Positions 1 through 64,000 of a stretch of DNA of 64,000 nucleotides are shown here, one piece after another. Position 1 is the first letter of the stretch. Each line of letters opens with the position of its first letter. Origin of the DNA: an uncultured Acidobacteriaceae bacterium (lineage in GTDB: Bacteria; Acidobacteriota; Terriglobia; Terriglobales; Acidobacteriaceae); contig CAVPDX010000001.1 of assembly GCA_963702775.1 (NCBI GenBank), forward strand, positions 115,688 through 179,687. Direction: 5' to 3'. The notes under the pieces were generated by a model. That model saw only the letters and a program-made list of their open reading frames with translations. It was not told the origin of the DNA and did not search any database. The position numbers and the translations under genes were made by a program.

Positions 1-1
1 G

Positions 2-949
2 GGAAATCTTATCGACGGCCGCTACCGGACTCCCTATGCGATTCACGTGACTGGCGGCTTTCAGCACGCCTTCAATCAGCGCTGGACCCTAAGCGCCGAC
101 TACACCCACGAACAGGGCAATCACGGCTATCGCGGTTACACTTTCACGGGCGGCACGAATCTGTTCACGCCACTCATTCCCGCATCCGATCCAAACTATG
201 CCGCAGACCAGGCGGCGGTGGTTCCTGACCTGAACCTTTTCAAATCCGACAACCGCTCCAGCTACAACTCACTGATGGTGCATTTGCAGGGCAATGTTTC
301 CCGCCGCTTCAACCTGACGGCGAACTACACGCTTTCAAAGGCGAAAACCTGGGGATGCCTGCTCGGGGAACTCTTTGACTACGTGAATGGTGTTTGCGAT
401 CCGCTCAATCCTTTCGGCCCCGGAGACTACGGCCCGTCCGGCGAGGACGTCACTCATCGCTTCGTTCTCGCTGGAACTTTGCATATTCCGGGCGGCATTG
501 AATTGACCACCATCACGCAGGCCGAGAGCGCGCGCCCCATCACGCTGACCACTCCGGTCGGAACTCGCGCCGTCATCAACGGCGTGGAGTCCACGCTCGA
601 CCAGTTCCGTGGCACGCCCTTCATCCAGGCCGACTTCCGCGTTAGCCGGCCTTTCAAGTTCGGCGATCGCACCGAGATTCGCCCCTTCGCCGAGTTTTTC
701 AATCTCTTCAACCGCAACAACCCCGGCGCAAATTATGTGACTGATATTTCCGCCCTGCCCAACCCCGTCGACAATCTCGCCAATGCTACCGCTATCTGTC
801 AGGATCCGCCGGCGTGCACCACCTACGTGCCCATCACCAGCTTCAAGCAATTGCTCGTGCCCTCGGGCGCATTGGGAGATTTCTTCGGCCCCGGAACCAC
901 GGTCGGCATTCCCTTCGCCGCGCAGATCGGCGTACGGGTGACTTTCTGA
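2..949 (+). CDS. TonB-dependent-receptor-like outer-membrane beta-barrel, C-terminal part (5' end outside window)
   Basis: Frame is open from base 2, with no stop before the GTG at 47. Composition is Tyr/Asn/Gly-rich and beta-strand-like, and the protein ends in the aromatic terminus ...GVRVTF. Confidence 0.75.
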   Translation, partial: GNLIDGRYRTPYAIHVTGGFQHAFNQRWTLSADYTHEQGNHGYRGYTFTGGTNLFTPLIPASDPNYAADQAAVVPDLNLFKSDNRSSYNSLMVHLQGNVSRRFNLTANYTLSKAKTWGCLLGELFDYVNGVCDPLNPFGPGDYGPSGEDVTHRFVLAGTLHIPGGIELTTITQAESARPITLTTPVGTRAVINGVESTLDQFRGTPFIQADFRVSRPFKFGDRTEIRPFAEFFNLFNRNNPGANYVTDISALPNPVDNLANATAICQDPPACTTYVPITSFKQLLVPSGALGDFFGPGTTVGIPFAAQIGVRVTF

Positions 950-1073
950 GGTTTCGACTCGTCTCGGTGACTCCGATCACATACTTTCCCCCGCGTTCCA
1001 GCTACAAGTGGAATAGCCCGTCCTACGCTCCTTCGACGGCCGATCGGACTGCCGTCCTTCCTCGGAGGTCTGC

Positions 1074-1832
1074 ATGCCCCACGCAACATCGACCGCTCTA
1101 CCCAGCTTCTATGCCGGTGAAGAACGTTGGTATTTCCTCTACCGAACTGCCGCCGTCGCCGCGCTGATTACCGTTGCTCTGTTTCTGTTTCAGATCGCTG
1201 CCTTTTTCATCTGGCCGCCGTCTTCAACCGTGGCCGGCCACTTCGCGGTGCTGCAGTCACGTCCCTTGGTTGGACTGATCAGTCTAGATTTTCTGATCAT
1301 TGTTGACGAAGTGCTAGCCATCCCGATCTGCCTCGCTCTCTACCTGAGCCTGCGCCGCGTGCACGAATCGCTGATGCTCATTGCCACGGGATTCTCCGCG
1401 GCGTCCATCGCCTGCTTCCTCATCGCCACACCCGCGTTGAACATGCTCTATCTCAGCCGGCAATACGCCGCAGCCACTTCCGCGGGGGAACGCGAAGGTC
1501 TTATCGCCGCCGGGCAAGCCGTACTTTCGTCGTGGATGGGAACGCCGTTTCAGGTGGGCAATGTCGTGGGATCGATCGCGATGCTGATCGTCGGGTGGGT
1601 CATGCTGCGCAGCAAGATCTTCAGCCAGGCTGCCGGCTATCTCGGAATCGCCACGGGCGTGGTGGGTCTTGGGATGTACGTACCCAAGGTTGGAGTCTAC
1701 ATATCTATCCTCTCGGTCGTGGGAATGCAGGTCTGGTATGTGATGATCGCGATGACCCTGTTCCGGCTCCGCAATCGCGCCACTCAATCGGCGTTAGCAG
1801 GAGAGACACAAAACAGGATGGCGGCTGATTGA
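1074..1832 (+). CDS. polytopic membrane protein (DUF4386-like, from memory)
   Basis: 252-aa ORF with about 6 hydrophobic helices, e.g. AAVAALITVALFLFQIAAFFIW and LVGLISLDFLIIVDEVLAIPICLALYL. Confidence 0.7.
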   Translation: MPHATSTALPSFYAGEERWYFLYRTAAVAALITVALFLFQIAAFFIWPPSSTVAGHFAVLQSRPLVGLISLDFLIIVDEVLAIPICLALYLSLRRVHESLMLIATGFSAASIACFLIATPALNMLYLSRQYAAATSAGEREGLIAAGQAVLSSWMGTPFQVGNVVGSIAMLIVGWVMLRSKIFSQAAGYLGIATGVVGLGMYVPKVGVYISILSVVGMQVWYVMIAMTLFRLRNRATQSALAGETQNRMAAD

Positions 1833-2265
1833 GGGCGAACCAGTTTCGAGCGAGGGCTGTGGCACTTATGAGTAATGGCGATCCTCATACAGTGTCGCCA
1901 GCATCTGCCAACGCAGACCGCTCCCAACCGCGCCCATCATCAGCCCGAAACAACTCGAGATTCCCGGGGGCGTTGGGAGATTTCTTCGTCCCGGGAACAA
2001 CGGTGGGGATTCTCCCAGATGAAACGGAGGCGTTCAACCGCGCGCCCCATGCAGAAATCTGCAACTAGTCCTTGACTTCCCCGTAAGGAGGATTAGGATT
2101 GAGGTATCACCTCCGATCCAATTCAGGATCGAATGGGCCGATAGCCAAGGAATGTCACCGCTTCTTGGTTGCCGGCCCATTTAATGTTTACCCTAGAATC
2201 CTCTCATCAGCAGTGAGCGACTGCGTTCCAATAATGGTGGAAGCTGCGGTAGGCGCTACTATTTT

Positions 2266-3828
2266 CTACCTCCGGCCGCGCTTGATCATCTCTGACATGG
2301 GCTCACCAGGAATTTCGATTGGCTCAAACGCGGGGACAGTAAATTCCCTGACCCTTCTCACCACCGACTCCGGCGCCTCGACTTCCAACTGCACCACTCC
2401 ATCCTTGTACGCCCGCGAGTAAATGCGCGCCTTGGCTTCAAGCATGGCCAGCGTCTTTCCTTCTTTTTGCGGGACCCGTAAATGCACGCGGCTCACCGGA
2501 TCCTCTTCGATCATCATGTCGATGCGCGCCAGCAGCCGGTCCAGTCCTGTGCCTTCGGCCGCGGACACATACACTGTCTTCGCATCGAGTACAGCGCCGC
2601 CCACCAGGCTTTCGGCCACTTCCACGTCCAGCAGATCCACTTTATTCATCACTCGCAGCCGCGGTTTCTTCTCGGCTTCCAATTCTTTCAGGACAAGCTC
2701 GACCTGTGCATCCTGCTCGGCCGAGAGTCGGCTGCTGGCATCGGAAACATGCAGGATCAGCGATGCCCGCTGCACCTCTTCGAGCGTGGCGCGAAATGCC
2801 GAGACCAGCGTGTGCGGCAGGCTGCGAATGAATCCCACCGTGTCCGACATCAGAATCTTGCGCTTCGACGGCAGCACGACTCCCCGGATCGTAGGATCGA
2901 GTGTGGCGAACATGCGCGGTGAAGCCAGCACCGCAGCGAGCGTCAGCGCATTGAACAGCGTTGACTTGCCCGCGTTCGTGTAGCCGACCAGCGCCACGGT
3001 CGCGACGGGAGCCGACTCCCGCCGCTGCCGTTGCTGCGCCCGGATGCGGCGGACGTTCTCCAGTTGCTGCTCCACGTGCCGGACGCGCCGGGCAATCTTC
3101 CTGCGGTCGGTTTCAAGCTGCGTTTCACCGGGACCGCGGGTGCCAATGCCGCCGCCGAGTTGCGACATCTCCACGCCGCGCCCGGCCAGCCGCGGCAGCA
3201 GATATTGCAACTGCGCCAACTCCACCTGCAGCTGGCCTTCTCGCGTGCGCGCGTGCCGCGCAAAAATGTCGAGAATCAACTGCGTGCGGTCGATCACCCG
3301 CCGGTGAACTATTTTTTCAATATTGCGCTGCTGCGAAGCGCTGAGATCGTGATCGAAAAGAAGAAGGTCGGCATTCACGGACGCGGCCGCGCCCGCAATT
3401 TCTTCGAGCTTGCCGGCGCCGATCAACGTGGCAGGATCGGGACGGTCGCGCCGCTGCAAAATCTCGCCGACAACTTTGGCGCCCGCGCTGCCCGCTAGCG
3501 TACGCAATTCCGCCAGCGACTCCTCGGCATCGAACTCAGGAATGTTGGGTTTGTTGGTGGACTTTCCCGGGTTTGGACCCGAACTTTGTGGCCCCGGCTT
3601 TATCTTTATCTTGCCGCCGCTCGCCGCCGACGCCGCATCGCGGGCTGCCTGCGCTTGCGCGGTAACCGCTCCCTTCGCACCGTTGCGCCCGCGCGTGCGC
3701 ACCTCAATCCCCACCAAAAACGCGCGTTCCTGCGCATCTTCTTTAGCGCGCACGATTTCTGCGCCGAGAGGCACAGCTACTCTTGCGGACGCGCCATCGC
3801 GGGTCTTCTTGGAATGAGAACTGCGCAC
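2266..3828 (-). CDS. hflX: GTPase HflX
   Basis: G motifs [14 protein letters not shown] and NKVD are present. The gene lies 12 nt downstream of hfq. It has a GTG start and a low-complexity N-terminal extension, so the exact start is uncertain. Confidence 0.9.
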
Positions 3829-3840
3829 GCCGAAAACGCC

Positions 3841-4176
3841 TTACCCTTCGGTGCCCGAGGCACTCGCCGCCGCCGAAGCCGTTATCGGCGCCGACGTTGA
3901 TGTCGCCCCAGGCGCAGCTACTGCCTTGGCATCGGGATGCGCCAAGTGCGCACCGTGCGTCGCGGTGCGGCCCATCACCACCGTCGAGATAGCGTGCTTG
4001 AAGATCAATTGCTCCTGTCCGTTGGCCTCCAGCACCACGGAATATTTATCGAAAGAACGAATCCGGCCCGTCAACTTCACCCCGCTCAACAGATAAATGG
4101 TTATACTCAATCGCTCTTTGCGGGCCGTATTCAGGAAGGAATCCTGGATGTTCTGCGCCGGCTTGCCGCTCTCCAT
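3841..4176 (-). CDS. hfq: RNA chaperone Hfq
   Basis: Sm fold sequence [36 protein letters not shown]...[11 protein letters not shown]. An AAGGAG RBS sits 7 nt upstream of the ATG. The C-terminal tail is Ala/Ser-rich. Confidence 0.95.
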
Positions 4177-4548
4177 AGCCGATCTCCTTATTTTTTGACT
4201 TCAACACACCAGCCTCGCCTCGTCCGCAGAATCGGGGCAAGCTCAAAACCACAGCATGTTCCTCGCAGACTTTCCCACTAAAAGGAACAAGGGGGGACGA
4301 CCCTGCCTCCTCGCCGTCTGATCATTCCAGTACGTGCGCCGCCTGGCAGGTAGCTGTGAGTACGATACGGTGTCCCCTCGCGCTTTTCAACCCGGAACTT
4401 GTGGAAGACCGGGTTTTCTTTGACATCGTGAAGCTTTTCTTACCCACCTCTGAGCGTTGTGTACAATCCCGGCGTGGGCAATTCCGCCTTATGTAATGCA
4501 CCGCACCCTTCTGTGATCGGAAGGGCAAGTGAAACCTCAGGAGGCATC

Positions 4549-5307
4549 ATGGCAAGCGCCGCTCTCGCAAGTTTCCTTACACCCCAAATCAACTTTCCCC
4601 CGGACTTCAACACCAACTTTCTGATGCTAGTCCGCTGGATTCACTTTCTGGCCGGCATCACCTGGATCGGCCTGCTCTATTTCTTCAACCTGGTGAACGT
4701 CCCCCTGATGAAAGAGCTGGACGCCTCCACCAAGGGCAAAGTCATGCCGGCGCTTATGACGCGGGCTCTGTGGTGGTTCCGCATGTCGGCGGCGCTGACC
4801 GTGCTCGCCGGCCTAATCTATTGGGGAAATATCGTCGCCGCCGACGCGCACAACGGAGGCGGCTCCAGCGGCACTGCGATGGGCAGCTTCTTCCTGATCT
4901 GGACCGTGGTTTGGGGCCTGCTCTACGCCTCCCTTATCCCGGGCAAAGGAATCTTTGACAATGGCGTATTTGTGGGCGTGGTGCATGCCGTGGTAGTCGC
5001 GGCCGCAGCCTGGCTCTTCCTGAGTCTCAACAGCCATGGTTGGGAAAGTAACCGCCTGCTTTCTATTGGCATCGGCGGCGGCATCGGCTGGGTCATGCTG
5101 CTCAATGTCTGGGGAGTGATATGGCGCATCCAGAAGCGAATGATTCAATGGACGCGCGACAACGCCACCAACGGCACTCCCATGCCCGACAAAGCCAAAG
5201 CCATGGCCCGTCAGGCCTTCCTGGTTAGCCGAGCCAATGCTTTCCTGTCAGTTGTAATGCTGTTCTTCATGGGCGCAGCCAGCCACTACCCGTTATTCGG
5301 AAAATAG
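4549..5307 (+). CDS. integral membrane protein (resembles the membrane domain of PuuD-type proteins; function unknown)
   Basis: ATG at 4549 is preceded by AGGAGG, while the track ORF starts earlier at 4459. Several TM helices are present, with the motif FLAGITWIGLLYFFNLVNVP. Confidence 0.75.
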   Translation: MASAALASFLTPQINFPPDFNTNFLMLVRWIHFLAGITWIGLLYFFNLVNVPLMKELDASTKGKVMPALMTRALWWFRMSAALTVLAGLIYWGNIVAADAHNGGGSSGTAMGSFFLIWTVVWGLLYASLIPGKGIFDNGVFVGVVHAVVVAAAAWLFLSLNSHGWESNRLLSIGIGGGIGWVMLLNVWGVIWRIQKRMIQWTRDNATNGTPMPDKAKAMARQAFLVSRANAFLSVVMLFFMGAASHYPLFGK

Positions 5308-5329
5308 GCTTTGCTTCTCCAATAAAAGA

Positions 5330-5351
5330 GGGAGCCGAGATTCCGGCTCCC
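5330..5351 (-). terminator. GC-rich hairpin between convergent genes, U-tract on minus-strand side
   Basis: GGGAGCCG (5330-5337) pairs with CGGCTCCC (5344-5351) across a 6-nt loop. The flanking AATAAAAGA reads as a U-tract for the minus-strand transcript. Confidence 0.6.
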
Positions 5352-5377
5352 TATTAGGTAGAAACTTCAAGATCCGA

Positions 5378-8300
5378 CTAGAAGGTGAACGTAGCCCCCA
5401 AGCGGATGCGCCGTGCGATCTGCCAGAGGTTAGCCTGGCCGTAAAGCCCGCTCAAGTTGACTCCGCTGGCGTTGATATCCGACGCAAAGTTATAACCGGT
5501 TTCGGCTGCCTGGTAGAACGCCGCTCCGCTAAAGAGATTACAGGGGCCGGCAGTGCCACCCGGGCCGCAAAGCCCCGTGGGAGATACGGAGTTCACGTAG
5601 TGAGTCGAATTTAAATCGCCCCAGTACGCGACCACGGAGTGCTGGTTGAACAGGTTGGCGAGCGTTGCGTTGAAGCTAAGTACCTGGTGCTCGTTGTTTT
5701 TGTTGACCTTGATGGCATGGGAAAGGTTCAAGTCGCTCTGGATGTACCACGGTGTGCGCTTGGCCGACGGATTGGTCAGGGTAATGGCGCCCGTCGCGTC
5801 TTCGCTTGCATTGACGAATTGTCCTCTGCCAAAGATGTATGTGGATTCCACCGGGTCAGCGCCATTTCCATAGCCGAGGTCAGCGTATGAACTCACCGGG
5901 CTGCCCTGATAGGCAACCTGGAAAAGCCCGATCGTTGTGGTGTTGGTCTTTCCCTTCCAAGGCATGGTGTAATACGCGTATCCCTTGATCGCGCTCGGGC
6001 GATCCGTCGGCAGGGGCCCATCGTTGGACTGGCCGTTGTCCTTGAAATAGTAGAACGGCTCGTCGAACGAGCGGGTGGTGTCGGGCGAGTTACGTCCGGT
6101 CGTGCCACCGTCGATCTGGTCGGTGGTGGTCAGGCCGGTGTAGTTGCCCCACAGGCGGCTCCAGGTGTAGCTGAACATTCCCGACCAGCCCTTGCTCTGC
6201 GTCTTGGTCAACCGCAATTCCACGCCGTCGTAGTCGCGGATCGCCACAGGCATGGCTGGACATGTTGGACAAGTGCCGAAGGCGCCCGTCGGGTTAAATG
6301 CGGCTGTTCCTGGGCCGTATGCATCGCCCAACGAGGTCAGGTAGTTCGCGTAACCGTCGATGGTCTTGTTGACTCCCTGGCCAGGGTTCACGACCGTGTA
6401 GATTTCGAAGGCATTCGGATCGGACAACGAAGCGTCCTCAATCACGTGGTCGAGACGGCGACGATCATAACGCGCTTCGAAAGCCCAATCCTTGGCGATC
6501 TGATAGTCCCAGCCGACGACGATCTCGTGTTGACGATAAGGATTCACGCCACGCGCGATCGGTTCCTCCGGGCGGAAGTTGAGGTTTTCGATAAGCTGAA
6601 CGCCGCTCGTGGCGTCGGTGAAAACCGGCGGTACTACGCCACCCGCAAAGCTGGCTCCCGCGCTCGCGATGCCAGTCGGGCAGGCTCGGCCAGCGGCGTT
6701 CCCCACCAGAGTGGCATCGGCGTTGAGGAACCCATTCGGGGTCCCGTCGGGACCCACAGGATAGGTGCAAACCTCGTATCCCTGCGCGCCCCATGAAGTC
6801 TGGGCCAACAGCAGCTTCATGACGTCGTTGACAACGCCATAGCTGCCAAAGATCTTCATCTTGCCGTCCCGCGATCCCCAGGCAGCTCCCAGACGAGGCT
6901 CAACCTTCTGGCTCCAGTCGAAGTTGATAGCGCTGATCCCCGCAATTCCGATTCCCGGGGGCGCAGGCAGGCTTTCTTTCTCGACACGCAGGCCGAGGTT
7001 CAGAGTTAATCCATGCCCCACGGTCCAGGCATCCTGAATGAATAAGGCGTGGTTATTGTCGACGGCCGGAACGACTGCTCCAGCCGAGTTCTTCAGGATG
7101 GTTGCGAAGTCGATGACTTCCGCAAAGCCGTACTGGCCAGCGCAAATTCCCCAAGGGTCCGCCGACAGAAGGGCGCACTGGCCGGCTCCATAGGTCGTAC
7201 CTGCTCCGTAGCCAAAGCCCCCGCCGACAACCATGGCTGCGAAGGGCAGGTTGCCGTGCTGATTAATCACGTTGGACAGACGGTTGAACTGGTAACCCGC
7301 TTTAATGTTGTGCGTGCCCAACCAGCCGCTTTTGAAGAACGCCACATCTTCATCGAACTGGTAGTGCTTGCTGGCATTGACTTGAGTATAGCTCTGATCA
7401 AAGGGAGCAGTGCTCGAGCCAGCTGCCTGGTTCAGCGCGGCCGGAAGGGGGGCGCCGGTATTGTCGGTCGTTGCTCCGGTCTCGTTAACAAGGTCTACAC
7501 CCTGGTTCGGCCAGCCAAAATCGTGATAGTTGGTGAAAAAATAGCCATAGCGCGTGGTCGAGACGATCTTCGGCGTCAGGGTGATATCAGCTCCGATGTT
7601 ATACGTGGAGTTCGGGGCCGAGTAGCCGAGGCCGTGCGCGTACTGGGTTAAAGGAGTATTGATGCCCCCAAGACCCGCTCCTCCAGTGTTCAGAAGACCG
7701 TGTACATCATCCGGATAGGGCAGACTGCTCCCGGCTTCGCGTGAGTATTGATAAAGCCACGAAGCGAAGAGACGGATTTTCTGGGTCGCAACGAAGTCAA
7801 AACGAGCGGTAGTGAAGTACTGCTGGTTGTCCTGAGTAAAGAGTTGGTTCCCCAAGGTTGAATTCAGACAGGAGATACCGGTCGGGTTAGTGGGGCTGAA
7901 ACACTGTGATGGGTCCATGTTCACCGATCTGCCCAGGGAATTGTATTCCGGAGCAAATCCCAGGAAGAACCAGAGGCGGTCCTTTAGCACCGGGCCACCA
8001 ACCGTAAAGCCGGCCTGAGCGATCCGGAAGTGGTCTCTCTTGGGGTCATAGACCTGCGAATCGGCGTCAAAAGGAAGTGAGGTAGTCGGAGACGGATCGT
8101 AACGCAAGGCTTGGTTCTCAGCACCGCCCAACACGCCCGAGCCGTCGATCCCGTCGTTTTCATAAGTGGCGAAAAAGGAGCCGTGGTAGGCGTTGCTGCC
8201 CTTCTTCATAACGACGTTGACCACGCCGCCGAGAGCGCCACCGTGTTCCGCCTCGATACCAGAACTCTTGACCTGGACTTCCTGAATGAACTGGAAGGGG

Positions 8301-8986
8301 ACGTTGGCGCTGGAAGCGCCGCCGGAGATGTTCTCCGTGTCCTGACCTTCCACAAGGTAGCTATTCTCCGAATCCGCGCCGCCGCCGACCGAGAAACCGA
8401 CGGACAAACCGTTGCCGGCGCTGCCCGGCAGTGAACCGCCGGAATTGCCGCTCATGCCGGCCCCACCACCCGCCAGAGGCTCATTGCGGGCCATGGGCGC
8501 GTATTGAATGACCGACTGGAAGGTGTATCCATGCGGAGTGTCATTCAACGTTTCGTTGGTAAGGTTGGTCTGGTTCGTATTTGTGGTGACATCAATCGCC
8601 GGCGCTTCGCCGGTTACTTCCACGACCGTGCCCTGCGCGCCCACCGACAAAGGCAGATCAAGAGTGGGAAGGTGGCCTATTTCGATCGCGATGCCTTCGC
8701 GTTTCAGTTCGGAAAACCCAGCTGCCTTCACAGTGACTGTGTAGATGCCGGGCGGGAGGTTGGCAAAGCGATAGTAGCCGCTGCTGTCGGTATCCAGCTT
8801 CTTCGAACCCACCAGCGCAGGGCTATTCAACTCTACGCTAGCCTTGGCGACGACTGCGCCGCTAGGGTCTTTAACGGTTCCCTGCAGTCCACCGGTCGTT
8901 TCCTGCGCGAAAACGTTGGCTACCAGCAGCAGCACAGAGAACAAGCAAACGGCAAACATCCCGATCTTTGTTGAGAAGCGACTCAT
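5378..8986 (-). CDS. TonB-dependent-receptor-like outer-membrane protein with N-terminal carboxypeptidase-regulatory-like domain
   Basis: 1202 aa with a signal peptide, QETTGGLQGTVKDPSGAVVAKASVEL...YRFANLPPGIYTVTV (CarboxypepD_reg-like), a long beta-barrel and the terminal ...GATFTF. Confidence 0.9.
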   Translation of the reverse strand: MSRFSTKIGMFAVCLFSVLLLVANVFAQETTGGLQGTVKDPSGAVVAKASVELNSPALVGSKKLDTDSSGYYRFANLPPGIYTVTVKAAGFSELKREGIAIEIGHLPTLDLPLSVGAQGTVVEVTGEAPAIDVTTNTNQTNLTNETLNDTPHGYTFQSVIQYAPMARNEPLAGGGAGMSGNSGGSLPGSAGNGLSVGFSVGGGADSENSYLVEGQDTENISGGASSANVPFQFIQEVQVKSSGIEAEHGGALGGVVNVVMKKGSNAYHGSFFATYENDGIDGSGVLGGAENQALRYDPSPTTSLPFDADSQVYDPKRDHFRIAQAGFTVGGPVLKDRLWFFLGFAPEYNSLGRSVNMDPSQCFSPTNPTGISCLNSTLGNQLFTQDNQQYFTTARFDFVATQKIRLFASWLYQYSREAGSSLPYPDDVHGLLNTGGAGLGGINTPLTQYAHGLGYSAPNSTYNIGADITLTPKIVSTTRYGYFFTNYHDFGWPNQGVDLVNETGATTDNTGAPLPAALNQAAGSSTAPFDQSYTQVNASKHYQFDEDVAFFKSGWLGTHNIKAGYQFNRLSNVINQHGNLPFAAMVVGGGFGYGAGTTYGAGQCALLSADPWGICAGQYGFAEVIDFATILKNSAGAVVPAVDNNHALFIQDAWTVGHGLTLNLGLRVEKESLPAPPGIGIAGISAINFDWSQKVEPRLGAAWGSRDGKMKIFGSYGVVNDVMKLLLAQTSWGAQGYEVCTYPVGPDGTPNGFLNADATLVGNAAGRACPTGIASAGASFAGGVVPPVFTDATSGVQLIENLNFRPEEPIARGVNPYRQHEIVVGWDYQIAKDWAFEARYDRRRLDHVIEDASLSDPNAFEIYTVVNPGQGVNKTIDGYANYLTSLGDAYGPGTAAFNPTGAFGTCPTCPAMPVAIRDYDGVELRLTKTQSKGWSGMFSYTWSRLWGNYTGLTTTDQIDGGTTGRNSPDTTRSFDEPFYYFKDNGQSNDGPLPTDRPSAIKGYAYYTMPWKGKTNTTTIGLFQVAYQGSPVSSYADLGYGNGADPVESTYIFGRGQFVNASEDATGAITLTNPSAKRTPWYIQSDLNLSHAIKVNKNNEHQVLSFNATLANLFNQHSVVAYWGDLNSTHYVNSVSPTGLCGPGGTAGPCNLFSGAAFYQAAETGYNFASDINASGVNLSGLYGQANLWQIARRIRLGATFTF

Positions 8987-9018
8987 AGTGTTGTCTCCAA
9001 ATGGATAAACGATTTCAT

Positions 9019-9048
9019 GGTTCGATTAACTCTGGTTCGATTAACTCT
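9019..9048. repeat. perfect tandem duplication 2 x 15 bp (GGTTCGATTAACTCT) upstream of the barrel gene
   Basis: Read directly. The repeat lies 33-62 nt upstream of the start codon at 8986. Confidence 0.9.
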
Positions 9049-9401
9049 TACTTGATTCCTGAAACGCCAAGACGACGGCCTAACCTGGGAGCATACGATC
9101 ATCGTCGCTAGATAACGGTCTAGCCTGGTACGCAATACCTGTGAACAACACCATCTAGCAACTCACGCTCCAAAATATTGCCGGTTAACAGCCATTGTTT
9201 TCAATGAATTGCAACCATGACGGAATTTATGGCTCTCTGAATTGGAAGATCGGCGGGATGATTCTATGGTTTTACGTATAATTACGAGTAGCCGAAAACC
9301 GTCCGGCAAGCATCCCATTTGACTTTTGCCGCCGACCTGCGTCTGTCAGACGCCATCGTAACTTCGAGCTGCCATTTCGCATCCAATCGCGCATTGGGGA
9401 G

Positions 9402-10217
9402 ATGAAAATGAAACGTTTTCCGGCGATGTTAAAGATGTCTCTGGCTCTCTTGATTGCCTGCTCGGGTTTCTCTGCAGAAGCTAAAGCGCAGAATACCGCC
9501 GCGGAATCTGGCCGCAAGCCCGTATTGGTCGAGCTATTCACCTCGGAGGGCTGCTCTTCTTGTCCCCCGGCGGATGCGTTGCTGCAGAAACTGGAAGCGC
9601 AACAACCGGTAGCTGGAGCCGAGATCATCGCGTTGGAAGAGCATGTGGATTATTGGAATCACGACGGCTGGGTCGATCCCTTCTCTTCGCCGGAGTGGAC
9701 GCACCGGCAGGAGGTTTATACCGCCCTCGTCAAGAAAGACGTATACACGCCGGAACTCGTGGTGGACGGCCAGAGCCAGTTCCTGGGCAGCGATGAACAA
9801 GCGGCTCAACTCGAAATCGAGAAGGCTTCGCGCGGCTTGAAAACTGACGTTGCAATCACGCCGGGTAAGCCGGAAGGCAAAGGCTCGCAGCGCTTCACCG
9901 TCTCGGTAGGGAAGCTTGCCGGAAACAAGCCCGGCGATGCGGCGGAAGTCTGGCTGGCGGTTACCGAGGATGGTCTGCATTCGTCGGTGGGCGCGGGAGA
10001 GAATGCGGGGCACGTCCTGACTCATGTTGCAACGCTGCGTTCGTTGCGCAAGATTGGCGTCGCCGATGCGAGCGGCGCGCCGGCATCCTTTGCTGGAGAT
10101 GCCGTGGTGAAGTTCAACTCCCACTGGGCTTCTGAAAATCTGCACGTGACGGTTTTCGTGCAGGAGAAGAAGAGCCGGGAAATTCTGGGAGCGGCCTCAA
10201 CCAAGGTAAAAGGCTAG
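9402..10217 (+). CDS. DUF1223-domain secreted protein
   Basis: Signal peptide, then ELFTSEGCSSCPPAD and EEHVDYWNHDGWVDPFSS, which are characteristic of DUF1223. Confidence 0.8.
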   Translation: MKMKRFPAMLKMSLALLIACSGFSAEAKAQNTAAESGRKPVLVELFTSEGCSSCPPADALLQKLEAQQPVAGAEIIALEEHVDYWNHDGWVDPFSSPEWTHRQEVYTALVKKDVYTPELVVDGQSQFLGSDEQAAQLEIEKASRGLKTDVAITPGKPEGKGSQRFTVSVGKLAGNKPGDAAEVWLAVTEDGLHSSVGAGENAGHVLTHVATLRSLRKIGVADASGAPASFAGDAVVKFNSHWASENLHVTVFVQEKKSREILGAASTKVKG

Positions 10218-10226
10218 TTCGTAAGG

Positions 10227-11291
10227 TTAGTGCCGGCGGCGATTCTTCGCCGGCCTTGGCGTTGACTTCTGCTCGCCCGGAGCCAGCACCCGCCGCACGA
10301 TCGGCGAGTTCATCTTGTATTTGCGCTCGCTGACGTTGCCGTTATCGTCTTTCACCCGCAGGACGAAGACGGGCAGCGTGCCTTCCTTGCCAAAGTTCTC
10401 ATTCGTAACAGTAATCGGAAGCACGCCATCCAATCCATGTTCGCGGTAGGCAGTCTCGTAGCGGTGCTTGCGGACATTCCAGGTGAAAACGCGAATCTGA
10501 TCGTAGTCGTACGGCAGCCCGTCGTGCGGTTCGGTGATAGCGCATAGATACTGCGATACCTTCTTGCCCGTACCCTCTTTACCCGAATCCTCGACCTGAT
10601 TCAACACAAAGAAAGCAACGAAGCGCTGGCCTTCGGCATACTGCGCGACTTCGAGCGGAATATCCAGATCCACCATGCGGGCCAGCACCCAGCCCACGCG
10701 GTTCTGCTCATCGCGCACCAGCCACCAGTCCTCGAGTACCGGGCCAGAGGAGGTTTTCGCGCCGTGCACCGGCTTGGCTGGAGCCGCGCTGGCCTGCTTC
10801 TCAGCCGTGGCGCGTTTCAGGATGGAAACCTTCGCTCCCGACGAAAGCTGGTACAGATGCTCGGTCTCGCGGCCGGGTGTGAGGTGCAGGTTGGTATCGT
10901 TGCGCAGCACGCCGGGCGCTTGCACCGGATCGTTTAAGTTCTCCCGCGTCAGCTTTTGCAGACCGTCATAGGTTTCCTGGTTCACCAGGTAACGTTGCTC
11001 GATCCAGCCCTCGATGCCGCTTGCCGTGCGCACGCGGGAGAAGCGCTTCTCGTGCTCCAGCACCTCGACCCGATCTCCATTCTTTACCGTGCCGACGCGG
11101 TTGTAGATGGTGGCCACCTGATCGCGCAGCGTGGCCTGTACCGCCGATACGTAATTTACTTCCAGTACCCGGTGACCTTTGCGATTGCAGGCGGAAAGCG
11201 TGAGCAGGAAGACAGCGGCCTGCACGCATACAACGGCGGATCGAAAAAGATGCGATGGTTGAAACGATTTCACGATATTAGCGTCGTGCAC
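10227..11291 (-). CDS. SH3-domain lipoprotein
   Basis: Lipobox-like LTLSACN. Two bacterial SH3-like segments are present (GDRVEVLEHEKRFSRVRTASGIEGWIEQRYL; GAKVSILKR...WWLVRDEQNRVGWV). Confidence 0.75.
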   Translation of the reverse strand: MHDANIVKSFQPSHLFRSAVVCVQAAVFLLTLSACNRKGHRVLEVNYVSAVQATLRDQVATIYNRVGTVKNGDRVEVLEHEKRFSRVRTASGIEGWIEQRYLVNQETYDGLQKLTRENLNDPVQAPGVLRNDTNLHLTPGRETEHLYQLSSGAKVSILKRATAEKQASAAPAKPVHGAKTSSGPVLEDWWLVRDEQNRVGWVLARMVDLDIPLEVAQYAEGQRFVAFFVLNQVEDSGKEGTGKKVSQYLCAITEPHDGLPYDYDQIRVFTWNVRKHRYETAYREHGLDGVLPITVTNENFGKEGTLPVFVLRVKDDNGNVSERKYKMNSPIVRRVLAPGEQKSTPRPAKNRRRH

Positions 11292-11443
11292 TTCGCGACA
11301 CTTGCCCGGCGAGGTTCAGTTCCCACTATAGCGCGTTGCAACCTGGTTTCCCGGCACGAAGGTTGACGGAGAATGCACTCCGAAACCTGAATCGTAGGAT
11401 GATCGGATTAACCCTTCAACGTTGTTCAGTCTATAGTCGGCGA

Positions 11444-11905
11444 ATGCAGGATCGTTCTCGCTCCGGTAGCGGCAGGGAGCCGCTCGTCAGACTGCCTTAC
11501 GGGTTCACAGCCTTCGGCGTCTTTCTCTTTTTCGGCGCGTTGATGGCCGCCCTTGCCGCAACGACCCTGTCACGGCCGGGCACGGCTCTCGACCGTGTGT
11601 GGGCGCTCAATCCCGCCGCCTACAGTCAACTTGCGCCTCTCGGCAGATCCATGGGCGTTGCCTTCCTGATTCTCTGCATGGTTTTGGCGCTCGCCGGAGT
11701 GGGGTGGTTCCGTCGGCGGCTCTGGGGGTGGAGATTGGGCACTGTGATCATCGTCACTCAAGCGCTGGGAGACTTGGTCAATTGCCTCCGAGGAGACTTC
11801 CTACGCGGCGGTGTGGGCCTGACGATCGCCGGAGGATTGCTCGTATATCTTTGGCGGCCATATGTGCGGGCCATTTTTGATGGAAGCACAAAGCGAGCGT
11901 CATGA
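11444..11905 (+). CDS. small membrane protein
   Basis: The internal ATG (MQDRSRSG...) is preferred over the track start at 11336. Four hydrophobic segments are present. Confidence 0.55.
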   Translation: MQDRSRSGSGREPLVRLPYGFTAFGVFLFFGALMAALAATTLSRPGTALDRVWALNPAAYSQLAPLGRSMGVAFLILCMVLALAGVGWFRRRLWGWRLGTVIIVTQALGDLVNCLRGDFLRGGVGLTIAGGLLVYLWRPYVRAIFDGSTKRAS

Positions 11906-11943
11906 CACGGCGACGCCCCTTCAGTTACCATTAAGAATACGCC

Positions 11944-12561
11944 ATGAAAAACATATCCATGAATCGGATCGCCGTTCTGTCGCTTCTGGCTTTGGTATTC
12001 GCTGCGGGTTGGTGTGCGGCCGCGGATCAGTCTGTGAATGACGTGTTGCGCCCGCCCAAGGGTGCGCAGGTCGCCATCGTAGTATTCGAGGATTTGCAGT
12101 GTCCGCAATGCCGCCGTGTGGCGCCTATTCTCGAGCGGGCGTCGAAGGACTACAAAATTCCGCTCGTACGCCACGACTTCCCCCTCCCCATGCACAACTG
12201 GTCTTATAACGCAGCTGTGATAGCGCGCTACTTCGACGAGCCTTCGAAAGAGTTGGGCAATGAATTTCGCGACTATATCTTCGCGAACCAGTTCGAGATC
12301 AATCCGCAGAACCTGCAGAGCTATGCCGAGAAATTCGCCGCCGCACACAAAGTCGGTCTCCCCTTCGTGGTCGATCCGCAAGGCAAGCTCGCCGCCGAGG
12401 TGAATGCCGACCGCGACCTGGGCAAGGCCATCAACCTCAATCACACGCCCACCGTCTACGTGGTCAGCAGCCGACATCCCGACAAGCCTTATGTAGAGAT
12501 AGACCCGACGCGTATTGACAGCCAGCTCTACTTGACGATCGATGCGATGGAGAAGGAGTAG
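11944..12561 (+). CDS. DsbA-family thiol:disulfide oxidoreductase
   Basis: Signal peptide, CPQC active site, and thioredoxin-fold length. Confidence 0.85.
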   Translation: MKNISMNRIAVLSLLALVFAAGWCAAADQSVNDVLRPPKGAQVAIVVFEDLQCPQCRRVAPILERASKDYKIPLVRHDFPLPMHNWSYNAAVIARYFDEPSKELGNEFRDYIFANQFEINPQNLQSYAEKFAAAHKVGLPFVVDPQGKLAAEVNADRDLGKAINLNHTPTVYVVSSRHPDKPYVEIDPTRIDSQLYLTIDAMEKE

Positions 12562-12589
12562 TTCTCAGTTTCTGGTTCTCAGTTCTAAC
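12561..12589. repeat. heptad-periodic simple repeat (GTTCTCA GTTTCTG GTTCTCA GTTCTAA)
   Basis: Read directly. It starts at the last base of the dsbA-like stop codon and belongs to the same family as 19145-19222. Confidence 0.85.
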
Positions 12590-12610
12590 CCCTGGCGTTC
12601 GTGGCACTCG

Positions 12611-12980
12611 TAAGTTGTTGGGTTTTGGTGGAAGTCGTTGATTCTTTTTACCGGCTCCTAACCGGGCACCTTCATGTTGCTTCGCTCCCGGCTAAGTTGT
12701 TGATTCTTCGTGGAACCAGTTTCCGTAGCGAAAATCGAGTTCAACCCGCGCGCAGAATGCCCTTGTTTTGCGTTTAGGAGGCACTGGGGCGCGTTTCGTG
12801 TTCCCGGACGAGGTCAAAGCCCATCCCAGAAATTTCCACAGGCTAGAATCACCTCCAGCGCGGTAATTATCTCAGAGCTAATATGGAAAATTCGGCGCTG
12901 ACGAAGAATCAACGACTTACGATCCCATCACGAAGAATCAATCACTTACAACGCTCGTGCAAAGAATCAACGACTTGAAA
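12611..12980. repeat. array of six ~20-nt repeats (3 forward, 3 inverted) around a ~190-bp core
   Basis: Forward copies are AAGTCGTTGATTCTT-type at 12611-12630 (degenerate), 12631-12650 and 12692-12713. Reverse complements are at 12901-12920, 12929-12950 and 12959-12980. Confidence 0.85.
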
Positions 12981-13005
12981 CGGACGAAAACCAGCGATCG
13001 TTCCT

Positions 13006-13761
13006 CTACGGCAGAAGGTTCTCTTCCCACGTCTCAACGCCGGGCGGAACTATACCCTTGAGCAGGCCGGCGAAGGCTTCCAGCGTTTTGCGGGCGTCGC
13101 CGATCAGGTAATAAAACGCTTCCCAATTATCGCTGTCCTCGCCGTCGTGATTCGGAATGACGTGCTCGAAGTGCCACGCCTCCTGCAGTTCGCGATAGGC
13201 ACTGGAGGCACGCGTCTCAATGTTTTCCAGATCCGGAGCCGAGAGTTCGCCTTTTTGCCGGCGCGTGCGGCGCAAAAGCTTGCGGCGCATCACGTCGGTG
13301 ACGAACTCCTCGAGCGACAGGTTGCGCTCGGGCGCCTGCAGATACAGGATCTCCTCTCTCGAAAGCGGCGAGATGAAAATACTCAATCGCTTCGCACTGG
13401 CGAGGCGAGGATGAGTTTGCAAGGCGCGGCCCACAAATGGATTCCCTTCGAAGAAAACGTCGCCGCGTCGAAGTAGCGCTTCGAGCTCTTGAACATCCAG
13501 CGCTTGCAGGTCGCTGCGGACTTCCATGACGGCGTAGCGATCATTCTGCCGCAACGCTTCTACCTGCGCGCGCGTGCGGAAATGGTAGTCGACGCCATCG
13601 CGTTCGCCGGGACGCGGCGCGCGGCTGTTGACCAGCACCAGTTTGTGAAGCGAGTCGTGCAGTTGGGGATAAAACTTGCCTAACGCTTTGAAGAGTGGGC
13701 TCTTTCCCACGCACGACGGCCCGCTAACAATTACCACACGTCCAGTCTCGTCACGACCCAT
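13006..13761 (-). CDS. guanylate-kinase-family protein with C-terminal extension
   Basis: P-loop [14 protein letters not shown] followed by [17 protein letters not shown] (GMP-binding-like). At 251 aa it is longer than a canonical Gmk. Confidence 0.7.
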
Positions 13762-13777
13762 GGTTCAACACCTGCAA

Positions 13778-14275
13778 TTAAGCTGCCTGCCGCGGATAAC
13801 CACCAGTGATCTTGCGGATAAACCCGTGAAAGCGATGGATGCCCGCAGCGCCCGGCAGAAACATGTACGGACACTCGCCCGGAACCACCTTTAGCCCGCG
13901 CTGGCGGCAGAACTCGACTGCTCTTGCGCTCACTGCGCCTTTGCCGGCAGCCCTGTACATCCAAATCCGTGGTATGTGCGCCTCGGCGCAGTCGTTCACA
14001 ACTGCCTCGGTTTCGTTTGGCGCAGTCATCAGCAAGGCTGCATCCACCGGAGGCTGAATGTCTTGCACGCGGGCAAAGCAGCGGCGTCCCTTGACTTCCG
14101 CGACGTTGGGATTCACCGGAACAACGTCATATCCGCGACGGCAGAGTTCATCGAACAGCGCTACGCTGAAACTGGCAGGATCTCGCGACACGCCTGCCAT
14201 GGCAATCCGTTTCTGGGCCAGGAAATCCTCGATGGTTTCGAGGGATGCTTTGAGCGCTGGATGTCGAGCGGCCAT
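13778..14275 (-). CDS. CoA-binding-domain protein
   Basis: IAMAGVSRDPASFS...GYDVVPVNP matches the CoA-binding (YccU-like) fold. Confidence 0.75.
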   Translation of the reverse strand: MAARHPALKASLETIEDFLAQKRIAMAGVSRDPASFSVALFDELCRRGYDVVPVNPNVAEVKGRRCFARVQDIQPPVDAALLMTAPNETEAVVNDCAEAHIPRIWMYRAAGKGAVSARAVEFCRQRGLKVVPGECPYMFLPGAAGIHRFHGFIRKITGGYPRQAA

Positions 14276-14370
14276 ACTACCTCCCCGCCCGAAGGCAAAT
14301 GCGTGATGGCTCCGAGCGCCTACATTTTTATACGCGCGCCGGGCAAATGTCAGTGATCAGGAACACGAGA

Positions 14371-15435
14371 TTAATCGCCGAATCCGATGCCGATGGCGCG
14401 GGCGGTGCGCACCAGTTCGCCTTTCGGATCGACGGATTTGAGGTGGCCGATGGCGTGGGCCACATCCACAGAGACGATGCTGCCGCCGCGCAGCGCGACC
14501 ATCTTTCCGAATCCGCCTTCGGCAATCAGTTCGACCGCGGCAACGCCGAAGCGGGTAGCCAGGACGCGGTCAAACGGAGAAGGCGAACCGCCGCGCTGAA
14601 TATGCCCCAGCACGCTCACACGTACCTCTTTGTTCGAGAACAGCCCAATGGCGTCGCCGATGGTGTTGCCCACGGGCCATCCGCGCGCCATTTGCTTGAG
14701 TTCGTGCGGCAGTTTGATGCCCTCGGCGACGACCACGATGGTGAAATGTTTGCCGATGCGCTCGCGCACCGCAATGTATTCGCACACGCCCTTGATCGTA
14801 AAGGGGATTTCGGGGATGAGGATAATGTGGGCGCCGCCGGCAATGCCGGCTGCCAGCGCGATCCAGCCGCAGTCGCGGCCCATGACCTCGACCACAATTA
14901 CGCGATGGTGCGAAGCCGCAGTGGTGTGAATCTTGTCGACGGCATCGGTCACGGTGTGAATCGCCGTGTCGAAGCCGAATGTCACCTCGGTGGCGGAAAG
15001 ATCGTTATCGATCGTCTTGGGGACGCCGACGATCTTCAGCCCCTTCTGAAAAAGTTCGTTACCGATCTTCTGCGATCCATCGCCGCCGATGGTAATGATG
15101 GCGTCGATGCCCAGCTTGGCGGCGTTCGCGATTACCTGGTCCGATATATCGCGCGAAACTTCCTCGCCGTTCTCGACGCTTTTATAGTGAAACGGATCGC
15201 CACGGTTCGTAGTTCCGAGGATCGTTCCGCCACGGGGCAGGATGCCAGAGATTTCCTTGAGGGTGAGTTCGAAAGACTTCTCCGGCCAGATGAGGCCGTC
15301 AAAGCCGTCGGGGATGCCGATGACCTTCCATCCGTATTTGAGGATCGCAGCTTTAGTGGCGGCGCGGATGACGGCATTGAGGCCGGGAGCGTCTCCGCCT
15401 CCGGTGGCGATACCGATACAGCGAATGTCAGACAT
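14371..15435 (-). CDS. pfkA: ATP-dependent 6-phosphofructokinase
   Basis: IGIATGGGDAPGLNAVIRA, GGDGS, PKTIDND and MGR motifs. The ATG at 15435 (MSDIRCIGI) is preferred over the track start at 15477. Confidence 0.9.
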   Translation of the reverse strand: MSDIRCIGIATGGGDAPGLNAVIRAATKAAILKYGWKVIGIPDGFDGLIWPEKSFELTLKEISGILPRGGTILGTTNRGDPFHYKSVENGEEVSRDISDQVIANAAKLGIDAIITIGGDGSQKIGNELFQKGLKIVGVPKTIDNDLSATEVTFGFDTAIHTVTDAVDKIHTTAASHHRVIVVEVMGRDCGWIALAAGIAGGAHIILIPEIPFTIKGVCEYIAVRERIGKHFTIVVVAEGIKLPHELKQMARGWPVGNTIGDAIGLFSNKEVRVSVLGHIQRGGSPSPFDRVLATRFGVAAVELIAEGGFGKMVALRGGSIVSVDVAHAIGHLKSVDPKGELVRTARAIGIGFGD

Positions 15436-15698
15436 AGAAAACCGTCGTAGTCGTTTCGTCGTTGGCTGGCCGGTCATCGGTCGTCGGCTTAGACCGCCGC
15501 CTTTACGATCATACTGTGACTTTGAGGGATGGCAACTTACGAGTGGTCGTGGATAGAACGGCCTTCAAGTTCACCAGTAGAGTTAGACTCGATGGCCGAC
15601 GTGGATTCACGAGGATTCTGAGGACTGAGCGTCGTCCAGGCCAAGGTCGGCTCTCACCTGTGACGGATGAACATTGGCTTATGAGGAAAAGTCAAAGG

Positions 15699-15731
15699 CC
15701 CCACTTCTCGCAAAGAACGCGAGAAATGGAG
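15699..15731. repeat. REP-like hairpin (TTCTCGC-N7-GCGAGAA), same family as hairpins inside the 61.0-61.6 kb array
   Basis: Read directly as CCCCACTTCTCGCAAAGAACGCGAGAAATGGAGG. Confidence 0.7.
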
Positions 15732-15899
15732 GCACCCACAGTCGTGATGCGATTGCGAGGCGCGAGCCACCCGCCGGTTGCGAGAGGCGGCACTATTACC
15801 CCGTTCGGATTTCGTAACAGGGGACCGGAGTCCTTCAATTTCCACACGTTTAGGTTCTAGCGTGGGGGCGCAGCTCAATCCAAACATTGGAGAACATCG

Positions 15900-16370
15900 A
15901 TGCCTAAGAAAGTAGTTGCTATGCTTACTCTCCTTGCGCTCGTCACCTGCCTTGGCGGACTCGCCCAGCCCCTCTCGGCGGCCACCACAACTGTGACCGG
16001 GTCCCTGGTTTTTAACTTCACCTTTAACCTCAAGTCGAGCGAGCCGAACAACGTCTTCCCTTGCATGGCCACAGCGGTGGTCAGCGACACGGGGAGCGGA
16101 GCCGTCATCACGGAAAACGCCTCTTCGATAGGGAATACCGACAAAAACGGGTCGGTTTGCACCGTCACGATAAACTACTCCTGGAATCTCGCCTCGGCCG
16201 GCACGGACAAGATCGTAATGTCGTACGTCGCCTCGAGTAACCCATCTGGCACCAGCCTTTGCGGCTCCAGCACGGAGGACTGCAGAACCTCCCAAGTTCA
16301 AAACTTCATTACCATTAGCGTTCCCGCCAACGGGACGATTACGACCGAGAACGTCACCGTGACGCTCTAG
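15900..16370 (+). CDS. secreted hypothetical protein
   Basis: Signal peptide MPKKVVAMLTLLALVTCLGGLAQPLSA. The mature part is Thr/Ser/Asn-rich. Confidence 0.6.
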   Translation: MPKKVVAMLTLLALVTCLGGLAQPLSAATTTVTGSLVFNFTFNLKSSEPNNVFPCMATAVVSDTGSGAVITENASSIGNTDKNGSVCTVTINYSWNLASAGTDKIVMSYVASSNPSGTSLCGSSTEDCRTSQVQNFITISVPANGTITTENVTVTL

Positions 16371-16523
16371 AGCTATCACGGCCCGGGCGACCCGTGGGAG
16401 ACCGGCCTACGGGCTCTCCACGACTAACGCTGCCCCTCTCGCCGTGGTTTTCGGCGAGTGGGGCAACCTTGACCGGAATCCAGGTGCGGCCGGGGCCAGC
16501 CCTTGGGGACACCACCGCCGCTG

Positions 16524-17288
16524 CTAGGGCGAGACGTTCAACGTTGAATAGACGATGGCAGTGCCGGTATACCCGGTATATGTAACCACCATATAGTACG
16601 TCTCGGACATGGTGAGGCCCTCAGCGGCCGTGCATTGCTGGACGGGGTTCCCGTTTGAGTCTGTTGCGGCAACACAGTTGACTTCTCCAGTCGTAATCGG
16701 TGTTCCGAGTGGTTGTTCTGTGGTGAGCGTGACGAGGGCAGAAATGTTCTGCGATCCGGACTGCGTCGTCCCCATGATCGTGAAGTTCTGCGTTTCAGTG
16801 CCATTGGCGGTAAGGCCCGCCGAGATCGGCGTTATGGTCATCGAAGTGACGACTTCGGCCGCGGTCGCCGTTGTAGTGGCAGTAACGGAGCCTGAGGCTG
16901 CCGTGATGGTTGTCGTTCCTGCTGAAAGCCCCGTCAGCACGCCGCCTGTAGTGATGGATGCCACGGTCGGATCCGAACTGGACCAGCAGACGGTGCTCCC
17001 CGTGCAGCTTGTGCCCGCGCTGAGCGTCCCCGTGCTGCCATCGCTGTAAGTGGCTGCCGCGACCATTTGCTGCGTGGCCGCGCCGGGCCCGAAGGCCACG
17101 GTTGGATTGGGTGGATCAATTGTGATGCTTGAGACCGTCGGGTTCTGGAAAAAACCCGTGCAGCTTACGGCCAGAGTCAACGTTGCCAGCGCGGCGAACG
17201 CGCCCGCCAGGCGCAGCTTAGTTTTCGTCGACGACATAGATCCGAGACTCCTTGGCGCGCTCGCCTGGCTTGATCCCTGTTTGGTCAT
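16524..17288 (-). CDS. Big_2 (bacterial Ig-like) domain lipoprotein
   Basis: ATG at 17288 (MTKQGSS...), lipobox LAVSCTG, and the Big_2 signature VCWSSSDPTVASITTGGVLTGLSAGTTTITA. The upstream 85 codons of the track ORF look non-coding. Confidence 0.7.
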   Translation of the reverse strand: MTKQGSSQASAPRSLGSMSSTKTKLRLAGAFAALATLTLAVSCTGFFQNPTVSSITIDPPNPTVAFGPGAATQQMVAAATYSDGSTGTLSAGTSCTGSTVCWSSSDPTVASITTGGVLTGLSAGTTTITAASGSVTATTTATAAEVVTSMTITPISAGLTANGTETQNFTIMGTTQSGSQNISALVTLTTEQPLGTPITTGEVNCVAATDSNGNPVQQCTAAEGLTMSETYYMVVTYTGYTGTAIVYSTLNVSP

Positions 17289-17570
17289 GCTCTTAACTAA
17301 CTTGCCCTGAACTATCTGCGGACGCGCGGGAGACGCTTCCCGCTGCGTCTCTCGTGTGCAATCAGGATACGACTTCAGCGCAGCCACGGTTGTAAAAAAT
17401 TGTAGCAGAGAAGATTCCGCGCCGAGCGCGTAACTGCACTTCCGTGCAGGGACGGAACCAGCGCGGCTAACGCCGCTTCTGGATAGGAACGCCCGAGAGC
17501 CGGGGAACTTGCAAAGAAAAAGGGCCAGTGCTGGACTCAGCACTGGCCATGTGCCTACGCACTTATCAGT

Positions 17571-18962
17571 TCATTTTCCCTTGTGCTCCTTGGGTGCGCT
17601 CTCGTGCTTAGGCGGAGCGCTCTGCTTTTGCGGCTTGGGCGCGCTCGGCCTGGGCGCACTCTGTCTCGGGGCGCTGGCCCTTGGCGCCGGACGCGCCGTG
17701 TTCTGCGCATGCTGCTCACCCGTCGGATGGGTATTCGCTGCATGTGCAGGAGCCTTGGCCTTTGGTTCTCTCGCTGGGGCCTTCGCCTCGCGCGCCGGAG
17801 CCTTAGCTTTCGGTTCGGTTGCCGGACGGGCCTTCGTCTCACGCGTTGGAGCCTTAGCCTTTGGTTCGTTTGCTGGACGGGCCTTCGTCTCACGCGTCGG
17901 AGCCTTAGCCTTCGGTTCGTTGGCTGGACGGGCCTTGGTCTCACGCGTTGGAGCCTTAGCCTTCGGTTCGGTTGCCGGACGGGCCTTCGTCTCACGCGTT
18001 GGAGCCTTAGCCTTTGGTTCGTTTGCTGGACGGGCCTTCGTCTCACGCGTCGGAGCCTTAGCCTTAGGTTCGTTGGCTGGGCGGGCCTTCGTTTCGCGGG
18101 CCGGAGCGGACGGGCGAGTGTTGGCCTTCTTCGAAGCTTCGTTCGAAGCTTTCGCACGATTCCGGGCGGGCACCGATGCGCGCGCTTCCTTAGGCGACAT
18201 GGCCGGGGCATGATATGGGGCTCCGGCCTTGGCAGCTACCACGCCCTTGCCTTTAAATTCGCCGGGCTTGGCCGTGGCAGCCACTGCGGGCGCGCCATGA
18301 TTCACCGAAGCGAACAACTGACGGTTGTGGCTCGCCGCAGTTCGCTGCTGAACCTGCGCTGCGACCGGACGAGTGTGCTTCTCGCGCCCATAAGCTTCTT
18401 GTTGCGCGGTGGGGCGGGCCTGCACTCCGCCTTCGCCGCCGTTAAAGGCAACGTGCGATTCGTTGTTCACGATCACAGTCCGGTTCACGTAGACATTGGT
18501 GATGCGAGTTTCATCCACGTGCATTACAGCGGTGTTGTAGAAGAAAGCTCCGCCGCGCCACTCGCCGCCATAGAAGCCTTCGCCGCCGTAGCCGAAGCCA
18601 TAGTTAATGCCGCCGTAGAAACCGATGTGCGGCCCCCAGTATCCGGCATTCCAAACGTAAACGCCGTCGTTCCAGCCCCAGTAACCGGGCGTCCACAACA
18701 TGCCCACGGGGGCGACGACCCATGTGCCGGGCACCCAGTAGTAGCCGGCATCGTCGCTCCAGGCCCAGTAGCCGGGAGTCCACAGGTAGCCGGGACCGGG
18801 GCAGAGCGGCTGCTCGTAAACCGGCAGCGCGGGCGGACCGATGCGAACTGAAATGCCGATGCCGATCCCGATCTGCGCGGCAGAAGTTGATGGGAGAGCT
18901 GCGGGAATAACCAGCAGCAGAAGTGCAAAAGCCATGAGACGAAATGAAGAGTGAAGTTTCAT
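17571..18962 (-). CDS. YXWGXW-repeat secreted protein with Lys/Pro/Ala-rich tandem-repeat tail
   Basis: Signal peptide, then PGYLWTPGYWAWSDDAGYYWVPGTWV...WTPGYWGWNDGVYVWNAGYWGP. The C-terminal half contains (RETKARPA[NT]EPKAKAPT)n. Confidence 0.85.
   Translation of the reverse strand: MKLHSSFRLMAFALLLLVIPAALPSTSAAQIGIGIGISVRIGPPALPVYEQPLCPGPGYLWTPGYWAWSDDAGYYWVPGTWVVAPVGMLWTPGYWGWNDGVYVWNAGYWGPHIGFYGGINYGFGYGGEGFYGGEWRGGAFFYNTAVMHVDETRITNVYVNRTVIVNNESHVAFNGGEGGVQARPTAQQEAYGREKHTRPVAAQVQQRTAASHNRQLFASVNHGAPAVAATAKPGEFKGKGVVAAKAGAPYHAPAMSPKEARASVPARNRAKASNEASKKANTRPSAPARETKARPANEPKAKAPTRETKARPANEPKAKAPTRETKARPATEPKAKAPTRETKARPANEPKAKAPTRETKARPANEPKAKAPTRETKARPATEPKAKAPAREAKAPAREPKAKAPAHAANTHPTGEQHAQNTARPAPRASAPRQSAPRPSAPKPQKQSAPPKHESAPKEHKGK
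17797..18102. repeat. 6 x 51-bp in-frame tandem repeat organised as 2 x 153 bp
   Basis: Units start at 17797, 17848, 17899, 17950, 18001 and 18052. Unit 2 equals unit 5 exactly, and unit 1 differs from unit 4 by 1 nt. Confidence 0.9.
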
Positions 18963-19144
18963 CGTGTTTTCCTCGTGCCTGACGGCTTGCCTTGAAAGAG
19001 GCAGCGACAGTCAGGCGAATTTGGCTTACTTTGTGGTGCGAAATCGTCCGCAACAGTTGTTCAGCCTGAAAAGCCTTCTTTATAGATGAAACACCTCAGG
19101 TGGGAGTATGTTGCTAGGCAAAGAAGTGGTTTGGAATGTGGAAG

Positions 19145-19222
19145 TTTCTCAGTTCTCAGTTCTCGGTTCTCGGTTCCCAGTTCCCAGTTCCCAGTTCCCA
19201 GTTCCCAGTTCCCAGTTCCCAG
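19145..19222. repeat. 11 x 7-nt tandem repeat (AGTTCTC/GGTTCTC/AGTTCCC)
   Basis: Read directly. Confidence 0.9.
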
Positions 19223-19304
19223 AAAAGGCAGCACCCGTAGGGGAAGGGTTGTCAATGGTTCTCGGAAGTGGAAATAAAGTTTACGCAGTTGGGGGTTGGT
19301 TTCG

Positions 19305-19326
19305 CTGAGAACTGGGAACTGAGAAC
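19305..19326. repeat. inverted copy (3 units) of the heptamer repeat
   Basis: CTGAGAACTGGGAACTGAGAAC is the reverse complement of GTTCTCAGTTCCCAGTTCTCAG. It abuts the stop codon at 19326-19328. Confidence 0.85.
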
Positions 19327-19760
19327 TAATTGGTTCTCTTCGAGCGATTGATGCGTTCGTCGATGGGCTTGCGGCCGGCGAATCCCTCTTCTGTACTGTG
19401 CCAGTGAGTGATGGAGCGTTCGCCCATCTTCCAGCAGAGCAGCACGATGCCGCCTTCGACTTCGCAGGGAAAATCCAGCAGGCCAATGTCGAGATCCTTC
19501 ACTTGTACGCCGATGGAGTCGATTTCCGCGATGGCGTCTTTGGCGCGCTGCTCGGCCTTGGCGCGCTCCGCCTTGCGGCGGGCGACGGCAACCACATCGA
19601 CGTGAGTGCCGCCGTTCAGAAAAATGCGGTGATTCAGCGCCTGCATTTCGGCTTCGACTTCTTCCATGGTCTTCTTGCTGGTGATTGCGGTCCGCAGAAG
19701 AGATTCGAGCACGGGAAGCAGCGACTGAGCTTCGTCGAGAGTGAAGGTTCGGTCTGACAT
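19326..19760 (-). CDS. DUF2203-family protein
   Basis: MSDRTFTLDEAQSLLPVLESLL... coiled segment ...VEGGIVLLCWKMGERSITHWH. The ATG at 19760 is preferred over the track start. Confidence 0.75.
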   Translation of the reverse strand: MSDRTFTLDEAQSLLPVLESLLRTAITSKKTMEEVEAEMQALNHRIFLNGGTHVDVVAVARRKAERAKAEQRAKDAIAEIDSIGVQVKDLDIGLLDFPCEVEGGIVLLCWKMGERSITHWHSTEEGFAGRKPIDERINRSKRTN

Positions 19761-19906
19761 GGCGGCTGGATCTATTCTAGCGCAAACAGAAAGGCGTCGT
19801 CGGTCATCGCTGTTCGGCCGAGGGTTCAATGCCAATTGCCCACCACTGATTTATACTAACTGGTTTCTTGTCACCTCAAAGAGATCACAGGGTAAGGAGC
19901 GCTGTT

Positions 19907-20677
19907 TTGAAAATCCTGGTTTGTATGAAGCAGGTGCCGCAGAAGGATGCACCGCTCAAGCTGAATGAGACCGCGGCCTGGATCCGCGACGACGTATCGT
20001 ATGAAGTGAACGAGCCCGACGCTTTCGCGCTGGAAGAAGCGCTGCGCCAGAGAGAAAAGCATACCGGAGAAGTCGTGGTCATCACTTCCGGTCCGGCGCG
20101 CGCCCAGCAGGTGTTGCGCGAAGCCCTGGCCAAAGGCGCCGACCGTGCCATCCACCTCGAAGACAACGCTTTCGTCGGACTGGATGCTTTCAACACCGCA
20201 AAGGCTTTCGCGGCCGCGATCAAGGACGAAAAATTCGACCTGATCTTCACCGGCCTGCAATCCGACGATTACGGCTACGCACAAACCGGCGTGATCCTGG
20301 CCGAACTGCTGGGTTGGCCGCACGCCACCATCATCATGCAGATCGAAAAAAACGAGACCGGTATTCGAGTGAAGCGCGAACTCGAAGCGGGATTCTTTCA
20401 GTTCGTCGACATGCCGCTGCCTGCCGTGCTTACGATTCAGTCGGGGATCAACAAACTGCGCTATGCCACGCTGATCGGCATCAAGCAGGCGAAGAACAAA
20501 CCCGTCCGCAAGGTAGCGCTGGCGGAAGTGCAGTCTGCGATCGGCGCGAACCTGCAGGAAATTGAACGACTTTACGTGCCGCAAAAAACGAAAAAGACCG
20601 AACACATCGAAGGATCCCCAGCCGAGATCGCGAAAAAGCTGGTCGACAAACTGCGCAACGAACTGCGCGTGCTGTAG
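19907..20677 (+). CDS. etfB: electron transfer flavoprotein beta subunit
   Basis: (M)KILVCMKQVPQKD... with a TTG start at 19907, 8 nt after AAGGAG. Typical EtfB length. Confidence 0.9.
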   Translation: MKILVCMKQVPQKDAPLKLNETAAWIRDDVSYEVNEPDAFALEEALRQREKHTGEVVVITSGPARAQQVLREALAKGADRAIHLEDNAFVGLDAFNTAKAFAAAIKDEKFDLIFTGLQSDDYGYAQTGVILAELLGWPHATIIMQIEKNETGIRVKRELEAGFFQFVDMPLPAVLTIQSGINKLRYATLIGIKQAKNKPVRKVALAEVQSAIGANLQEIERLYVPQKTKKTEHIEGSPAEIAKKLVDKLRNELRVL

Positions 20678-20713
20678 CGTAGACGTTTCCCGCTGCGTGT
20701 TTTGGTTTGAGCG

Positions 20714-20734
20714 AGAAGCTAGGAGCTAGAAGCT
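20714..20734. repeat. heptad-periodic spacer (AGAAGCT AGGAGCT AGAAGCT) between etfB and etfA
   Basis: Read directly. Confidence 0.8.
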
Positions 20735-20740
20735 GCCCTT

Positions 20741-21736
20741 ATGTCTGATTCAATCGTAGTCGTCGTCGAACAGCGCGAAGGCAAACTCAACCGCGTCTCC
20801 TGGGAGACCATCACCGCAGGCCAGGCCATCGCCGCAGCCACCGGCTGGACTCTCGAAGCTGCCGTCGTGGGAGGCCCAGCGTCTGCCATCGCCGCGGAAA
20901 TCGCGGGCAAGAAACTCGCGAAGGTCTATGCGGTCGAGTCGCCAAAGCTCAAGCCTTACACGCCTGATGCTTTCGCAGCCGCGCTCAAACAACTGCTCAT
21001 GACGAAGCAGCCCAAGCTCGTGCTCATGCCGCACACTTATCAGGTGCGCGACTTCGTTCCCAAGCTGGCCACTGCGATGGGACGCGCCGTCATCAGCGAC
21101 TGCATCGGGTTCAAACACGAAAACGGGAAGCTGGTCTTCACCCGGCAGATGTTTCAGGGCAAGCTCGCCGCCGACGTCAGCTTCACCAGCGATGCTCCTT
21201 GGTTTTCAACTTTTCAGAACGGCGCTTTTCGCGGTGACCAGGCCGAAGCCGGAGCTTCTCCAGCCCCCGTCGAGACCGTAACCGTCAACATCGGCGATGG
21301 AGTCGTGCGCACGAAGCCTCAAGAAGTTTTCAAGGAAGTAAAGCAGGCCGTCGATCTCACTCAGGCCGAGATCATTGTTTCCGTGGGCCGCGGCATCAAG
21401 GAACAGAAAAACATCGAAATGGCCAAGCAACTCGCCGACGCGCTGGGCGGCGAAATCGCGGCTTCCCGCCCTATTTGCGATTCCGGCTGGTTGCCCATGG
21501 ACCGTCAGGTGGGCTCCTCTGGACAAACCGTCGCGCCGAAGCTCTACCTGGCTCTCGGCATCAGCGGCGCTATTCAGCACATCGTGGGAATGAAAGGGTC
21601 GCGAGCGATCATCGCAGTGAACAAAGACTCCGAGGCTCCGATCTTCGAAATCGCCGATTACGCGATAGTGGGCAATCTGTTCGATATAGTTCCGCCGCTG
21701 ATTGAAGAAGTGAAGAAGGCGAAGGCGGGAAGCTAA
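20741..21736 (+). CDS. etfA: electron transfer flavoprotein alpha subunit
   Basis: C-terminal FAD-binding region ...VGSSGQTVAPKLYLALGISGAIQHIVGMKGS..IIAVNKD..APIF. Confidence 0.9.
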   Translation: MSDSIVVVVEQREGKLNRVSWETITAGQAIAAATGWTLEAAVVGGPASAIAAEIAGKKLAKVYAVESPKLKPYTPDAFAAALKQLLMTKQPKLVLMPHTYQVRDFVPKLATAMGRAVISDCIGFKHENGKLVFTRQMFQGKLAADVSFTSDAPWFSTFQNGAFRGDQAEAGASPAPVETVTVNIGDGVVRTKPQEVFKEVKQAVDLTQAEIIVSVGRGIKEQKNIEMAKQLADALGGEIAASRPICDSGWLPMDRQVGSSGQTVAPKLYLALGISGAIQHIVGMKGSRAIIAVNKDSEAPIFEIADYAIVGNLFDIVPPLIEEVKKAKAGS

Positions 21737-21737
21737 C

Positions 21738-21844
21738 ATCTTTGCCACGGATTCACACGGATCAACACGGATAACTCTTGCAACGCCAAGAGAAAAAGAT
21801 GAAGAAGTGATCCGTGTAGATCCGCGCAAATCCGTGGCAAAGAT
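21738..21844. terminator. REP-type long palindrome (CACGGAT family) between convergent etfA and the Fe-S gene
   Basis: Arm ATCTTTGCCACGGATTCACACGGATCAACACGGAT (21738-21772) faces ATCCGTGTAGATCCGCGCAAATCCGTGGCAAAGAT (21810-21844). Confidence 0.7.
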
Positions 21845-21846
21845 TT

Positions 21847-23697
21847 TTATTCCTCTGCCGTCTTCCTCCCAATCGCGGCCGCCGCGATCTGCGCCACATC
21901 GAGCAACTCCGGAGGCGTGGGAGTAGCCGCCGCCAGCCCATCGCGCAGCATCGAGTTGCAGAACGGACACGCTGCCGCCACCACGCTCGCACCTGTTGCC
22001 ACCAGTTCCTGCGCCCGCTCCAGATTGACGCGCTTGCCGGTCTCTTCTCCCAGGAACATCAGCCCGCCGCCACCACCGCAGCAGAAGCCGCGTTCGCGAT
22101 TCCTCGGCGGTTCTACTACCTCGCCATAACGCGCAATCACCTGGCGCGGCTGGTCATACACTCCGCGGTATCGGCCCAAGTAGCAGGCGTCGTGAAACAC
22201 CATGCTCTTGTGCTCTTCGCGGTTCAGCGGCAGTTTGTCCTGATAGCGGGCAAGCAGTTCACTATGGTGCTCGATGGCAATGTTGCCCCCATGTTCCTTC
22301 CAGTCCTCGCCAATCGTGCGCACGCAATGGGGGCAGATCGAAACCATTTTCTTTACTCCGGCCTCGCGAATGTGTTCCAGATTTCCTTGCGCGAGTTCGC
22401 CGAACAGATAATCGTTGCCCAAGCGCCGCACCGGATCGCCGCTACATTTCTCGTGCCGCAGCACGCCGAAGCTGATCCCCAGGTGATTCAGCACCTCCAC
22501 CAGCGCCAGCAGAATCTTCCGCCCGTTCGGATCGAACGATCCCAGGCAGCCCATCCACAGGCAATACTCCTGCGAGCCGTCGTAATACGGCAGCCCATTC
22601 TTCTCGATGAACTTCTCGCGATCTGACGGCGGAAATCCCAGCGTGTTCCCCTGCCGCTCCAGCGTGACGAACATTTCGCTGCCGTGGCTGTTGTCCCACT
22701 TGCCGGTATTCACCGCGCCCCGCCGCAGCCCCACGATGACCGGCAAATGCTGAATGCCCACCGGACACTGAAATTCGCAGGCCCCGCACGTGGTGCACTC
22801 GAAAACTGCTTCCATCGACAAATGTTTCCCCAGCAACGGCTCTTCGCTCTTCGGCCCGACTTCGTTCAGATAATGCCGCGCGCCGAGAATGATTTCCTTG
22901 GGATTCAAAATCTTGCCGGTGTTGTTGGCGGGACAATGTTCGGTGCAGCGTCCGCACTCCACGCATGAGTAGGATTGCAGCGCCGTGATCTGTGTGAGAT
23001 CCTTGCCGGTAACCAGGCCGAAATCCTCATCGCCCACCAGCGGTGGAATCTGGCTGAACTCAGGCCGCTCCAGAAAAATCGTCAGCGGACTCAGCACCAG
23101 GTGCATATGCTTGGTGCTCGGAATCAGCGTCAGGAAAAACAAAATCACTAGCGTGTGCGTCCACCAGAGCGCCCAACCCGCTGAGGTACCTTCCGGCACC
23201 CAGAAGTTGGCCAGGTAGGTGATCATCAGCGCGAAAATCAGAAATGCAATCAGCCCCGACTCTGGCGAAAGCGGCTCCAGCCATTTCGGACGGATCACGA
23301 ACCGCCGAAACGCCAGCCCCGCAATCGAAATCGCCACCGCAACCGCGAATAATGCGGCAATGAAAAAGTAAAGATGTCCCCAGGAGCCAGTGCGCGAAAG
23401 AAATGGATGACCAAATCCCGCCGCGAAATGGTTGAGCGTCACTAGCGCAAACACGCAGAAGCCCCAGAACACAAAAGCGTGCGCCAGGCCGGGCAGTGGC
23501 CTCTGGGCGATGACCAGTCCCTGCGCGCCCACTTCCCACAACACTTTGCGGATGCGCGGTCCAATCGGGCGCAGTTTGAAGTCGGCGTCCGGCTTGGCTG
23601 CCAGAATGATGCGTAGAGCGGCGCCAAACTTTCGCCAGAACAGAAACCCGGAAACTAAGATGGCACTGAGCAGGACGACTTGTCCCGGCCAATTCAT
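21847..23697 (-). CDS. membrane-anchored (Fe-S)-binding oxidoreductase, HdrD/GlpC-like (possible Etf:quinone oxidoreductase)
   Basis: N-terminal about 5 TM helices. Two ferredoxin motifs are present ([24 protein letters not shown]), plus CCG-type cysteine regions (CPHC..., [17 protein letters not shown]). Confidence 0.85.
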
Positions 23698-23980
23698 ATG
23701 AAAGATGTCTCCCGAGAACTTGACAGTCTAACGTAGCCGGAGCCTTGTGTGGAGACGGTCGCCTCGCGAGCTTGCTGTGAGCGCAGCCTGGGAACTCCGA
23801 AACCTTGAAACCTTTTCTCTTCACACAGGCTCTATAATCAATTGAGTTTCCGACCGCCCGGCCTTCGGGCATACCCAGGCTGTGGCGGCGAGGTCGTAGC
23901 GCCGGCATCTTGCCGGCTGTGCTGAGGGCGTCTCGCCCTCAGGGCGGGAGCGAGGACGCTTCCGCGACAACCGCTGAGAC

Positions 23981-24063
23981 GGCGGCGCTACTCCCGAGGG
24001 TGCTGGTGGAAACGCTGGCGCCTCCCGCGCTCCGTGAGGAGCGCATTGGAAAGGAAGCGCCGG
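23981..24063 (+). promoter_or_regulatory. candidate Moco (molybdenum cofactor) riboswitch aptamer
   Basis: P1 pairs CGGCGCT with AGCGCCG. The layout is CUCCCGAG, a 10-bp stem with GAAA loop, CCUCCC, a GCGCUCC-GUGA-GGAGCGC hairpin, then AUUGGAAAGGA. It lies 44 nt upstream of moaA. The consensus is recalled from memory and was not scored. Confidence 0.6.
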
Positions 24064-24106
24064 AATGTTCCCGCCTGCGTCTTTCCCTTCCGAATAACGA
24101 ACGACC

Positions 24107-25108
24107 GTGCCCCTCACCGACAAATTCCGGCGCCCCATTACCGACCTGCGGATTTCCGTCACCGACCGCTGCAACTACAAGTGCGTCTATTGCCGCACGG
24201 GAAACGAAGGCGCGCTCTACGGGGATCTGCCATTCGCCGACTATCTGCGTATGGCGCGGGTGCTGGTCGCGATGGGGATTACCAAGCTTCGTCTTACTGG
24301 CGGCGAGCCGTTGTTACGCAAAGGAGTTGTCGAGTTCATCCGCGATCTTGCCCAACTCCGCACCTCGAACGGCGGGCACGGTGGCGAACCGCTCGACATC
24401 GCACTGACCACCAACGGCCATCTGCTCGCCGATCTGGCGCAGGCCCTGAAAGACGCCGGCCTCACTCGCGTTACCGTTTCCATGGACGCCGTCGATCCCG
24501 ACCGCTTTGCCCGGATTACACGCGTGCCCAACGGATACGACCATGTGCTCGCCGGGATTCGCGGCGCCCGCCGCGCCGGACTGTGGCCGCTCAAAGTGAA
24601 TTGCGTGCTGATGCGCGGCTTCAACGAAGACCAGATCATTCCCTTCGGCATGTTCGCGCGCGAAGAAGGCGTCACCGTGCGCTTCATCGAATTCATGCCG
24701 CTCGAAGAAGGCCGCACCTGGTCTCCGGCCACAGTAGTCACACTCGACGAAATTCTGTCCCGCATGGCCGACTACCGCCCGCTGATAGAAATTCCGCACG
24801 CGCGTTCGGAAACCGCCCGCCGCTACCGCTTCGACGATGGCGTTGGCGAAATCGGCATCATCGCCCCGGTCTCGCATCCCTTCTGCGGACACTGCAGCCG
24901 CATCCGCATCACCAGCGACGGCAAAATCCGCACCTGCCTGTTCTCGGCGTGGGACCACGATCTGCATGCTCAAATGCGCCGCGGCGCCAGCGATGAAGAG
25001 TTGGCCGATTTCATCCGCGGCGTCGTGCAGAAAAAAGAAGAGCGCCACCACATCGGCGAGCCAGATTTCGTGCCGGCGTCACGCACCATGGTTCACATCG
25101 GAGGATAA
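24107..25108 (+). CDS. moaA: GTP 3',8-cyclase MoaA (radical SAM)
   Basis: ITDLRISVTDRCNYKCVYCR (CX3CX2C) and a C-terminal CGHCSRIRITSDGKIRTCLF. GTG start. Confidence 0.92.
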   Translation: MPLTDKFRRPITDLRISVTDRCNYKCVYCRTGNEGALYGDLPFADYLRMARVLVAMGITKLRLTGGEPLLRKGVVEFIRDLAQLRTSNGGHGGEPLDIALTTNGHLLADLAQALKDAGLTRVTVSMDAVDPDRFARITRVPNGYDHVLAGIRGARRAGLWPLKVNCVLMRGFNEDQIIPFGMFAREEGVTVRFIEFMPLEEGRTWSPATVVTLDEILSRMADYRPLIEIPHARSETARRYRFDDGVGEIGIIAPVSHPFCGHCSRIRITSDGKIRTCLFSAWDHDLHAQMRRGASDEELADFIRGVVQKKEERHHIGEPDFVPASRTMVHIGG

Positions 25109-25354
25109 GGCCCTTCGCTACGCCAGGATTCGGACGCGGCTTGCGTCTCTTCCAGTTCGGCTTTGAAGTTTCCCAGCGGTGCCAGGACGCGCGCGCTGAT
25201 CCAGCCGGTCCGAGCTGTCGAAGAACCGAAGCACAAATTAATCATAACCCCCACGTGAATTATGTAAAGGGCCCCTTGCCGAATTTGTTGCAGGTGGTTC
25301 CCCGCCTCACCCCTTGGAATATTTCCGATTCGGTTCCCATCCACGCTTTGAAAG

Positions 25355-25630
25355 CTACTCGGTGAATACCACCGACTGCACGCCGGAGATCTCAAAGCGT
25401 TTGCGGCAGCGCATGTTCTTGCAGGCCATAAGGTCGTCTTTGCGCAGCATGTAGGACCGGGCTTTGGCGAAGCGGGCGCGGTCGCGCTCGTCGGCGCGTC
25501 CGGCTAGCTGGCGCTTCTTGGTGCGCACCACCCAGGTGACTTCGTACTCGGCGGGCTGGTGGCAGTGGGGACAGTTCAGCGTCGCCGGTTTCTTCTCGGT
25601 ACGCTCGTCGAAAAAATCGCGCTCTTCCAT
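25355..25630 (-). CDS. small zinc-ribbon-like protein
   Basis: CPHC ... CKNMRC cysteine pairs. 91 aa. Confidence 0.55.
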   Translation of the reverse strand: MEERDFFDERTEKKPATLNCPHCHQPAEYEVTWVVRTKKRQLAGRADERDRARFAKARSYMLRKDDLMACKNMRCRKRFEISGVQSVVFTE

Positions 25631-25698
25631 TAAACCTGATTATTGCATGTTCGGCGCGGTACAAGCTATGGCAACATGAAGGTCGGGATAAGCTGGAA

Positions 25699-25866
25699 AT
25701 GGCGCGCAAGAAAAAAGTAAAACAGTTCCGCGCGGTGCAGGCCGTGAAGGAGTTGGCGCGGGAGCGCATGGGCGCGCCCCCGGGCGAAAAAGTGGTCCCT
25801 CACAAAAACAAAAAGCCGGCGAAACACAAGCCTACGCTGGGCAAGTTATTGGACGAGACGGAATAA
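25699..25866 (+). CDS. possible 55-aa Lys-rich protein (not in ORF track)
   Basis: Hand translation gives MARKKKVKQFRAVQAVKELARERMGAPPGEKVVPHKNKKPAKHKPTLGKLLDETE. It is divergent from the zinc-ribbon gene. Confidence 0.35.
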   Translation: MARKKKVKQFRAVQAVKELARERMGAPPGEKVVPHKNKKPAKHKPTLGKLLDETE

Positions 25867-25890
25867 GGTAACCCGCGATGCCTAACGCGA

Positions 25891-26550
25891 CTACTGGCTG
25901 AACGTAGCGGTCACAGTGGTATTGGTTTCCACGAGGACCGTACAGACCGAGTTACCGACACCACTGGTCGAATTGCAGTTTGTCCAACTTGAGAAAACTG
26001 AGCTGCCCGTGGGCACGGCGGTCAGCGTAACCGTGGTGCCGGCAATGAACTGGTTGCTGCAAGACGACGGGGACGAGCAACTGATGCCGTTGCCAGTAAC
26101 GGTTCCGGTACCTAGCCCGGCAAAGCTGACAGTGAGAAGTGGCTCGGGACTAGGGGCAGTGCAGCCTGGGCTGAACCCGTCCACAGTGATCGAGGCATAG
26201 TTGCTCACAATGTCATTCGGGCTGTCATAAAAAGTGGCGTAGATTTGGGCGATGCCGCAGTTGAGATTCGGTGAAGCCACTCCGGTAGTACTCACCTGTA
26301 TCACCTGCGGGTTGTCCGAGGCCCAGGTCACCTGATCCGTAATGTTTTTGGTCTGGGGAGGATGTGAGTAAGTTCCATACGCCTGATAGAGGAAAAACAG
26401 GCTTGGGTCGGCAGCACCGAAGGTTCCGCCCGCAGCGGGCTGGATCTGAATCGATATCAAGTGCTGATTGAAGCCGCAACTCGACGCGTTAAGAAGAAAT
26501 GTCGCGGCGGCAACCAGAGCACAAAGGCTGAACCACTTCCGGCTCATCAA
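25891..26550 (-). CDS. secreted protein with Big_2-like and divergent InlB B-repeat-like domains
   Basis: Signal peptide, ITDQVTWASDNPQVIQVSTTGVASP, and a C-terminal LTVSFAGLGTGTVTG...TVTLTAVPTGSSVFSSW...CTV. Confidence 0.7.
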   Translation of the reverse strand: MMSRKWFSLCALVAAATFLLNASSCGFNQHLISIQIQPAAGGTFGAADPSLFFLYQAYGTYSHPPQTKNITDQVTWASDNPQVIQVSTTGVASPNLNCGIAQIYATFYDSPNDIVSNYASITVDGFSPGCTAPSPEPLLTVSFAGLGTGTVTGNGISCSSPSSCSNQFIAGTTVTLTAVPTGSSVFSSWTNCNSTSGVGNSVCTVLVETNTTVTATFSQ

Positions 26551-26660
26551 CGACTCCTGGGATCACGCAACCCGGCTGAATCCACACAGCAAGGGAAAAA
26601 TAAATTTAGTCAAAGGTGGGGCAAAAAGCAACTATGAACAGCGAGGTGGAATGCCGTTCA

Positions 26661-27710
26661 TCACCCCTTCACCGCCTCAGCGACGACTTCTGCAAACTTG
26701 CGGATGTCGTCTTCCGTAGTGTCGAAAGAGCACATCCAGCGCACGATCGATTCCTCCTCAATCCAGACGTAGAAAAAGTATTGCTGCTTGATCTTTTCGA
26801 TGGAGTGGCGCGGGATCTGCACGAACACGCCATTGGCCTCGACCTTCCAAATGACTCTGACTTCCGGGATGCGTCTGAGTTCCCGCTCCAGCACCCCAGC
26901 CATGCGGTTGGCGTGCTCGGCGCTGCGCCGCCACAGGTCGTCGCTCAACAGAGCCTCAAATTGCGCCGCGATGAAGCGCATTTTTGAGGCCAGTTGCATG
27001 CTCTGCTTGCGCAGGTAGAGGAAGTCTTGGCTCTGTTCGGGATGAAAAAACACGACCGCCTCGCCACCCAGAATTCCATTCTTCGTGCCGCCAAATGAGA
27101 GCACGTCCACGCCTAAATCCAGCGTGCCCTGGCGGAGTGTTTGGCCAAGCGAGACTGCGGCGTTGGCGAGGCGCGCGCCATCCATATGCAGGAACATGTC
27201 ATGCTCGTGGGCGAAGCGCGCAAGCGCTTGAATCTCTTCCGGTTGGTAGACAGTGCCCATTTCGCTGGCCTGCGTGATCGAGATGACGCGCGGCTGCGCA
27301 TGATGTTCGTCGCCGATGCCGTGATAGGCCTGGCGGACCGATTCCAGCGTGATCTTGCCGGCCTGCTGCGGCAGCGGAATCAGCTTGCATCCGGTGTGCT
27401 TCTCCGGCGCGCCGCATTCGTCGGTGTAGATGTGGGCATGGTCGCTGCACAGGACCGAATGAAATGACCGAGTCAGGGCTTGCAGGCTCAGAACGTTGGC
27501 GCCCGTCCCGTTGAAGGTGAAAAAGACGGCGATCTCCAGTCCAAAATGCTCCTCGAACTTCTTGATCGCCGAACGGGTGTAAGCATCGTCGCCGTAAGCG
27601 ATCACATGGCCGTGGTTGACCCGGGCAATGGCCTCCAGGACCTCGGGATGCACGCCGGCATTGTTGTCGCTCGCAAAACCGCGGATGGGCTGGGTGAACA
27701 CCGATGGCAT
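26661..27710 (-). CDS. ltaE: low-specificity L-threonine aldolase (beta-eliminating lyase family, PLP)
   Basis: FASDNNAGVHPEVLEAI..., the GGTKNG lysine motif, and a length of about 349 aa. Confidence 0.8.
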   Translation of the reverse strand: MPSVFTQPIRGFASDNNAGVHPEVLEAIARVNHGHVIAYGDDAYTRSAIKKFEEHFGLEIAVFFTFNGTGANVLSLQALTRSFHSVLCSDHAHIYTDECGAPEKHTGCKLIPLPQQAGKITLESVRQAYHGIGDEHHAQPRVISITQASEMGTVYQPEEIQALARFAHEHDMFLHMDGARLANAAVSLGQTLRQGTLDLGVDVLSFGGTKNGILGGEAVVFFHPEQSQDFLYLRKQSMQLASKMRFIAAQFEALLSDDLWRRSAEHANRMAGVLERELRRIPEVRVIWKVEANGVFVQIPRHSIEKIKQQYFFYVWIEEESIVRWMCSFDTTEDDIRKFAEVVAEAVKG

Positions 27711-28284
27711 ACCGCATAATCTAGCAGACTCTCAGAATCAGGGAACCTCATTCCGAACCCCGGCAGTGGGGCAGTTTGATTGTCATCCTTCCATGAGAAG
27801 GCGCTGTGACGTCAACCGAAGTTTTTGGTTTGGGCTTCGATTGTGTGCCTTCGTTTTCTAGCGGAGAGGTTGTCAGCAAACGGGCGAGGGTTCAGTCAAG
27901 GTCGAGCGAAGCGAGCCGAGGGAAACCTTGACGGGTTCCCTGCCCGTCTGCATGCTTTTCCGCAAAACGAAGGCAACGAGACACGGCCCGTGAAGCCGCT
28001 CCCTCGAGTATTTCAAACGAGAAAAATGAACAACCAGTGCTCTGGAGGTCTTTATAAATCAGATCGTTAGTTTGAAAGCGGAGTCCGGCGCTGGGTGAGT
28101 TTGAACTCGATTCGCAAAGCAACTGTTCCAGGATTCGTGAACTGATCGCACCTGATGACCGTCGCACTCAAACTGACGCTCACGTTACACTTCCCGACCT
28201 AAAATCAGGGCCTCGTCGCAAGGCTGAATTGCCGACAGCCCAAAGAAGCTCTATGATATCGACACGTCTCGGAAGGGGTGCTCA

Positions 28285-28875
28285 ATGGACCGGCGAACAT
28301 TTGTCGAACTGATAGCCGCATCTGCGTGTTCACTGCCGCTGTCTGCCGTAGCACAGGGAACTCAAATGGAAAGAACTGAGCCCATCATCGTGGGACCCGG
28401 TCAGACGCGGCATGCCGATGGTCAATCCCTTGTCGTTCCTGACGAACTACAGTGTAAGGTGAGAACATCAGACCTTGGGGGTCGCCTTTGCATCATTCTA
28501 GCCGATCACGGTCCATGGGAAGGGCCACCGCTTCACACTCATCGCGATGGCGACGAATGGTTCTTTGTCACAAAAGGTGAGTTTGTATACGAGGTTGGGG
28601 GTAAGCTCCATCGCGTGGTTGAGGGCGGCAGCCTGGTGGCGCCTCAAAAGATTCCGCATCGATACATCAATGGGCCCACGCCCGGAACGCTGTTCGTCGG
28701 CCTTACACCAGGTGGCCGTTTAGAAGAGTTTTTCGAGGAGGGAGCCCGGAGGAGGAGGAACCCAGCTCCCACTCCTCCTAGCCGCGACGAGCTAGTCGCG
28801 TTGTACGCCAAATACAACGTGGATTACATTGGGGGAAGGCTGACAGAAGCAGACTTCAAGAAGGCCACAACGTGA
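28285..28875 (+). CDS. cupin-domain protein with Tat-like signal
   Basis: MDRRTFVELIAASA... (RR motif) and the cupin motif GPPLHTHRDGDEWFFVTKGEF. Confidence 0.75.
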   Translation: MDRRTFVELIAASACSLPLSAVAQGTQMERTEPIIVGPGQTRHADGQSLVVPDELQCKVRTSDLGGRLCIILADHGPWEGPPLHTHRDGDEWFFVTKGEFVYEVGGKLHRVVEGGSLVAPQKIPHRYINGPTPGTLFVGLTPGGRLEEFFEEGARRRRNPAPTPPSRDELVALYAKYNVDYIGGRLTEADFKKATT

Positions 28876-29406
28876 AACGATGTTATCTTAGCGTTTACAA
28901 AACGTGAAATGGATCTTCTTCCCGAATCGTTTCTCCGGTACCGGTACTCTATTTGCGATGTTCGTCGGTTTTCCGCACGTGACCGATGTCGAAACGGACG
29001 GGCTGCCCCGGCAAGATATGATTCTGTCTGGGCGCCGTCGCATCAGCGGCACCGGAGTGGCCTACCCTCATTAAAGGGCCGACGCACCCAACAACCTCGC
29101 TACCCTGAGTTAACGTTAGATTCCGTGTTGAACTGATTCGCCACGCTTCCATTCGCACTTAATCGGCTGTGGTCGAGGCCGGGTGCACATTGGGGTTCTC
29201 AGTATCAGGTTGGTGCTGCCATCTTTCTGTCGGCCTCGAAGGCCCGGGTTGATCTCCCATGTACAAATGATGCGCCGAGAGGAAGACCCTTCGCTCCGCC
29301 TGAAAAGCGGCTCCGCGCGGGATGACGCCGTCCAAAATATATTCACCGAGCCACCACCACGATCCCGCTTGACCTCTTAGGTTATTTGTTCTATATTGCA
29401 AAACAA

Positions 29407-29739
29407 ATGAAGCGCGGGGAACTTCTCGGATCGCTGGAACACATAATCCTGCTGGCGCTGGCCCGTCTGGACGGAGGCGCCCATGGCATGATCGTTCGCC
29501 GCGAGATTGAAGAACGTACCGGCCGCAACATCTCCATCGGTGCAGTGTATGCGACTTTGGAGCGGCTCGAAGCCAAGGGATACGTCAGCTCATTCACCGG
29601 CGAGCCGACCCCGGAACGCGGAGGCCGGGCGAAACGGTTGTTTCGCCTCGAGGCTGCCGGCAAGGGGGCGCTGCAAGTATCGGGGCAAACCATTCGCAAC
29701 ATGACGGCTGGCCTAAAGAGCCGCTGGGAGCGCATATGA
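29407..29739 (+). CDS. PadR-family transcriptional regulator
   Basis: LEHIILLALARLDGGAHGMIVRREIEERTGRNISIGAVYATLERLEAKGYV (winged HTH). The ATG at 29407 is preferred. Confidence 0.85.
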   Translation: MKRGELLGSLEHIILLALARLDGGAHGMIVRREIEERTGRNISIGAVYATLERLEAKGYVSSFTGEPTPERGGRAKRLFRLEAAGKGALQVSGQTIRNMTAGLKSRWERI

Positions 29740-30320
29740 GCCGCAACTCGCCGCCCGCGTTCGCTTGCTGGCTTCTCGAGTCTGTCATACCGGCGCCGTA
29801 TCGAGAGGCTATGCTAGGCGATCTCGTCGAGGAATACACTCTTCGCGCCGAATCTGCTTCGCCACTCGCTGCGTCACGATGGTTTTGGAGTCAAGCCTGC
29901 CGTTCCGCCCCGTCGATGGTTTGGTCCTGGCTGCGAAGCTGGGATTGGCTTATCAGCATGAGCATCGCGATGGGCGTGTACGCGGTCATGCAACTCCTCG
30001 AGTATGCCGCCAACTTGGCCATCTCGAAGTTCGTTGCCCCGCAGCCGACGACCGAAGTCCTTCTTGCGCCGATTGTGTTTCTCGCGGCCACCTCAATGGC
30101 TGGTTGCATCGCGGCACGAATTCGCCGCGGCGCAACGATATTTCTTGCATTGATGGTGATGATTACAGTTGCCGTTCTGATCGCGCTAAAGGTTTGCACA
30201 AGACCCGTACCGTGGTGGTATCAGTTTGGGTTTCTTACTCTCGGACCACTCTCGGTGTTACTCACACCGGCGGTGTTTCGGGGCGAGCAAACCCGCGTGC
30301 TGACGAATCGGCGACCTTAA
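29736..30320 (+). CDS. membrane protein coupled to PadR (ATGA overlap)
   Basis: Start overlaps the PadR stop. Four TM segments are present. Confidence 0.65.
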   Translation: MSRNSPPAFACWLLESVIPAPYREAMLGDLVEEYTLRAESASPLAASRWFWSQACRSAPSMVWSWLRSWDWLISMSIAMGVYAVMQLLEYAANLAISKFVAPQPTTEVLLAPIVFLAATSMAGCIAARIRRGATIFLALMVMITVAVLIALKVCTRPVPWWYQFGFLTLGPLSVLLTPAVFRGEQTRVLTNRRP

Positions 30321-30337
30321 AGAAAGCAAGACCCGGA

Positions 30338-30817
30338 ATGACCAATTCTCTAATTACGAGGAAAACAGCTATGACGCTCAATGTCTGGAAATCGAAACGC
30401 TGGGCCGCTTGCGGTATCGCCTTGGTCGCCTTTACCGCTGGTTCGCTAATCACCGGCCGGTTGGTTCATGCCAACAAAGTTAAGGCCGATAGCAACCGAG
30501 TATTTGAGCTTCGGGTTTATCACGCCCTGCCGGGCAAATTGCCGGCGCTTGAGTCCCGGTTTCGCGACAAGACCTCCAAGATACTCGCCCGGCATAACCT
30601 GAACGTTTTGGGTTACTGGGTGGCCGAAGAGCCTTCAGCGAATTCATTCATTTGGATCGTCGCTAGTTCCAGCCGGGAGGAAGAGAAAAAGAACTGGGAT
30701 GCATTTTTCGCCGACCCGGAATTTCAGGACGTTATAAAAGCTGAGCAGGCCGAAAAAACCGTGGAAAAAGTCGATGCGACACACATGCGTCCCACGGATT
30801 TTTCCATGATCAAGTAA
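30338..30817 (+). CDS. NIPSNAP-family protein with N-terminal anchor
   Basis: VFELRVYHALPGKLPALESRF...NLNVLGYWV. Only the last ~160 codons of track ORF 29765..30817 are credible. Confidence 0.75.
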   Translation: MTNSLITRKTAMTLNVWKSKRWAACGIALVAFTAGSLITGRLVHANKVKADSNRVFELRVYHALPGKLPALESRFRDKTSKILARHNLNVLGYWVAEEPSANSFIWIVASSSREEEKKNWDAFFADPEFQDVIKAEQAEKTVEKVDATHMRPTDFSMIK

Positions 30818-31063
30818 TGCCGCACACCACTGGGCCTTCACTATTTCTTCACTGGCGGGCGGCGATTATTTTGCGTCCGAATGGCACTCACAATAATCTT
30901 CTAACCGGAGGCTAACCGACCGGGTTGTGGCCTCGTCTAATTCAGCGAAGTACTCTGCCTAAAGCGGCCTGGAGATAGCAGGCCCCATTTTGAACAGTCG
31001 TTTTCGGAAGACGGCGCAAGACCTGGGAAGTGAACTGGATTACGGATCAAGTACGGGTGAAAG

Positions 31064-32269
31064 ATGAATCTAACAACGCGCACTAAAGCGCCCCGCCGGG
31101 ATCGCCACCGGGATCGGAAGATGGCTTCCGGTCCACAGGAGCGGCAAAATGGTAAATTCATTTACGTGAAACTTCGCGGTTATTTGGTTCGGAGTCTTCT
31201 ATTGTCCGCCCTTGCGGCCAGCTCAGCCACGCTCGCCTGCTCCAGCCACGCCGAGTCTAATGCCCATGCGGATTCGCAGCCCGCTATGCCAGTGCAGGTG
31301 CAAGAGGCGCAAGCCACCCCGGTGAACGACGCCAGCGAGTACGTTGCTACTTTGAAGTCTCGTGATTCCGCCGTCATTATGCCGCAGGTGGAGGGTCAGG
31401 TCACCAAGATCTTCGTCCACTCCGGCAACTCGGTTGCCGCCGCGACGCCGCTGATGGAAATCGATCCCCTCAAGCAACAGGCCACGGTCAAGAGCCAGGA
31501 AAGCGCGCGAGCCGCGCAGCAGGCCAACCTGGATTTTGCCAAGCAGCAGTATCAGCGCAGCCAGGGGCTCTACTCGGCAGGCGTTGTCAGCAAACAAGAT
31601 CTCGACCAGGCTAAATCCGCGATGGACGCCGCTCAATCCCAGATGGACTCGCTGGATGCTCAAGTGCGCGAGCAGGAGGTGCAACTGCATTACTACCGGG
31701 TGACCGCACCCTGGACCGGCATTGTCGGTGATATTCCCGTGCACGTGGGCGACCGCGTTACCACCACGACGCAGCTCACGACCGTGGACAAGCCCGGCAG
31801 TCTCGAAGTCTACGTATATGTGCCGATTGAGCGCTCGTCGCAGCTCAAGTTGGGACTGCCCGTGCAAGTGCTGTCCAGCGATGGGAAAGTGCTGGCCGAC
31901 AGCCGCGTGAGCTTCGTCTCGCCGCAGGTGGATAACACCACGCAAACCGTGCTGGTGAAGGCGCGCATCGCCAATAGCAACGACGCGCTGCGGCAATCGC
32001 AATTCATCCGCGCGCGCATTGTGTGGGGAACGCACCAGAGCCCGCAGGTTCCCATCCTTGCCGTATCGCGGCTCGCGGGACAGTACTTTGCCTTTGTGGC
32101 CGAGCCGGAGAAGGGCGGTTCGTACGTGGCGCGGCAGAAGCCGCTCAAGGTCGGCCAGACGGTGGGTAACGATTATGAAATCCAGGAAGGCATCAAGCCT
32201 GGCGACAAAGTGATCGTTTCTGGGACGCAGTTCCTGCTCGATGGGGCGCCCGTGATTCCGCATAGCTAG
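31064..32269 (+). CDS. efflux RND transporter periplasmic adaptor (MFP) subunit
   Basis: Lipobox LACSS, barrel-sandwich/coiled-coil signature (...VTKIFVHSGNSVAAATPLMEIDP..., YYRVTAPWTGIVG). The start is uncertain, with a GTG at 31166 also possible. Confidence 0.85.
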   Translation: MNLTTRTKAPRRDRHRDRKMASGPQERQNGKFIYVKLRGYLVRSLLLSALAASSATLACSSHAESNAHADSQPAMPVQVQEAQATPVNDASEYVATLKSRDSAVIMPQVEGQVTKIFVHSGNSVAAATPLMEIDPLKQQATVKSQESARAAQQANLDFAKQQYQRSQGLYSAGVVSKQDLDQAKSAMDAAQSQMDSLDAQVREQEVQLHYYRVTAPWTGIVGDIPVHVGDRVTTTTQLTTVDKPGSLEVYVYVPIERSSQLKLGLPVQVLSSDGKVLADSRVSFVSPQVDNTTQTVLVKARIANSNDALRQSQFIRARIVWGTHQSPQVPILAVSRLAGQYFAFVAEPEKGGSYVARQKPLKVGQTVGNDYEIQEGIKPGDKVIVSGTQFLLDGAPVIPHS

Positions 32270-32273
32270 AGCC

Positions 32274-32370
32274 GGGCTTCGAGCCTCGGCTCTGGAGCCG
32301 CAGTTTTTCAAATCACTTCAGGTGATTCTAAGCAGTTGGGCCGAAGCCCGAAAGCTGAAGCCCGAGGCCG
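32274..32370. repeat. two mutually inverted heptad-periodic arrays (GGGCTTC... / GAAGCCC...) in the MFP-RND spacer
   Basis: 32274-32301 reads GGGCTTC GAGCCTC GGCTCTG GAGCCGC. 32343-32370 reads GAAGCCC GAAAGCT GAAGCCC GAGGCCG. Confidence 0.8.
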
Positions 32371-32378
32371 ATTTTCCT

Positions 32379-35300
32379 ATGTTCGTTGAATTCTTCATCC
32401 GGCGTCCTGTGTTCGCCTCGGTTTGCGCGCTGCTGATTGTTCTGGCAGGCGCGGCGGCAATTCCCACACTGCCCATCGCGCAATTTCCCGATCTTGCTCC
32501 ACCGCAGGTAGGCGTCTCGAGCGCCTACATCGGAGCCAGCGCGCAGACAGTGGAGAGCGCCGTCACCATTCCTCTGGAGCAGCAAATCAATGGCGCGGAG
32601 GGCATGAAATATATGACCTCCACCAGCGGCAATGACGGTTCGAGCAACATTACCGTCACCTTTGATTTGAACCGCAATCCGGATCTGGCCACGGTCGATA
32701 TTCAGAACCGCGTGAACACGGCGCAGGGACGCCTGCCCGCCGCCGTGAAGAATGTTGGAATCACGACCGCAAAGACTTCGCAGAACTTTGTATTCGGCGC
32801 TGCCATCACGGCCGACAACAACAAATACTCGACGCTCTTCATGAGCAATTATCTCGACATCTACGTCCGGGACGCGCTCAAGCGCATTCCCGGTGTCGCC
32901 GACGCGATCGTTTTCGGCGAGCGCAAGTATTCCATGCGCCTGTGGCTGGATCCGGGGCGCATGGCGGGACGGGGACTAACGGCGCCAGATGTGATAAGCG
33001 CTCTGTCGGAACAGAATGTGGAAGTTGCGGCCGGCCAGGTCGGTCAGCAACCCGCCAAGGAAGGACAGCAATACCAGATCAGCGTGCGGGCTGTGGGGCG
33101 GCTGAGCGAAGCCAGTCAATTCGGCAACATCATTCTGAAGACCAATGCGGACGGAACCCTGGTCCGCCTGAAGGATGTGGGCCGAGCCGAGTTGGGCGCG
33201 GAAGACTACAGCTCAGACCTGCAATTCGATGGACGGGATGCGGTTGGCATCGGGGTCACGCAGCTTTCCACCGCAAATGCCCTCGACGTCGACCGCCGGG
33301 CCATCGCGGAACTGGACCGGCTTTCTAAGAGCTTTCCTCCGGGGATGCGCTACAAGCTGGCATTCGATGTCACGGACGCGGTCAAGGAATCCATTCGCGA
33401 TGTGGTCTTCACGGTAGGTGGGGCCATCTTCCTGGTCATCCTGGTGATCTTTATCTTTCTCGGCGACTGGAGGACGACGATGATTCACTTTATCGCCACT
33501 CCGGTTTCGCTCATCGGCACTTTCATCTTTGTGAAGCTGCTGGGTTTCTCCGTCAATACGCTGACGTTGTTCGGCATCACGCTCGCCACCGGCCTGGTCG
33601 TCGACGACGCGATCGTCGTGATTGAGAACATTGAGCGCCATATCGCTGAGGGCGAACACGATTCCCACAAAGCGGCGGCCGCCGCCACGGCTGAGATTAC
33701 CAGCGCGGTCATCGCCACTTCGCTGGTGCTGGTTGCCGTGTTTGTGCCGGTTGCATTCTTTCCCGGAACCACCGGCATCCTGTTTCGCCAGTTTGCGCTG
33801 ACCATCGCATTTTCCATTGCCATTTCCGCCTTCAACGCGCTCACTCTGGCTCCCGTGCTGGCGGCAATCTTTCTGAGCGGCCCTCACCACCAAAAGTGGT
33901 GGTGGCTGCAAAAGTTTGACGACGGTGTCGCTGCCCTCACCCGTGGGTACCGTCGCCTGCTGGGTCACTTGCTGAAATACAAGCTGGCTATGGCAGTGCT
34001 GTTTTTGGCCGCTCTGGGACTCACTTACTGGGTGTTTACGCGTGTCCCAAGTGGCTTCGTTCCAGACGAAGATCAGGGGTACCTCATCATTGTCATTCAA
34101 GCGCCGTCGGGAGCTTCGCTCGAATACACGAAGGCGATAGGCAAGCAGGTTTCCGATTTGCTGAACGATATTCCGGAGGAAGAGGGAACGTTTTCTGTCG
34201 CCGGCTTCAGCTTCGCCGGCAGCGCATCGAACCAGGGTCTGATCTTCGTTCCGCTGAAGCCCTATTCCCAACGCAAGGGCGAAGAGCACACCGCTACGGC
34301 TATTCTGAACCGCATTCGTCCCAGGTTGTTTTCGGTTCCAGGTGCGATTGTTTTTGCAGCGCTGCCGCCTGCCGTCAATGGTCTCGGGACATTCGGAGGA
34401 TTCCAGTTCATCGTGCAGGACCAGTCCGCGCACACGCTTGAGGAACTATCCAACGCGACCCACGGCTTAATGCAGCAAGCTGCCGCACACAAGGAACTGG
34501 TGGGCCTGTTCACGCCCTTTACCGCGAACGATCCGCAATATCTGGTGACTATTGACCGCGAGAAAGCAAAGAGCCTGCATATACCGCTGTCGCAAATCAC
34601 CGACACGCTGGGCGTGTACATGGGCTCGGCCTATGTGAACGATTTTGACTTCAGCAACCGTTCCTATCGAGTCTATGTCCAGGCCGACAAGCAGTTCCGT
34701 TCGGAAGCACAAGACATGAAGCGGTTCTACGTGCGCTCCGATAACGGGGCGATGGTGCCACTGGATAATCTGATCAACATCACGCAGACTACAACCCCGC
34801 AGGTGATCAGCCACTACAATCTGTTCCGCTCGGCAGAAATCGATGGCTCGGCTGCGCCCGGCTACAGCTCCGGGCAGGCGATCGCCGGGATGGAACAGTT
34901 GGCCCAAAAGATGCCGCAAGGCTTTTCGTATAGTTGGACGGGGCTATCGCTGGAAGAACTGCAGGCGGGCGGAACGTCTCTGATTCTGTTTGGATTGGGC
35001 ACGCTGGTCGTGTACCTGACGCTCTCGGCACAATATGAGAGCTTTGTGTTGCCTTTCATCGTGCTGCTGGCCGTGCCCATGGCGTTGCTGGGCGCGCTGG
35101 GAGCGCAGTGGCTACGCGGGTTGCAGAATGACGTTTTCTGCCAGGTGGGATTGGTGATGCTGGTCGGACTCTCCAGCAAGAACGCGATTCTGATCGTAGA
35201 ATTCGCCGAGCAGTTACGGGAACGGGGAATGCCGCTGGTGGAGTCCGCTATTCAAGCAGCCTCGATTCGTTTGCGTCCGATTCTGATGACTTCGCTGGCC

Positions 35301-35486
35301 TTCATCCTTGGCGTCGTTCCTCTGGTCTTCGCCACCGGAGCCGGCGAAAACGGGCGTCACTCCGTGGGCACCACCGTCTTCGGGGGCATGATTATGTCGA
35401 CCGTGCTCAATCTCTTCTTCATCCCCGTCCTGTATCTGATTATCGAAGGGTGGCGGGAACACGGAAGAGCGCCGGAAAAACGGTAG
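32379..35486 (+). CDS. efflux RND transporter permease (AcrB/HAE1-like)
   Basis: MFVEFFIRRPVFA start and a 12-TM architecture with two large periplasmic loops. 1035 aa. Confidence 0.92.
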   Translation: MFVEFFIRRPVFASVCALLIVLAGAAAIPTLPIAQFPDLAPPQVGVSSAYIGASAQTVESAVTIPLEQQINGAEGMKYMTSTSGNDGSSNITVTFDLNRNPDLATVDIQNRVNTAQGRLPAAVKNVGITTAKTSQNFVFGAAITADNNKYSTLFMSNYLDIYVRDALKRIPGVADAIVFGERKYSMRLWLDPGRMAGRGLTAPDVISALSEQNVEVAAGQVGQQPAKEGQQYQISVRAVGRLSEASQFGNIILKTNADGTLVRLKDVGRAELGAEDYSSDLQFDGRDAVGIGVTQLSTANALDVDRRAIAELDRLSKSFPPGMRYKLAFDVTDAVKESIRDVVFTVGGAIFLVILVIFIFLGDWRTTMIHFIATPVSLIGTFIFVKLLGFSVNTLTLFGITLATGLVVDDAIVVIENIERHIAEGEHDSHKAAAAATAEITSAVIATSLVLVAVFVPVAFFPGTTGILFRQFALTIAFSIAISAFNALTLAPVLAAIFLSGPHHQKWWWLQKFDDGVAALTRGYRRLLGHLLKYKLAMAVLFLAALGLTYWVFTRVPSGFVPDEDQGYLIIVIQAPSGASLEYTKAIGKQVSDLLNDIPEEEGTFSVAGFSFAGSASNQGLIFVPLKPYSQRKGEEHTATAILNRIRPRLFSVPGAIVFAALPPAVNGLGTFGGFQFIVQDQSAHTLEELSNATHGLMQQAAAHKELVGLFTPFTANDPQYLVTIDREKAKSLHIPLSQITDTLGVYMGSAYVNDFDFSNRSYRVYVQADKQFRSEAQDMKRFYVRSDNGAMVPLDNLINITQTTTPQVISHYNLFRSAEIDGSAAPGYSSGQAIAGMEQLAQKMPQGFSYSWTGLSLEELQAGGTSLILFGLGTLVVYLTLSAQYESFVLPFIVLLAVPMALLGALGAQWLRGLQNDVFCQVGLVMLVGLSSKNAILIVEFAEQLRERGMPLVESAIQAASIRLRPILMTSLAFILGVVPLVFATGAGENGRHSVGTTVFGGMIMSTVLNLFFIPVLYLIIEGWREHGRAPEKR

Positions 35487-35540
35487 CGTCGTCAATCTTC
35501 TGCGGGGCGATGGTAGCGCCGTCTCGGCTGGGAGCCGGCA

Positions 35541-36050
35541 TTACATTGTGAGTCTGAATGGGCGCGACTTTAAGCCGCGCCCTTCGCCCGCCGTCTTGGT
35601 CAATTCCAGCTTTTTCTTCTTGCGCGCTTCGCGCCGCCGTACCTTGGCCACCCATTCCCGGGAATACATCGTGCCGCGACACTTCGGAGAGCCGCAGTAG
35701 CACGGCGCAGGGTCGTCGTCATCATAAAGGTTGTAGTCCCAAAGCAGTTCTTCGCCGGCGGCGATGTCGCGAATGGCAAAAATCCACACCCGGTTCTTGA
35801 TTTCATCGATCTCGCAGTTGGGATCGCAGGAATGGTTCAGGTAAGCGCCCAGCCCTTCGCCATCGATGACCGTCTTGCCATCCTCCAAACCGTAGAGGTA
35901 AGTGCGGGGCGCGCCGTCGTACAGCCGGTCGGCCTCCTCCGGAGTGATACGCGGACCCACATACTCGACAAGGCGCGTACCTTTGCGAACCGGCGTAGTG
36001 GTGAACACGCCAACGGAATGAATGCGTGAGGGGCGAACCACAAGGGGCAT
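35541..36050 (-). CDS. SET-domain protein (putative lysine methyltransferase) with basic C-terminal tail
   Basis: NHSCDPNCE, ELLWDYN and the post-SET CYCGSPKCRG. Confidence 0.85.
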   Translation of the reverse strand: MPLVVRPSRIHSVGVFTTTPVRKGTRLVEYVGPRITPEEADRLYDGAPRTYLYGLEDGKTVIDGEGLGAYLNHSCDPNCEIDEIKNRVWIFAIRDIAAGEELLWDYNLYDDDDPAPCYCGSPKCRGTMYSREWVAKVRRREARKKKKLELTKTAGEGRGLKSRPFRLTM

Positions 36051-36129
36051 GCAACTAATTTCGCACGCCTGAGAGGTTTGAAGGAAGACGAAAAACTAGC
36101 AAAGACTTGGCCGCGAAGGATTGGTGCGG

Positions 36130-36759
36130 CTATGGATCATACACCGCACTGCCATAGCCTTGTTTGCGGGCGGAGTCCTGCATGTCTTCCAGATGCTTCC
36201 TCATCTCTTCCAGTTGAGCCTGCATCCCTTCCGCCTGCCGCTGTTTCCGCAGTTGCTGCTCGTTCCACTGGGCGCAGTTTTCAATGCAGTTTGCCGGAGC
36301 AAATTGGATGGACTGCTTGATCTCTCCAATTTGTTTTTGTAAGGAGGCAATCTGATTTTTCTGCGCCGAGATCTGTGAGGTCCAGACTTCCGCTGTCGGC
36401 TTCGCGTCATTTACGGAAGCACTCGCTGGAGCAGCAGTCGAGGTTGAATGTTCCGCGCCCTCCGCCGCCGGCGTGGGCGCCTGCACGGTCGCGGCCTGCG
36501 AGCGAATCACTTCGTTGGTGATGACCTTGACTGGCTTCGCGTCTTTGCCTTGCGCGGTTTTTGACTTTTCCTTTTGTTGGCGCTGCTGGCGGGCGAGGTC
36601 GCCGAGAGAAGGCTCATCCTGGGCGCAGGCCGCAGCGGCAAGCAGGCAGACGGCTACCGCTAAACAAAGCAAAAGCCTCTGCTTCTTGCCCACGGAAAGC
36701 CCTCCTGAGATCGCTCCAGCACATGTTAGCCGTTTAGCATTCATGGCCAGCATTACCAA
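36130..36759 (-). CDS. secreted coiled-coil protein
   Basis: Signal-like LLLCLAVAVCLLAAAACAQ followed by a Gln/Lys/Glu-rich heptad-like C-terminal half. The start is uncertain. Confidence 0.55.
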   Translation of the reverse strand: MVMLAMNAKRLTCAGAISGGLSVGKKQRLLLCLAVAVCLLAAAACAQDEPSLGDLARQQRQQKEKSKTAQGKDAKPVKVITNEVIRSQAATVQAPTPAAEGAEHSTSTAAPASASVNDAKPTAEVWTSQISAQKNQIASLQKQIGEIKQSIQFAPANCIENCAQWNEQQLRKQRQAEGMQAQLEEMRKHLEDMQDSARKQGYGSAVYDP

Positions 36760-37396
36760 CGGACCTTGGCCTTTGCTCCAGAAAGAAATAGTTGGAGCAC
36801 GTGTGCTGGAACTTCTGTGGCCTCCGGATCCGGATGAAAAAAATTTACAGATCGAATCCGCTTAACTCTTTGGAATGAGCAACTTGCAGACTTCGATCTG
36901 CCGTCGATCCGGCTAAAATATTGAATCGAAGGAACTTATTCGCAAAATCTTGGATTGATTGGACTTACGTGGCCTATTCGGTTGTCAAAGAGCGGATAAA
37001 GATTTGGGTTGATTATCGGACGAAGCGGAAGGGCGGCACAAGGGCAGATGTCACAAGGTGTGGCTGTGGATATCTTTGGTTGATCCATGCGGGCGGGAAA
37101 ATATGCATGGGCAGAGCCGCCGCCGGTCGATGGGTCGGTTTCCGAGTAGTTGACCAACGGTCTAGGAAGAGTCGATTCGGGTTGTGAGTGTAATCGCGAT
37201 TTTTCGCCAACCATCATGCTGAGATACATGTAACCGCAAATGCTTCAGCCTGTGCCGCGAAGACCAAAAAAAACCCTGTGTCTCAACACGTTGCAACTGC
37301 GCGACCTGGACGTCGGAATTGGTCAGGCTAAGGCCTGCCGGTCGAGCCGTTGTAGACGATGCTGTAGTTCAACAGCAGATCGCCTGGCAGTCACGT

Positions 37397-38842
37397 TCAC
37401 GGGCGCGCAGGAATGACGACTGGACGACGAGTATTCCGTGATCCGGGAGGGTCATTCAGAACCCAGGAGGCATGGCCGAACGCGTAGAGGTTTTCAGTTG
37501 ATGCGACATATAGGACTCCATCCGCCACGGCGGGCGAGGCATACACCCCAATGCCGGTGTTGAAGCTCCACAGTTTCGCACCCGTACTGGCATTAAGGGC
37601 ATACACGTTGAAGTCGGAGGAGCCAACGTACACCACCCCGTTCGCCACCGCGGGCGAGGACGAGGATTCCACACCGCCGCCGGTCGAGAAGCTCCAGAGT
37701 TTCGCACCCGTACTGGCGTTCAAGGCATACACGTTGTTATCGTAGGAGTTAACATACGCCACGCCATTCGCTACAGCGGGCGAGGCGGCCAAGGCCCCGC
37801 CGGTCGTGAAGCTCCAGAGTTTCGCACCCGTACTGGCGTTCAAGGCATACATGCTGCCGTTTATGGAGTTTACATACACCGCGCCATTCGCCACGGCGGG
37901 CGCGGAGATAAAGTAGCCGTTGTAGCTGCCGGGTGTGAAGCTCCAGAGTTTCGCGCCCGTACTGGCGTTCAAGGCATACACGTTGTTATCGGTGGAGTTA
38001 ACATACACCACGCCATTTGCCACGGCGGGCGCGGACCAGATGTACGAGCCGGTTGTAAAACTCCACAGCTTGGCGCCCGTACTGGCGTTCAGGGCATACA
38101 TGCTGTAGTCGTCGGAGCCAATATATACAACGCCATTCACCACGACGGGCGAGGCGTACACTACGTCGCCGGTCGTGAAGCTCCACAGTTCCGCACCCGT
38201 ACTGGCGTTCAAGGCATACACGTTGTGGTCATCGCAGCCAAAATATACAGCGCCGTTCGCCACAGCGGGCGAGGAGGACACTCCGTTGCTGTTGCCAGTC
38301 GTGAAGCTCCACAGTTCCGCGCCCGTGCTGGCATTCAGGGCATACACCCCGTTGAAGTAGTAAATCGAGCCAACATATACGACTCCATTCACTATTGCGG
38401 GCGAGGAGCTCCCGGTGTCAAGCCTGGCGTTCCAACGAGGAAGGAGGGAGGCGACCCTCGAAGGATTCAGCATATTCTCGTAGGGATTATTCCGGGTGTT
38501 GTCGGGCGTGAAGCCGAATTCCACCCAGTTGGTTTGCACCAAGAAAACGGCCTTCGCGTCGCCGCTGTCGGTCGCGAGCTGCACCACGCTCACCCAATGA
38601 TCTCCCGGCACAGCTGAGGAGGGAACCTGAATGGCAACATTAGAAAACGAACCTGAGCCGTCGGCAAGGGCCGAGGCTTCAAAGGTGGTATCGAAGTAGA
38701 TGTCAATCGAGGCGTAAGTGGAAAAGCCGCTGCCCGAGACGAGGACGTTGGTGGTGGGTGGGCCCACCGCAGGCCCCAGTTGGACCGCGGGCTGGCCAAA
38801 GCAGAAGCTCGCAAGCATCAATACCGCGATTATGGATTTCAC
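37397..38842 (-). CDS. PQQ-like beta-propeller repeat protein with N-terminal Ig/IPT-like domain
   Basis: At least 8 repeats of ...VYALNASTGA[KE]LWSFTTG... plus a signal peptide. Confidence 0.85.
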   Translation of the reverse strand: MKSIIAVLMLASFCFGQPAVQLGPAVGPPTTNVLVSGSGFSTYASIDIYFDTTFEASALADGSGSFSNVAIQVPSSAVPGDHWVSVVQLATDSGDAKAVFLVQTNWVEFGFTPDNTRNNPYENMLNPSRVASLLPRWNARLDTGSSSPAIVNGVVYVGSIYYFNGVYALNASTGAELWSFTTGNSNGVSSSPAVANGAVYFGCDDHNVYALNASTGAELWSFTTGDVVYASPVVVNGVVYIGSDDYSMYALNASTGAKLWSFTTGSYIWSAPAVANGVVYVNSTDNNVYALNASTGAKLWSFTPGSYNGYFISAPAVANGAVYVNSINGSMYALNASTGAKLWSFTTGGALAASPAVANGVAYVNSYDNNVYALNASTGAKLWSFSTGGGVESSSSPAVANGVVYVGSSDFNVYALNASTGAKLWSFNTGIGVYASPAVADGVLYVASTENLYAFGHASWVLNDPPGSRNTRRPVVIPARP

Positions 38843-39151
38843 GATGGTGCCTCCCGCATTCGACGAATTAGTGAATCAAAGAAAAAAGCCGACTTACCAG
38901 CGGCGGCTTTACGCAGCCACCTGCGGTAACTCGGCTGTCTTTAAGTCCACTCAGGGGGCCCGTCGAACTTCTTAAAGACCCGTGGCTTTCCGTCGCTCGC
39001 TACACGCGAGGTTTGGTCTTGAAAAGTCCTTGCCCCGTCAGGCTACGGTGACAATCACTCATTGTCAGTGACTCATATCACGGTTCAGGGTGATCGCAAC
39101 GAAATCGTAAAGCCCCGTGGGAGATATCTAAGTGTCGAGAACAGGCCTCTC

Positions 39152-40522
39152 TGACAATGTGGATCCCTGTCAAACACTTTTTGAGCGTACTGCTCCGTGC
39201 ACTCCGAAGAGCGCGCCATTTCGCTCTAGTTGAAGGTTTCTGCCATACCAACCAAAAGCTCGCTCGTAATCGTTTCAGGTCAGAAGCTCAGTTCGACCCA
39301 TGCATCTCTTCGGTCACAACTTCGATCATGATTACTACTTCGAACTCCTCCGTGAAGGAGGAGCGGGCTGCCCAATCAATAGCTCGATGTTCTACTGCAC
39401 ACCACGGCCTGTTCCGAGCGTGGCCGCGTGCGAATCGAACTTTTTCACTCGCTCGTAATCCCATCCCTTGTGCCACATCCAGTGCAAACGAATCGCGAGT
39501 CTCCGCGCCATCGCCACCTTGGCGATCTTCCGCCCCCGGCGCATCACCAAGTGGAAATACTTGCTGCGCCATTCCGGAAGCCTGCGAACTGTGACCTGGG
39601 CCGCTTCCACCAGCAAGAAGCGCAATATCGAACTCCCCGGTTTGGTGATATGCCCCAGTCGCCGCCGATTTCCGCTGGAATCTTCCAGCGGCACCAGTCC
39701 GAGATAGCTCGCCACCTGCTTCCCACACTGAAAGCGCTTCGCATCTCCGATGATCAACACGAAAGCCAGTGCGGTCAGCGGACCCACTCCAGGATGGGTC
39801 ATCAACCATCGTGCCTCGGGAAGCTTCTCGGCCTCTTGCTCAATCGCCTGACTCAGTTCCGCAATCGTCGGATTCAGCCGATCCAGCAACTCCAGCAGAT
39901 CGCGCCGGCGTCGGCTCGCCCAGGGAGCTAACCGGATCGACTCCAGTTGTTCCCGTCCGTGCTCCCGCCATAACCTCTTTTTGCAACGTAGCCCTTCGTT
40001 CAGGGCTACGGCTTGCAACTGATTCAGAATGCGGGTGCGCGCCTGCACCATGCGGTGGCGGTGCCACAGCAGTTGCCGCAGATCGCGATTCTCCCAGCTC
40101 GCTACCCAGATCCGCGGAAAATCATCCTTCAGCAGCAAGCGCAGAATGTGCTGTGCATCCTGGCGATCCGTCTTCTGCTTGCGTTCGCGCTTCCTGGCGA
40201 TTTCGGTGGCGTCCCCGATCCACACCTCGAAGTTCAGTTCGCCCAGGAGTCGCTCGAACCAGCGCGCATGCTCACTGGCTTCCATCCCCACACGCACTTT
40301 CATTCCCTGTACCCCAAGACCACGGTAGAACTTCTCTGCTTCCTCGCGGTGCTCAAGGCGCCGTTCCTGTAATTCCCCTGTGTCCGTATCGACAAACGCA
40401 ATTTGCTGAAAGCTCGGGTGGTAATCGCATCCTATAATCAACATATCGGCTCCTTTTCTCCCGAGCCTTTTGGTTGGTTAGCACCACCAAGTTTACTCGG
40501 GGCGTGGGAGCCAACATTGTCA
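39152..40522 (-). mobile_element. IS110/IS1111-family insertion sequence (boundaries approximate)
   Basis: TGACAATGTGGATCCC (39152-39167) matches the reverse complement of GGGAGCCAACATTGTCA (40506-40522) at 15/16 positions with 1 gap. The repeats enclose the transposase gene. Confidence 0.6.
39392..40444 (-). CDS. IS110-family transposase
   Basis: MLIIGCDYHPS... (DEDD N-terminal domain) and ...THPGVGPLTALAFVLIIGDAKRF..GKQVASYLGLVP (Transposase_20-like). Confidence 0.92.
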   Translation of the reverse strand: MLIIGCDYHPSFQQIAFVDTDTGELQERRLEHREEAEKFYRGLGVQGMKVRVGMEASEHARWFERLLGELNFEVWIGDATEIARKRERKQKTDRQDAQHILRLLLKDDFPRIWVASWENRDLRQLLWHRHRMVQARTRILNQLQAVALNEGLRCKKRLWREHGREQLESIRLAPWASRRRRDLLELLDRLNPTIAELSQAIEQEAEKLPEARWLMTHPGVGPLTALAFVLIIGDAKRFQCGKQVASYLGLVPLEDSSGNRRRLGHITKPGSSILRFLLVEAAQVTVRRLPEWRSKYFHLVMRRGRKIAKVAMARRLAIRLHWMWHKGWDYERVKKFDSHAATLGTGRGVQ

Positions 40523-40640
40523 TGGAATCAATAGCGCTCGCAACCAGAGCTTGGATTCCTGGGAGTTGACGAGCAAAAGTCGGAGCCCCTACCCGCCGAG
40601 GAACGTACCAACTTTGGCCGTGCGCGAACTCAGCCGTCGC

Positions 40641-41825
40641 TCACAGGGACAGCGCGACTTCTCTCGCGGCCTCTGTGCCCCTAACTGCACTAGCCGAGGC
40701 TCCCAGGCTGGATAATCTGCTCCCGGTGATCGCCGGCACAAGCTGAATCTGCACCAACCGCGCAGGCGCAGCATTCGACTTCTTCGCCAGCAAATTAGCC
40801 GAAGGAATGCCGGTGCGGGCAAACGATTTCTCGCAGTCCGCGGTGGAAGGACCGCGCATATTCCCCTCCATGAACGCCAGCCCGGGACAGCGAGTGCAAG
40901 TCGAGCCATGAGCGCACTGCGAGCAACTGGATAAATCGCGCAACCGAATTGAACGAACTTCTTTCAGTTGTTCGGAGTTGCGCCAGATGTCAATGAAGCG
41001 CTGCTGCCGCACGTTCCCGCAGGACAAGGGAAACTGCACGCAAGGGTAAAACTCTCCGTAGGGAGAAACGTAGCAGGCGGTATGGCCTGCGCTGCAAGGC
41101 AGGGACTGCATGCTGCTCTCATCGGGCGCGGGCGGCAGCGCACAGAACTCTTCGGCGCTGCCAACAAAAGACTCGTCCCGGAACAAGGTGTGCAGCGCGG
41201 ACTCACCCGCGTTCAAGTCGAGGATGGAGCGGTCGCCATCCATCTTCGGCGTGATCGTCGGATCCAGCGTGTAACGGGCATCGACTTCTTCCGCCAACGC
41301 GCGAACGCCGTGATAATCCTGCATATTCTGGGTCATCATCACATTGCCGACGACTACCTTGAGGCCCTGCGCCCGGAGAAAGCGGATGGCGTTGATCGAC
41401 CGGCGCAGCGAGCCGGGAAGCTTGGTGATGGCATCATGAACTTCCGGCCGGTGGGAATAAATGCTGACCTGAACCGACTCCACGCCGAGATCGCGCAGGC
41501 GCGCCGCCTGGGCTTCGCGAATGAGCACGGCATTGGTCTTGAGCTTGATGCAGAAGGTGAGATCGCGCGCGTATTCCAGAATCTCGAAAAAATCCTTGCG
41601 CAAGAAGATCTCGCCGCCGCTGAGCGTAAGAATAAAGACCCCGGCTTCAGCCATCTCCTTGAGCAAGTGCTTGATCTCAACCGTGGTCATCTCGCCGTGA
41701 TCGTCGTGATCGAGGTAGCAGTGAATGCACTTTTCGTTGCAGCGGTAGGTGAGATCAAGCTGCACGCTGAAGGGAACGCCCAAGCGCAGAGCCCGTTCAC
41801 TCATTTCCTGCATCAAGGCGCTCAT
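40641..41825 (-). CDS. radical SAM/SPASM-domain peptide-maturase-like protein
   Basis: LDLTYRCNEKCIHCYL (CX3CX2C) and a C-terminal Cys cluster CSAGHTACYVSPYGEFYPC...CSQCAHGSTCTRCPG. The ATG overlaps the PqqD stop (ATGA). Confidence 0.88.
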   Translation of the reverse strand: MSALMQEMSERALRLGVPFSVQLDLTYRCNEKCIHCYLDHDDHGEMTTVEIKHLLKEMAEAGVFILTLSGGEIFLRKDFFEILEYARDLTFCIKLKTNAVLIREAQAARLRDLGVESVQVSIYSHRPEVHDAITKLPGSLRRSINAIRFLRAQGLKVVVGNVMMTQNMQDYHGVRALAEEVDARYTLDPTITPKMDGDRSILDLNAGESALHTLFRDESFVGSAEEFCALPPAPDESSMQSLPCSAGHTACYVSPYGEFYPCVQFPLSCGNVRQQRFIDIWRNSEQLKEVRSIRLRDLSSCSQCAHGSTCTRCPGLAFMEGNMRGPSTADCEKSFARTGIPSANLLAKKSNAAPARLVQIQLVPAITGSRLSSLGASASAVRGTEAAREVALSL

Positions 41826-42163
41826 CTTTTTTGTTCTAACCCCTGTTCTAATTTCTGCACAGACGTAACCGGCTTCGGAATCGGTTGCTCGGAAATCAGC
41901 AGAATGCCATGCCTGGCCAAATCTTCGGCCAGCGCCTCGGCATCGCGCATCGCTTCCTCGGGCTTCACGTCGAACTCGGAGCAGATGCGGCGCTCCACGA
42001 TCTCATCCAACGGAGTAGCCCCGTCGGCGGCCTGCCAGAGAATGGTTGCGGTGGGGTTCAGCGTAAACAGCGTCGAACCCTGACCCGACATGACCAGCAT
42101 TTCTTCACCCAGCATGCGGGCTGCGATCCGCGGACTGCGCGCCACGTAGAGTGTCTTAGTCAT
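41822..42163 (-). CDS. PqqD-family peptide chaperone (RRE)
   Basis: MTKTLYVARSPRIAARMLGEEMLVMS...LFTLNPTATILWQAADGATPLDEIVERRICSEFDV.PEEAMRDAEALAEDLARHGIL. The ATG at 42163 overlaps the upstream stop (TAATG). Confidence 0.85.
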   Translation of the reverse strand: MTKTLYVARSPRIAARMLGEEMLVMSGQGSTLFTLNPTATILWQAADGATPLDEIVERRICSEFDVKPEEAMRDAEALAEDLARHGILLISEQPIPKPVTSVQKLEQGLEQKR

Positions 42164-43080
42164 TATCCAATCATCTCCCAGACGCGCGCATCCGGCACAA
42201 AAGTCAGCCGGTACACGGGCACGCAATCGACGAAGTCGCACGCCGCCTGAAACGCCGAGCACACCAACTCCTCGTCCTCGGCAAAGAAAAGCATATTGGC
42301 CAGCAGTTCGCGCCCGGCATCGGCTGTGGTCACGGGGTCGATGCGATTCTCCAAGCCTTTCGCCAGCAGGTAAAGCGCGGCCACCGGCGCAGACGTGTTC
42401 TCGCCCAGTTTGGCCAGTTCCCCGGTGAAGGGAGTGCCAAACGCAACATAACCCTCGCTGTGCTGAGGCACGTTCTCCTGAGAGACGTGCTTCTGAGAAA
42501 CGCTGGTGGAACCGTTGCGCTTGCGGACGTAGGAAATCTCATCCGTCAGAAGCGTAGCGTCGGCGGGTGCAAACCGCGAAATCGTAGTCTTCCCCGCTCC
42601 TGAAACTCCGGCAAACAAAAAGGCCTTGCCATTGCGTATGGCGCTGGCGGAGTGCAATAGAAATCCACCCTGCCGGGCTAGGAGCAGCGTATGCGTAATG
42701 CGCAGAACGGCGTCGATCGAATAGGGATTCAGCGACTGCTGAATCCACCCGCGGCGCGCCGCGGGATCCCATTCGGCGCGGAAATCTCCCCGTTCCATCC
42801 GCCAGCGGCCAGAGCGGTGGGTCACGCGCACATCCGCATCCGGATCGGCCAATGCAGGCCGTCTCAACTCCACGTCGAACTCGAACTCCGCATCGGCCAC
42901 GGCGCTTACAAATCCGGCGTAGCGTTCTTCCAGCAGCGCGAGAAAACCCGCATCGTCCGTGTTTACGCGGACGGCCACGCCGCCAATCGCAATCACAACG
43001 CTGCAGCGGTCGACTTGTGCGGCTAGCCCTGGCACGGATGAATCGATTCCCTTGGACCCCATACCCCACGAACCAGACAA
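42163..43080 (-). CDS. HPr-kinase-like P-loop protein
   Basis: GFLLHSASAIRNGKAFLFAGVSGAGKTTISR...LLTDEISYV. The true start is probably nearer 43035 (GTG), overlapping the end of the peptidase frame. Confidence 0.8.
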   Translation of the reverse strand: MSGSWGMGSKGIDSSVPGLAAQVDRCSVVIAIGGVAVRVNTDDAGFLALLEERYAGFVSAVADAEFEFDVELRRPALADPDADVRVTHRSGRWRMERGDFRAEWDPAARRGWIQQSLNPYSIDAVLRITHTLLLARQGGFLLHSASAIRNGKAFLFAGVSGAGKTTISRFAPADATLLTDEISYVRKRNGSTSVSQKHVSQENVPQHSEGYVAFGTPFTGELAKLGENTSAPVAALYLLAKGLENRIDPVTTADAGRELLANMLFFAEDEELVCSAFQAACDFVDCVPVYRLTFVPDARVWEMIG

Positions 43081-43531
43081 TGAAAGTAAACGAGGGCGCG
43101 TGCCGCAAGAAACGAGCGCCGAACAATCTTTGCTATCATTTTCGCGAGCACAGTCAACTCCGCGGGCACTGCGACGCGCTCACCCGCCAGGATGAAGTAC
43201 GCGATGCGGCCAAGCAACTCATTCGCGGCCACCGGAGGATCTGGAACGGGCAGCGCATCGCCTTGCGTAATCCAGCGTGGATTCTGAGAATCACCCGCAG
43301 TACCCACGACGCGATGAGCACAGGCCCGCCTTCGCGCCCTACCAGCACTAAGTCGCCGATGCGGACTTGATCGGGCGCGACTCGCTCAACCAGCAGCGTT
43401 TCGCCGGGCCAAACAGAAGGCAGCATGCTCCAGCCCGTCGCGGCGAAACGAAGCTTGCCGAATGAGCACAGAACGTCCGCCGCCAGTTCGCATTTCAGAG
43501 CGTGGGCGTCGGCAGGCGCCGGCGAACTCAT
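43023..43531 (-). pseudogene. S24/S26-family serine peptidase, interrupted by one frame change near 43310-43335
   Basis: The N-terminal part runs from ATG 43531 (GWSMLPSVWPGETLLVERV...GDLVLVGREGG). The C-terminal part, in the neighbouring frame, reads AHRVVGTAGDSQNPRWITQGDALPVPDPPV..ELLGRI. Confidence 0.7.
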
Positions 43532-43644
43532 GACACCTTCGTATTCAGTGCGCAGCCGCTTTGACTGGGGCTGATCTTGCCGCAAGTAAGCGCCGTGGTC
43601 ACGAAGACCTCTTCGCAGCGAAAGGACGGCTTCTCGTAACGCAT
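43528..43644 (-). CDS. candidate RiPP precursor peptide, 38 aa (alternative start 43698 gives 56 aa)
   Basis: Hand translation gives MRYEKPSFRCEEVFVTTALTCGKISPSQSGCALNTKVS. GC3 is 28/38 here versus 20/38 in the overlapping long frame. The TGA overlaps the peptidase ATG. The leader motif is YxxPx[LF]. Confidence 0.55.
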   Translation of the reverse strand: MRYEKPSFRCEEVFVTTALTCGKISPSQSGCALNTKVS

Positions 43645-43977
43645 TTTCTCGGTTGCCGCAGGACGCGGTTCTTGGTTCGATGAGTGATTCAATCCCATAA
43701 TGATCGTTCCCCACTATCGTAAGGCCGATTGCAGCGCCGCATCGCGCACCCGGACTCTGGTCTGTTGTTGGAAACCCATCATACACCCCTGAGTTTTGAG
43801 GAAACCCGCAAAATTTAGATGCGCAAGAAAGATTTCCACAGACATTTCCACTCCCCTTGCAACCAATAAAAGCCCGTCATGGGTTTCGTCCGCGTATTAG
43901 TATAGGAGGACGTTTGTTCCGAGCCTCCGCACAGTATCAGGCAAACAAGTGTCGGGCAAAGAAGCGAGAGGAGAGAA

Positions 43978-44340
43978 GTGCTATCAGAGCCGCTGACCAT
44001 CGAACGATTTGAAGGCGCGAATTATCAGCAGCGCGTCCTGCGCTTGACCGGGCCGTTGACGGCAGCGACGACAGAACCTTTCCAAAATGCCCTGCGGTCG
44101 GAAAATGCTGGAACCATTATTCTCGATCTAAGCCAAGTTCCTTACATCGATTCCTGCGGACTGGGATCTCTGGTTGGAACTTATGTGAGTTGCCAGAAAT
44201 CCGGCAGGCGAATGGCCTTGAGCGGCATCACCCCGCGGGTGTGGCAATTGTTTCAGATTACAAAGCTGGAGCCATTCTTCCTGGTCTTCCCCACTCTCGC
44301 GGCCGCGGTCGACGGATTGACCAACGCCGGCAGCGCATGA
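43978..44340 (+). CDS. STAS-domain anti-sigma-factor antagonist
   Basis: ILDLSQVPYIDSCGLGSLVG...(SpoIIAA-like). GTG start after GAGAGGAGAG. Confidence 0.8.
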   Translation: MLSEPLTIERFEGANYQQRVLRLTGPLTAATTEPFQNALRSENAGTIILDLSQVPYIDSCGLGSLVGTYVSCQKSGRRMALSGITPRVWQLFQITKLEPFFLVFPTLAAAVDGLTNAGSA

Positions 44341-44792
44341 TCCAGCGCTGAGAATTGGCGGAAGCGAGTGGGGGTCGAACGGGCAAAGACATTGATAACA
44401 AAGGAAATCCTCTGGAATCAATCCGGCTTCCCGATCAAAACCTTAACATCCGCCGGGGGCTAGCACAGTTTTCGTACAGCTTTGGTCTTGCATTCGCCAA
44501 AGAACCCGCACCGAACTCACCGTCTGTGCTAGCGGTTTGCTAATCGGCTTTCCCGGAGTGGTCCTCTTCGTTTTCAATAACTTATACCCGCCCTGAGGTT
44601 GCATTTTCGGGTCTATTCGGGCTTAGTCGGGTTCTTCAATGCAACGAAAATGCAACGGAGACTGACCGTGCAAACAGGCCGAAATCCGGAGGAGAAGGGA
44701 GCCTCAGCGCGGGCGCTTGCAGGCTTGCCCCAATTGTCTGTTCCTTCGGCTGCTAAAACACGGCACGACCGCTCTGTCTTGAATAGTAATCG

Positions 44793-45272
44793 CTACAGCG
44801 CCTCATAGATGTTCACAGACAGGTTCTGTGTCACTCCGCCCATCCGCTCAGGCGAATCATTCACCGCCAGAAAGAGCGCCCCCACAGGTGCCGTTGGCAC
44901 CGCTAATACGCAAAAGCGGCCCACCGCAAAGATTATGCGCGAGGGATTAGTACTGGCATCGACGGACTGATCTGCGGTACTTCCACCGATACGCCCAATG
45001 AGAGCGCCGCGAGGCGCGCTGACTAACAGCGGAGAACCTGTTATCTGCGGGCTCTGTTTGTTCTCGTAATCACCATCCGCGGAGCAGCCGCCAGCGGGAA
45101 ACCCTTTGGGCTGCCACGTCTTAGTTGGATCCGGTTCGCCATTCTGATTTACTACCACGATCTTGAGCAATTTTGTTGGATTGGCGTAGTCAAGCACCTG
45201 CGTCCATTGTGCGTTTTGAGGATCTGGGATCTGCTTTTTTTCGACGATCAGACGCCAGGCGGGTTGGGGCAT
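44793..45272 (-). CDS. LecA/PA-IL-like beta-sandwich protein (putative lectin)
   Basis: ATG at 45272 lies 7 nt after AAGGAG. The C-terminal pattern GALIGRIGGS...FAVGRF...GALFLAVNDSP....NLSVNI parallels P. aeruginosa LecA (GALVMKIGNS...GAITLIYNDVP...SFSVNI). Confidence 0.6.
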   Translation of the reverse strand: MPQPAWRLIVEKKQIPDPQNAQWTQVLDYANPTKLLKIVVVNQNGEPDPTKTWQPKGFPAGGCSADGDYENKQSPQITGSPLLVSAPRGALIGRIGGSTADQSVDASTNPSRIIFAVGRFCVLAVPTAPVGALFLAVNDSPERMGGVTQNLSVNIYEAL

Positions 45273-45403
45273 TTCCGTTCTCCTTACTTCGAAGTCACCA
45301 CCAAATGCAGTTGATCGGACGCTAAAAGCTGTTCCTTCTTCGTATCCGCTTCCAAAAGAACGAAGCAAGGCGCACTCGCTTTGTCCTGCGCACTGGAAGA
45401 CGT

Positions 45404-46006
45404 TTGCCCGACAGCATGGACCCGCACCTGCATGCCCAAGTCAATACATTACCAGTTCGAAGCGGGTACACGCCGTACCAGGTTGGCGTCGACGATATTT
45501 GCAATTATGAATTTCGGTATCAGTACGATGGCTGGATCGACTCCTGGCTGGATCGGAATACTATTGCCGCGCTCCAAAGCAGCGCGATCTGGATGGACGA
45601 TGACTCGTTCATCAAGCCGCTTTCATTCGCAAGTCTCGGCGATCTGAATCAGTGGCGCGAGACGCTTAGCGAAAAGCTGGAATCAGCCACCTCTATCGTC
45701 GTCTTTGAGGGGTCCATCGACGCCAACCTGCTTGACAAGTTCCCGGACAGCGAGTGGACTTATCGCCTCGAAGACGCCATTTCCGTAATATTCCCACTGG
45801 CGGCAAGCGGAGCTCTTGCAACATTTGAGTCCGTCTACCGTTCGGGCGAGTTGGTTTACACTAGTTGCGTTGAGCATGTCTCGCGCTTCTTCGAGCGGAC
45901 CTACTCCCTGGCGCAGCAGCTGCGGAACGTCGGATCATTGATAGTCACTCGGGTCCGATCCCGCAGGGGGTTGGCAGATACCCTCGGCATCTTCTTGAAC
46001 GAGTGA
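45404..46006 (+). CDS. hypothetical protein
   Basis: 200-aa ORF with a TTG start (ATG at 45416 also possible). I recognise no motifs. Confidence 0.45.
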   Translation: MPDSMDPHLHAQVNTLPVRSGYTPYQVGVDDICNYEFRYQYDGWIDSWLDRNTIAALQSSAIWMDDDSFIKPLSFASLGDLNQWRETLSEKLESATSIVVFEGSIDANLLDKFPDSEWTYRLEDAISVIFPLAASGALATFESVYRSGELVYTSCVEHVSRFFERTYSLAQQLRNVGSLIVTRVRSRRGLADTLGIFLNE

Positions 46007-46166
46007 TCCTGGTACCTGCACCATAGCGCGCATCCTCCAGCGGTGCCGATCAAAGCGGTGGAAGGCTGCTTTTCCGGCACGACGCGGAGGGCGTGTTTCC
46101 GGCCACTACCCGCCTAGATCCTCTTCCCAAAAAACACGCCCTCCAATTTCAGTTAAGGAGGGCTTC

Positions 46167-46396
46167 GTGAGAATTGAAGAGAATGCTCCCTATTGTCCGG
46201 CGCCAACCAGATGCGGCGCCGAACGACCTTTGCTTGTCCATCACGTCGCCAAGCTGATCCACCGTGAACGTCGAACGGTTCGCCGCCTTGCACAAACTGA
46301 CCAACTGCACGGATTTAAGCTGGGTGGCGGCGGACAATTTGGGGCTTTTGGCGCGCCGACGTCGAACGCTTTCTTGGGGGGCATGATGAACTCTAG
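46167..46396 (+). CDS. excisionase/MerR-type HTH protein, probably needing a frame change near 46325-46340
   Basis: LLVHHVAKLIHRERRTVRRLAQTDQLHGFKLGG is in the track frame. The canonical ending IWGFWRADVERFLGGHDEL* is in the next frame, with a TAG at 46394-46396. Confidence 0.45.
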
Positions 46397-47096
46397 CTCC
46401 AAGAAACCTAGGGCCAGTCGCATCCCGGCGCTGGAAGTCGAACTTACGAAGAGCCCAGACGGCAAGCTGCGTTCGTTCCGCGTCTCCATCGGCACAGCGG
46501 CCGTCATGGTGCTTTTGATGTGTCTTAGAGGGGGAGCTAGCGACAGCTGGCTCCCTGCGTTGAAATGGATCGTCGCAATAGTGCGCTGAATTGGCTGGAC
46601 CGAGCGCAGCAGTTGCCGACAGGCACGCTCCGACGCGCAGCTGCGCTTTAAAGCCATCCAGAATTCAAGCCCTGCATCTCACGAAGGACCCGTGGCACTA
46701 ACGACGAGAGTTTCTTGGCAGTGAAACGCATTTCATGCCGGAAGATCATCAAATCCAGGAACACCAGGACAACATCAGGAACATCATCGACAGCAACAGT
46801 ATCGGCGGTGGGGCAGAGTTAATTCGTGCAAGAAGAGGAACGACGAGCAGCAGTGAGGAGAAGGATGAGCAGCAGGAGGATGATGAAGAGGAGAATGAGC
46901 AGGATGATGATGGTGACGATGATGAGGAGCAGGAGGAGAATGAGCCACCGATGAGCGGCAGCTATCTAGGAAGAATGCGGACAATCCGCCTCCGCCGGCA
47001 CCACCGCCGGCGCCGCCACCGCCACCACCACCGCCACCACCACCGCCAACTGGCCGCCGCCCGGTCGCCGGCCCCAAAGCCCAGGATGCAGACTTA

Positions 47097-48428
47097 TCAG
47101 TGCTGTGTTAGTCCCTCCGATTCCGGTTCGTTGAGCAACTTGAGTCGTCGCTTGATGCCTTGCTGGATCGAAGTTGCCACTGATTCAGGAAATCCCGTTG
47201 GTAGGTCGGACACGACTGAGTCAACTACCGCCGATGCAGAGTCCCGCAGTTCTTCGAAGATGCCTCTAACCACGCTTCCCCCAACACCCGCTTTCTCGGC
47301 CGTTTGGAAAAAATGGCGCGGAGCAATATTCATGATTTTGTAATGGCGCTTGGAACCGACTGCCATAGCTAAGCGGAACTGTTTCCAGAGTATCTGTTTT
47401 ACATCAACGCTTGGTTGAGCTGAGATTACGTCATAGAACGGAGTCAGGCGGAATCGCCCACCGGATGACAGAAAGACGCTGAAATTCTTCGCATGTCCGT
47501 CCGTGGCTCCGAGCAACCAATAGATGATATTAGCTTTCAAGAACGATCGCTGATCCGCAATAGGTTCGTCGCTTCCTCGTAGTAGTTGAAGTATTTTCTC
47601 AATGCCTGGTCCACCATCGCTCTCGTACTTAAGATTCGGAGAAACGGAGAGTGCTTGGCAGCAGTCCTCTTGGGGAAGGCGCAGCAGCCTCTTGTCAGCG
47701 GTCCATAGCCTGTCGAATCGTTCGACAACGAGGACTCGTTTGTCTCCGAAGGATGACATTTCGGCGTTTGCCGCGGCAAGGTCCAATCCTTTTACAATCT
47801 TCAGACAGAGATATTCGTTTTCTACGCTATAAGTTAGATCTATTCCGTTTGGAAGGCGACCGACCGAAGGTTTTAAGATATGGGTTGTAGCTGTAGTACC
47901 GCGGGGCTTGTACCATTCTCCGTTCAAGAGGAGGAGTGCCGTTTTCTCCTGTGCACCGGCAATGGAGATGCGGAAGCTTTCGTCCTCTGTAATCCCGAGT
48001 GGAGCGGTCGCTAAATTGTCTAGTATTTCTGTAATTTCGCGCTCGTTAACCGGAACACCGTCCACAGCTCCAGGTGGGCCTGGCTGCGAGTCCCGCGGTA
48101 GGAACTGAAGGGCGCCGACACAATCGTGACCAATCGCTCCGAGAAGGCTGTATGCATCCGTTCCTTCAGCGCGCGCGCGCGCAGCGATTCGTCGCCGAAG
48201 GGATTCGTTGTCGGGCAAGAGGTTCTCAAAGACCGCAATTACGGGCGCGCCGGTGTACTCTTGCTCACGTATCGGGAGAGAGAGCGAAACGGGGATGGCT
48301 GGCGGCCATGCGATCCAAGAATGATCGTATTGGAAAGAGATTGCCCCTGAGATTTCACGACGCAGTTCGCCGACGAGGCGGCTGTTTAGAAATGTGCTCA
48401 CCGGTTCATAGCGCGCGCGTCGAGGCAT
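47097..48428 (-). CDS. hipA: type II toxin HipA-family kinase
   Basis: N-terminal coupling domain, ISIAGAQEKTALLL and GATDGHAKNFSVFL. The start overlaps the hipB stop (TAATG). Confidence 0.9.
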   Translation of the reverse strand: MPRRARYEPVSTFLNSRLVGELRREISGAISFQYDHSWIAWPPAIPVSLSLPIREQEYTGAPVIAVFENLLPDNESLRRRIAARARAEGTDAYSLLGAIGHDCVGALQFLPRDSQPGPPGAVDGVPVNEREITEILDNLATAPLGITEDESFRISIAGAQEKTALLLLNGEWYKPRGTTATTHILKPSVGRLPNGIDLTYSVENEYLCLKIVKGLDLAAANAEMSSFGDKRVLVVERFDRLWTADKRLLRLPQEDCCQALSVSPNLKYESDGGPGIEKILQLLRGSDEPIADQRSFLKANIIYWLLGATDGHAKNFSVFLSSGGRFRLTPFYDVISAQPSVDVKQILWKQFRLAMAVGSKRHYKIMNIAPRHFFQTAEKAGVGGSVVRGIFEELRDSASAVVDSVVSDLPTGFPESVATSIQQGIKRRLKLLNEPESEGLTQH

Positions 48429-48676
48429 TAAAATAGCGCCTCAATGTCTTTCGCTGATGTTTTGGTTCTGGGTCGAATAACCATTTCGAGATCGAGTGCG
48501 GCAAGCGCCGAAAGCAGTGTGGCTGTTCGCATTGTTGCCAATGTTTCCAAAGCGGAGACTGTGGACTGCCGAAGCCTAATTCGCGAGGCTAGCTCTGCTT
48601 GCGTTAGCCCAAGTTCAGTACGTCTTTGTCGAAGTAGATTGCCGAGTTGTTTAGGTGTGCGGGCGACTTGTTCCAT
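48428..48676 (-). CDS. hipB: HipB-like XRE-family antitoxin
   Basis: LGNLLRQRRTELGLTQAELASRIRLRQSTVSALE (HTH_3). Confidence 0.85.
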   Translation of the reverse strand: MEQVARTPKQLGNLLRQRRTELGLTQAELASRIRLRQSTVSALETLATMRTATLLSALAALDLEMVIRPRTKTSAKDIEALF

Positions 48677-48690
48677 ATGTGTTTTGCCTT

Positions 48691-48817
48691 ATTTGCGGTG
48701 TTCCGATGAATCCCATTATGCGATTTTCCGCATGAGCACGATTTATACGGTTTTCCGAATAATAGCACTTTATACGGTTTCCCGCATAGAAAGTATTTAT
48801 GCGGTTTTCCGTATGAG
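48691..48817. promoter_or_regulatory. five phased operator-like imperfect palindromes upstream of hipB
   Basis: [AT]T[GA]CGG-TTTT-CCG[CTA]AT-type sites start near 48693, 48718, 48745, 48772 and 48799, with spacing of 25-27 bp. Confidence 0.65.
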
Positions 48818-49189
48818 ATGACTGCTGGCCCCCTTACATAAGTTCTGTGTTCCAAGAGATCGATAGCGAGTCCTGCGGGAACGTAGGCCACCTTCAGTTC
48901 ATCACAGGCCTCTTGGCTACGCCTAGGGCCTCAAACGCCAAGCGCCTCAACGAAACACTGAAAGCCGCCGCAAAGCCTGTGCAATCAATATATGGCGGGT
49001 TCAGTCGGAACACACGGGTATTCCCTAGGCTACATTTCGGCCACGCCAGCCGCGTGTTCACGGGCAAAGTTCTAGCGGCCCGAGTCAGTGGCGTTCCGTG
49101 TGCCACGCTGATAGCAAACGACTTGAACGTGTAACAGGTATCAGTTGACGGTATCATCGCCAGTTGCGGCCACCGTAGCTCCCCGTGAG

Positions 49190-49343
49190 CGAGTCTGATC
49201 TTCAGTGACCGAATTTTCGATTCCAGAGTAGACCGTGGGATGCCGAGCTTACGGACGCGCCAGATGGTCCCGAATACCCAGCCTCCACGTTCGCATAAAG
49301 CCGCCTCAATTATGCTGCGCGCGCACCAACTCATCGTGATCAA
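49190..49343 (-). pseudogene. C-terminal remnant (Fis-type HTH) of a sigma-54-dependent activator
   Basis: ...IIEAAL.ERGG......KLGIPRSTLESKIRSLKI is the typical last ~45 residues of NtrC/FhlA-type activators. No AAA+ or receiver part precedes it. Confidence 0.55.
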
Positions 49344-49373
49344 TGACGAACACCTTGAGAGCGCCCGCGGGTA

Positions 49374-52366
49374 TCATCCATTGCCCTCGATTTTGGTAGG
49401 TAGGGTGAAAGCAAAGCATGCGCCACGGGGAGAGTTGTTGGCAGCCCATAGGCGCCCGCCATGCGATTCAATGATGGAGCGGCTGATCCGTAGTCCCATG
49501 CCGGTGCCGTGAGGTTTGGTTGTAAAAAACGCATTGAAGATCTGGTCCGCCCGCTGCGAGGGAAGCCCTATGCCGGTATCGCTGACGGACACCTGAAGTT
49601 GCTCGTTTTCCGCCCGCTGAGACGCGATGGTTATCTCGCGTGTTCCGTCCACATCCTTCATCGCATCGATGCTGTTCATGATCAGGTTCATGGTGACCTG
49701 CTGCAATTGGACGCGATCTCCCATGATCAGGGGAAGGTCTTCCGACAGTTCTGTGCGCATTTCGACGGAGTATCGGGTAGCCTCGCTGCGCAAAAGTTCG
49801 GTCATTCCTCGAATGATGTCGTTTACATCAACCAACTCTCGTTGCGCAATTTCCTTCTTGAAGAGCGAGCGGATGCGGCTCATGATCTCGGCGGCTCGGG
49901 CTGTATCCTTGACGACTCGTGATGCAGCCGCGCGTGCCTCTTCCAGATCAGGCTGTTCGCGCGCAAGCCAGCGCAAGCAAGTACTGGCGTCGGTGACGGC
50001 GGCGGCAATCGGCTGATTCACTTCGTGCGCCAGCGAGGCAGTCAATTCTCCCATGGTGGTCATCCTATTTATGTGCGCGAGATCCGCCTGGGCCTCCCGC
50101 AATCGTTCGCGTTCTTCACGCGCCCGCTTGCGTTCAATGGCGATGCCAGCGAGATGGGTGGCCATTTCCAAGGCGCGGGTCTCAGATGGATTCGGACTGC
50201 GCGGTTCGCGGTAATACATGGCAAACGAGCCCAGCGCCTTGCCCGAATGCGCCAGGATGGGAGTGGACCAGCAGGCACGAAGCCCCGTGGCGCGCGTGTC
50301 GCCCGTCCTCATCGAGGAGAAGAACAGAGCAAAGTAAGCCGGCAAATTGTGCTTCCACAACCAATACTAGCTTCTCCAGTATTTCCGTTAGCGGAGCATC
50401 GCGGGCTATCATCTCCAAAATGCGGTTCTCTCCCTCACGCAGTGCTGTTGCCAGCTTGCGCTCGGTGATGTCCATCATGGTACCCACAAATTGCACCAGA
50501 TCCCCGGATGCGTTCAAAACAGGATGGCCGACGGTATGAGTGTGTTTGACCGTGCCGTCCGGAAGAAGGATTCGGTGTTCCCCTTCGTAATCCGATTTTT
50601 CAGCGATTGCTCGATCGGTCGTCTCTTGCCACTCGGTTCGATCCTCCGGATGCATACGCTGCAGGCGTTTTCTCCAAGCCGACAGGCCCTCTTTCGGATC
50701 AAAGTTATATATGCGATAGCATTCCTCGGAGAGATGCACAGCGTCTCTTTCTGGCAGCTGCCAGGCCCAACTCCCCGTATGCGTGAGCCTTTGCGCTTCT
50801 GCAAGATAACTTTCGCTCCGCCGCAGCGCTTCTTCTGACTGGGTGCGTTCTGTGACGTCGCGGACGGCAGCAGAGACAAGCGTGCCCCCTTCCGTTTCCA
50901 GCGGACTGAGACTGATTTCCACGGGAAACTCCGTTCCGTCCTTCCGCCGGCCATACAGCTGCATGCCTTCACCCATCCGCCGCACCCGAGGCTGGGCAAA
51001 GAACTCCGCGCGTTTTTGAGGGTGTGAACCTCGAAATCGTTCCGGCACCAAAATCTCAACCGCTTGCCCCAGCAGTTCGTCCCGCTGATACCCAAACAGC
51101 TTCTCGACTTGAGCATTGACCAAGGCGATCCTGCCCTGCCGATTCATGACGATCATTGCGTCCGGAGCGGATTCCAGAAGCCCGCGGAATTTCTGCTCGG
51201 CCTGCTTGCGCTCGGTGATGTCGATCACGGTGCCCACGTATTCAACGAGATCGCCGGATGGACTGAAAACGGGATGACCTACGACATGGATGTCTCTGAC
51301 GTCGGCGCCGGGATGAATGATTCGATAATCCAGCTCGAACTCCGCTTTCTCGCGCCCCGCTGTCTCGACCGCTTTTCTAAGTTTGGCTTGATCATCGGGA
51401 TGGATGCGATTAAAGAATGTTTCGTATCGCGGCAGTCCACCCTGCGGATCAAAACCCACCACGCGGTAGCATTCCTCGGAGAAGTACCTGATCTCGCCCA
51501 TGGCAGGTGTCGATGCCCAACTGCCAGTGTGGCTGAGCCTCTGCGCTTCTGCCAAGTATGCCTCGCTCTTCCGGAGCGTCTGTTCCACTTGTTTTGCCGC
51601 GGTGACGTCCATCACCGCTCCCACGAACTCTACGCTGCCCGATTCATCGCTTATGGCACGAGCCACAACATGGATATGCTTGATGGAACCATCGGGCATC
51701 AGCAAGCCGTGTTCAATATCAAAATCCTTCCCCTCCTGGGACGCGTGTTCAATGGTCTGTTGCACGAGCACCGCATCCTCCGGATGAACCCGTTGGAGGA
51801 CGCGTTCCGCGGTAGGTGTCGTGTTTCGGTCGTATTGGAAAATTCGAAAAGTTTCCTCTGACCATATGAGTTCGCCGGTTGAGGGTTTCCAGCCGAGGCT
51901 GCCCGTGTGGCTGAGCCCCTGTGCCTCCGCTAGGTAAGTCTCGTTCTGACGGAGCGCCTCCTCGACCCGTTTACGTCCGACTGTGAGTTGGTCGCGAGCT
52001 TGGAGAAGCTCTGCCTCGACGCGGCGCCGAACGGCGGCGAACCAAGTGAGAAGTAAAGCGAACAGTACGAAGACAGCGTAGTGCGGGATCTCAGAGCGCG
52101 TAACGTAGAAGCTGTAACGGGGCCCCGTGAAGAAGTAGTCGAAGCTTAAACTTGAAAGTACAACAGCAAGAATCGCTGGCCCGATCCCTGCGTACCAGAC
52201 AGTTACGACGATGGCAAACAGGAAAAGTGGCACTTCCACGTTGCGGAAACCGTAGCGTTGTGCCAGAAGCGCCGAGCCCAGGGCAATGGCGGAGGAAGCC
52301 GCTGCGAGCCCGTAGCGCAGAACGGGGGGACTGGGCGAACTGCGATTGGAGTTTCGGTTGGGCCAT
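49374..52366 (-). pseudogene. DUF4118/PAS x4/GAF/HisKA/HATPase sensor histidine kinase, disrupted at two points
   Basis: One frame change sits at the G6 run 52324-52329, between [14 protein letters not shown] and [20 protein letters not shown].... A second frame change plus about 55 missing GAF codons lies near 50281-50298, where [13 protein letters not shown] is joined to [11 protein letters not shown]. Confidence 0.7.
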
Positions 52367-52420
52367 GGTTCGCCTCACATCAAAGTCTTATAACATGTGA
52401 GTTGCCTGTGCGCTCACGCT

Positions 52421-54022
52421 TCACGGTGCCGCGACCAAAGGCAATTCAATGAAGCTGGCTTGGCCGGGCGCGTGATACACGCGCTGTTCGGTCTTGCGGT
52501 AGTCGTCCGACTTCGCCCAAAAAACGTTGGGAACAAAAGTTTGCGGATTACGGTCATACAGCGGGAACCAGCTTGATTGAATCTGCACCATGATACGGTG
52601 TCCGGGCACGAAGACGTGGTTGGCCGTGGGAAGGTTGAAGCGGTAGAGGAGAGGTTGGCCGGGGCTGATGGGACGTGCGGTTTCCAGGCTCTCGCGATAG
52701 CGGCCACGGAAGATGTCGGCGGAAATCATCAACTGATACCCGCCCTTCGAAGCGTCGCCGGCAACCTGGTCGGGATACACGTCGATCAACTTGACCACCC
52801 GATCGCTGTCCGTGCCGCTGGTGGAGGCGACGAGATTGGCGACGGGCTGTCCGCTCAGAACATCGCGTGCAGACGGAAAACTGATGTCAAGCACTACGAG
52901 ACGATATTCGAGGATTTGCATGCTGAGATCTCGAACGATCTTGTTGAGCCAAAGTGGGTCGATGCGCGCATCCGCACAGACAGCCGGTCTCGCTAAACCG
53001 CGACGTAGGCGATCTGTCAGAAACGGCAAATCCTGAGTGCTCAGATCTATGAGGCCAAAGAGACCACCCTCCTTCAAACAGCTGACCGCCCAGGAAAGAG
53101 TATCGAACTTGTCGGGATGGTCGTGCAGCGTAAATAATGCCAACCCGCAATCAAAGGGGCCGCGTCGGTGAAGCTCACTGCGATCGGAGGTGTAGCAGCA
53201 CCTGCGGCTGCAACACGCTTTCTTTGCTAACTCCACCATTGATGGCGACGAATCGTATCCTATATAGGCTTTTTCTTCTCGGCCAGAACATAAAATCGGA
53301 CCCACGCCACCCACGCCGCAACCAATCTCGAATATGCGCATTGGTTCGAAATCACGCATCCACTCTTCGATGGTTATTCCGAGGCTCCAAGTCGGGTGAT
53401 ACCAGCGCTCGAGGCGTGCTATGAAATCGCCGTACTGTCCTGAAACGCTTGAAAAATGCTCCCTCACAGTCTCCACCGAAGGCGCTCGATGACTCTTATG
53501 GCAATCGTTTGCATATGCGTCAACCGCTGCCAAGAGCGCGTCTTCACTGGCCACAGCATTGCCACCCGCTTGAAGGGCGCCAAGCGTAAAGCGGTCTTCG
53601 TAAAGAACACCGGAATCTCTATAAAGATGATTCTCACCTCGGAAGAGTCCGATCACTGGGATGCCAAAAGCAAATGCGATGCCAATTTTTCCTGCAAGGG
53701 CACTACTAAGAGGGCTGCTAGCTAAAAAGGCTACGACAACGTCGCAATCAAGAAGCATAGCCGTCTCTTCTCGAAACATGCTTTCTGCAGATGGTGTCTC
53801 CCCATGCATAGCATGTCGATCTAAGGACGGGACAACCTGATATCCAGCATGTTTAAGCCGATCCGTACTCCGGTCAACGAAGGCTCTGTCGGAGTCGATT
53901 TGTGGCGCACCGATCCAGTAGATCTTGTTCTTTGGTCCGTGTTTTTGCATATCGTGTAGAGAGTGACTTGAAGGGCCCGTCTGGTCGATTAATCGTTTCA
54001 CGACGACCTTCAAAAAAGGCAC
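52421..54022 (-). CDS. chimeric ORF: Rossmann-like N-domain + class I SAM methyltransferase + C-terminal fragment of a CocE/NonD (X-Pro dipeptidyl-peptidase C-terminal) hydrolase
   Basis: IFEIGCGVGGVG (MTase motif I). The last ~145 aa, LSGQPVANLVASTSGTDSDRVVKLIDVYPD...MVQIQSSWFPLYDRNPQTF, are the PepX_C-type domain. The junction is near 52860. Confidence 0.6.
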   Translation of the reverse strand: MPFLKVVVKRLIDQTGPSSHSLHDMQKHGPKNKIYWIGAPQIDSDRAFVDRSTDRLKHAGYQVVPSLDRHAMHGETPSAESMFREETAMLLDCDVVVAFLASSPLSSALAGKIGIAFAFGIPVIGLFRGENHLYRDSGVLYEDRFTLGALQAGGNAVASEDALLAAVDAYANDCHKSHRAPSVETVREHFSSVSGQYGDFIARLERWYHPTWSLGITIEEWMRDFEPMRIFEIGCGVGGVGPILCSGREEKAYIGYDSSPSMVELAKKACCSRRCCYTSDRSELHRRGPFDCGLALFTLHDHPDKFDTLSWAVSCLKEGGLFGLIDLSTQDLPFLTDRLRRGLARPAVCADARIDPLWLNKIVRDLSMQILEYRLVVLDISFPSARDVLSGQPVANLVASTSGTDSDRVVKLIDVYPDQVAGDASKGGYQLMISADIFRGRYRESLETARPISPGQPLLYRFNLPTANHVFVPGHRIMVQIQSSWFPLYDRNPQTFVPNVFWAKSDDYRKTEQRVYHAPGQASFIELPLVAAP

Positions 54023-54419
54023 CTAACGCGATGCGGTAGGTTGTTCAGTCCTCATCATCGAACCAAACAATTTCCGACCATCGGTCCTCGGGAACATGCA
54101 CCGCTAGAAGCCGCGCTCGGGTTGCGATGCGTTGATATGTCTTGCGGTCCCCGCATTCGTTTTGTAATCCAGCTTTGGCGAGATTGAGAATCGCCCGATC
54201 CTCCCACTTCGCGGATCTACGCCGCCGTTCGGCTCTCGGGGGTACTTCGATTTGAATGATCGAGTTCCGCTCGGGCTGGACTTGGAAATCAGGGGTGACC
54301 CGTCAGAAGGCTGCTTGTGCGGCTATAGCCACGCCGGGCGGCAGCACCGGGTCACCGCCAACACCCGCGTCTGGGGTATCGCTGAAGAGAAAAACGGCAG
54401 GAGTTGCAGCGCCGGATAA

Positions 54420-54731
54420 GACACCGGGGAGACTGCCCCTCTGGTAGCAGCCCCCGAGGTCAAGAAGCGGACGGTCGAGGACGAGATGGAGACGCATCTG
54501 GCCGCCAAGAAGAGCGAGGGCCTGAGCGCCGCGACTCTCCGCAAATTGAAATACCAGCTTGGAACGTTCGAGCAGTTCCTATCCGCGAGGTCGAAATTCT
54601 TCCCGTCTGAGATCACCTCAACCGATGCATCGCCCGAGTACCGCAGCCATTTCATGCAGGAGCAGTCCCGCACGAAGGAACGGTTCCTCCGGCGGGAGTA
54701 CCTGCAGTCGCTTTGGTGGGCTCGAACATAG
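54420..54731 (+). pseudogene. tyrosine-integrase N-terminal (SAM-like) domain remnant
   Basis: ...KKRTVEDEMETHLAAKKSEGLSAATLRKLKYQLGTFEQFLSARSKFFPSEIT... with no catalytic domain before the tRNA 108 nt downstream. Confidence 0.45.
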
Positions 54732-54838
54732 ACGGCAACGACTGGGCGTCTCTCAATCATGCCCCCAGCCTAGCCACAGTATCTAGCACACCCGATGGCA
54801 CCAAAGTGCAAATCTTCAGTAACCATGCGGGTTTGAAA

Positions 54839-54936
54839 TGGCGGAAGCGAGTGGGGGTCGAACCCACCGGTGACAGGAAGACCTGCCGCCCGCCGGTTTT
54901 GAAGACCGGGACGATCACCGGACCGCATGCGCTTCC
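54839..54936 (-). tRNA. selC: tRNA-Sec (anticodon UCA), CCA encoded
   Basis: GGAAGCGCAUGCGGUCCGGUGAUCGUCCCGGUCUUCAAAACCGG...GUGGGUUCGACCCCCACUCGCUUCCGCCA. It has a 6-bp D-stem with a 4-nt loop and a long variable arm, and its overall layout parallels E. coli selC. Confidence 0.85.
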
Positions 54937-54943
54937 GAAAACA

Positions 54944-55040
54944 ATCGCCACGGATTTTCACTGACTTCACAGATCAGTTCCTGACTTGCCCTCGGCACTG
55001 ATAAGACGATCCCTGTGAATCCGCGCAAATCCGTGGCTTG
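54944..55040. repeat. second copy of the CACGGAT REP-type palindrome (downstream of peroxiredoxin gene)
   Basis: ATCGCCACGGATTTTCAC ... GTGAATCCGCGCAAATCCGTGGC. The right arm nearly matches 21820-21838. Confidence 0.7.
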
Positions 55041-55061
55041 GTTTTCGCAGGCCGCCACGGC

Positions 55062-55754
55062 TCACTTCGGCTGCGGCACAATCCGCAGATAAGGCCGCGG
55101 CGCCTTCCACCCTCCCGGATACTTCTGCTGCGCTTCCTCGTTCGACACCGAAGGCAGGATAATCACTTCCTCGCCCTGCTTCCAGTTCACCGGGGTCGCA
55201 ACTTTGTGCTTGGCCGTAAGTTGTATCGAATCGAGCACGCGCAGGATTTCATCGAAGTTGCGGCCCGTGCTCATGGGATAGGCAAGCTGCAGCTTGATCT
55301 TCTTGTCGGGGCCGACCACGAACACCGTGCGCACCGTGGCATTATCCGCCGCTGTGCGTCCTTCGGAAGTGTGACCGCTCTCGGCCGGCAACATGCCATA
55401 CAGCTTCGCAATCTTCAACTCCGGGTCGCCGATCATGGGATAGTTCACCTTGTGCCCCTGCGTCTCCTCAATATCGGAGGCCCACTTGCCGTGGCTGGTC
55501 ACCGGGTCCACACTCAAGCCGATAATTTTCGTATTGCGCTTGGCAAACTCCGGTTGCAAGCCCGCCATATAGCCCAGTTCGGTGGTGCACACCGGCGTAA
55601 AGTCCTTGGGATGGGAAAATAAAATCGCCCAGCCGTCGCCAATCCACTGGTGAAAGTGAATCGTGCCCTGTGTGGTTTCGGCCGTGAAATCAGGAGCAGT
55701 GTCGTTAATGCGGGGGATTCGGCCGGTAGTCTCGCTTGCAATCGCGGTGCTCAT
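55062..55754 (-). CDS. peroxiredoxin (1-Cys/Prx6-like)
   Basis: WAILFSHPKDFTPVCTTELG, about 230 aa, with an RBS (GGAGA) upstream. Confidence 0.9.
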   Translation of the reverse strand: MSTAIASETTGRIPRINDTAPDFTAETTQGTIHFHQWIGDGWAILFSHPKDFTPVCTTELGYMAGLQPEFAKRNTKIIGLSVDPVTSHGKWASDIEETQGHKVNYPMIGDPELKIAKLYGMLPAESGHTSEGRTAADNATVRTVFVVGPDKKIKLQLAYPMSTGRNFDEILRVLDSIQLTAKHKVATPVNWKQGEEVIILPSVSNEEAQQKYPGGWKAPRPYLRIVPQPK

Positions 55755-55773
55755 AATTTTTCTCCTTGTTTAA

Positions 55774-55818
55774 TCAATTTCGTTGAACTCAATTTCGTTA
55801 AATTCAATTTCGCTCGAA
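55774..55818. repeat. 3 x 15-bp tandem repeat (TCAATTTCGTTGAAC-like) just upstream of the peroxiredoxin gene
   Basis: Read directly. It lies 20-64 nt upstream of the start at 55754. Confidence 0.85.
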
Positions 55819-56214
55819 GTGTTTAAGATGGCCAGCCGCGGCCTTGATTTGGAAGAGCCTCGCGTGAAAACGAAACCCACCCATTTCGCCGGGTGGGTTG
55901 GAAGAAATCCAGAGTCGGTCCCTACCCGCACGGCGGTGAACACATGCAACAACACGCGGCGCCGGCGTTGGAGGGGCAGAACACCAAGTTAGGATAGAAG
56001 CCCGCACCAAACGCTGTCAACCGCGGGACCGCGCGCTTACTCTGTGTAAGCCTGTGTTCTCTGAGTTGAGCATTTTTAGTAAGGAGCACTGGATGCAGGA
56101 GCAGCCGCCTCGGCTGCCGCCGCGCGACGCGAGGCAACTCCTTTACACTTTCCCTGCATCGACAAAGCGAAAGCTCGCATCTGTAGTTGTTCAAGGCAGG
56201 TCTTAGAGCAGTTC

Positions 56215-57144
56215 ATGAGCCAACCACAACGGCGTCTATCAATGACACAATGGGACGTTTTCTCTTCGCGTCCACTCGAAGGCAATTCGCTCGCCGTAAT
56301 CCACGACGCCCGCGGCCTGAACCGACGCCGAGATGCAGTCGATCGCCAAGGAGATGAATCTCTCCGAGACCACATTCATCCTGCCCCGCGATGCCGCCAC
56401 CGAGCGCGAGCAAGGCATTCGCGTCCGCATCTTCACTGTGCAGGAAGAACTGCCGTTCGCCGGCCATCCCACGCTCGGCACCGCGTTCGCGCTGCGCGGC
56501 CGGGTTACCGAGAAACGGCGCGCAAGAAATCGTCCTTGAACTCAACGTCGGCAAAGTGCCAGTCCATTTCGAAAACTTGGATGGCGAACCTCCCTTCGGC
56601 GAGATGACGCAGATCGATCCCACGTTTGTAATGCAGCACGACCGCGAAGCCGTAGCGCAGCTACAGGATTGCGTCCCGAAGATTTCGACGATTCCCTTCC
56701 CATCGAAACCGTTTCCACCGGAGTTCCCTTTCACGGTCGCTCCGTTGAAATCGCTGGCGGTCGATGCAGAATCTGCAGATCGATCTCAGCCGCGCCGCCG
56801 AATATCTAGCCAAGACCGCAGGCAAGTTTTTTTATTTCGTCACTCGCGAAACAGTTGATCGCGATGCCCGCCTCCACGCCCGCATGCTGTTCTACAACGG
56901 CGAGGACCCCGCCACCGGCTCCGCCGCCGGTTGCACCGCGGCTTGGATGGTAGCCCACGGCGTGGCCCAGCCCGACGAACGCGTCCTCATCGAACAAGGC
57001 GTCGAGATGAAACGTCCCAGCCGGATTTTTGTGCGTGCGTCTTTCGATAACAAGCGCGATAGCAAGAGCAGCGATAACCGCGTAGTTAACGTGCGCGTCG
57101 GCGGCCACTCGGTGGAAATCATGCGCGGCGAAATTTTTCTTTAG
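56215..57144 (+). pseudogene. PhzF-family isomerase gene with five single-base frame changes
   Basis: PhzF-like sequence is recovered only by switching frames 1>2>0>2>0>1 near 56320, 56514, 56657, 56730 and 56762. The recovered blocks are VFSSRPLEGNSLAVIHDARGL | [22 protein letters not shown]...[12 protein letters not shown] | [17 protein letters not shown]... | TGLRPEDFDDSLPIETVSTGVPF | TVAPLKSLA | MQNLQIDLSRAAEYL...GEDPATGSAAG. Confidence 0.8.
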
Positions 57145-57360
57145 CCGCTCATGCACAAGCAGCGCAGAATCAGGTCTTTCTTCGCACCGCAAAAAGTCAA
57201 TGGCCAAACTCTGCCATTTGCTTCGACGCTACTTTACAGCGCTCACGCTTACCGATAGGATTCATTCGCTCTTATATTCTTCGCGAACAGAGAAAATTTC
57301 CGCTGACTCCGGTTTCTATATCTGGCCGCAACCGGCAACTGGCGGATTTCCAGGCGGTGA

Positions 57361-57783
57361 ATGAAACCCAAGCGCACGATCCTTTGTGTGGACGACAACG
57401 AACAGTCTCTTTCCTATCGCAAAATCATGCTTGAGACCCGCGGCTACCGCGTGGCCAGCTACTCCCGCGGCGAAGAAGCCCTGGAACGTTTTAAGCAGGG
57501 CGGCGTCGATCTCGTCGTCACCGACATGGCCATGCCCGGCCTCGACGGCCCGCAGCTGATCGCCGCCATCAAGAATCTCTCGCCCCACACTCCCGCCATC
57601 TTAATTTCGAGCAAGGTGCGCGTGTACGATCACGAATCGCAAGCCGACGTATTCCTGGCCCGAGGAATGTATGCCCCCGCCGACCTGCTCGAACGAATTC
57701 GTCTGCTACTGGTGCGCAAACGCGGCCCCAAACGAATGCAGGAGCGCCCGCCGCAACTGTCGCACCGCCAAGGCGCAGCCTGA
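57361..57783 (+). CDS. single-domain response regulator (CheY-like receiver)
   Basis: ILCVDDNE...DLVVTDMAMPGLDG...PAILIS. Confidence 0.85.
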   Translation: MKPKRTILCVDDNEQSLSYRKIMLETRGYRVASYSRGEEALERFKQGGVDLVVTDMAMPGLDGPQLIAAIKNLSPHTPAILISSKVRVYDHESQADVFLARGMYAPADLLERIRLLLVRKRGPKRMQERPPQLSHRQGAA

Positions 57784-57892
57784 GATGCCCAGCGCAGCGA
57801 GCCGTTGCTCCGCGCTCTTCTCCGCGACTCCGCGATGAAGGGTTCAGCCCGAGCCGAATCGAATCCAACCATCGTGTAAACTCAACTCAAGC

Positions 57893-58594
57893 ATGGCAGC
57901 ATTCATCGAAGCGATTGACCTACATAAAACCTACCGCGTCGGAAAAATCGACGTTCCTGCCTTGCGCGGCATCTCCTTCAGCATCCAAAAAGGAGAATTC
58001 GTCACCGTAGTCGGCCCCTCCGGCAGCGGCAAATCCACCCTCTTCTACCTTCTCGGAGGGCTAACCCGCGCCGATTCCGGAAAAGTCATTCTAGACGGCG
58101 ACGATTTCTCGACGCTCTCCGACGCCGACCGCACCCGCATGCGCAAGCGCAAGATCGGATTCGTCTTTCAAAAGTTCAATCTGCTTCCCACACTCGATGC
58201 CCGCTCGAACATCGCCATCGCGCAGGAAATTGCCGGCAACAACGGCCGCGATCCCGCCTTCTTCGTCCGCATCTGCGATTTATTAGGACTCACCAAGCGC
58301 CTGAACCATCGCCCCAGCGAACTTTCCGGCGGCGAGCAGCAGCGCGTAGCCCTGGCACGCGCGCTCATCAACCAGCCGGCAGTCGTTCTCGCCGACGAGC
58401 CCACCGGCAATCTCGACACCGAAAACTCCAACATCGTTCTGAACATGTTGCGCCAGTCCAATCAAGAACTCGGCCAAACGGTCCTGATGATCACCCACAA
58501 CCCCGAAGCCGCCAAGTTCGGAGACCGCATCATCCACATGCGCGACGGCCACATCGTGAAGCCCGAAGAAGACCCGCAATGGTCCGTCCACTAA
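57893..58594 (+). CDS. ABC transporter ATP-binding protein (MacB/LolD-like)
   Basis: GPSGSGKST, LSGGEQQRVALARAL and VLADEPTGNLD. No permease gene is adjacent. Confidence 0.9.
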   Translation: MAAFIEAIDLHKTYRVGKIDVPALRGISFSIQKGEFVTVVGPSGSGKSTLFYLLGGLTRADSGKVILDGDDFSTLSDADRTRMRKRKIGFVFQKFNLLPTLDARSNIAIAQEIAGNNGRDPAFFVRICDLLGLTKRLNHRPSELSGGEQQRVALARALINQPAVVLADEPTGNLDTENSNIVLNMLRQSNQELGQTVLMITHNPEAAKFGDRIIHMRDGHIVKPEEDPQWSVH

Positions 58595-58702
58595 TGCTCG
58601 TATGGGGACGGGCGCCCTCTGCCCAGACGCCAGCAAATGTATAGACTGCCGGTCGACACCGTTGCTCCGTCCCAACCCCTCATTTATAATCGAACTCGCT
58701 GA

Positions 58703-58777
<75 letters not shown>

Positions 58778-58806
58778 TTTCTCTTCCGGCCCACTCAGGA
58801 GATTCC

Positions 58807-59202
58807 ATGAGACCCTGGCCAGCTTGTCTTCTCGGCATCATCCTCGCAATATCAATTGTGCTGCTGGCCTGCGGCGGCAGCAATCATCCGCTTCAGTCCG
58901 TCGCCGTAACTCCCGCGGCCGCCAGCGCTTCCCAGGCCCAGTTCACCGCCACGGGCGCTTACAACACCATGCCCACTACGGCCGACATCACCAGCACGAC
59001 AACTTGGTGTATTGGCTCAAGCAGCGGTCTGTGTTCAGCCGACGTGGCTCCGATCGCAGAGGTCACGGCCGGATTGGCCCAATGCGCCGCTGGCCGTTCG
59101 GGAACCGTAACCGTCCTCGCGGGACAACCCAGCAACCACCCCGGCGTGAATCAGGGATATCAGTTGCAGCCCTTCGGCGCAGCCCAGCTAACCTGCCCGT
59201 AA
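58807..59202 (+). CDS. small secreted lipoprotein
   Basis: ATG at 58807. The track ORF 58717 starts inside the tRNA. Lipobox VLLACGG. 131 aa. Confidence 0.65.
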   Translation: MRPWPACLLGIILAISIVLLACGGSNHPLQSVAVTPAAASASQAQFTATGAYNTMPTTADITSTTTWCIGSSSGLCSADVAPIAEVTAGLAQCAAGRSGTVTVLAGQPSNHPGVNQGYQLQPFGAAQLTCP

Positions 59203-59303
59203 AATGCGGCTACGGCGTAGCTTCGCGCCGCAGAGAATCGCTTCAGTGGAATCAAAATGTCGGTTGGACTTTTCTCCCTCAAAACGCTAACTTAATCTCT
59301 AGG

Positions 59304-59378
59304 GGCGCGGTACCCAAGTGGTAAGGGAGAGGTCTGCAAAACCTTTATGCGTCGGTTCGATTCCGACCCGCGCCTCCA
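59304..59378 (+). tRNA. tRNA-Cys (GCA), CCA encoded
   Basis: GGCGCGG...AGGTCTGCAAAACCT...GGTTCGATTCC...CCGCGCCTCCA. Confidence 0.88.
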
Positions 59379-59406
59379 AATTTTCAACCCCTTAGAATTA
59401 AATTTG

Positions 59407-59928
59407 TCATTCCGAAGCGCGCAGCGCAGAGGAATCCGCTGTCCCCGCCTCCACCTCCGCCCACTCCGGATCGGCACAAGCCTGTATCGTCAACCCAGTC
59501 TCCTTCAGCAAATGCCAGGCCTCGCGATAAGCCCCATACTTCTGCCGCACACTCCCAGGAGTAAAGTGGATCGAAAAATTCGTCCTCCCCAAAACCTCAA
59601 ACGGGATGATGTACCAATCATCGATCGGAATCAGCAAAATCGCAAAAAAATCCACCGTCCCCGGCTCATACTTTTTCCGCTGCGGACCATTCACATTCAA
59701 GCTGTACCCACCATTGCGCCGCGTGTAGATCGTAGACTTAACCTGCACCCGCACCACCCGCGACCCATTCTCCACGCCCACGTCATACCGGCCCGAATCC
59801 CCAAACAGTCGCAACACCTTCATCCCCAACCCCACCGTCAACATCATGAAGTAAAGCTCCGCCCACTCCCCGCGCTCCTTGCACCCCTTCAACCGCCCGC
59901 CAGCCAGCCGATTAGCTTTCCACCGCAT
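59407..59928 (-). CDS. PD-(D/E)XK endonuclease-like protein (group I intron-associated endonuclease family, from memory)
   Basis: GEWAELYFMMLTVGLGMKVLRLFGDSGRYDVGVENGSRVVRVQVKST...FFAILLIPIDDWYIIP. The ATG at 59928 is preferred, because upstream codons cross REP copies. Confidence 0.65.
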   Translation of the reverse strand: MRWKANRLAGGRLKGCKERGEWAELYFMMLTVGLGMKVLRLFGDSGRYDVGVENGSRVVRVQVKSTIYTRRNGGYSLNVNGPQRKKYEPGTVDFFAILLIPIDDWYIIPFEVLGRTNFSIHFTPGSVRQKYGAYREAWHLLKETGLTIQACADPEWAEVEAGTADSSALRASE

Positions 59929-60202
59929 AAGCCCTCGCCTCTCTCCCTTTTGGACAAAAAAATACGAGGCTCTCCCGAGCCTCGCACAAGCATTGTCATC
60001 CTGAGGCGGACGCTTTTGTCCCCTGTTGTCATCCTGAGGCGACATCTTTTCGTCGCCGAAGGATCTCCGCCACCACTGCCCTGAAAGTCGCCCCAAATCA
60101 CTTTTTCCCGCCAGCTTCTCCCAGTGTCTCAACACTTACCACACGTGTCACGGACATCCGTCACACGGATTTCACTTTTGCCTGTGGAAAACTCCCGGCA
60201 GT

Positions 60203-60619
60203 TCACGCAACCGCATACAACCTAAGCGCCAGCACCCGCCCATACCGCTCAAAATCGCGGTCAGTAGTAAAGATGTGCCAGTCCTGCCGCTGCGCCACCG
60301 CACAAATCAGGAAGTCGATTGCCGATCCCGCAATTCCGCGTCCCCGGCACAGGTTGTGCATGCGAGCCGCTTCTTCGTAGTCTGCAACCTCGATGCCCGG
60401 CTCATCGAAGGCTCTCAGGTAGTTCCGCAACCTCTGAAACCGCTCTTCCTCGCGGATACCCGAAAGCAGTTCTTGCCGGATCGCTCCCATCATCTGGGCC
60501 CGCCCCTCGCGGATCAACTCCGCCAGCGCCCGCGTCAACACTCTCTCGCGGACATTCAAATCAGCATCCTTGCGCCGCAGCGCCAGCGACCACACCGGAG
60601 TGTCCACGAGTACGGTCAT
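60203..60619 (-). CDS. vapC: PIN-domain toxin VapC
   Basis: MTVLVDTPVW... (Asp in beta-1), ...AIDFLICAVA...IFTTDRDF. Confidence 0.85.
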   Translation of the reverse strand: MTVLVDTPVWSLALRRKDADLNVRERVLTRALAELIREGRAQMMGAIRQELLSGIREEERFQRLRNYLRAFDEPGIEVADYEEAARMHNLCRGRGIAGSAIDFLICAVAQRQDWHIFTTDRDFERYGRVLALRLYAVA

Positions 60620-60743
60620 ATTGTCATTCCGAACAAGCGTTCTTCGCGTAGTGAGGAATCTGGGCGAGCCGCGCGAAGTGTCGCGCTCTTTGCGACACAA
60701 TAATCGCGCGTTTGGCTCGCATCCTTATCATGCTGGACGACAG

Positions 60744-60959
60744 TCACGATCGCGTCTTCTTGCGCCCACGCCGCTCCGCTTTGTAGTCGTACCCCGGATC
60801 GAACTCAAAAGTGCCAAACGCCCCCAGGATGCGAACCTGCTTCCGCCGCCGGACATACTCCTCCAGAGCCGTCGTGACCGCTTCTTTCTTGGTCTTATGC
60901 TTCCCCGCCCGCCGCGCCTCTTCAATCAATGCGTCATCTAAAGCCAGATTGGTAGCCAT
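60744..60959 (-). CDS. vapB: VapB-family antitoxin (DUF2191-like)
   Basis: MATNLALDDALIEEARRAGKHKTKKEAVTTALEEYVRRRKQ. It is the last 71 codons of track ORF 60744..61586. Confidence 0.8.
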   Translation of the reverse strand: MATNLALDDALIEEARRAGKHKTKKEAVTTALEEYVRRRKQVRILGAFGTFEFDPGYDYKAERRGRKKTRS

Positions 60960-61019
60960 GTGTATATATTTACACATCGCGTTGTGTGAGTCAAAGGTCT
61001 TTTCGGCCCGTCCAACAGA

Positions 61020-61585
61020 CCGAGGGTGCCCCATCCTTCGCGCACTTTGCGAAGGGTGGGATTCTACGGCCCCATCCCTCTGAGGATTTGGGAAGCGCCA
61101 CGACCGGGAAAGGCACGACTTCAGTCGCGCCGCAAGGCCCCACAAAAAACGTTTGTCATTCCGAATCGGGCTGAAAGCCCGGTGAGGAACCTGCTGTCCG
61201 CCAATACCATCACGGACCGAGGGTGCCCTATAGCCTGCCCTGAGCGGAGTCGAAGGGTCTCGCGTCTTTTGCGAGACGTGGGATTCCACGGTCCCATCCC
61301 TCTGAGGACCTGGGAAGCGCCACGGCCGGGAAGGGCACGACTTCAGTCGTGCCGCCAGCCCACAAAAAATGTTTGTCATTCCGAACCGGGCTGAAAGCCC
61401 GGTGAGGAACCTGCTGTCCGCCGATACCACCACGGAACGAAGGTGCCCCATAGCCTGCCCTGAGCTTGTCGAAGGGTCTCGCGTCTTTTGCGAGACATGG
61501 GATTGCACGGCCCCATCGCTCCGAGGATTTAGAAAGCGCCACCACCGGGAAGGGCACGACTCCAATCCTGCCGCAAACCTTCCCA
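61020..61585. repeat. three tandem copies (197, 220, ~150 bp) of a composite REP unit
   Basis: Units start at 61020, 61217 and 61437. Each has a hairpin, GGGATTCYACGG, GGGAAGCGCCACG..GGCACGACTTCAGTCG, and TTTGTCATTCCGAAYCGGGCTGAAAGCCCGGTGAGGAACC. Confidence 0.9.
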
Positions 61586-64000
61586 CTACCGTGTCTTCGC
61601 GGGGAGAGCCTTTAGCCTCTTAGATCCCGAGCCGAGCACATTCGGGATGTTCACCTTTAGGTTGAGGGTGTCGCCGATGTATTGCCGCGCACGAAAATCG
61701 ACGGGGAACAGATACATGTAGTCCGCCGTAAGATCGCGCACCAGACGCAATGCGAACGGATTCTTCTTCAACTCCTCCGTTATGCGCTCGAGTTCTGCCT
61801 TGGGGAACCGCGCAAAATGATCGAGCTTGATCGCATAGTCGACGACCTTAACCGGAAGGGGCGCGCCCGCCCGTTCGAGGGCCTCCCGGTACGTTTCTTC
61901 GAGTTCCTCGAGGCCGACGGCCTGGGAGATGCGTTTGACCATTCCAAAGGCAACGTCCCGCGTCAGCGAGAGCAGGACCTTGTCAGTTTCGCTGGCGAGA
62001 TCTTCAGGGTCTTCCAATATCCGCCTTTCCTGAATAACCCTGGCGATGAACGTCCGGAGTTCGTCGATGTTGTTCTCAGCGGAAAGAAGAACCGCCCGAA
62101 GCGTTCGCAACCCGAGCTGATAGCTTGCCAAAGCTAGGTCGACCTTCAGGTCCGCCCTCAGCGCGCCAGGGAAGTTACGCAGAATCTGTCCAAGAATCCG
62201 CAGGCTCTTCAGGGCAATGTGAATCTTGACAACCTCCGCCAATCCATCTTCGTACTTTATGGCCTCCGCGTGCTTCTCCTCCACCGCTTGGATCTCCTCC
62301 TCGGCTTCGTCCTTTCGACGAAGAGCCTCTTCGCGGTTCTGCTCCACATTTGTTCCCGGCAGGACCAAGCTCCGCCCGTCGGCGCCGAGCCGGTTCACAA
62401 ACTCAACGTGCGAACTCAGGTCGCAGGGATGATGCTCACGGTAAATGCGATTCGCATTTGCGAGAAGGTATTCAATAAAAGCGCGGTCCTTGGTTAAATA
62501 GACATAGAAAATAATGATGTTGGCGTAGTCCTCGAAATAGACTTTATCGGCTATGTCTTGAAGCTGCGCCCTCAGATCGCCTTCGCCCGTTAGGTTGGCA
62601 ATGTTGTCCTGGAAGTATTTCGCCACAAAATAACAGTAGATGTATTTGTATTTGAATTGCACGGACCCGTTTGCCCGACTCAAGATCTGGGCCTTTACCA
62701 GCTGATCGATCAGGTCGTTCAACCCAAGGCTGATCTTGTACTGCTCGTAGTAACCAGAGTGAATGGCCTCGAGATCAACGGCTTCCAACTCCTTCTTTTT
62801 CGAATGAAACGAATAGTAGGCAATCCGGGAGATGTAGGTGTATTTCGTGCCGAGCTCAACCGCCTTCTTACTGACGGAGGCCAGTGCTGCGGTTATTAGC
62901 GCCTCGTACATTTGACCGTACGAGCCCGCCGAGCTGCTCGATCCGCGGCCAGCTGCATATGACTGCAGGATCGCAAGAATAATAACCGGGTACGAGGGCA
63001 GGAGATTCTTGCCTAGAAGCGTATTAACCGTGGTCTCAACCGCCGATATCGAGTGCGCCAGGTCCGCCTCTGTCTCGCTGTAGTCCGACCCCAGCGAGTA
63101 CCATTTTCGGATGAGCTCATTTCTGCGTAGGTGCCCAAGCTCCCGAATTTCACAGATCTCATAGTCTCGAAATGGCTTCTCACCACCCCCGGCCAGTTGG
63201 TCCAGCGCAAATACTTCGTCCGAAAAACATAAGACATTTCCGAAGCACTTTTCGGCCTGCTCGAGCAAAAGGCGCTGGCCGCGCTCCCCATATTTCAGCT
63301 TGTGCCAGTCGTCGACGATTAGAAGTTTGCGGGTGGGATCCATCTGAGCGTAGCGCTCAACCACGTCGCCGCAGTATTGATCACCTAAGGCCCGCTCCAC
63401 CGCCCGTCTCAACGCCGCCTCTGCACTCCTTCCATGGACATCCTCGCCGTTCAGCAGAACGGGAACAAGCCTACCGTGCCGCCGAAGGTCCAGGTACAGG
63501 GTGTGCGCAAGGGAGGACCTGCCCGAGTCGTCCGGTCCGCTGACGATAACGTGCTTGGAATCAGCGACAAATTCCGCCACGTCCCGCCCGAGCACGACTC
63601 TAATCGTCGCGCCAGACTTGACGATCTTCTTCAGCGACTTCCTGACGAGGTCTGGATAAACAAACAAATCGTCAAGCGCGAGATCCGGTTTACTAGGGTG
63701 AACGAAGCCGGTGCCGGGGTCGCTCAGAAACCGTAGGAAAGGGGCCGATATCTGGAATGCTCCGCGCGCGCGGTTATGCGCGAATTCCGACCAGCCGCCA
63801 TCACTCTCGCACGAGTACCTCTGTCCGCTCCATCGGAAGGGCAGAACTCTCAATCCCTGCTCAAGGTCCAATTCGAGCACATTGAAGCCACTATTGCCCG
63901 GACTTTTGGAATCCTGCAGAACTGCGCCCTCAATGTACTGCGCTCCCGCGCCGTCCGGCTTGGTTTTCTTGTACACCGAGCTAACATGTTCGTGCCCGGT
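61586..64000 (-). CDS. large NTPase (STAND/AAA-like) fused to an upstream metallophosphoesterase-like domain; 5' end outside window
   Basis: The frame is open to base 64000 (...TGHEHVSSVYKK..., a GHxH-type motif). Walker-A-like VIVSGPDDSGRSSL has Arg in place of Lys, and Walker-B-like LLIVDDWH follows. A long helical C-terminal region completes the protein. Confidence 0.7.
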   Translation of the reverse strand, partial: TGHEHVSSVYKKTKPDGAGAQYIEGAVLQDSKSPGNSGFNVLELDLEQGLRVLPFRWSGQRYSCESDGGWSEFAHNRARGAFQISAPFLRFLSDPGTGFVHPSKPDLALDDLFVYPDLVRKSLKKIVKSGATIRVVLGRDVAEFVADSKHVIVSGPDDSGRSSLAHTLYLDLRRHGRLVPVLLNGEDVHGRSAEAALRRAVERALGDQYCGDVVERYAQMDPTRKLLIVDDWHKLKYGERGQRLLLEQAEKCFGNVLCFSDEVFALDQLAGGGEKPFRDYEICEIRELGHLRRNELIRKWYSLGSDYSETEADLAHSISAVETTVNTLLGKNLLPSYPVIILAILQSYAAGRGSSSSAGSYGQMYEALITAALASVSKKAVELGTKYTYISRIAYYSFHSKKKELEAVDLEAIHSGYYEQYKISLGLNDLIDQLVKAQILSRANGSVQFKYKYIYCYFVAKYFQDNIANLTGEGDLRAQLQDIADKVYFEDYANIIIFYVYLTKDRAFIEYLLANANRIYREHHPCDLSSHVEFVNRLGADGRSLVLPGTNVEQNREEALRRKDEAEEEIQAVEEKHAEAIKYEDGLAEVVKIHIALKSLRILGQILRNFPGALRADLKVDLALASYQLGLRTLRAVLLSAENNIDELRTFIARVIQERRILEDPEDLASETDKVLLSLTRDVAFGMVKRISQAVGLEELEETYREALERAGAPLPVKVVDYAIKLDHFARFPKAELERITEELKKNPFALRLVRDLTADYMYLFPVDFRARQYIGDTLNLKVNIPNVLGSGSKRLKALPAKTR

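Follow-up and report, generated by a model that had tools for sequence, protein, structure and literature searches.

The closest described system to the operon reported here is the family of linear polyphosphorylated peptides (LPPs; Popov et al., Nat Commun 2026, PMC13381572). This experimentally studied family combines a signal-peptidase-I-like (SpI-like) leader peptidase, a discrete RiPP recognition element (RRE), an 'HprK' kinase and NTP_transf_5 (PMC13381572). The LPP leader follows the pattern YxxPxVLxHQxIxFET, with LppA cleavage after T-1 having been shown, and LppK was shown to phosphorylate Ser, the phospho-site being Ser3 of the core (PMC13381572). LPPs have been described as confined to Bacillota, and neither of the terms 'radical' and 'SPASM' occurs in the LPP paper or its supplements (PMC13381572). 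The 'HprK kinases' of LPP and lasso systems alike carry TIGR04249, TIGR04352 or TIGR04355 annotation (Popov et al., PMC13381572), and in kinase-associated lasso precursors the conserved phospho-site is the C-terminal Ser (PMC9266682). The SynChlorMet cassette is defined bioinformatically, by the NCBIfam/TIGRFAMs models TIGR04248 (ScmD), TIGR04249 (ScmC), TIGR04250 (ScmE) and TIGR04251 (ScmF); a literature search for this cassette found no experimental paper.

In the window (the whole 64,000-nucleotide stretch analysed, from an uncultured Acidobacteriaceae bacterium), the minus strand at 40641-43698 holds tightly packed genes for a precursor peptide, an S26B protease, a ScmC-family kinase, a PqqD-type RRE and a radical SAM/SPASM enzyme. 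We read this as a RiPP operon of an uncharacterised type, with an LPP/lasso-style module for recognition, phosphorylation and leader removal joined to a radical SAM/SPASM maturase, and give this reading a probability of about 0.72. An earlier note on this DNA had proposed a translationally coupled RiPP-like operon of five ORFs, a small peptide, an S24/S26-type peptidase, an HPr-kinase-like protein, PqqD and a radical SAM/SPASM enzyme; each ORF lies where the note placed it, and this reading, with the kinase assigned to the HprK superfamily, is supported by the gene families, the overlaps and the synteny. The precursor TGA (43530-43528) overlaps the peptidase ATG (43531-43529) within an ATGA read in the sequence itself; this -4 nt overlap recurs in 73/85 loci, and the ScmC TAA (42165-42163) likewise has one base in common with the PqqD ATG (42163-42161). 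A further overlap, between the PqqD TGA and a radical SAM ATG at 41825-41823, exists in the sequence, but the conserved start of the relatives lies elsewhere, 8 nt 3' of the PqqD stop in 56/85 loci, its counterpart in the window being ATG 41813. Peptidase and ScmC genes overlap by 13 nt (-13 nt) in 60/86 loci, and also in the window once a frameshift, discussed below, is corrected.

A search for this synteny elsewhere, as the earlier note had proposed, recovered the complete set of five genes, always in one order, in 80/80 of the best GTDB loci that are not cut by a contig end. These loci belong mostly to Ca. Sulfotelmatobacter and other Acidobacteriota, the operon being conserved among uncultured soil and peat Acidobacteria. 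The five-gene order is also found on Binatota-like contigs, and the architecture is identical in the distant lineages L089 (Binataceae), L091, L092 and L093; close ScmC relatives are encoded by 222 species genomes. Because gene order holds in 80/80 loci and the small ORF has a codon-position entropy of 0.35/0.26/1.10 (a coding signature), the arrangement is far beyond chance. Of the five proteins, the radical SAM enzyme is conserved best (68-91% identity across loci, with 65-94% for PqqD), and its gene always lies beside other operon genes. In most Acidobacteriota genomes the locus has a conserved chromosomal setting of SET, RND pump and CysK genes, which suggests vertical inheritance and is as compatible with a housekeeping or cofactor-like function as with a secreted natural product. 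An NTP_transf_5 gene lies immediately downstream in 11 loci and near the operon in L089, L092 and L093, while no dedicated exporter or immunity gene is found within the operon.

The precursor gene (43528-43698, minus strand, stop included) encodes 56 residues, MGLNHSSNQEPRPAATEKMRYEKPSFRCEEVFVTTALTCGKISPSQSGCALNTKVS, and a homologue lies directly upstream of the peptidase wherever a locus includes the upstream region. Among 78 distinct precursors, and counting from Y1, the residues Y1, P4, R7, F12, V13, A16, C19 and K21 are invariant, with F6, T14 and L17 almost so. The predicted leader (residues 1-34; 43597-43698) contains an RRE-binding YxxPxF motif at Y21-F26 and a predicted cleavage signature at F32-V33-T34. 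Its consensus, KKPYEKPxFRxEQVF[V/E]T, resembles LPP leaders and ends in the F-x-T signature, after which (Thr34) cleavage would be expected by analogy. In distant relatives the sequence reads ...VFET followed by MALSCGK, which matches the LPP leader; either FET or FVT stands before the core, as in LppA. The predicted 22-aa core (43531-43596), TALTCGKISPSQSGCALNTKVS, includes C39, C49 and the C-terminal Ser56. Two Cys, 8-10 residues apart, are present in 77/78 precursors with a tail of 6-9 residues beyond the second, and the loops separating and following the Cys are variable in sequence and length. Ser occupies the C-terminus in 78/78, whereas no conserved Asp/Glu acceptor was found in the 78 cores and an invariant counterpart to the LppK phospho-site is absent (S/T/M occur at position +1, S/T/N/G/A at +4).

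Of the profiles named in the earlier note, those for radical SAM, SPASM and PqqD were matched, Hpr_kinase_C was not, and the peptidase was borderline for Pfam S26/S24. The discrete RRE (113 aa; 41822-42163, minus strand) scores 51.7 bits on PF05402 (cut-off 23.4). Among solved structures, lasso B1 RREs match its profile best (TbiB1 2.8e-9, 9x90_B 1.5e-7, TfuB1 1.6e-7), with PqqD itself reaching just 5e-4; matches to the NCBIfam lasso_PqqD, ScmD and GeoRSP PqqD models are under cut-off. Of the NCBIfam models, ScmC is the one best matched by the kinase-like protein of the window, and ScmD by its PqqD protein. The kinase-like protein (42163-43062, minus strand; Walker A GVSGAGKTT) can be read from ATG 43062, although the true start is probably GTG 43035. 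The HPr-kinase-like assignment holds at the level of the HprK superfamily but not of the family, which is PF27840 'ScmC' by precomputed Pfam annotation. The window protein matches TIGR04249 (ScmC) and TIGR04352 (HprK_rel_A) under cut-off; across 35 diverse members, TIGR04249 is found in 35, TIGR04352 in 31 and TIGR04355 in 26. An AF2 model (pLDDT 91.3) retrieved ATP-PEPCK with Foldseek at 5.6e-9 and HprK/P at ~2e-3, pointing to a predicted PEPCK/HprK fold. His137, Lys158 and Asp174-Glu175 are invariant or almost so in the family, mirroring lasso kinases, whose motif is His-Lys-Asp-Asp (PMC9266682). The link that the note drew to paeninodin-type kinases is apt, given the lasso B1-like RRE and the strictly conserved C-terminal Ser.

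The peptidase gene (43023-43531, minus strand; disrupted in the window) encodes an ER/archaeal-type SpI-like (S26B, LppS-like) leader peptidase. Its profile is clearly of the ER/archaeal type, matching SEC11C/SEC11A at 5.6e-8, and TIGR02228 is matched by 29/29 homologues, the SipW model by 13/29. Ser35 (GWSMLP), His73-Arg74 (AHRVV) and Gly91-Asp92 are invariant in these 29, the Ser, His and Asp corresponding to S29/H68/D93 of the LPP peptidase LppS. Published LppS-family sequences gave scores of 39-73 bits and SipW gave 32-40 bits; the closest match, at 86-100 bits, is to SSN cluster 3 of Popov et al., a cluster unexplored in that paper. The radical SAM/SPASM enzyme (40641-41825, minus strand; 394 aa from ATG 41825, start probably ATG 41813) has no fused RRE and scores 80.8 bits on PF04055 Radical_SAM (cut-off 29.5) and 41.8 bits on PF13186 SPASM (cut-off 21.5). 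A complete CX3CX2C motif (C29/C33/C36) and nine more Cys are conserved in 71 homologues. Its best PDB match is SkfB (6.4e-15), yet none of the functional subfamilies among the NCBIfam models fits: the best matches (AhbD, NirJ2, MftC, WgkB, ScmE, PqqE) are all far under cut-off, and those at the top are AhbD/NirJ/MftC rather than sacti- or ranthi-synthases.

The most likely product of the operon is a small modified peptide. The RRE would bind the 56-aa precursor through the leader motif KK-x-Y-x-K-P-x-F and hand it to three enzymes: kinase, radical SAM/SPASM enzyme and peptidase. The ScmC-type P-loop kinase would phosphorylate a Ser, for which the invariant Ser56 is the best candidate, while the radical SAM/SPASM enzyme would introduce one or more radical-mediated modifications into the 22-residue core, the likeliest chemistry being thioether cross-links formed by the two near-invariant Cys. 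The Cys pair could also simply form a disulfide, with the radical SAM enzyme acting elsewhere, because some LPP precursors without such an enzyme have two Cys. The cytoplasmic Ser/His/Asp peptidase would cut off the leader after Thr34, and in a divergent clade an NTP_transf_5 enzyme would probably modify the phospho-Ser further. By analogy with the related pathways, we infer these steps, as well as any export.

Could the locus be a truncated or decayed lasso cluster, having lost its cyclase (C) and B2 protein, with the radical SAM enzyme and peptidase as incidental neighbours? The YxxP leader, the B1-like RRE, and the kinase and C-terminal Ser typical of paeninodin-type systems would agree with this, and in one distant locus, L093, an Asn_synthase-only gene lies 4.4 kb upstream. 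Its product, however, reaches just 22 bits with the model for lasso cyclases (cut-off 525). When ~8-10 kb around each locus was covered by an SGG.DS scan and tblastn with the L093 protein, no Asn-synthetase-like ORF was found in the window or in 93/94 loci, in answer to the earlier note's question whether a cyclase ever co-occurs. Neither a cyclase nor a transglutaminase-like B2 protease is among the recurrent neighbour families or Pfam-annotated neighbours, the contig Pfam tables listing none except in L093, and the note's statement that both are lacking stands. The core also lacks a conserved Asp/Glu acceptor. Because the five-gene synteny holds, with coupling conserved across phyla, and only 1/94 loci has an Asn-synthetase-like gene nearby, the operon does not represent a truncated lasso cluster; the locus survey essentially refutes this explanation, which we regard as extremely improbable. 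It is unlikely that, in place of a secreted modified peptide, the operon yields a peptide-derived cofactor or intracellular signal of the PQQ or mycofactocin kind, in which case the radical SAM enzyme and discrete PqqD would act like PqqE/PqqD or MftC/MftB, possibly on the C-terminal residue, with peptidase and kinase processing the product. The unfused radical SAM enzyme with MftC, PqqE and AhbD among its best family matches, the lack of a transporter or immunity gene, the conserved chromosomal context, the high conservation of the enzymes and an invariant, MftA-like C-terminal residue are consistent with such a role. Against it, PqqA and MftA cores are invariant whereas the core loops here vary, no cofactor-dependent dehydrogenase is consistently linked among the neighbour families, the RRE is nearer to lasso B1 than to PqqD, and the LPP-type parts indicate a peptide product. 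We likewise doubt strongly that this is an ordinary LPP member, its Cys forming a disulfide and its radical SAM/SPASM enzyme being only a secondary tailoring enzyme (e.g. for epimerisation) or unneeded for the defining modification. The parts in common and the two-Cys precursors of some bona fide LPPs would allow it, but the radical SAM gene, tightly packed with the others and absent from LPP clusters, is present in every uncut Acidobacteriota locus and in the four distant loci of this type; nor do the missing MsbA-like exporter, the unconserved FETxxS and the Bacillota-only record of LPPs favour it.

A separate question concerns the window copy. The earlier note had seen the peptidase 3' frame run into the kinase gene, which is half of the matter; it did not recognise that the peptidase is frameshifted. 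Alignment with L001 and L002 places a 1-nt deletion (a missing T) at 43323/43324, whereas L001, L002 and L003 (~98.5% identical) encode an intact peptidase of 169 aa. With the frame corrected, the window gene stops at TAG 43025-43023, overlapping by 13 nt the probable ScmC start at GTG 43035. The copy may therefore be non-functional or mis-assembled. That it is a dead locus is a possibility we take seriously while leaning against it: the deletion is missing in all three relatives, one a short-read Logan assembly, its site (GGGC[T]CTG) is no simple homopolymer, and an IS110 transposase (39392-40444) lies 200 nt downstream of the radical SAM gene in a region rearranged relative to L001. However, the four remaining genes are intact, with 89-100% identity to their L001 counterparts, and the IS110 element is outside the operon. 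Sporadic single-base indels, typical of assembly error, also break conserved genes on related long contigs; because such indels split the RND pump gene of L001, the deletion is indistinguishable from an assembly error.

The uncharacterised RiPP operon proposed here shares several features with LPP clusters. In both, the RRE is discrete and of PqqD type, the leader peptidase is a cytoplasmic archaeal/ER-type SpI-like enzyme that has a Ser/His/Asp triad, and the P-loop 'HprK' kinase matches TIGR04249, TIGR04352 or TIGR04355; NTP_transf_5 occurs in some members only, and a KK-x-Y-x-x-P-x-hydrophobic ... Q ... F-x-T leader stands ahead of the core. The operon differs in its ever-present radical SAM/SPASM enzyme, in lacking an MsbA-like exporter, in a leader two residues shorter between YxxP and F-x-T, in having an invariant Ser at the C-terminus, together with two near-invariant Cys, in place of a conserved FETxxS phospho-site, and in its occurrence in Acidobacteriota and Binatota rather than Bacillota. 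With paeninodin-type lasso systems the operon has in common the YxxP leader and B1-type RRE (most like TbiB1 and TfuB1), an HprK-superfamily kinase with the His/Lys/Asp-acid motif, the strictly conserved C-terminal Ser and an optional NTP_transf_5, but it has a serine peptidase for leader removal and a radical SAM/SPASM enzyme, and no Asn-synthetase-like cyclase, transglutaminase-like B2 or conserved Asp/Glu acceptor in the core. As in SynChlorMet, a ScmC-family protein, a PqqD homologue and a PqqE-like radical SAM/SPASM enzyme co-occur, although scores fall far short of the equivalog cut-offs (35 vs 125, 26 vs 100, 105 vs 400), and the operon has one radical SAM enzyme, not two, along with a SpI-like peptidase and an identifiable precursor. 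Sactipeptide and ranthipeptide pathways, with radical SAM/SPASM thioether synthases such as SkfB, AlbA, CteB and PapB, likewise pair a Cys-containing core with a radical SAM enzyme carrying the full SPASM Cys set, and the sactipeptide enzyme SkfB is the best solved-structure match by sequence, thioether formation in the present operon being a hypothesis; their RRE, however, is an N-terminal domain rather than a separate protein, sacti-synthase models match weakly (StsB 93 bits vs 625, AlbA 87 vs 850), and the kinase and SpI-like peptidase are foreign to those pathways. The earlier note's view that no characterised RiPP class has this combination does not survive in that form: four of the parts are those of the LPP family, and the trio of ScmC, PqqD and radical SAM/SPASM is that of SynChlorMet. 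What is undescribed is only the union of LPP parts with an added radical SAM/SPASM enzyme, which is the new element relative to LPP-type parts.

Five minus-strand ORFs make up the operon at 40641-43698, as the earlier note had described: a small ORF encoding a 56-aa precursor (43528-43698), a peptidase, which appears in the ORF listing as one gene split into two fragments in different frames (43154-43531 and 43023-43307), a P-loop protein resembling ScmC (42163-43080), a PqqD-type RRE (41822-42163) and a radical SAM/SPASM enzyme (rSAM; 40641-41825). The overlapping junctions were likewise recovered (ATGA at 43531-43528, TAATG at 42165-42161 and ATGA at 41825-41822). Pfam searches matched Radical_SAM (PF04055, 80.8 bits) and SPASM (PF13186, 41.8 bits), both above cut-offs, as well as PqqD (51.7 bits). 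The peptidase gene proposed in that note is present, although its frame is not intact, as the window copy carries a frameshift. Alignment to the three ~98.5%-identical relatives (L001, L002 and L003), where the peptidase is an intact 169-aa ORF, places a single missing T between 43324 and 43323. This may represent real decay or else an assembly error; L001 itself also has single-base indels, which split its RND pump gene. The ATGA overlap of precursor and peptidase recurs in 73/85 of the homologous loci compared with the window. In one locus (L055:9348-10034) the two genes form one continuous ORF with the stop codon missing, through a genuine fusion or else through a sequencing error. In 60/86 loci the 3' end of the peptidase gene, stop included, shares 13 nt with the following gene, which begins with GTG, and the rSAM start usually lies 8 nt past the PqqD stop. 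The starts of the window genes are probably better defined by this conservation, at the equivalent GTG 43035 for the ScmC-like gene and ATG 41813 for the rSAM. A promoter and terminator scan returned nothing above chance, and an exact-sequence lookup with the window rSAM gave no match.

The small ORF is conserved, with homologues across the loci that comprise 78 distinct sequences, and its nucleotide entropy per codon position (0.35/0.26/1.10) is a clear coding signature. The precursor consensus is ...EEPRPAAIEKKPYEKPGFRYEQVFVT-[S/T]-A-L-[S/T]-C-G-K-x(6-8)-C-x(5-8)-[A/V]-S-stop. Counting from the Tyr of the YxxP motif, residues Y1, P4, R7, F12, V13, A16, C19 and K21 are invariant, with F6, T14 and L17 nearly so. 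Two Cys residues spaced by 8-10 positions are found in 77/78 precursors, and the sequence is variable in the loops between the Cys residues and following the second. The C-terminal residue is Ser in all 78 sequences, and is the sole invariant Ser. Precursors of the distant loci have a leader with ...(V/I)FET at its end, their core starts with MAL[S/T]CGK and the C-terminus reads ...K[N/S]S-stop. The window core (TALTCGKISPSQSGCALNTKVS) contains neither Asp nor Glu, and no conserved acidic position exists in the family. No NCBIfam or Pfam profile matched the precursor.

A word-indexed search with the window P-loop protein identified more than 6,300 homologues as 90%-identity clusters, all assigned to the Pfam family PF27840 'ScmC', and an exhaustive search (E <= 1e-3) placed the wider family at 5,452 clusters at 50% identity. 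Scanning one genome per GTDB species located close relatives in 222 genomes, the best 80 of which are, with few exceptions, peat and soil MAGs of Acidobacteriota, including Ca. Sulfotelmatobacter, Acidobacteriaceae, Acidoferrum and Terriglobales. The order precursor, peptidase, ScmC, PqqD and rSAM was found by tblastn in 100% of the best-80 loci not cut by a contig end. An identical architecture occurs in four distant loci (L089, L091, L092 and L093; one Binataceae contig and three other metagenome contigs), with the respective ScmC proteins about 33-35% identical to that of the window. Another branch of ScmC + PqqD loci, from Armatimonadetes and other contigs, is associated with a GNAT acetyltransferase upstream of the pair (L088:6881-11870, L090:6765-11765 and L094:6882-9509), and contains neither rSAM nor peptidase; no precursor was identified in these three loci. 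An ABC-2 transporter and VanZ are located downstream of the pair in L088 and L090.

The rSAM contains the CX3CX2C cluster motif as C29/C33/C36 (CNEKCIHC), and nine further Cys residues are kept in 71 homologues (C228, C244, C251, C262, C301, C304, C310, C313 and C331), consistent with two putative auxiliary clusters; about 7 auxiliary Cys are expected of a SPASM domain. The enzyme does not possess an N-terminal RRE, and hence relies on PqqD as a separate protein. The NCBIfam models that match it best (AhbD, NirJ2, MftC, TIGR04053, WgkB, ScmE, PqqE, StsB and AlbA) all give scores far under the respective cut-offs, and among PDB sequences it comes closest to the sactisynthase SkfB (6.4e-15). Given the two near-invariant Cys residues of the precursor, thioether cross-linking of this pair is our leading guess for the product chemistry. 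The same residues may instead form a simple disulfide, combined with another rSAM reaction; two Cys residues also occur in some precursors of the linear polyphosphorylated peptides (LPPs) that derive from clusters devoid of rSAM.

The P-loop protein had been described as HPr-kinase-like, but as a Pfam HPr kinase it could not be upheld: Hpr_kinase_C (PF07475) gave no match at E <= 0.1. When 35 diverse ScmC-like members were scored, TIGR04249 (ScmC) matched 35/35 (best 4.5e-15), TIGR04352 (HprK_rel_A) 31/35 and TIGR04355 26/35, with none of the 35 passing the cut-off of any of the three models. PDB profile sequence searches returned only generic P-loop and PEPCK matches. An AlphaFold2 model based on a shallow alignment was unusable (pLDDT 53.5), and a model based on a diverse alignment (pLDDT 91.3) was adopted. 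This is closest to ATP-dependent PEPCK across both domains (E 5.6e-9, TM 0.48), and fold comparison reveals that the P-loop domain next resembles HprK/P (E about 2e-3, TM about 0.25). The lack of a Hpr_kinase_C match, together with a likeness to HprK/P that is weak compared with that to ATP-PEPCK, identifies it as a member of the HprK/PEPCK superfamily as opposed to an HprK/P orthologue. Residues (near-)invariant across the family are His137, the Walker A residues Gly152, Ser154, Gly157 and Lys158, and Asp174-Glu175, mirroring the His-Lys-Asp-Asp motif that lasso-peptide kinases have been shown to require (PMC9266682). In the neighbourhood table of the LPP paper, the category 'HprK kinase' comprises hits to TIGR04249 (67), TIGR04352 (65) and TIGR04355 (11) (PMC13381572). 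These shared models place the window protein in the broad family to which the peptide Ser kinases validated by experiment belong. As kinase-associated lasso systems use a C-terminal precursor Ser under strict conservation as phospho-acceptor (PMC9266682), and the only invariant precursor Ser is C-terminal, we predict by analogy that this residue is phosphorylated.

The peptidase family shows invariant Ser35 (GWSMLP), His73-Arg74 (AHRVV) and Gly91-Asp92 across 29 members, and its profile matches human SEC11C/SEC11A (5.6e-8). TIGR02228 is matched by 29/29 members, the SipW model by 13/29. Scored against the sequences printed in Supplementary Data 1 of the LPP paper (PMC13381572), the peptidase reaches 39-73 bits with the LppS-type cluster 1, 32-40 bits with bona fide SipW (cluster 2), and its best values, 86-100 bits, with the unexplored 'SSN cluster 3'. 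The latter draws its members from Acidobacteriota, Myxococcota and further groups, and part of them have RREs labelled 'other' (PMC13381572).

Parts of the operon resemble those of lasso clusters. The best solved-structure matches of the RRE profile are the lasso B1 proteins TbiB1 (2.8e-9), followed by 9x90_B and TfuB1, with PqqD at only 5e-4, and the YxxP leader motif (Y1 and P4 invariant in the 78 precursors) is likewise common to both systems. The operon could thus be read as a lasso cluster that has lost its cyclase and B2 protease. However, a scan for the SGG.DS PP-loop and tblastn with the L093 protein, applied to the window and 94 loci, detected no Asn-synthetase-like cyclase (PF00733) in the window or in 93/94 loci, and the Pfam tables of annotated contigs list Asn_synthase in L093 only. 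The L093 gene (1087-2715; 542 aa, SGGTDS PP-loop, no glutaminase domain) is located 4.4 kb away, beside a PMT_2 glycosyltransferase; it matches the macrolactam-cyclase models weakly, at 56.9 and 22 bits, the latter with the lasso cyclase model, for which the cut-off is 525. No B2 transglutaminase-like Cys protease (PF13471) was found in the annotated neighbourhoods, the recurrent neighbour clusters or the window ORFs flanking the operon. Clustering of the flanking ORFs of 81 loci identified an RND pump and its MFP partner, a SET-domain protein, a coiled-coil lipoprotein, CysK, threonine-aldolase-like and PhzF-like proteins, an M48 peptidase, a glycosyltransferase, NTP_transf_5 and a large secreted protein as recurrent neighbours, with neither cyclase nor transglutaminase among these families. 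Furthermore, lasso cores provide an Asp/Glu acceptor for the isopeptide ring at position 7-9, whereas the operon core has no conserved acidic acceptor. We therefore reject a broken lasso cluster, and the outcomes that the earlier note named as refuting its view did not arise.

Several other genes accompany the operon in part of the loci. Immediately 5' of the precursor, and co-oriented with it, lies the end of a gene for a secreted protein of 600-825 aa (L072:7170-9320, L089:5461-7317, L092:4687-7164 and L093:5493-7346), and occurs in about 45/81 Acidobacteriota loci as well as 4/4 distant rSAM-type loci; no copy was detected in the window by tblastn. The protein features a signal peptide, a weak PQQ/BamB-like beta-propeller likeness and the conserved C-terminal motif GGTSGI(I/V)IDNTVG...YFSTL...GCAVQASQS, and may constitute a sixth component of the system. 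A divergent clade of Acidobacteriota has NTP_transf_5 (PF14907, 203 bits) directly 3' of the rSAM (L085:12357-13541 and ten other loci, L059, L071, L073, L074, L077, L080, L082, L083, L086 and L087), and the gene is also found near the operon in distant loci (L089:4105-5295, L092:3387-4469 and L093:3845-5011). LppN and PsmN belong to this family, which decorates phospho-Ser in lasso (PMC9266682) and LPP systems. Apparent fusions of rSAM and NTP_transf_5 in L059 and L077 were dismissed as artefacts of ORF extension, a stop codon being present between the genes. In 23/81 loci (e.g. L056:12430-13869), and not in the window, the rSAM is followed directly by a co-oriented gene for an M48 (Ste24/HtpX-like) membrane metalloprotease. 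The neighbouring RND pump was rejected as exporter, as it is located on the opposite strand and is missing from the distant loci.

The window differs from L001 over the region 37211-40530. An IS110-family transposase gene (PF02371/PF01548; 39392-40444, minus strand), 200 nt downstream of the rSAM, is not present in L001, and adjoins a PQQ-repeat beta-propeller gene (37397-38842) within the segment that does not align with L001; the beta-propeller gene has the opposite orientation in L001. About 3.4 kb upstream of the operon, a HipA (443 aa)/HipB-like HTH (82 aa) toxin-antitoxin pair occupies 47097-48676 on the minus strand; L001 has a truncated hipA, with an HTH fragment of a transposase after it. 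A low-complexity stretch (46735-47343 on the plus strand, 46784-47077 on the minus strand) encodes acidic runs and runs of His/Arg on one of its strands and poly-Gly on the opposite one, with a 12-nt repeat-unit indel (TGGTGGCGGTGG) at 47027 relative to L001/L002. A tRNA-SeC gene (anticodon TCA; 54839-54936, minus strand), with tRNA-Gly and tRNA-Cys at 58703-59378, indicates that the organism has selenoprotein capacity.

Our most far-reaching reading, to which we assign a probability of roughly 0.4, is that the operon represents a RiPP subclass of its own. Through a leader and RRE of the lasso/LPP type it would bring in an rSAM/SPASM cross-linker, a Ser kinase and a signal-peptidase-like protease, yielding a Cys-cross-linked product of ~22 residues with a phosphorylated C-terminus, in some lineages glycosylated or nucleotidylated. 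The system would be vertically inherited and occur in almost all Acidobacteriota of the Ca. Sulfotelmatobacter type from peatland, and this would imply a physiological rather than a sporadic antibiotic role. Each chemical step of this pathway is one that we infer. If correct, this new subclass would join lasso-type leader/RRE recognition, the SpI-peptidase and kinase logic of LPPs and radical SAM/SPASM chemistry, so far studied apart, and would set the orphan SynChlorMet/ScmC family in a functional context. Its five genes would also make a compact, well-defined target for heterologous expression, as the precursor is evident and the predictions are clear-cut. To our knowledge, the secondary metabolism of uncultured soil and peat Acidobacteriota is almost untested experimentally.

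The closest described system is that of the LPPs. These clusters, reported in 2026 from Bacillota and stated to be restricted to this phylum, include a discrete RRE (LppB), an HprK-like kinase (LppK), the NTP_transf_5 protein LppN and an MsbA-like pump (PMC13381572). The LPP leader motif is YxxPxVLxHQxIxFETxxS, and the paper shows that cleavage after T-1 depends on the RRE and that core Ser3 becomes poly-phosphorylated; radical SAM is unmentioned in the main text and supplements of that paper (PMC13381572). The operon family shares the SpI-like (SipW-homologous) leader peptidase with its Ser/His/Asp triad (S35, H73 and D92), albeit frameshifted in the window copy. It also shares the HprK-like kinase, as judged by the TIGR models and the PEPCK/HprK fold. 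Of the leader features, YxxPxF (hydrophobic at +6), Q10 and F-x-T are common to both, although the operon leader is two residues shorter in between. In contrast to LPPs, core position +3 is Leu, with no invariant Ser near the predicted cleavage site, and the operon has no ABC exporter. NTP_transf_5, a core gene of LPP clusters, is not encoded in the window, but does occur in 11/81 loci and in L089, L092 and L093. The earlier view that no characterised RiPP class has such a combination is therefore out of date, since SpI peptidase, RRE, ScmC/HprK kinase and optional NTP_transf_5 correspond to the LPP module, which would, if our reading is true, reach beyond Bacillota. Likewise, the association of ScmC, PqqD and rSAM/SPASM echoes the SynChlorMet cassette. 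The RiPP interpretation holds in outline, but not as a wholly unknown combination. The operon kinase-like protein matches the broader PF27840 ScmC family, while the NCBIfam SynChlorMet models yield 35 bits for ScmC (cut-off 125), 25.9 for ScmD (100), 105.5 for ScmE (400) and 61 for ScmF (400). Our literature search found no paper on SynChlorMet, nor on radical SAM with ScmC, with HprK in RiPPs, or with signal peptidase, RRE and kinase. SynChlorMet has two rSAM/SPASM genes, whereas the operon has one. What is undescribed is the union of LPP-type and SynChlorMet-like parts with a Cys-containing, Ser-terminated precursor, in Acidobacteriota and Binatota.

Follow-up and report, generated by a model that had tools for sequence, protein, structure and literature searches.

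A small minus-strand open reading frame (ORF) in the window, by which we mean the whole 64,000-nucleotide stretch of acidobacterial DNA that was analysed, is, on the comparative evidence given below, a real gene under purifying selection. We consider it probable that this gene encodes a 56-residue RiPP precursor ('A' peptide), that it is the first gene of an operon that many soil Acidobacteria carry and is translationally coupled to the next, and that the cluster, with the pathway proposed for it here, is an acidobacterial, radical SAM-containing relative of the linear polyphosphorylated peptides (LPP). A broader proposal is more tentative, and we give it slightly less than an even chance: that the cluster represents a previously undescribed RiPP class, widespread among uncultured soil and peat Acidobacteriota. 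Its products would have two invariant Cys residues cross-linked by the radical SAM enzyme and an invariant C-terminal Ser that is (poly)phosphorylated and in some loci also glycosylated, and a single discrete RiPP recognition element (RRE) would serve three unrelated enzymes, namely the kinase, the radical SAM enzyme and a leader peptidase of signal-peptidase type.

The precursor gene and the frame that masks it

According to the original prediction, an ORF lay hidden beneath a mechanically called track ORF (43154..43786). The small frame is present, nested within the longer one, and its translation is as described: minus 43698..43528 reads MGLNHSSNQEPRPAATEKMRYEKPSFRCEEVFVTTALTCGKISPSQSGCALNTKVS followed by a stop, with a second, internal ATG at 43644. 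A recount of third-position G+C reproduced the 28/38 given for the peptide frame and yielded 21/38, instead of the earlier 20/38, for the long frame, in which the TTA, CGA (twice) and AGA codons noted before do occur here. Forms of 38 and 56 residues had both been offered, and only the longer one stands. Same-species contigs have Lys at residue 19, as does at least 90% of the peptide family, so that ATG 43644 (Met19) is a strain-specific substitution, and some 300 distinct homologues conserve the 56-residue form. By this comparison the true start of the gene is ATG 43698 and its product has 56 residues.

Table 1. Coordinates of the precursor gene, its parts and the adjoining genes in the window
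Feature	Position	Strand	Remarks
Precursor peptide gene	43528..43698	minus	56 codons + TGA; start ATG 43698, stop TGA 43530..43528
Shine-Dalgarno-like GGGG (within GTGGGGAA)	43709..43712	minus	10 nt 5' of ATG 43698; consensus match only
Predicted leader, residues 1-34	43597..43698	minus	Variable N-terminus, then conserved KKPYEKPSFRxEQVF(V/E)T block
Putative RRE-binding motif Y21-E-K-P24-S-F26, YxxPx(F/L/V)-type	43621..43638	minus	Conserved; binding predicted
Predicted core, residues 35-56 (TALTCGKISPSQSGCALNTKVS)	43531..43596	minus	Invariant A36, L37, C39, G40, K41, C49, S56
SpI-like (SipW/Sec11-type, Ser-His-Asp) leader peptidase gene	43023..43531	minus	Frameshifted in window by 1-nt deletion near 43324
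ScmC-family, HprK-like P-loop protein; predicted peptide kinase	42163..43062	minus	Walker A GVSGAGKTT; start set by 99%-identical P0149
Discrete PqqD-type RRE, 113 aa	41822..42163	minus	Pfam PqqD 2e-13
Radical SAM/SPASM enzyme	40641..41825	minus	CNEKCIHC motif, Cys-rich SPASM domain; without fused N-terminal RRE

The peptide family is unnamed in any source, has no Pfam or NCBIfam model in a search of the family libraries, and gave only chance matches when its profile was compared with the PDB. Forty-nine homologous peptides align, most of them over the full 56 residues; they are mostly 53-61 residues long, with one called at 74, and 99 cluster representatives found at E<=1e-3 almost all match up to their own C-terminus. 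The reading frame was assessed in 86 loci (85 fetched loci and the window; 82 distinct in sequence), which were retrieved by peptide similarity, so that the presence of the motifs in them is partly by construction. The peptide frame is open in 86/86 loci (82/82 distinct), and each of the other five frames carries stops in 65-80 of the 82. Purifying selection in this frame, which had been put forward as a check, was found in the 82 distinct orthologues: the third codon position is the most variable, and the pooled pN/pS is 0.39, compared with 1.3-1.5 in the shifted sense frames. An SD-like tetramer is located at -18..-6 in 63/82 of the distinct genes. As a check free of the retrieval bias, three look-ups anchored on the ScmC-like protein were made, and in 7/7 places a peptide ORF lies directly 5' of the peptidase gene and overlaps its start. 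Within positions 40400-44100 of the window, a promoter scan found no sigma-70-like promoter and a terminator scan returned a single terminator-like match, below the shuffle expectation.

The next gene, which encodes the predicted leader peptidase, begins at 43531 with an ATG that shares bases with the stop codon of the precursor (ATGA); an ATGA or GTGA overlap of precursor stop and peptidase start is found in 80/82 orthologues. Comparison with same-species contigs revealed the 1-nt deletion in the window, across which the reading of the peptidase spans two frames, and the intact orthologue P0269 has 169 residues. Its best model is TIGR02228 (E 1e-10, below the curated cut-off), and S35, H73, D92 and D98 never vary in the family, in which no Lys is invariant. 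The structure model (pLDDT 83) has a signal-peptidase/LexA fold that matches the folds of SipA, SEC11 and LexA, and the protein is 25% identical (E 1e-7) to an SpI from an LPP cluster, with the Ser, His and Asp motifs aligned. UmuD cleaves at Cys-Gly. Cleavage of this type (LexA/UmuD) at Cys39-Gly40 of the precursor was considered and set aside, since the peptidase signature is Ser-His-Asp, not Ser-Lys, and LppS cuts after the T of FET.

Stops occur in the peptidase frame 5' of its ATG in 65/82 orthologues and never in the peptide frame, and the 3' part of the long frame is the out-of-frame product of the 1-nt deletion. The 5' third of the 210-residue track ORF is a chance, spurious extension of the leader-peptidase gene. 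The original prediction, that the small frame codes and the long one does not, named as its contrary a 210-residue frame conserved over a broken 38-residue one, and the 82 orthologues display the opposite. The track ORF does mask the small gene, as predicted, but the frame behind which it is hidden is no genuine coding sequence at this point, the overlying 5' part being spurious. For annotation the lesson is that the masking long ORF is an artefact, produced by an open frame upstream together with a frameshift.

Enzyme genes, peptide layout and distribution

The genes are arranged in the conserved order peptide, peptidase, ScmC/HprK-like protein, PqqD, radical SAM/SPASM enzyme, with one radical SAM gene per locus. 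The full set is kept in nearly every locus with enough flank (dozens of loci) and survives rearrangement, as in L120 and L166, where the order is ScmC, PqqD, radical SAM, peptide, peptidase. This co-occurrence, order changes included, bears out the original suggestion that the peptide is a precursor serving the neighbouring PqqD, radical SAM and HprK-like genes. Those three neighbours had been named there; the peptidase, which is the feature linking the cluster to LPP, had been missed.

The assignment of the ScmC-like protein as a peptide kinase is weak. Its homologues carry a precomputed PF27840 (ScmC) annotation, and its own NCBIfam matches (ScmC 9.6e-9, HprK_rel_A 3.4e-7, HprK_rel_B 4.9e-4) are all far below the curated cut-offs. 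Sequence and profile searches of the PDB matched no HprK structure, only the PEPCK P-loop at E 0.1-0.6, and an AlphaFold2 model from a 44-sequence alignment (pLDDT 55, with the kinase half below 50) was too poor for use. The PqqD protein has as its best PDB sequence matches the lasso B1 RREs TfuB1 (1e-4) and TbiB1 (0.04), which belong to a type that binds YxxP leaders, and shares 22% identity with an RRE from an LPP cluster (pairwise E 1e-5). The radical SAM enzyme matches Pfam Radical_SAM (1.6e-22) and SPASM (1.3e-10), and both the CNEKCIHC and the CSQCAHGSTCTRC motifs are found in its sequence. No single SPASM family stands out among its matches, AhbD, NirJ and MftC being hit about as well as many others; many of the matching models are peptide maturases, all below cut-off, and the alignment with the AlbA profile starts no earlier than position 110.

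Across the family, conservation is strongest in the leader block (residues 18-41) and variability greatest at residues 42-55. Y21, P24, C39, C49 and S56 are conserved at 99-100% and T34 at 97%. The reading of YEKPSF as a YxxPxL-type motif holds up in the 224 tails compared, with Y21 and P24 at 100%, K23 at 97% and F26 at 92%. Three Cys had been proposed as reactive residues: Cys39 and Cys49 are essentially invariant, but Cys28 occurs in only 8% of the members and drops out of the argument. The C-terminal Ser is a property of the whole family (284/286 distinct tails), within a strongly conserved K-x-S end. The block before the predicted core ends in FET in 57% of the members and in FVT in the window. 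Leu is invariant at core position 3, and S, A or T stands at position 4; the core has no Tyr, the putative core in the window has no acidic residue, and 88/124 family members have none after CGK.

A total of 216 places in species-representative genomes and more than 580 in metagenome contigs carry the peptide, and almost all are from uncultured Terriglobia; among the genome loci listed, 80/80 are from Acidobacteriota. For distant family members the gene context was taken from the metagenome scan, the contigs of P0125 and P0137 being too short for context. An NTP_transf_5 transferase is encoded in about 40 of the 85 related loci, a secreted protein of about 700 residues is also often linked, and some loci have a glycosyltransferase gene. 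The transferase and the ~700-residue protein are both absent from the window and from intact same-species loci. An IS110 insertion was considered as the cause of this absence and rejected, since same-species loci without the IS lack both genes too. Among the genes listed for the annotated loci there is no ABC exporter gene, an MsbA-like exporter is absent from the window and from the intact same-species loci, and no exporter is conserved in the cluster. Literature searches on SynChlorMet, on strings of the peptide motif, on HprK with SPASM, and on HPr kinase with radical SAM and RiPP returned nothing on the cluster.

Proposed pathway and alternative readings

In the pathway that we propose, the discrete PqqD protein would, by homology with a system already characterized, bind the Y21-x-x-P24-x-F26 motif of the leader and present the peptide to the enzymes. 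The radical SAM/SPASM enzyme, which has no RRE of its own, would then modify the short core, most likely by forming thioether cross-links from Cys39 and Cys49, and the ScmC/HprK-like protein would phosphorylate a Ser, most likely Ser56, in the manner of paeninodin and pseudomycoidin; we infer both modifications from conservation. In loci with an NTP_transf_5 or glycosyltransferase gene the phosphate may be decorated further. Finally, the Ser-His-Asp signal-peptidase-like enzyme would cut the leader after Thr34 of F-(V/E)-T, on the model of LppA, whose cleavage site follows the T of FET (PMC13381572). A modified peptide of about 22 residues would thus be released.

An unlikely alternative is that the product is a linear, LPP-type phosphorylated peptide and nothing more, with the radical SAM enzyme acting on another substrate, a cofactor or the leader instead of cross-linking Cys. 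The LPP system does work without a radical SAM enzyme, and the best model matches of the enzyme here are two tetrapyrrole enzymes, AhbD and NirJ2. However, the radical SAM gene stays with the peptide in nearly every adequately flanked locus, including the rearranged ones, it encodes a full SPASM domain directly after the PqqD gene, and two Cys are 99-100% invariant within an otherwise variable core.

Slightly less probable still is a role of the peptide as the source of a small redox cofactor or a similar metabolite, in the manner of PQQ or mycofactocin: the radical SAM/SPASM enzyme and PqqD would modify its C-terminal residues, and the peptidase would then free a small molecule and not a peptide. 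The pairing of a discrete PqqD with a radical SAM/SPASM enzyme that lacks an RRE, in the company of a small peptide and a peptidase, follows the logic of PqqE/PqqD and MftC/MftB; MftC (1.4e-39) and PqqE (2.7e-28) rank among the better NCBIfam matches, K-x-S is strongly conserved at the C-terminus, and the gene is single-copy in the window. Against this reading, the MftC and PqqE scores lie far below their cut-offs (136 vs 265 and 99 vs 381) and beneath those of AhbD and NirJ2, and the C-terminus is K-x-S, not the Val-Tyr or Glu...Tyr of mycofactocin and PQQ precursors. Core residues 42-55 vary widely between species, which is unusual for a cofactor precursor, the combination of kinase, NTP-transferase and SpI-peptidase is that of phosphorylated peptides, and no conserved genes for cofactor-dependent enzymes adjoin the clusters in the annotated loci.

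We regard as improbable a reading in which the product is a small conserved protein that is no enzyme substrate and acts instead, for instance, in regulation, in immunity or in the assembly of the neighbouring enzymes. In its favour, what the comparisons show is conservation and synteny, but the peptide carries exactly the type of motif that PqqD/B1 RREs bind and its gene adjoins one for such an RRE, its conserved F-(V/E)-T block is similar to that of the leader cleaved in LPP, and a conserved leader block followed by a variable stretch is the typical layout of precursors. Hardly any credence is left for a chance small frame inside a real 210-residue gene, since the long frame, although open in the window, behaves in the orthologues as described above, or for a lasso precursor, since, although a YxxP leader and an HprK-like neighbour also occur in paeninodin-type lasso clusters, the annotated loci contain no Asn-synthetase-like cyclase and no transglutaminase-like B2 peptidase gene and the core in the window lacks an acidic residue, as the original prediction had concluded.

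The points that we counted against the reading as an LPP-like precursor are the weak kinase assignment, the weak leader similarity, the want of an invariant counterpart of the LPP phosphosite, the near-equal matches of the radical SAM enzyme to many SPASM families, the want of a conserved exporter, and, in the window, the frameshift of the peptidase and the missing NTP_transf_5 and 700-residue genes.

As it stands, the family is an unannotated one from uncultured Terriglobia, whose natural products are almost unknown, and it offers for heterologous expression a concrete precursor, for which cleavage after Thr34 and modification at Cys39, Cys49 and Ser56 are predicted. If the new-class proposal is true, the often co-encoded secreted protein of ~700 residues could be a partner or target.

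Comparison with known systems

The SynChlorMet cassette (NCBIfam TIGR04248-04251: ScmC, ScmD, ScmE, ScmF) shares with the acidobacterial cluster a ScmC-type P-loop protein, a PqqD homologue and a radical SAM/SPASM enzyme. PF27840 covers the acidobacterial protein, and among NCBIfam models the second and third enzymes score best with ScmC and ScmD, but every score lies far below its equivalog cut-off (score/cut-off: ScmC 35/125, ScmD 25/100, ScmE 105/400, ScmF 61/400). The acidobacterial cluster differs in having one radical SAM enzyme where SynChlorMet has two, a signal-peptidase-like gene, and an identifiable precursor. According to the TIGRFAM description, the SCM cassette has no known precursor; were the new-class proposal true, the peptide would be the first candidate precursor type for ScmC-family (PF27840) systems.

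Sactipeptide and ranthipeptide systems (AlbA, SkfB, CteB/PapB-type) likewise have a CxxxCxxC radical SAM/SPASM enzyme with a Cys-rich auxiliary-cluster domain, a short Cys-containing core and an RRE-bound leader. Here, in contrast, the RRE is a separate protein and not an N-terminal domain, the peptide family has only two conserved Cys, the enzyme scores below every such model cut-off, a kinase and a signal-peptidase-like peptidase accompany it, and the thioethers are predicted ones.

In pseudomycoidin the C-terminal Ser receives a phosphate from PsmK, and a hexose is attached to this phosphate by the NTP-transferase PsmN (PMC6993621). Like paeninodin and pseudomycoidin, the acidobacterial system has a [Y/W]xxP leader motif, predicted here to be read by a discrete B1/PqqD RRE, and a peptide that ends in Ser, here the predicted target of an HprK-like kinase; decoration of the phosphate by an NTP-transferase (PsmN) may have a parallel in the acidobacterial loci that encode NTP_transf_5. 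The acidobacterial system has no macrolactam synthetase, no B2 cysteine peptidase and, in the core of the window, no acidic ring-closing residue; it also differs in the class of its leader peptidase and in having a radical SAM enzyme.

The closest known system is the LPP of Bacillota, described for the lppA/K/B/S/D/N cluster of Paenibacillus alginolyticus (Popov et al., Nat Commun 2026; PMC13381572). There, cleavage by the SpI-like peptidase LppS (Ser29/His68/Asp93) takes place after T-1 of FET and requires that the leader be presented by the RRE LppB, a Ser of the core is polyphosphorylated by the HprK-like LppK, and the leader motif is YxxPxVLxHQxIxFETxxS (PMC13381572). Both systems encode, beside the precursor, an archaeal/SipW-type Ser-His-Asp signal-peptidase homologue, which is the leader peptidase in LPP and the predicted one here. 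Both have a separate RRE of PqqD type, and the P-loop protein is an HprK-like kinase in LPP and a putative one here, where the kinase models are all sub-threshold. Neither has a lasso cyclase, and an NTP_transf_5-type transferase is found in many of the homologous loci and is absent from the window. In both leaders YxxP is followed some ten residues on by F-E-T (FVT in the window). The likeness of the leader profiles, kkpYxKPxFRxE--rVFET and kxYxRPxVLxHQxIxFET, is statistically weak (hhalign E 0.0015, probability 17%, with a 2-residue gap), and the spacing from Y to T is 2 residues shorter here.

The LPP core has 45 residues, is rich in Gly, Pro and Asn and is phosphorylated at Ser3, which has no invariant counterpart here, whereas the predicted acidobacterial core has about 22 residues. 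The LPP core set includes an MsbA-like exporter and an uncharacterised NTP transferase, whereas the acidobacterial cluster has no exporter and is often linked to the ~700-residue secreted protein. The supplementary tables of PMC13381572 contain none of these acidobacterial proteins, and LPP is stated to be restricted to Bacillota (PMC13381572). New relative to LPP are the phylum, Acidobacteriota, the constant radical SAM/SPASM enzyme and two invariant features of the peptide, its pair of Cys and its C-terminal Ser; a scheme of SpI-peptidase, RRE and HprK-like kinase reported in 2026 as confined to Bacillota is thereby encountered in another phylum, joined to a radical SAM enzyme.

A conserved small gene masked by a longer reading frame

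The mechanically called 210-aa ORF 43154..43786 encloses a minus-strand ORF that the original prediction had singled out as an unannotated peptide gene starting at ATG 43698 or ATG 43644. We searched 5.8 billion proteins by word index and obtained 49 homologues of the peptide, mostly of 53-61 aa with one called at 74 aa, and in most of them the alignment covered the full 56-aa form. In an exhaustive HMMER search with the 38-aa form as the query, 99 cluster representatives reached E<=1e-3, and in nearly all of them the match ran to the protein's own C-terminus. A scan of one genome per GTDB species found 216 stretches encoding the peptide; all 80 loci among the matches listed came from MAGs of Acidobacteriota (Acidobacteriaceae, Ca. 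Sulfotelmatobacter, Acidoferrum, Solibacter, and other Terriglobia).

Across 82 distinct orthologous genes, the peptide frame contained no internal stop (0/82), whereas stops were present in 80 and 65 of the orthologues in the other two sense frames and in 70-78 of them in the three antisense frames. The frame shared by the peptidase and the 210-aa ORF was interrupted in 65/82. This is the opposite of orthologues keeping the 210-aa frame and breaking the 38-aa frame, which had been named in advance as evidence against the gene. The pooled Nei-Gojobori pN/pS was 0.39 in the peptide frame vs 1.31 and 1.52 in the shifted sense frames, codon position 3 was the most variable (0.39 vs 0.21 and 0.17), and GC3 was 0.67. 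These homologues, the open frame and the in-frame pN/pS confirm the ORF as a gene, one overlooked by the annotation. In the window, a recount reproduced the predicted third-position G+C of the peptide frame (28/38) and gave 21/38 instead of 20/38 for the long frame, which is indeed lower and uses TTA, CGA (twice) and AGA codons over this stretch, as claimed. Since the loci had been fetched via the peptide itself, an independent check anchored on the enzymes was added: in three look-ups using only homologues of ScmC, the HprK-like P-loop protein of the operon, the peptide ORF lay directly 5' of the peptidase and overlapped its start in 7/7 places. The peptide stop overlaps the peptidase start (ATGA or GTGA) in 80/82 genes, and a Shine-Dalgarno-like GAGG/GGGG precedes the peptide start by 6-18 nt in 63/82. 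Residue 19 is Met in the window but Lys in same-species contigs and in at least 90% of the family; therefore the 56-aa form is the gene and the 38-aa form is not.

In the window, the ATG overlapping the peptide TGA (gtgtcATGAgt) opens a signal-peptidase-like protein, MSSPAPADAHALKCELAADVLCSFGKLRFAATGWSMLPSVWPGETLLVERV..., 5' of which the 210-aa ORF is open-frame extension; beyond ~43324 that ORF is out of frame. With a missing T near 43324 shifting the frame, the 210-aa ORF is thus a composite: its 5' extension is spurious, its middle is the genuine N-terminal half of the peptidase, and its tail is frameshifted.

Conservation was computed per position over 224 distinct tails of standard length. 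The leader is marked by Y21 (100%), K23 (97%), P24 (100%), F26 (92%), R27 (87%) and E29 (99%), followed by V31 (93%), F32 (100%), E (57%) or V (42%) at position 33, and T34 (97%). A36, L37, C39, G40 and K41 are each at 100%, and further downstream stand T45 (75%), Q46 (72%), C49 (99%), N52 (83%), K54 (80%) and S56 (100%); variability lies in the first ~17 residues and in positions 42-55. Of the three Cys proposed as thioether donors, Cys39 and Cys49 are thus retained in 99-100% of members, whereas Cys28 occurs in only 8%. Among 286 distinct tails, 284 end in Ser and 280 have 35-37 residues from Y21 to the C-terminus. A sister subgroup with the leader block ...VFET.AL.CGK accounts for at least 584 matches in soil and peat metagenome contigs. 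Two separate precursor loci (L033 and L043) derive from one MAG, MFD10071.bin.3.36, so some genomes have two copies of the system.

The neighbouring enzymes

The peptide, peptidase, ScmC, PqqD and radical SAM (rSAM) genes were found together again in nearly every related locus with sufficient flank, often accompanied by a PF14907 NTP_transf_5 gene and a ~700-aa secreted protein without family. The sister subgroup keeps the five genes, sometimes in a changed order (ScmC>PqqD>rSAM>peptide>peptidase in the related loci L120 and L166). This persistence of linkage through rearrangement argues for a functional unit.

Features of the window and of variant clusters in related loci
Feature	Coordinates	Strand	Remarks
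Peptide	43698..43528	minus	ATG to TGA; first in operon; second ATG at 43644; MGLNHSSNQEPRPAATEKMRYEKPSFRCEEVFVTTALTCGKISPSQSGCALNTKVS
Peptidase	43531..43023	minus	frameshifted in the window
ScmC/HprK-like P-loop protein	43062..42163	minus	Walker A GVSGAGKTT
PqqD	42163..41822	minus	Pfam 2e-13
rSAM/SPASM	41825..40641	minus	CNEKCIHC motif; SPASM 1.3e-10; N-terminal RRE absent
IS110-family transposase	39392-40444	minus	NF033542, 2e-63; directly 3' of rSAM gene
c-di-GMP-I riboswitch	38922-39027	minus	Rfam RF01051, 46 bits vs gathering score 35
Selenocysteine tRNA	54843-54936	minus	RF01852, 64 bits
Two ordinary tRNAs	58703-58774, 59304-59375	plus	
YcaO/TfuA and GT-B variant, L171	1-2025 and 5373-6419		
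YcaO/TfuA and GT-B variant, L175-L177	5397-6440		

The best NCBIfam model for the peptidase was the archaeal-type signal peptidase I (E 1e-10, sub-threshold). Its AlphaFold2 model (pLDDT 83) matches S. pyogenes SipA, human SEC11A/C, LexA and UmuD', with a predicted N-terminal helix (residues 6-24) preceding the catalytic Ser. The motifs G-W-S35-M-L-P, H73-R, G-D92 and P-D98 are invariant, and the aligned homologues share no invariant Lys; given what is established for S26 peptidases, we take the enzyme to be of the Ser-His(-Asp), Sec11/SipW type rather than Ser-Lys. By sequence, the best solved relatives of PqqD are the lasso B1 RiPP recognition elements (RREs) TfuB1 (1e-4) and TbiB1 (0.04). 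What supports a kinase role for ScmC is limited to its P-loop, its assignment to ScmC in Pfam, and matches to the HprK_rel_A/B and ScmC models that stay below threshold. The rSAM enzyme matches the AhbD, NirJ2, MftC, WgkB, GeoRSP, ScmE, PqqE, StsB and AlbA models, all below cut-off, and is predicted to be a generic SPASM maturase.

The ~700-aa protein (L001 5864-7972, with equivalents in most related loci) has a signal-peptide-like N-terminus, is rich in Gly, Ser and Thr, and varies in position relative to the cluster; no Pfam or NCBIfam family matched it and its match to beta-propellers is weak. Possible roles are those of a partner, a target or a component connected with export. In some clusters, YcaO and TfuA genes (thioamidation machinery) lie just 5' of the precursor and a GT-B glycosyltransferase replaces NTP_transf_5 3' of the rSAM gene, which suggests further tailoring variants of the family.

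State of the locus in the window

Compared to three same-species contigs (L086, L087, L088; 98.5-99.1% identical), the window lacks the T near 43324, which is not in a long homopolymer. The leader-peptidase gene is thereby frameshifted, with tblastn matches in two frames (43531-43331 and 43271-43074); an intact orthologue (P0269) has 169 aa. The gene may truly be a pseudogene, or the shift may come from an error in the assembly. Comparison with L087 (99.1% identical) shows about 113 differences, 80 of them within 43000-44499, an interval that takes in the leader peptidase and the precursor, the intergenic region upstream of it and the STAS gene 43978..44340; ScmC, PqqD and rSAM are nearly identical. 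This clustering suggests that recombination has replaced the allele, or that the precursor lies in a hot spot of diversification. The IS110-family transposase is missing at the equivalent place in same-species contigs, and 3.3 kb of the window between 40531 and 37210 fails to align with the corresponding 1.9 kb in L086 and L087. NTP_transf_5 and the 700-aa gene were not found in this lineage, including same-species loci with an intact cluster.

Elsewhere, the riboswitch lies just 5' of a 481-aa ORF (38842..37397) with a signal-peptide-like N-terminus and repeated 'VYALNASTGAKLWSF' units of beta-propeller type. Relative to L087, 12 extra nt (GGTGGTGGCGGT-like) at 47037-47048 fall within the region of a His/Arg- and acid-rich ORF (46735..47343) that overlaps the end of the HipA-like gene 47097..48428.

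Proposed pathway and comparison with known systems

The peptide gene is conserved, looks translated, and is both coupled to four enzyme genes and inherited together with them. We consider it quite likely to be a genuine RiPP precursor processed by the neighbouring enzymes; with the corrections made here, the recurring gene set supports the original prediction of a precursor for the PqqD, rSAM and HprK-like neighbours. By homology to linear polyphosphorylated peptide (LPP) and lasso systems, PqqD would bind the YxxPxF leader motif and the SpI-like peptidase would remove the leader after Thr34. From conservation, the rSAM/SPASM enzyme may act on Cys39 and Cys49, with thioethers as the most likely product, ScmC may phosphorylate Ser56, and the accessory NTP-transferase or glycosyltransferase may decorate Ser56 further. 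Taken singly, each specific chemical step is tentative, with a chance that at best approaches even. The precedent for proposing Ser56 as the phosphosite is pseudomycoidin, whose C-terminal Ser is phosphorylated by PsmK and whose phosphate receives a hexose from the NTP-transferase PsmN (PMC6993621).

A lasso system is rejected: as predicted, the window's putative core has no acidic residue for a macrolactam, and no cyclase or B2 gene is among those listed for the annotated loci.

LPPs were described in Bacillota, to which their authors confine them (Popov et al., 2026; PMC13381572). Their core genes encode LppS, a SpI-like archaeal-type signal peptidase (Ser29/His68/Asp93), the discrete RRE LppB, the HprK-like kinase LppK, the NTP transferase LppN and the exporter LppD. 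The leader motif is YxxPxVLxHQxIxFETxxS; cleavage of FET after T by LppS requires leader presentation by LppB, and LppK polyphosphorylates core Ser3 (PMC13381572). In the supplementary tables of that study, a small number of other SpI+RRE pairs from Acidobacteria fall in an SSN cluster left unstudied there, and their precursors are given as 'ND'; GWSMLP-type peptidases, Sulfotelmatobacter and SPASM entries are missing from these tables. In SSN cluster 3 (supplementary file 2), SpI-like peptidases have RREs next to them in Acidobacteriota (Blastocatellia and others), Ca. Schekmanbacteria and Ca. Desantisbacteria, and the entries from Myxococcota and Chloroflexota are SpI-only, with precursors all 'ND' (PMC13381572); the present family is therefore not the only case of SpI+RRE systems outside Bacillota.

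The acidobacterial family shares with LPPs the peptidase type, the RRE, the P-loop protein and, in many loci, the NTP transferase. The peptidase and an LPP-cluster SpI are 25% identical (E 1e-7) and their Ser, His and Asp motifs line up; the RREs are 22% identical (E 1e-5). The leader Y-x-K-P-x-F-R-x-E-x-V-F-(E/V)-T resembles that of LPPs; an alignment of the two profiles spans 20 columns and needs a 2-residue gap, its E-value is 0.0015, and its probability is only 17%. In contrast to LPPs, the family has a constant rSAM/SPASM enzyme, a predicted core of 22 residues in which two Cys are invariant and the last residue is Ser, no conserved exporter gene, and Acidobacteriota instead of Bacillota as its phylum. 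We classify these acidobacterial clusters as LPP-like RiPP systems that include a radical SAM enzyme.

Follow-up and report, generated by a model that had tools for sequence, protein, structure and literature searches.

The tRNA-Sec gene, selC, is a classic site of genomic islands in enterobacteria. In Escherichia coli and Shigella, whose selC islands include LEE, SHI-2, and PAI I-536, insertion takes place at the 3′ end of the gene, the far border carries a direct repeat of the tRNA end, and the integrase gene adjoins the tRNA. The integrase of these islands is often degraded, and the island becomes fixed (PMC6174562, PMC7545054). Smaller elements that encode a tyrosine recombinase and integrate at tRNA 3′ ends, the tycheposons, have been described in Prochlorococcus and other marine bacteria; their integrases form subclades that are specific for particular tRNAs, and what stays behind next to the tRNA includes partial tRNAs and fragments of integrases as well as degenerate remnants (10.1101/2020.12.28.424599). 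The tRNA targets listed for Prochlorococcus islands do not include tRNA-Sec (10.1101/2020.12.28.424599).

We analyzed a 64-kb stretch of DNA from an uncultured Acidobacteriaceae bacterium (the window), in which positions 44356-54863 very probably derive from a small integrative element that targeted tRNA-Sec and has since decayed. Genomic islands of this kind are ordinary; here one occurs in a soil member of a little-studied phylum. It shares with the selC islands its target gene, the insertion at the 3′ end, the direct repeat at the far border, the place of the integrase gene next to the tRNA, and the degraded integrase and fixation that are frequent among them. It differs from them in that its host belongs to the Acidobacteriota, its cargo is not virulence-related, and the elements of its family are far smaller (3.7-11 kb). 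There is also no detectable close relationship between the integrases, that of the present family having no sequence match in the PDB and a sub-threshold Pfam score. Tycheposons are likened to this island by their published description, and the window element differs from them in having no replication or helicase-primase module; its complete relative L173 carries AAA_25 and endonuclease VII genes.

The tRNA gene lies at 54839-54936 on the minus strand and was called by ARAGORN as tRNA-SeC with anticodon tca. The Rfam covariance model RF01852 accepts it at 64.1 bits (gathering score 47) over model positions 1-91 of 91. Its structure bears out the features from which the first-pass annotation had recognized tRNA-Sec: an extended D stem of 6 bp, a long variable arm, and an anticodon loop that reads CUUCAAA. 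The gene is conserved in 102 related loci. Its last 25 nt, from the T-loop to CCA (TGGCGGAAGCGAGTGGGGGTCGAAC; 54839-54863, the attL core), recur exactly at 44356-44380 (the attR core), right behind the STAS gene (43978-44340), as the first-pass annotation had noted. The two exact occurrences compare with none expected in shuffled sequences, and no further copy was found with up to 8 mismatches allowed, including inside the island. The repeat is exactly 25 nt long, with different bases on either side of the two copies.

Comparison with a related species points to the way in which the locus arose. In contig L031, tRNA-Sec follows at 17 nt from a STAS gene whose product is 87.5% identical to that of the window, without the 10-kb insert; L031 2346-2749 corresponds to window 43975-44380, and L031 2719-2822 to window 54833-54936. 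Both flanks share gene content between the two, with peroxiredoxin (Prx), PhzF, response regulator, and ABC genes coming next. As STAS is directly followed by tRNA-Sec and the flanking genes are conserved, L031 represents an empty site, the arrangement that had been anticipated for island-free relatives. Within the window's own population, no empty site was found among seven contigs that encode an identical STAS protein, all of which (7/7) carry the island. Exact-protein look-ups gave no match for the peroxiredoxin, for the ABC ATPase, for a PAS protein of 685 aa, or for the remnant ORF of 145 aa.

The recombinase gene beside tRNA-Sec, a scrambled N-terminal remnant in the window, is intact in relatives. 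There, a tyrosine integrase of about 390 aa starts 64-137 nt from the 3′ end of tRNA-Sec and is followed by an HTH gene, and intact family members keep this spacing to tRNA-Sec in dozens of contigs from soil. The tRNA-Sec gene lies immediately 5′ of int in 46 of 80 metagenome loci. In L072, L054, and L110, a 388-aa integrase adjoining tRNA-Sec matches PF00589 (E = 1.5e-5) and PHROG phrog_1 (E = 5e-20). The family comprises 448 clusters, mostly with PF00589 and one of them named ‘tyrosine-type recombinase/integrase’ by NCBI; its PF00589 scores of 25.3-25.8 bits fall just below the Pfam gathering threshold of 27.1, and the integrase profile retrieved no PDB sequence. HRFR and ERHY motifs can be seen in the relatives' integrase sequence. 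Complete elements bounded by direct repeats span 3.7-8.5 kb, as in L137 (3.7 kb) and L173 (7.5 kb), both bounded by 26-nt repeats. A prophage origin was considered and is unsupported: phage structural and replication genes are absent from the window island and from the complete relative L137. IMG/VR yielded one 57%-identical integrase, without an adjacent tRNA, an att copy, or clear phage context. The element family is abundant in soil populations of Acidobacteriaceae and Ca. Sulfotelmatobacter.

On the island side of each core repeat lies a further conserved segment. The arm next to attR (44381-44545), with CTAGCACA at 44460 on the plus strand and at 44525 on the minus strand, has its 165 nt conserved in five other species and matches the sequence inside orphan copies of the tRNA-Sec 3′ end (85-86% in L065 and L033, 71-73% in L121 and L073). 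On the attL side, the arm (54761-54838) carries tandem CTAGC(C)ACA..CTAGCACA repeats, one of them with a 1-nt insertion, and is 96% identical to L018; the same tandem repeat is present in 43 of 46 gaps between tRNA-Sec and int, and also near attR of L137. The exact CTAGCACA occurs three times in the whole 64 kb, each time within 170 nt of an island end. We infer that these repeats are putative arm-type sites of the element family.

From this anatomy, the family integrase would recombine the last 25-26 nt of tRNA-Sec, carried by the element, with the chromosomal gene, probably aided by the HTH protein of about 150 aa encoded downstream and by the arm-type CTAGCACA repeats that flank the core. 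Its gene would be transcribed away from the tRNA, starting 64-137 nt from the tRNA 3′ end. Integration would restore the tRNA and leave the 25-nt direct repeat at the far end, and comparison with relatives shows that the window element entered between the STAS gene and selC. Because an attP-type or excised junction (the pattern arm repeat, core, arm repeat) had no matches in JGI metagenomes, activity of the family is read from its anatomy only.

The integrase of the window is more rearranged than the first reading of the sequence had proposed. That reading placed an integrase N-terminal remnant next to the tRNA; homology agrees with this but not with a simple truncation, since codons 41-161 form two segments, each inverted in place onto the opposite strand. 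Codons 1-40 retain their original orientation at 54627-54760 (minus strand), as seen by homology to intact integrases and blastn to L126, a locus with the same Prx/tRNA-Sec context whose integrase is 86% identical to the remnant. Codons ~41-142, with one in-frame stop, are inverted in place at 54311-54627 (plus strand; 89% nucleotide identity to L126, reversed), and codons 143-161 likewise at 54257-54311 (plus strand; 94.5%). With both segments turned back, the remnant gives 168 aa that align without gaps and are 86% identical to L158 and L159; it is also 86% identical to P0001. Codons 162-388, comprising the whole catalytic domain, are deleted, and with them the R..HxxR..Y catalytic residues of a tyrosine recombinase (PF00589). 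No intact integrase is present within the 64-kb window, and the loss of the integrase had been called correctly. Also deleted are roughly 89 codons from the start of the family HTH gene, an HTH_17-like gene of putative excision or regulatory function found in 52 loci. Its C-terminal ~63 codons persist at 54045-54256 (minus strand; blastn to L126), with 84-89% amino-acid identity to the corresponding gene that lies downstream of int in each of L150, L158, and L159; the first reading had not listed this truncated gene.

Mapping to L126 by blastn places the breakpoints at 54256/7, 54311, and 54627. Around the breaks of the two inversions, neither the window nor the L126 reference showed inverted repeats or any helpful microhomology, and so a shufflon-like switch or recombination between inverted repeats, considered as the cause, is unsupported. 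Short-range template-switch mutations leave an in-place reverse complement with little or no homology at the junctions (PMC5453318, PMC7954356). By analogy, a replication error or a break-and-rejoin event could have flipped the adjacent 55- and 317-nt segments and deleted about 0.9 kb, which would be larger and more complex than a typical template switch. Two readings, that a single complex event of this kind inactivated the integrase and that the island, as a non-autonomous element, can still be moved in trans, are taken together unlikely. The double in-place inversion of the integrase gene is an odd feature in an otherwise ordinary island.

Between the arms lies a patchwork of intact and broken genes. 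Next to attR, the gene at 44793-45272 (minus strand; 159 aa) had been described as LecA-like, and this holds at the level of the predicted fold: the AF2 model (pLDDT 91.4) has its best Foldseek matches to PA-IL/LecA (1L7L, E = 2.5e-5, probability 1.00, TM (target) 0.72). Membership of the sequence family did not hold, with no match in Pfam (PA-IL included), NCBIfam, or the PDB. The gene that normally comes before it in the operon is represented at 45287-45430 (minus strand; tblastn and blastn to L210) by its final 48 codons, and homology to L210 stops at 45431, leaving the lectin operon truncated in the window. Two uninterrupted ORFs follow on the plus strand: 45404-46006 (200 aa), without a family match, and 46167-46589 (140 aa), with a weak HTH (NCBIfam MADS1 HTH, E = 0.004). 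The latter had been taken for an excisionase-type HTH gene, for which this match gives weak support; the family's HTH gene is instead the truncated one at 54045-54256, and a second copy of it at 46167-46589 was rejected (BLASTP against the HTH gene of L137, E = 0.46).

The hipBA module was identified correctly from the start: hipA, at 47097-48428 (minus strand), is an intact toxin kinase gene (HipA_C 1.4e-49, Couple_hipA 1.3e-26), and hipB, at 48428-48676 (minus strand), encodes an HTH_3 antitoxin and overlaps the start of hipA. By its sequence, the module resembles the HipBA type II toxin-antitoxin systems of mobile elements, which have the same Couple_hipA and HipA_C kinase and an overlapping upstream HTH_3 antitoxin. 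It may aid persistence of the island as an addiction module; it is dispensable, since hipA is interrupted in strain L001 by a 635-bp IS-like fragment.

The broken and chimeric genes reported in the first-pass annotation are confirmed. The ORF at 48894-49343 (minus strand), which has no Pfam match, is a putative response-regulator tail remnant: read by eye, its ~50 N-terminal aa resemble the Fis-type HTH tail with which an NtrC-like regulator ends. A sensor histidine kinase pseudogene (DUF4118, PAS repeats, GAF, HisKA, and HATPase) spans 49374-52239 (minus strand); an internal deletion near 50330, within the GAF domain, has put it out of frame and split it, and L001, L002, and L128 share this split. 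In L026, a kinase homologue lies near tRNA-Sec, but it turned out to be another paralogue and is therefore no evidence that the kinase is native to the tRNA-Sec site. The chimeric ORF at 52421-54022 (minus strand) combines a nucleoside deoxyribosyltransferase-like part, a methyltransferase part, and the final ~125 positions of a CocE/NonD hydrolase. PADLOC detected no defence system in the cargo. The island's cargo genes were found in none of ~200 other loci, and hence the original cargo is inseparable from later accretion.

Composition gives a mixed picture of the region, which had been thought AT-rich. Its GC content of 55.6% is 2.4 points below that outside (58.0%), and lower than in any of the 136 equal-sized outside stretches (57.1-59.3%), weakly in favor of the claim; tetranucleotide distance is ordinary. 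This closeness to the host in composition is a point against the integrative-element reading. The island was also called old, which holds in a relative sense only: the core repeats are identical in 25/25 positions, the arm repeats are preserved, and parts of the element are 89-95% identical to L126 and L018, compared with 78-81% for the host flanks. Element DNA that is nearer to the elements of other species than the flanks are to each other supports, at the sequence level, a horizontal origin.

Alternatively, the 10.5 kb could be an accretion, with the latest element contributing the int/HTH remnant and both arms, together with older debris and captured host-like genes. Its interior combines truncated genes from unrelated sources, with kinase, regulator, and hydrolase fragments that look captured and a second, unrelated HTH ORF mid-island; GC is uneven, at about 54.5-55.5% over 44-49 kb and about 57-58% over 49-53 kb; the complete members of the family, at 3.7-8.5 kb, do not reach this size; and growth of islands beside tRNA genes is part of the tycheposon model (10.1101/2020.12.28.424599). 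However, both ends carry arms of one family, and the ancestral size of about 11.4 kb is near that of the 8.5-kb members. Since no degenerate internal att site was found, even at 8 mismatches, tandem elements are not demonstrable, and we regard a composite origin as a somewhat doubtful explanation.

Continued mobility is decidedly improbable. As core repeats and arm sites have both stayed intact, with CTAGCACA repeats preserved at both ends, the cognate integrase of a related element elsewhere in the genome or in the community could excise the island and move it in trans; similar soils commonly contain intact integrases with 80-86% identity to the remnant. Against this, the island is in every sampled contig of its population, one attL-side repeat has an insertion, and both an intact integrase in the window and an attP junction in JGI metagenomes are missing. 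It is extremely unlikely that the scrambling is an assembly error in a gene that is in fact simply truncated, or intact. A long-read metagenome assembly is the probable source, and the flanking PhzF-family gene needs at least four frame changes relative to an intact homologue, which makes indel errors possible; but errors of the indel type do not take the form of in-place inversions 55 and 317 nt long, and L128, an independent assembly from another sample, equals window 54198-54897 with one mismatch in 700 nt and reproduces all three junctions.

The evidence thus favors a single tRNA-Sec-targeted element that has decayed in place, as had been proposed; the empty site in L031, the covariance model, and the family integrases beside tRNA-Sec all support a tRNA-targeted island that has lost its integrase. 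Comparison with relatives shows that immobilization came through deletion of integrase codons 162-388 and about the first 89 HTH codons, and through the flipping in place of codons 41-142 and of codons 143-161. The cargo also decayed, to a patchwork in which hipBA, the lectin-fold gene, and the ORFs at 45404-46006 and 46167-46589 stayed uninterrupted. The island has lost the ability to move on its own and is fixed in every sampled strain with the identical STAS protein.

These observations leave the current understanding of genomic islands unchanged. If the scrambling of the integrase was a single complex event, it would be a large, clean bacterial instance of multi-step template switching. 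The locus extends selC as an integration hot spot to the Acidobacteriota and provides a well-resolved case of immobilization and decay in such elements. The family of small integrative elements that it defines is large and had not been described before; its members target tRNA-Sec, tRNA-Ser, or tRNA-Cys, have recognizable arm repeats, and occur in abundant, uncultured soil bacteria.

The observation that the 3' end of a tRNA-Sec gene recurs about ten kilobases away was confirmed, and the reading of the intervening DNA as a tRNA-Sec island is supported. ARAGORN calls a 98-nt tRNA-SeC with anticodon tca on the minus strand at 54839-54936, and the Rfam tRNA-Sec model is covered in full with 64.1 bits (gathering score 47); in the alignment the anticodon loop reads CUUCAAA, the D stem has six pairs and the variable arm is long, as the first-pass annotation had described. 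The T-loop-to-CCA end of this tRNA appears on the plus strand as its reverse complement, the 25-mer TGGCGGAAGCGAGTGGGGGTCGAAC, which has exactly two copies in the window, at 54839 and 44356, where shuffled sequences predict none. A search across the window that allowed up to eight mismatches gave no third copy. The neighbouring bases at the two copies are unlike, which limits the repeat to exactly 25 nt. The left copy starts 15 nt past the stop codon of the STAS-domain gene, which upholds the placement originally proposed, and the 3' ends of the window's tRNA-Gly and tRNA-Cys have no repeat copies.

An island-free arrangement had been predicted for relatives, and one was found in L031, where a complete tRNA-Sec directly follows a STAS gene (87.5% amino acid identity to that of the window). 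Positions 2346-2749 of this locus align with window 43975-44380, and 2719-2822 with 54833-54936; the RiPP-like cluster lies on its left flank, with peroxiredoxin, PhzF-like, response-regulator and ABC genes on the right. A scan for the 25-mer in one genome per species returned 118 blocks, nearly all from Acidobacteriaceae or Ca. Sulfotelmatobacter MAGs. Among these relatives, L071 has the order STAS, a degenerate tRNA-end copy TGGCGGATGAGTGGGTCGAA, 4.7 kb of unrelated ABC-transporter genes, and tRNA-Sec; the insert lacks an integrase between the degenerate copy and the tRNA and is probably an older, fully domesticated insertion at the same site. In record coordinates it spans 1179-5789 and encodes an ABC ATPase and a 1205-aa permease/M1-peptidase-like fusion. 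Orphan tRNA-Sec 3'-end copies are present in about 16 other species and, together with L031 and L071, show that insertion at tRNA-Sec has recurred in this clade. In two loci (L059 7770-7970 and L094 5528-5656) an orphan copy stands 79 nt ahead of the next one, and such closely spaced copies may mark where an element was excised or deleted.

The type of element involved is apparent from loci in which it is better preserved. In L072, L054 and L110, approximately 65 nt separate the 3' end of tRNA-Sec from the start of a 388-aa ORF that reads away from the tRNA. Its match to Phage_integrase (E = 1.5e-5) is slightly below the Pfam cut-off, and it matches the PHROG family phrog_1 'integrase' at 5e-20; HRFR and ERHY motifs can be seen in it. 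Downstream of the ORF is a 152-aa gene that weakly matches HTH_17. Searching with the integrase N-terminus reconstructed from the window retrieved P0001 (86% identical), whose gene, in L126, has the same peroxiredoxin/tRNA-Sec surroundings. At E <= 1e-10 the integrase family comprises 448 clusters; a precomputed PF00589 match exists for most of them, and for one the NCBI name is 'tyrosine-type recombinase/integrase'. In a metagenome scan, tRNA-Sec precedes the integrase by 64-137 nt in 46 of 80 loci; the neighbour was tRNA-Ser (GGA or CGA) in about 14 and tRNA-Cys in two; this suggests that the family switched targets, mostly among tRNAs with long variable arms. Family integrases at tRNA-Ser (GGA/CGA) or tRNA-Cys were seen in L141, L167-L169, L172, L175, L176, L196 and L199-L206, and L126 carries a second integrase and HTH gene beside tRNA-Gly (49-1939), this HTH gene having 72% nucleotide identity to the HTH remnant of the window. 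Complete elements are bounded by 26-nt direct repeats in L137 (3.7 kb) and L173 (7.5 kb), and by direct repeats at tRNA-Cys in L175 (8.5 kb). L137 contains the integrase, the HTH gene, four small ORFs and nothing else; L173 additionally carries an AAA_25 ATPase and endonuclease VII. Members of the family are small integrative elements, neither prophages nor conjugative elements.

Sequences near the element ends are also shared. The octamer CTAGCACA has three exact matches in the 64-kb window, at 44460 (+), 44525 (-) and 54783 (+), each no more than 170 nt from an island end. In 43 of the 46 tRNA-Sec/integrase gaps it is found twice in tandem, the two copies about 12 nt apart, and L137 has a second pair approximately 85-100 nt inside its attR. 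These motifs are putative arm-type integrase binding sites. The 165 nt inside attR of the window are 85-86% identical to the sequence inward of the orphan repeats in L065 and L033, and 71-73% identical in L073 and L121.

An integrase N-terminal remnant had been reported beside the tRNA; it is present, but it is scrambled and not simply truncated, as mapped to nucleotide level by blastn against L126. Integrase codons 1-40, the arm, the tRNA and the peroxiredoxin gene are co-linear with L126 at 54627-56025. Codons ~41-142 (54311-54627, 89% identity) and 143-161 (54257-54311, 94.5%) are reversed, and they are adjoined by a remnant of a second family gene, the C-terminal third of the HTH gene, on the minus strand at 54052-54256. 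Integrase codons 162-388 and roughly the first 89 HTH-gene codons, about 0.9 kb in total, are missing. When un-flipped, the integrase remnant is 168 residues, gap-free and 86% identical to the integrases of L158 and L159.

Several routes to this arrangement can be considered. The two flipped segments (55 nt and 317 nt, within 54257-54627) are adjacent and each inverted in place, and since both keep their original order, a single inversion is insufficient. Misassembly as a one-off event is countered by L128, an independent assembly from another sample, which matches window 54198-54897 with a single mismatch and reproduces the scrambled arrangement. Candidate origins are a pair of in-place inversions, one after the other, together with a deletion; a single template-switch event of several steps (PMC5453318, PMC7954356); or break-and-rejoin. 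The junctions share 0-1 nt, and no inverted repeats were found at the inversion breakpoints. Decay is seen in other loci too. All that L018 and L040 retain at tRNA-Sec is the arm with the opening 22 or 10 codons of the integrase, and in L127 (2347-4692) tRNA-Sec adjoins a truncated family integrase, behind which come PhdYeFM/PIN toxin-antitoxin genes and DruA (Druantia). The truncations in these three loci indicate that erosion is common among such elements, and the toxin-antitoxin and DruA genes of L127 that some members carry defence cargo.

No defence system was recognised among the cargo of the island itself, and its cargo genes were absent from the approximately 200 other fetched loci. 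The hipBA genes noted previously are both intact, hipA matching HipA_C at 1.4e-49. In one strain, L001, a 635-bp fragment with an IS3 OrfA-like peptide lies inside hipA (13674-14308, window ~47657-47662); it is confined to L001, being absent from the window and other strains. The gene described as LecA-like (44793-45272, 159 aa) has no sequence-family match, and the description holds at the level of fold: its protein model (pLDDT 91.4) best matches PA-IL/LecA (1L7L, E = 2.5e-5). In L210 (191-3202) and L211 (6927-10504) this gene stands in its usual place, last in a conserved operon of four genes (118, ~478, 237-420 and ~160 aa); of the gene before it, the window keeps just the final 48 codons. 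Broken and chimeric genes were borne out as well. An out-of-frame deletion within the GAF domain interrupts a histidine kinase gene, and the downstream regulator, read by eye, appears reduced to a Fis-type HTH tail. The 533-aa ORF is a chimera in which a deoxyribosyltransferase-like part and a methyltransferase are combined with the final ~125 positions of a CocE/NonD hydrolase.

Other features were observed in the flanks. Immediately right of the island, a PhzF-family gene (56242-57141) requires four or more frame changes to match its intact homologue of 289 aa in L126, reflecting either a pseudogene or assembly indel errors. To the left of the STAS gene lies the RiPP-like cluster (40641-43786; radical SAM/SPASM, PqqD, ScmC-like and S26-like peptidase genes and a 56-aa peptide ORF), which is conserved in L103, L024, L041, L073 and L121. 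Further left, L001 and L002 have about 1.9 kb of unrelated DNA in place of the 3.3 kb at 37210-40531; elsewhere these contigs are 98-99% identical.

The suggestion of AT-rich stretches stands in part: the GC content of the island (55.6%, compared with 58.0% outside) is below that of every equal-sized outside stretch, but tetranucleotide usage is ordinary and the composition only mildly atypical. Similarly, the tRNA-targeted island is upheld, but it is not demonstrably ancient. All seven contigs with an identical STAS protein carry it, at 95.5-99.98% nucleotide identity to the window, and the excised (attP) junction pattern had no match in JGI metagenomes. Identity to L126 and L018 is 89-95% for DNA derived from the element, compared with 78-81% for the adjoining host genes, which is consistent with horizontal spread between related species. 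The island belongs to a well-known kind of genomic island and can be compared with the enterobacterial selC islands (PMC6174562, PMC7545054) and with the tycheposon decay model.
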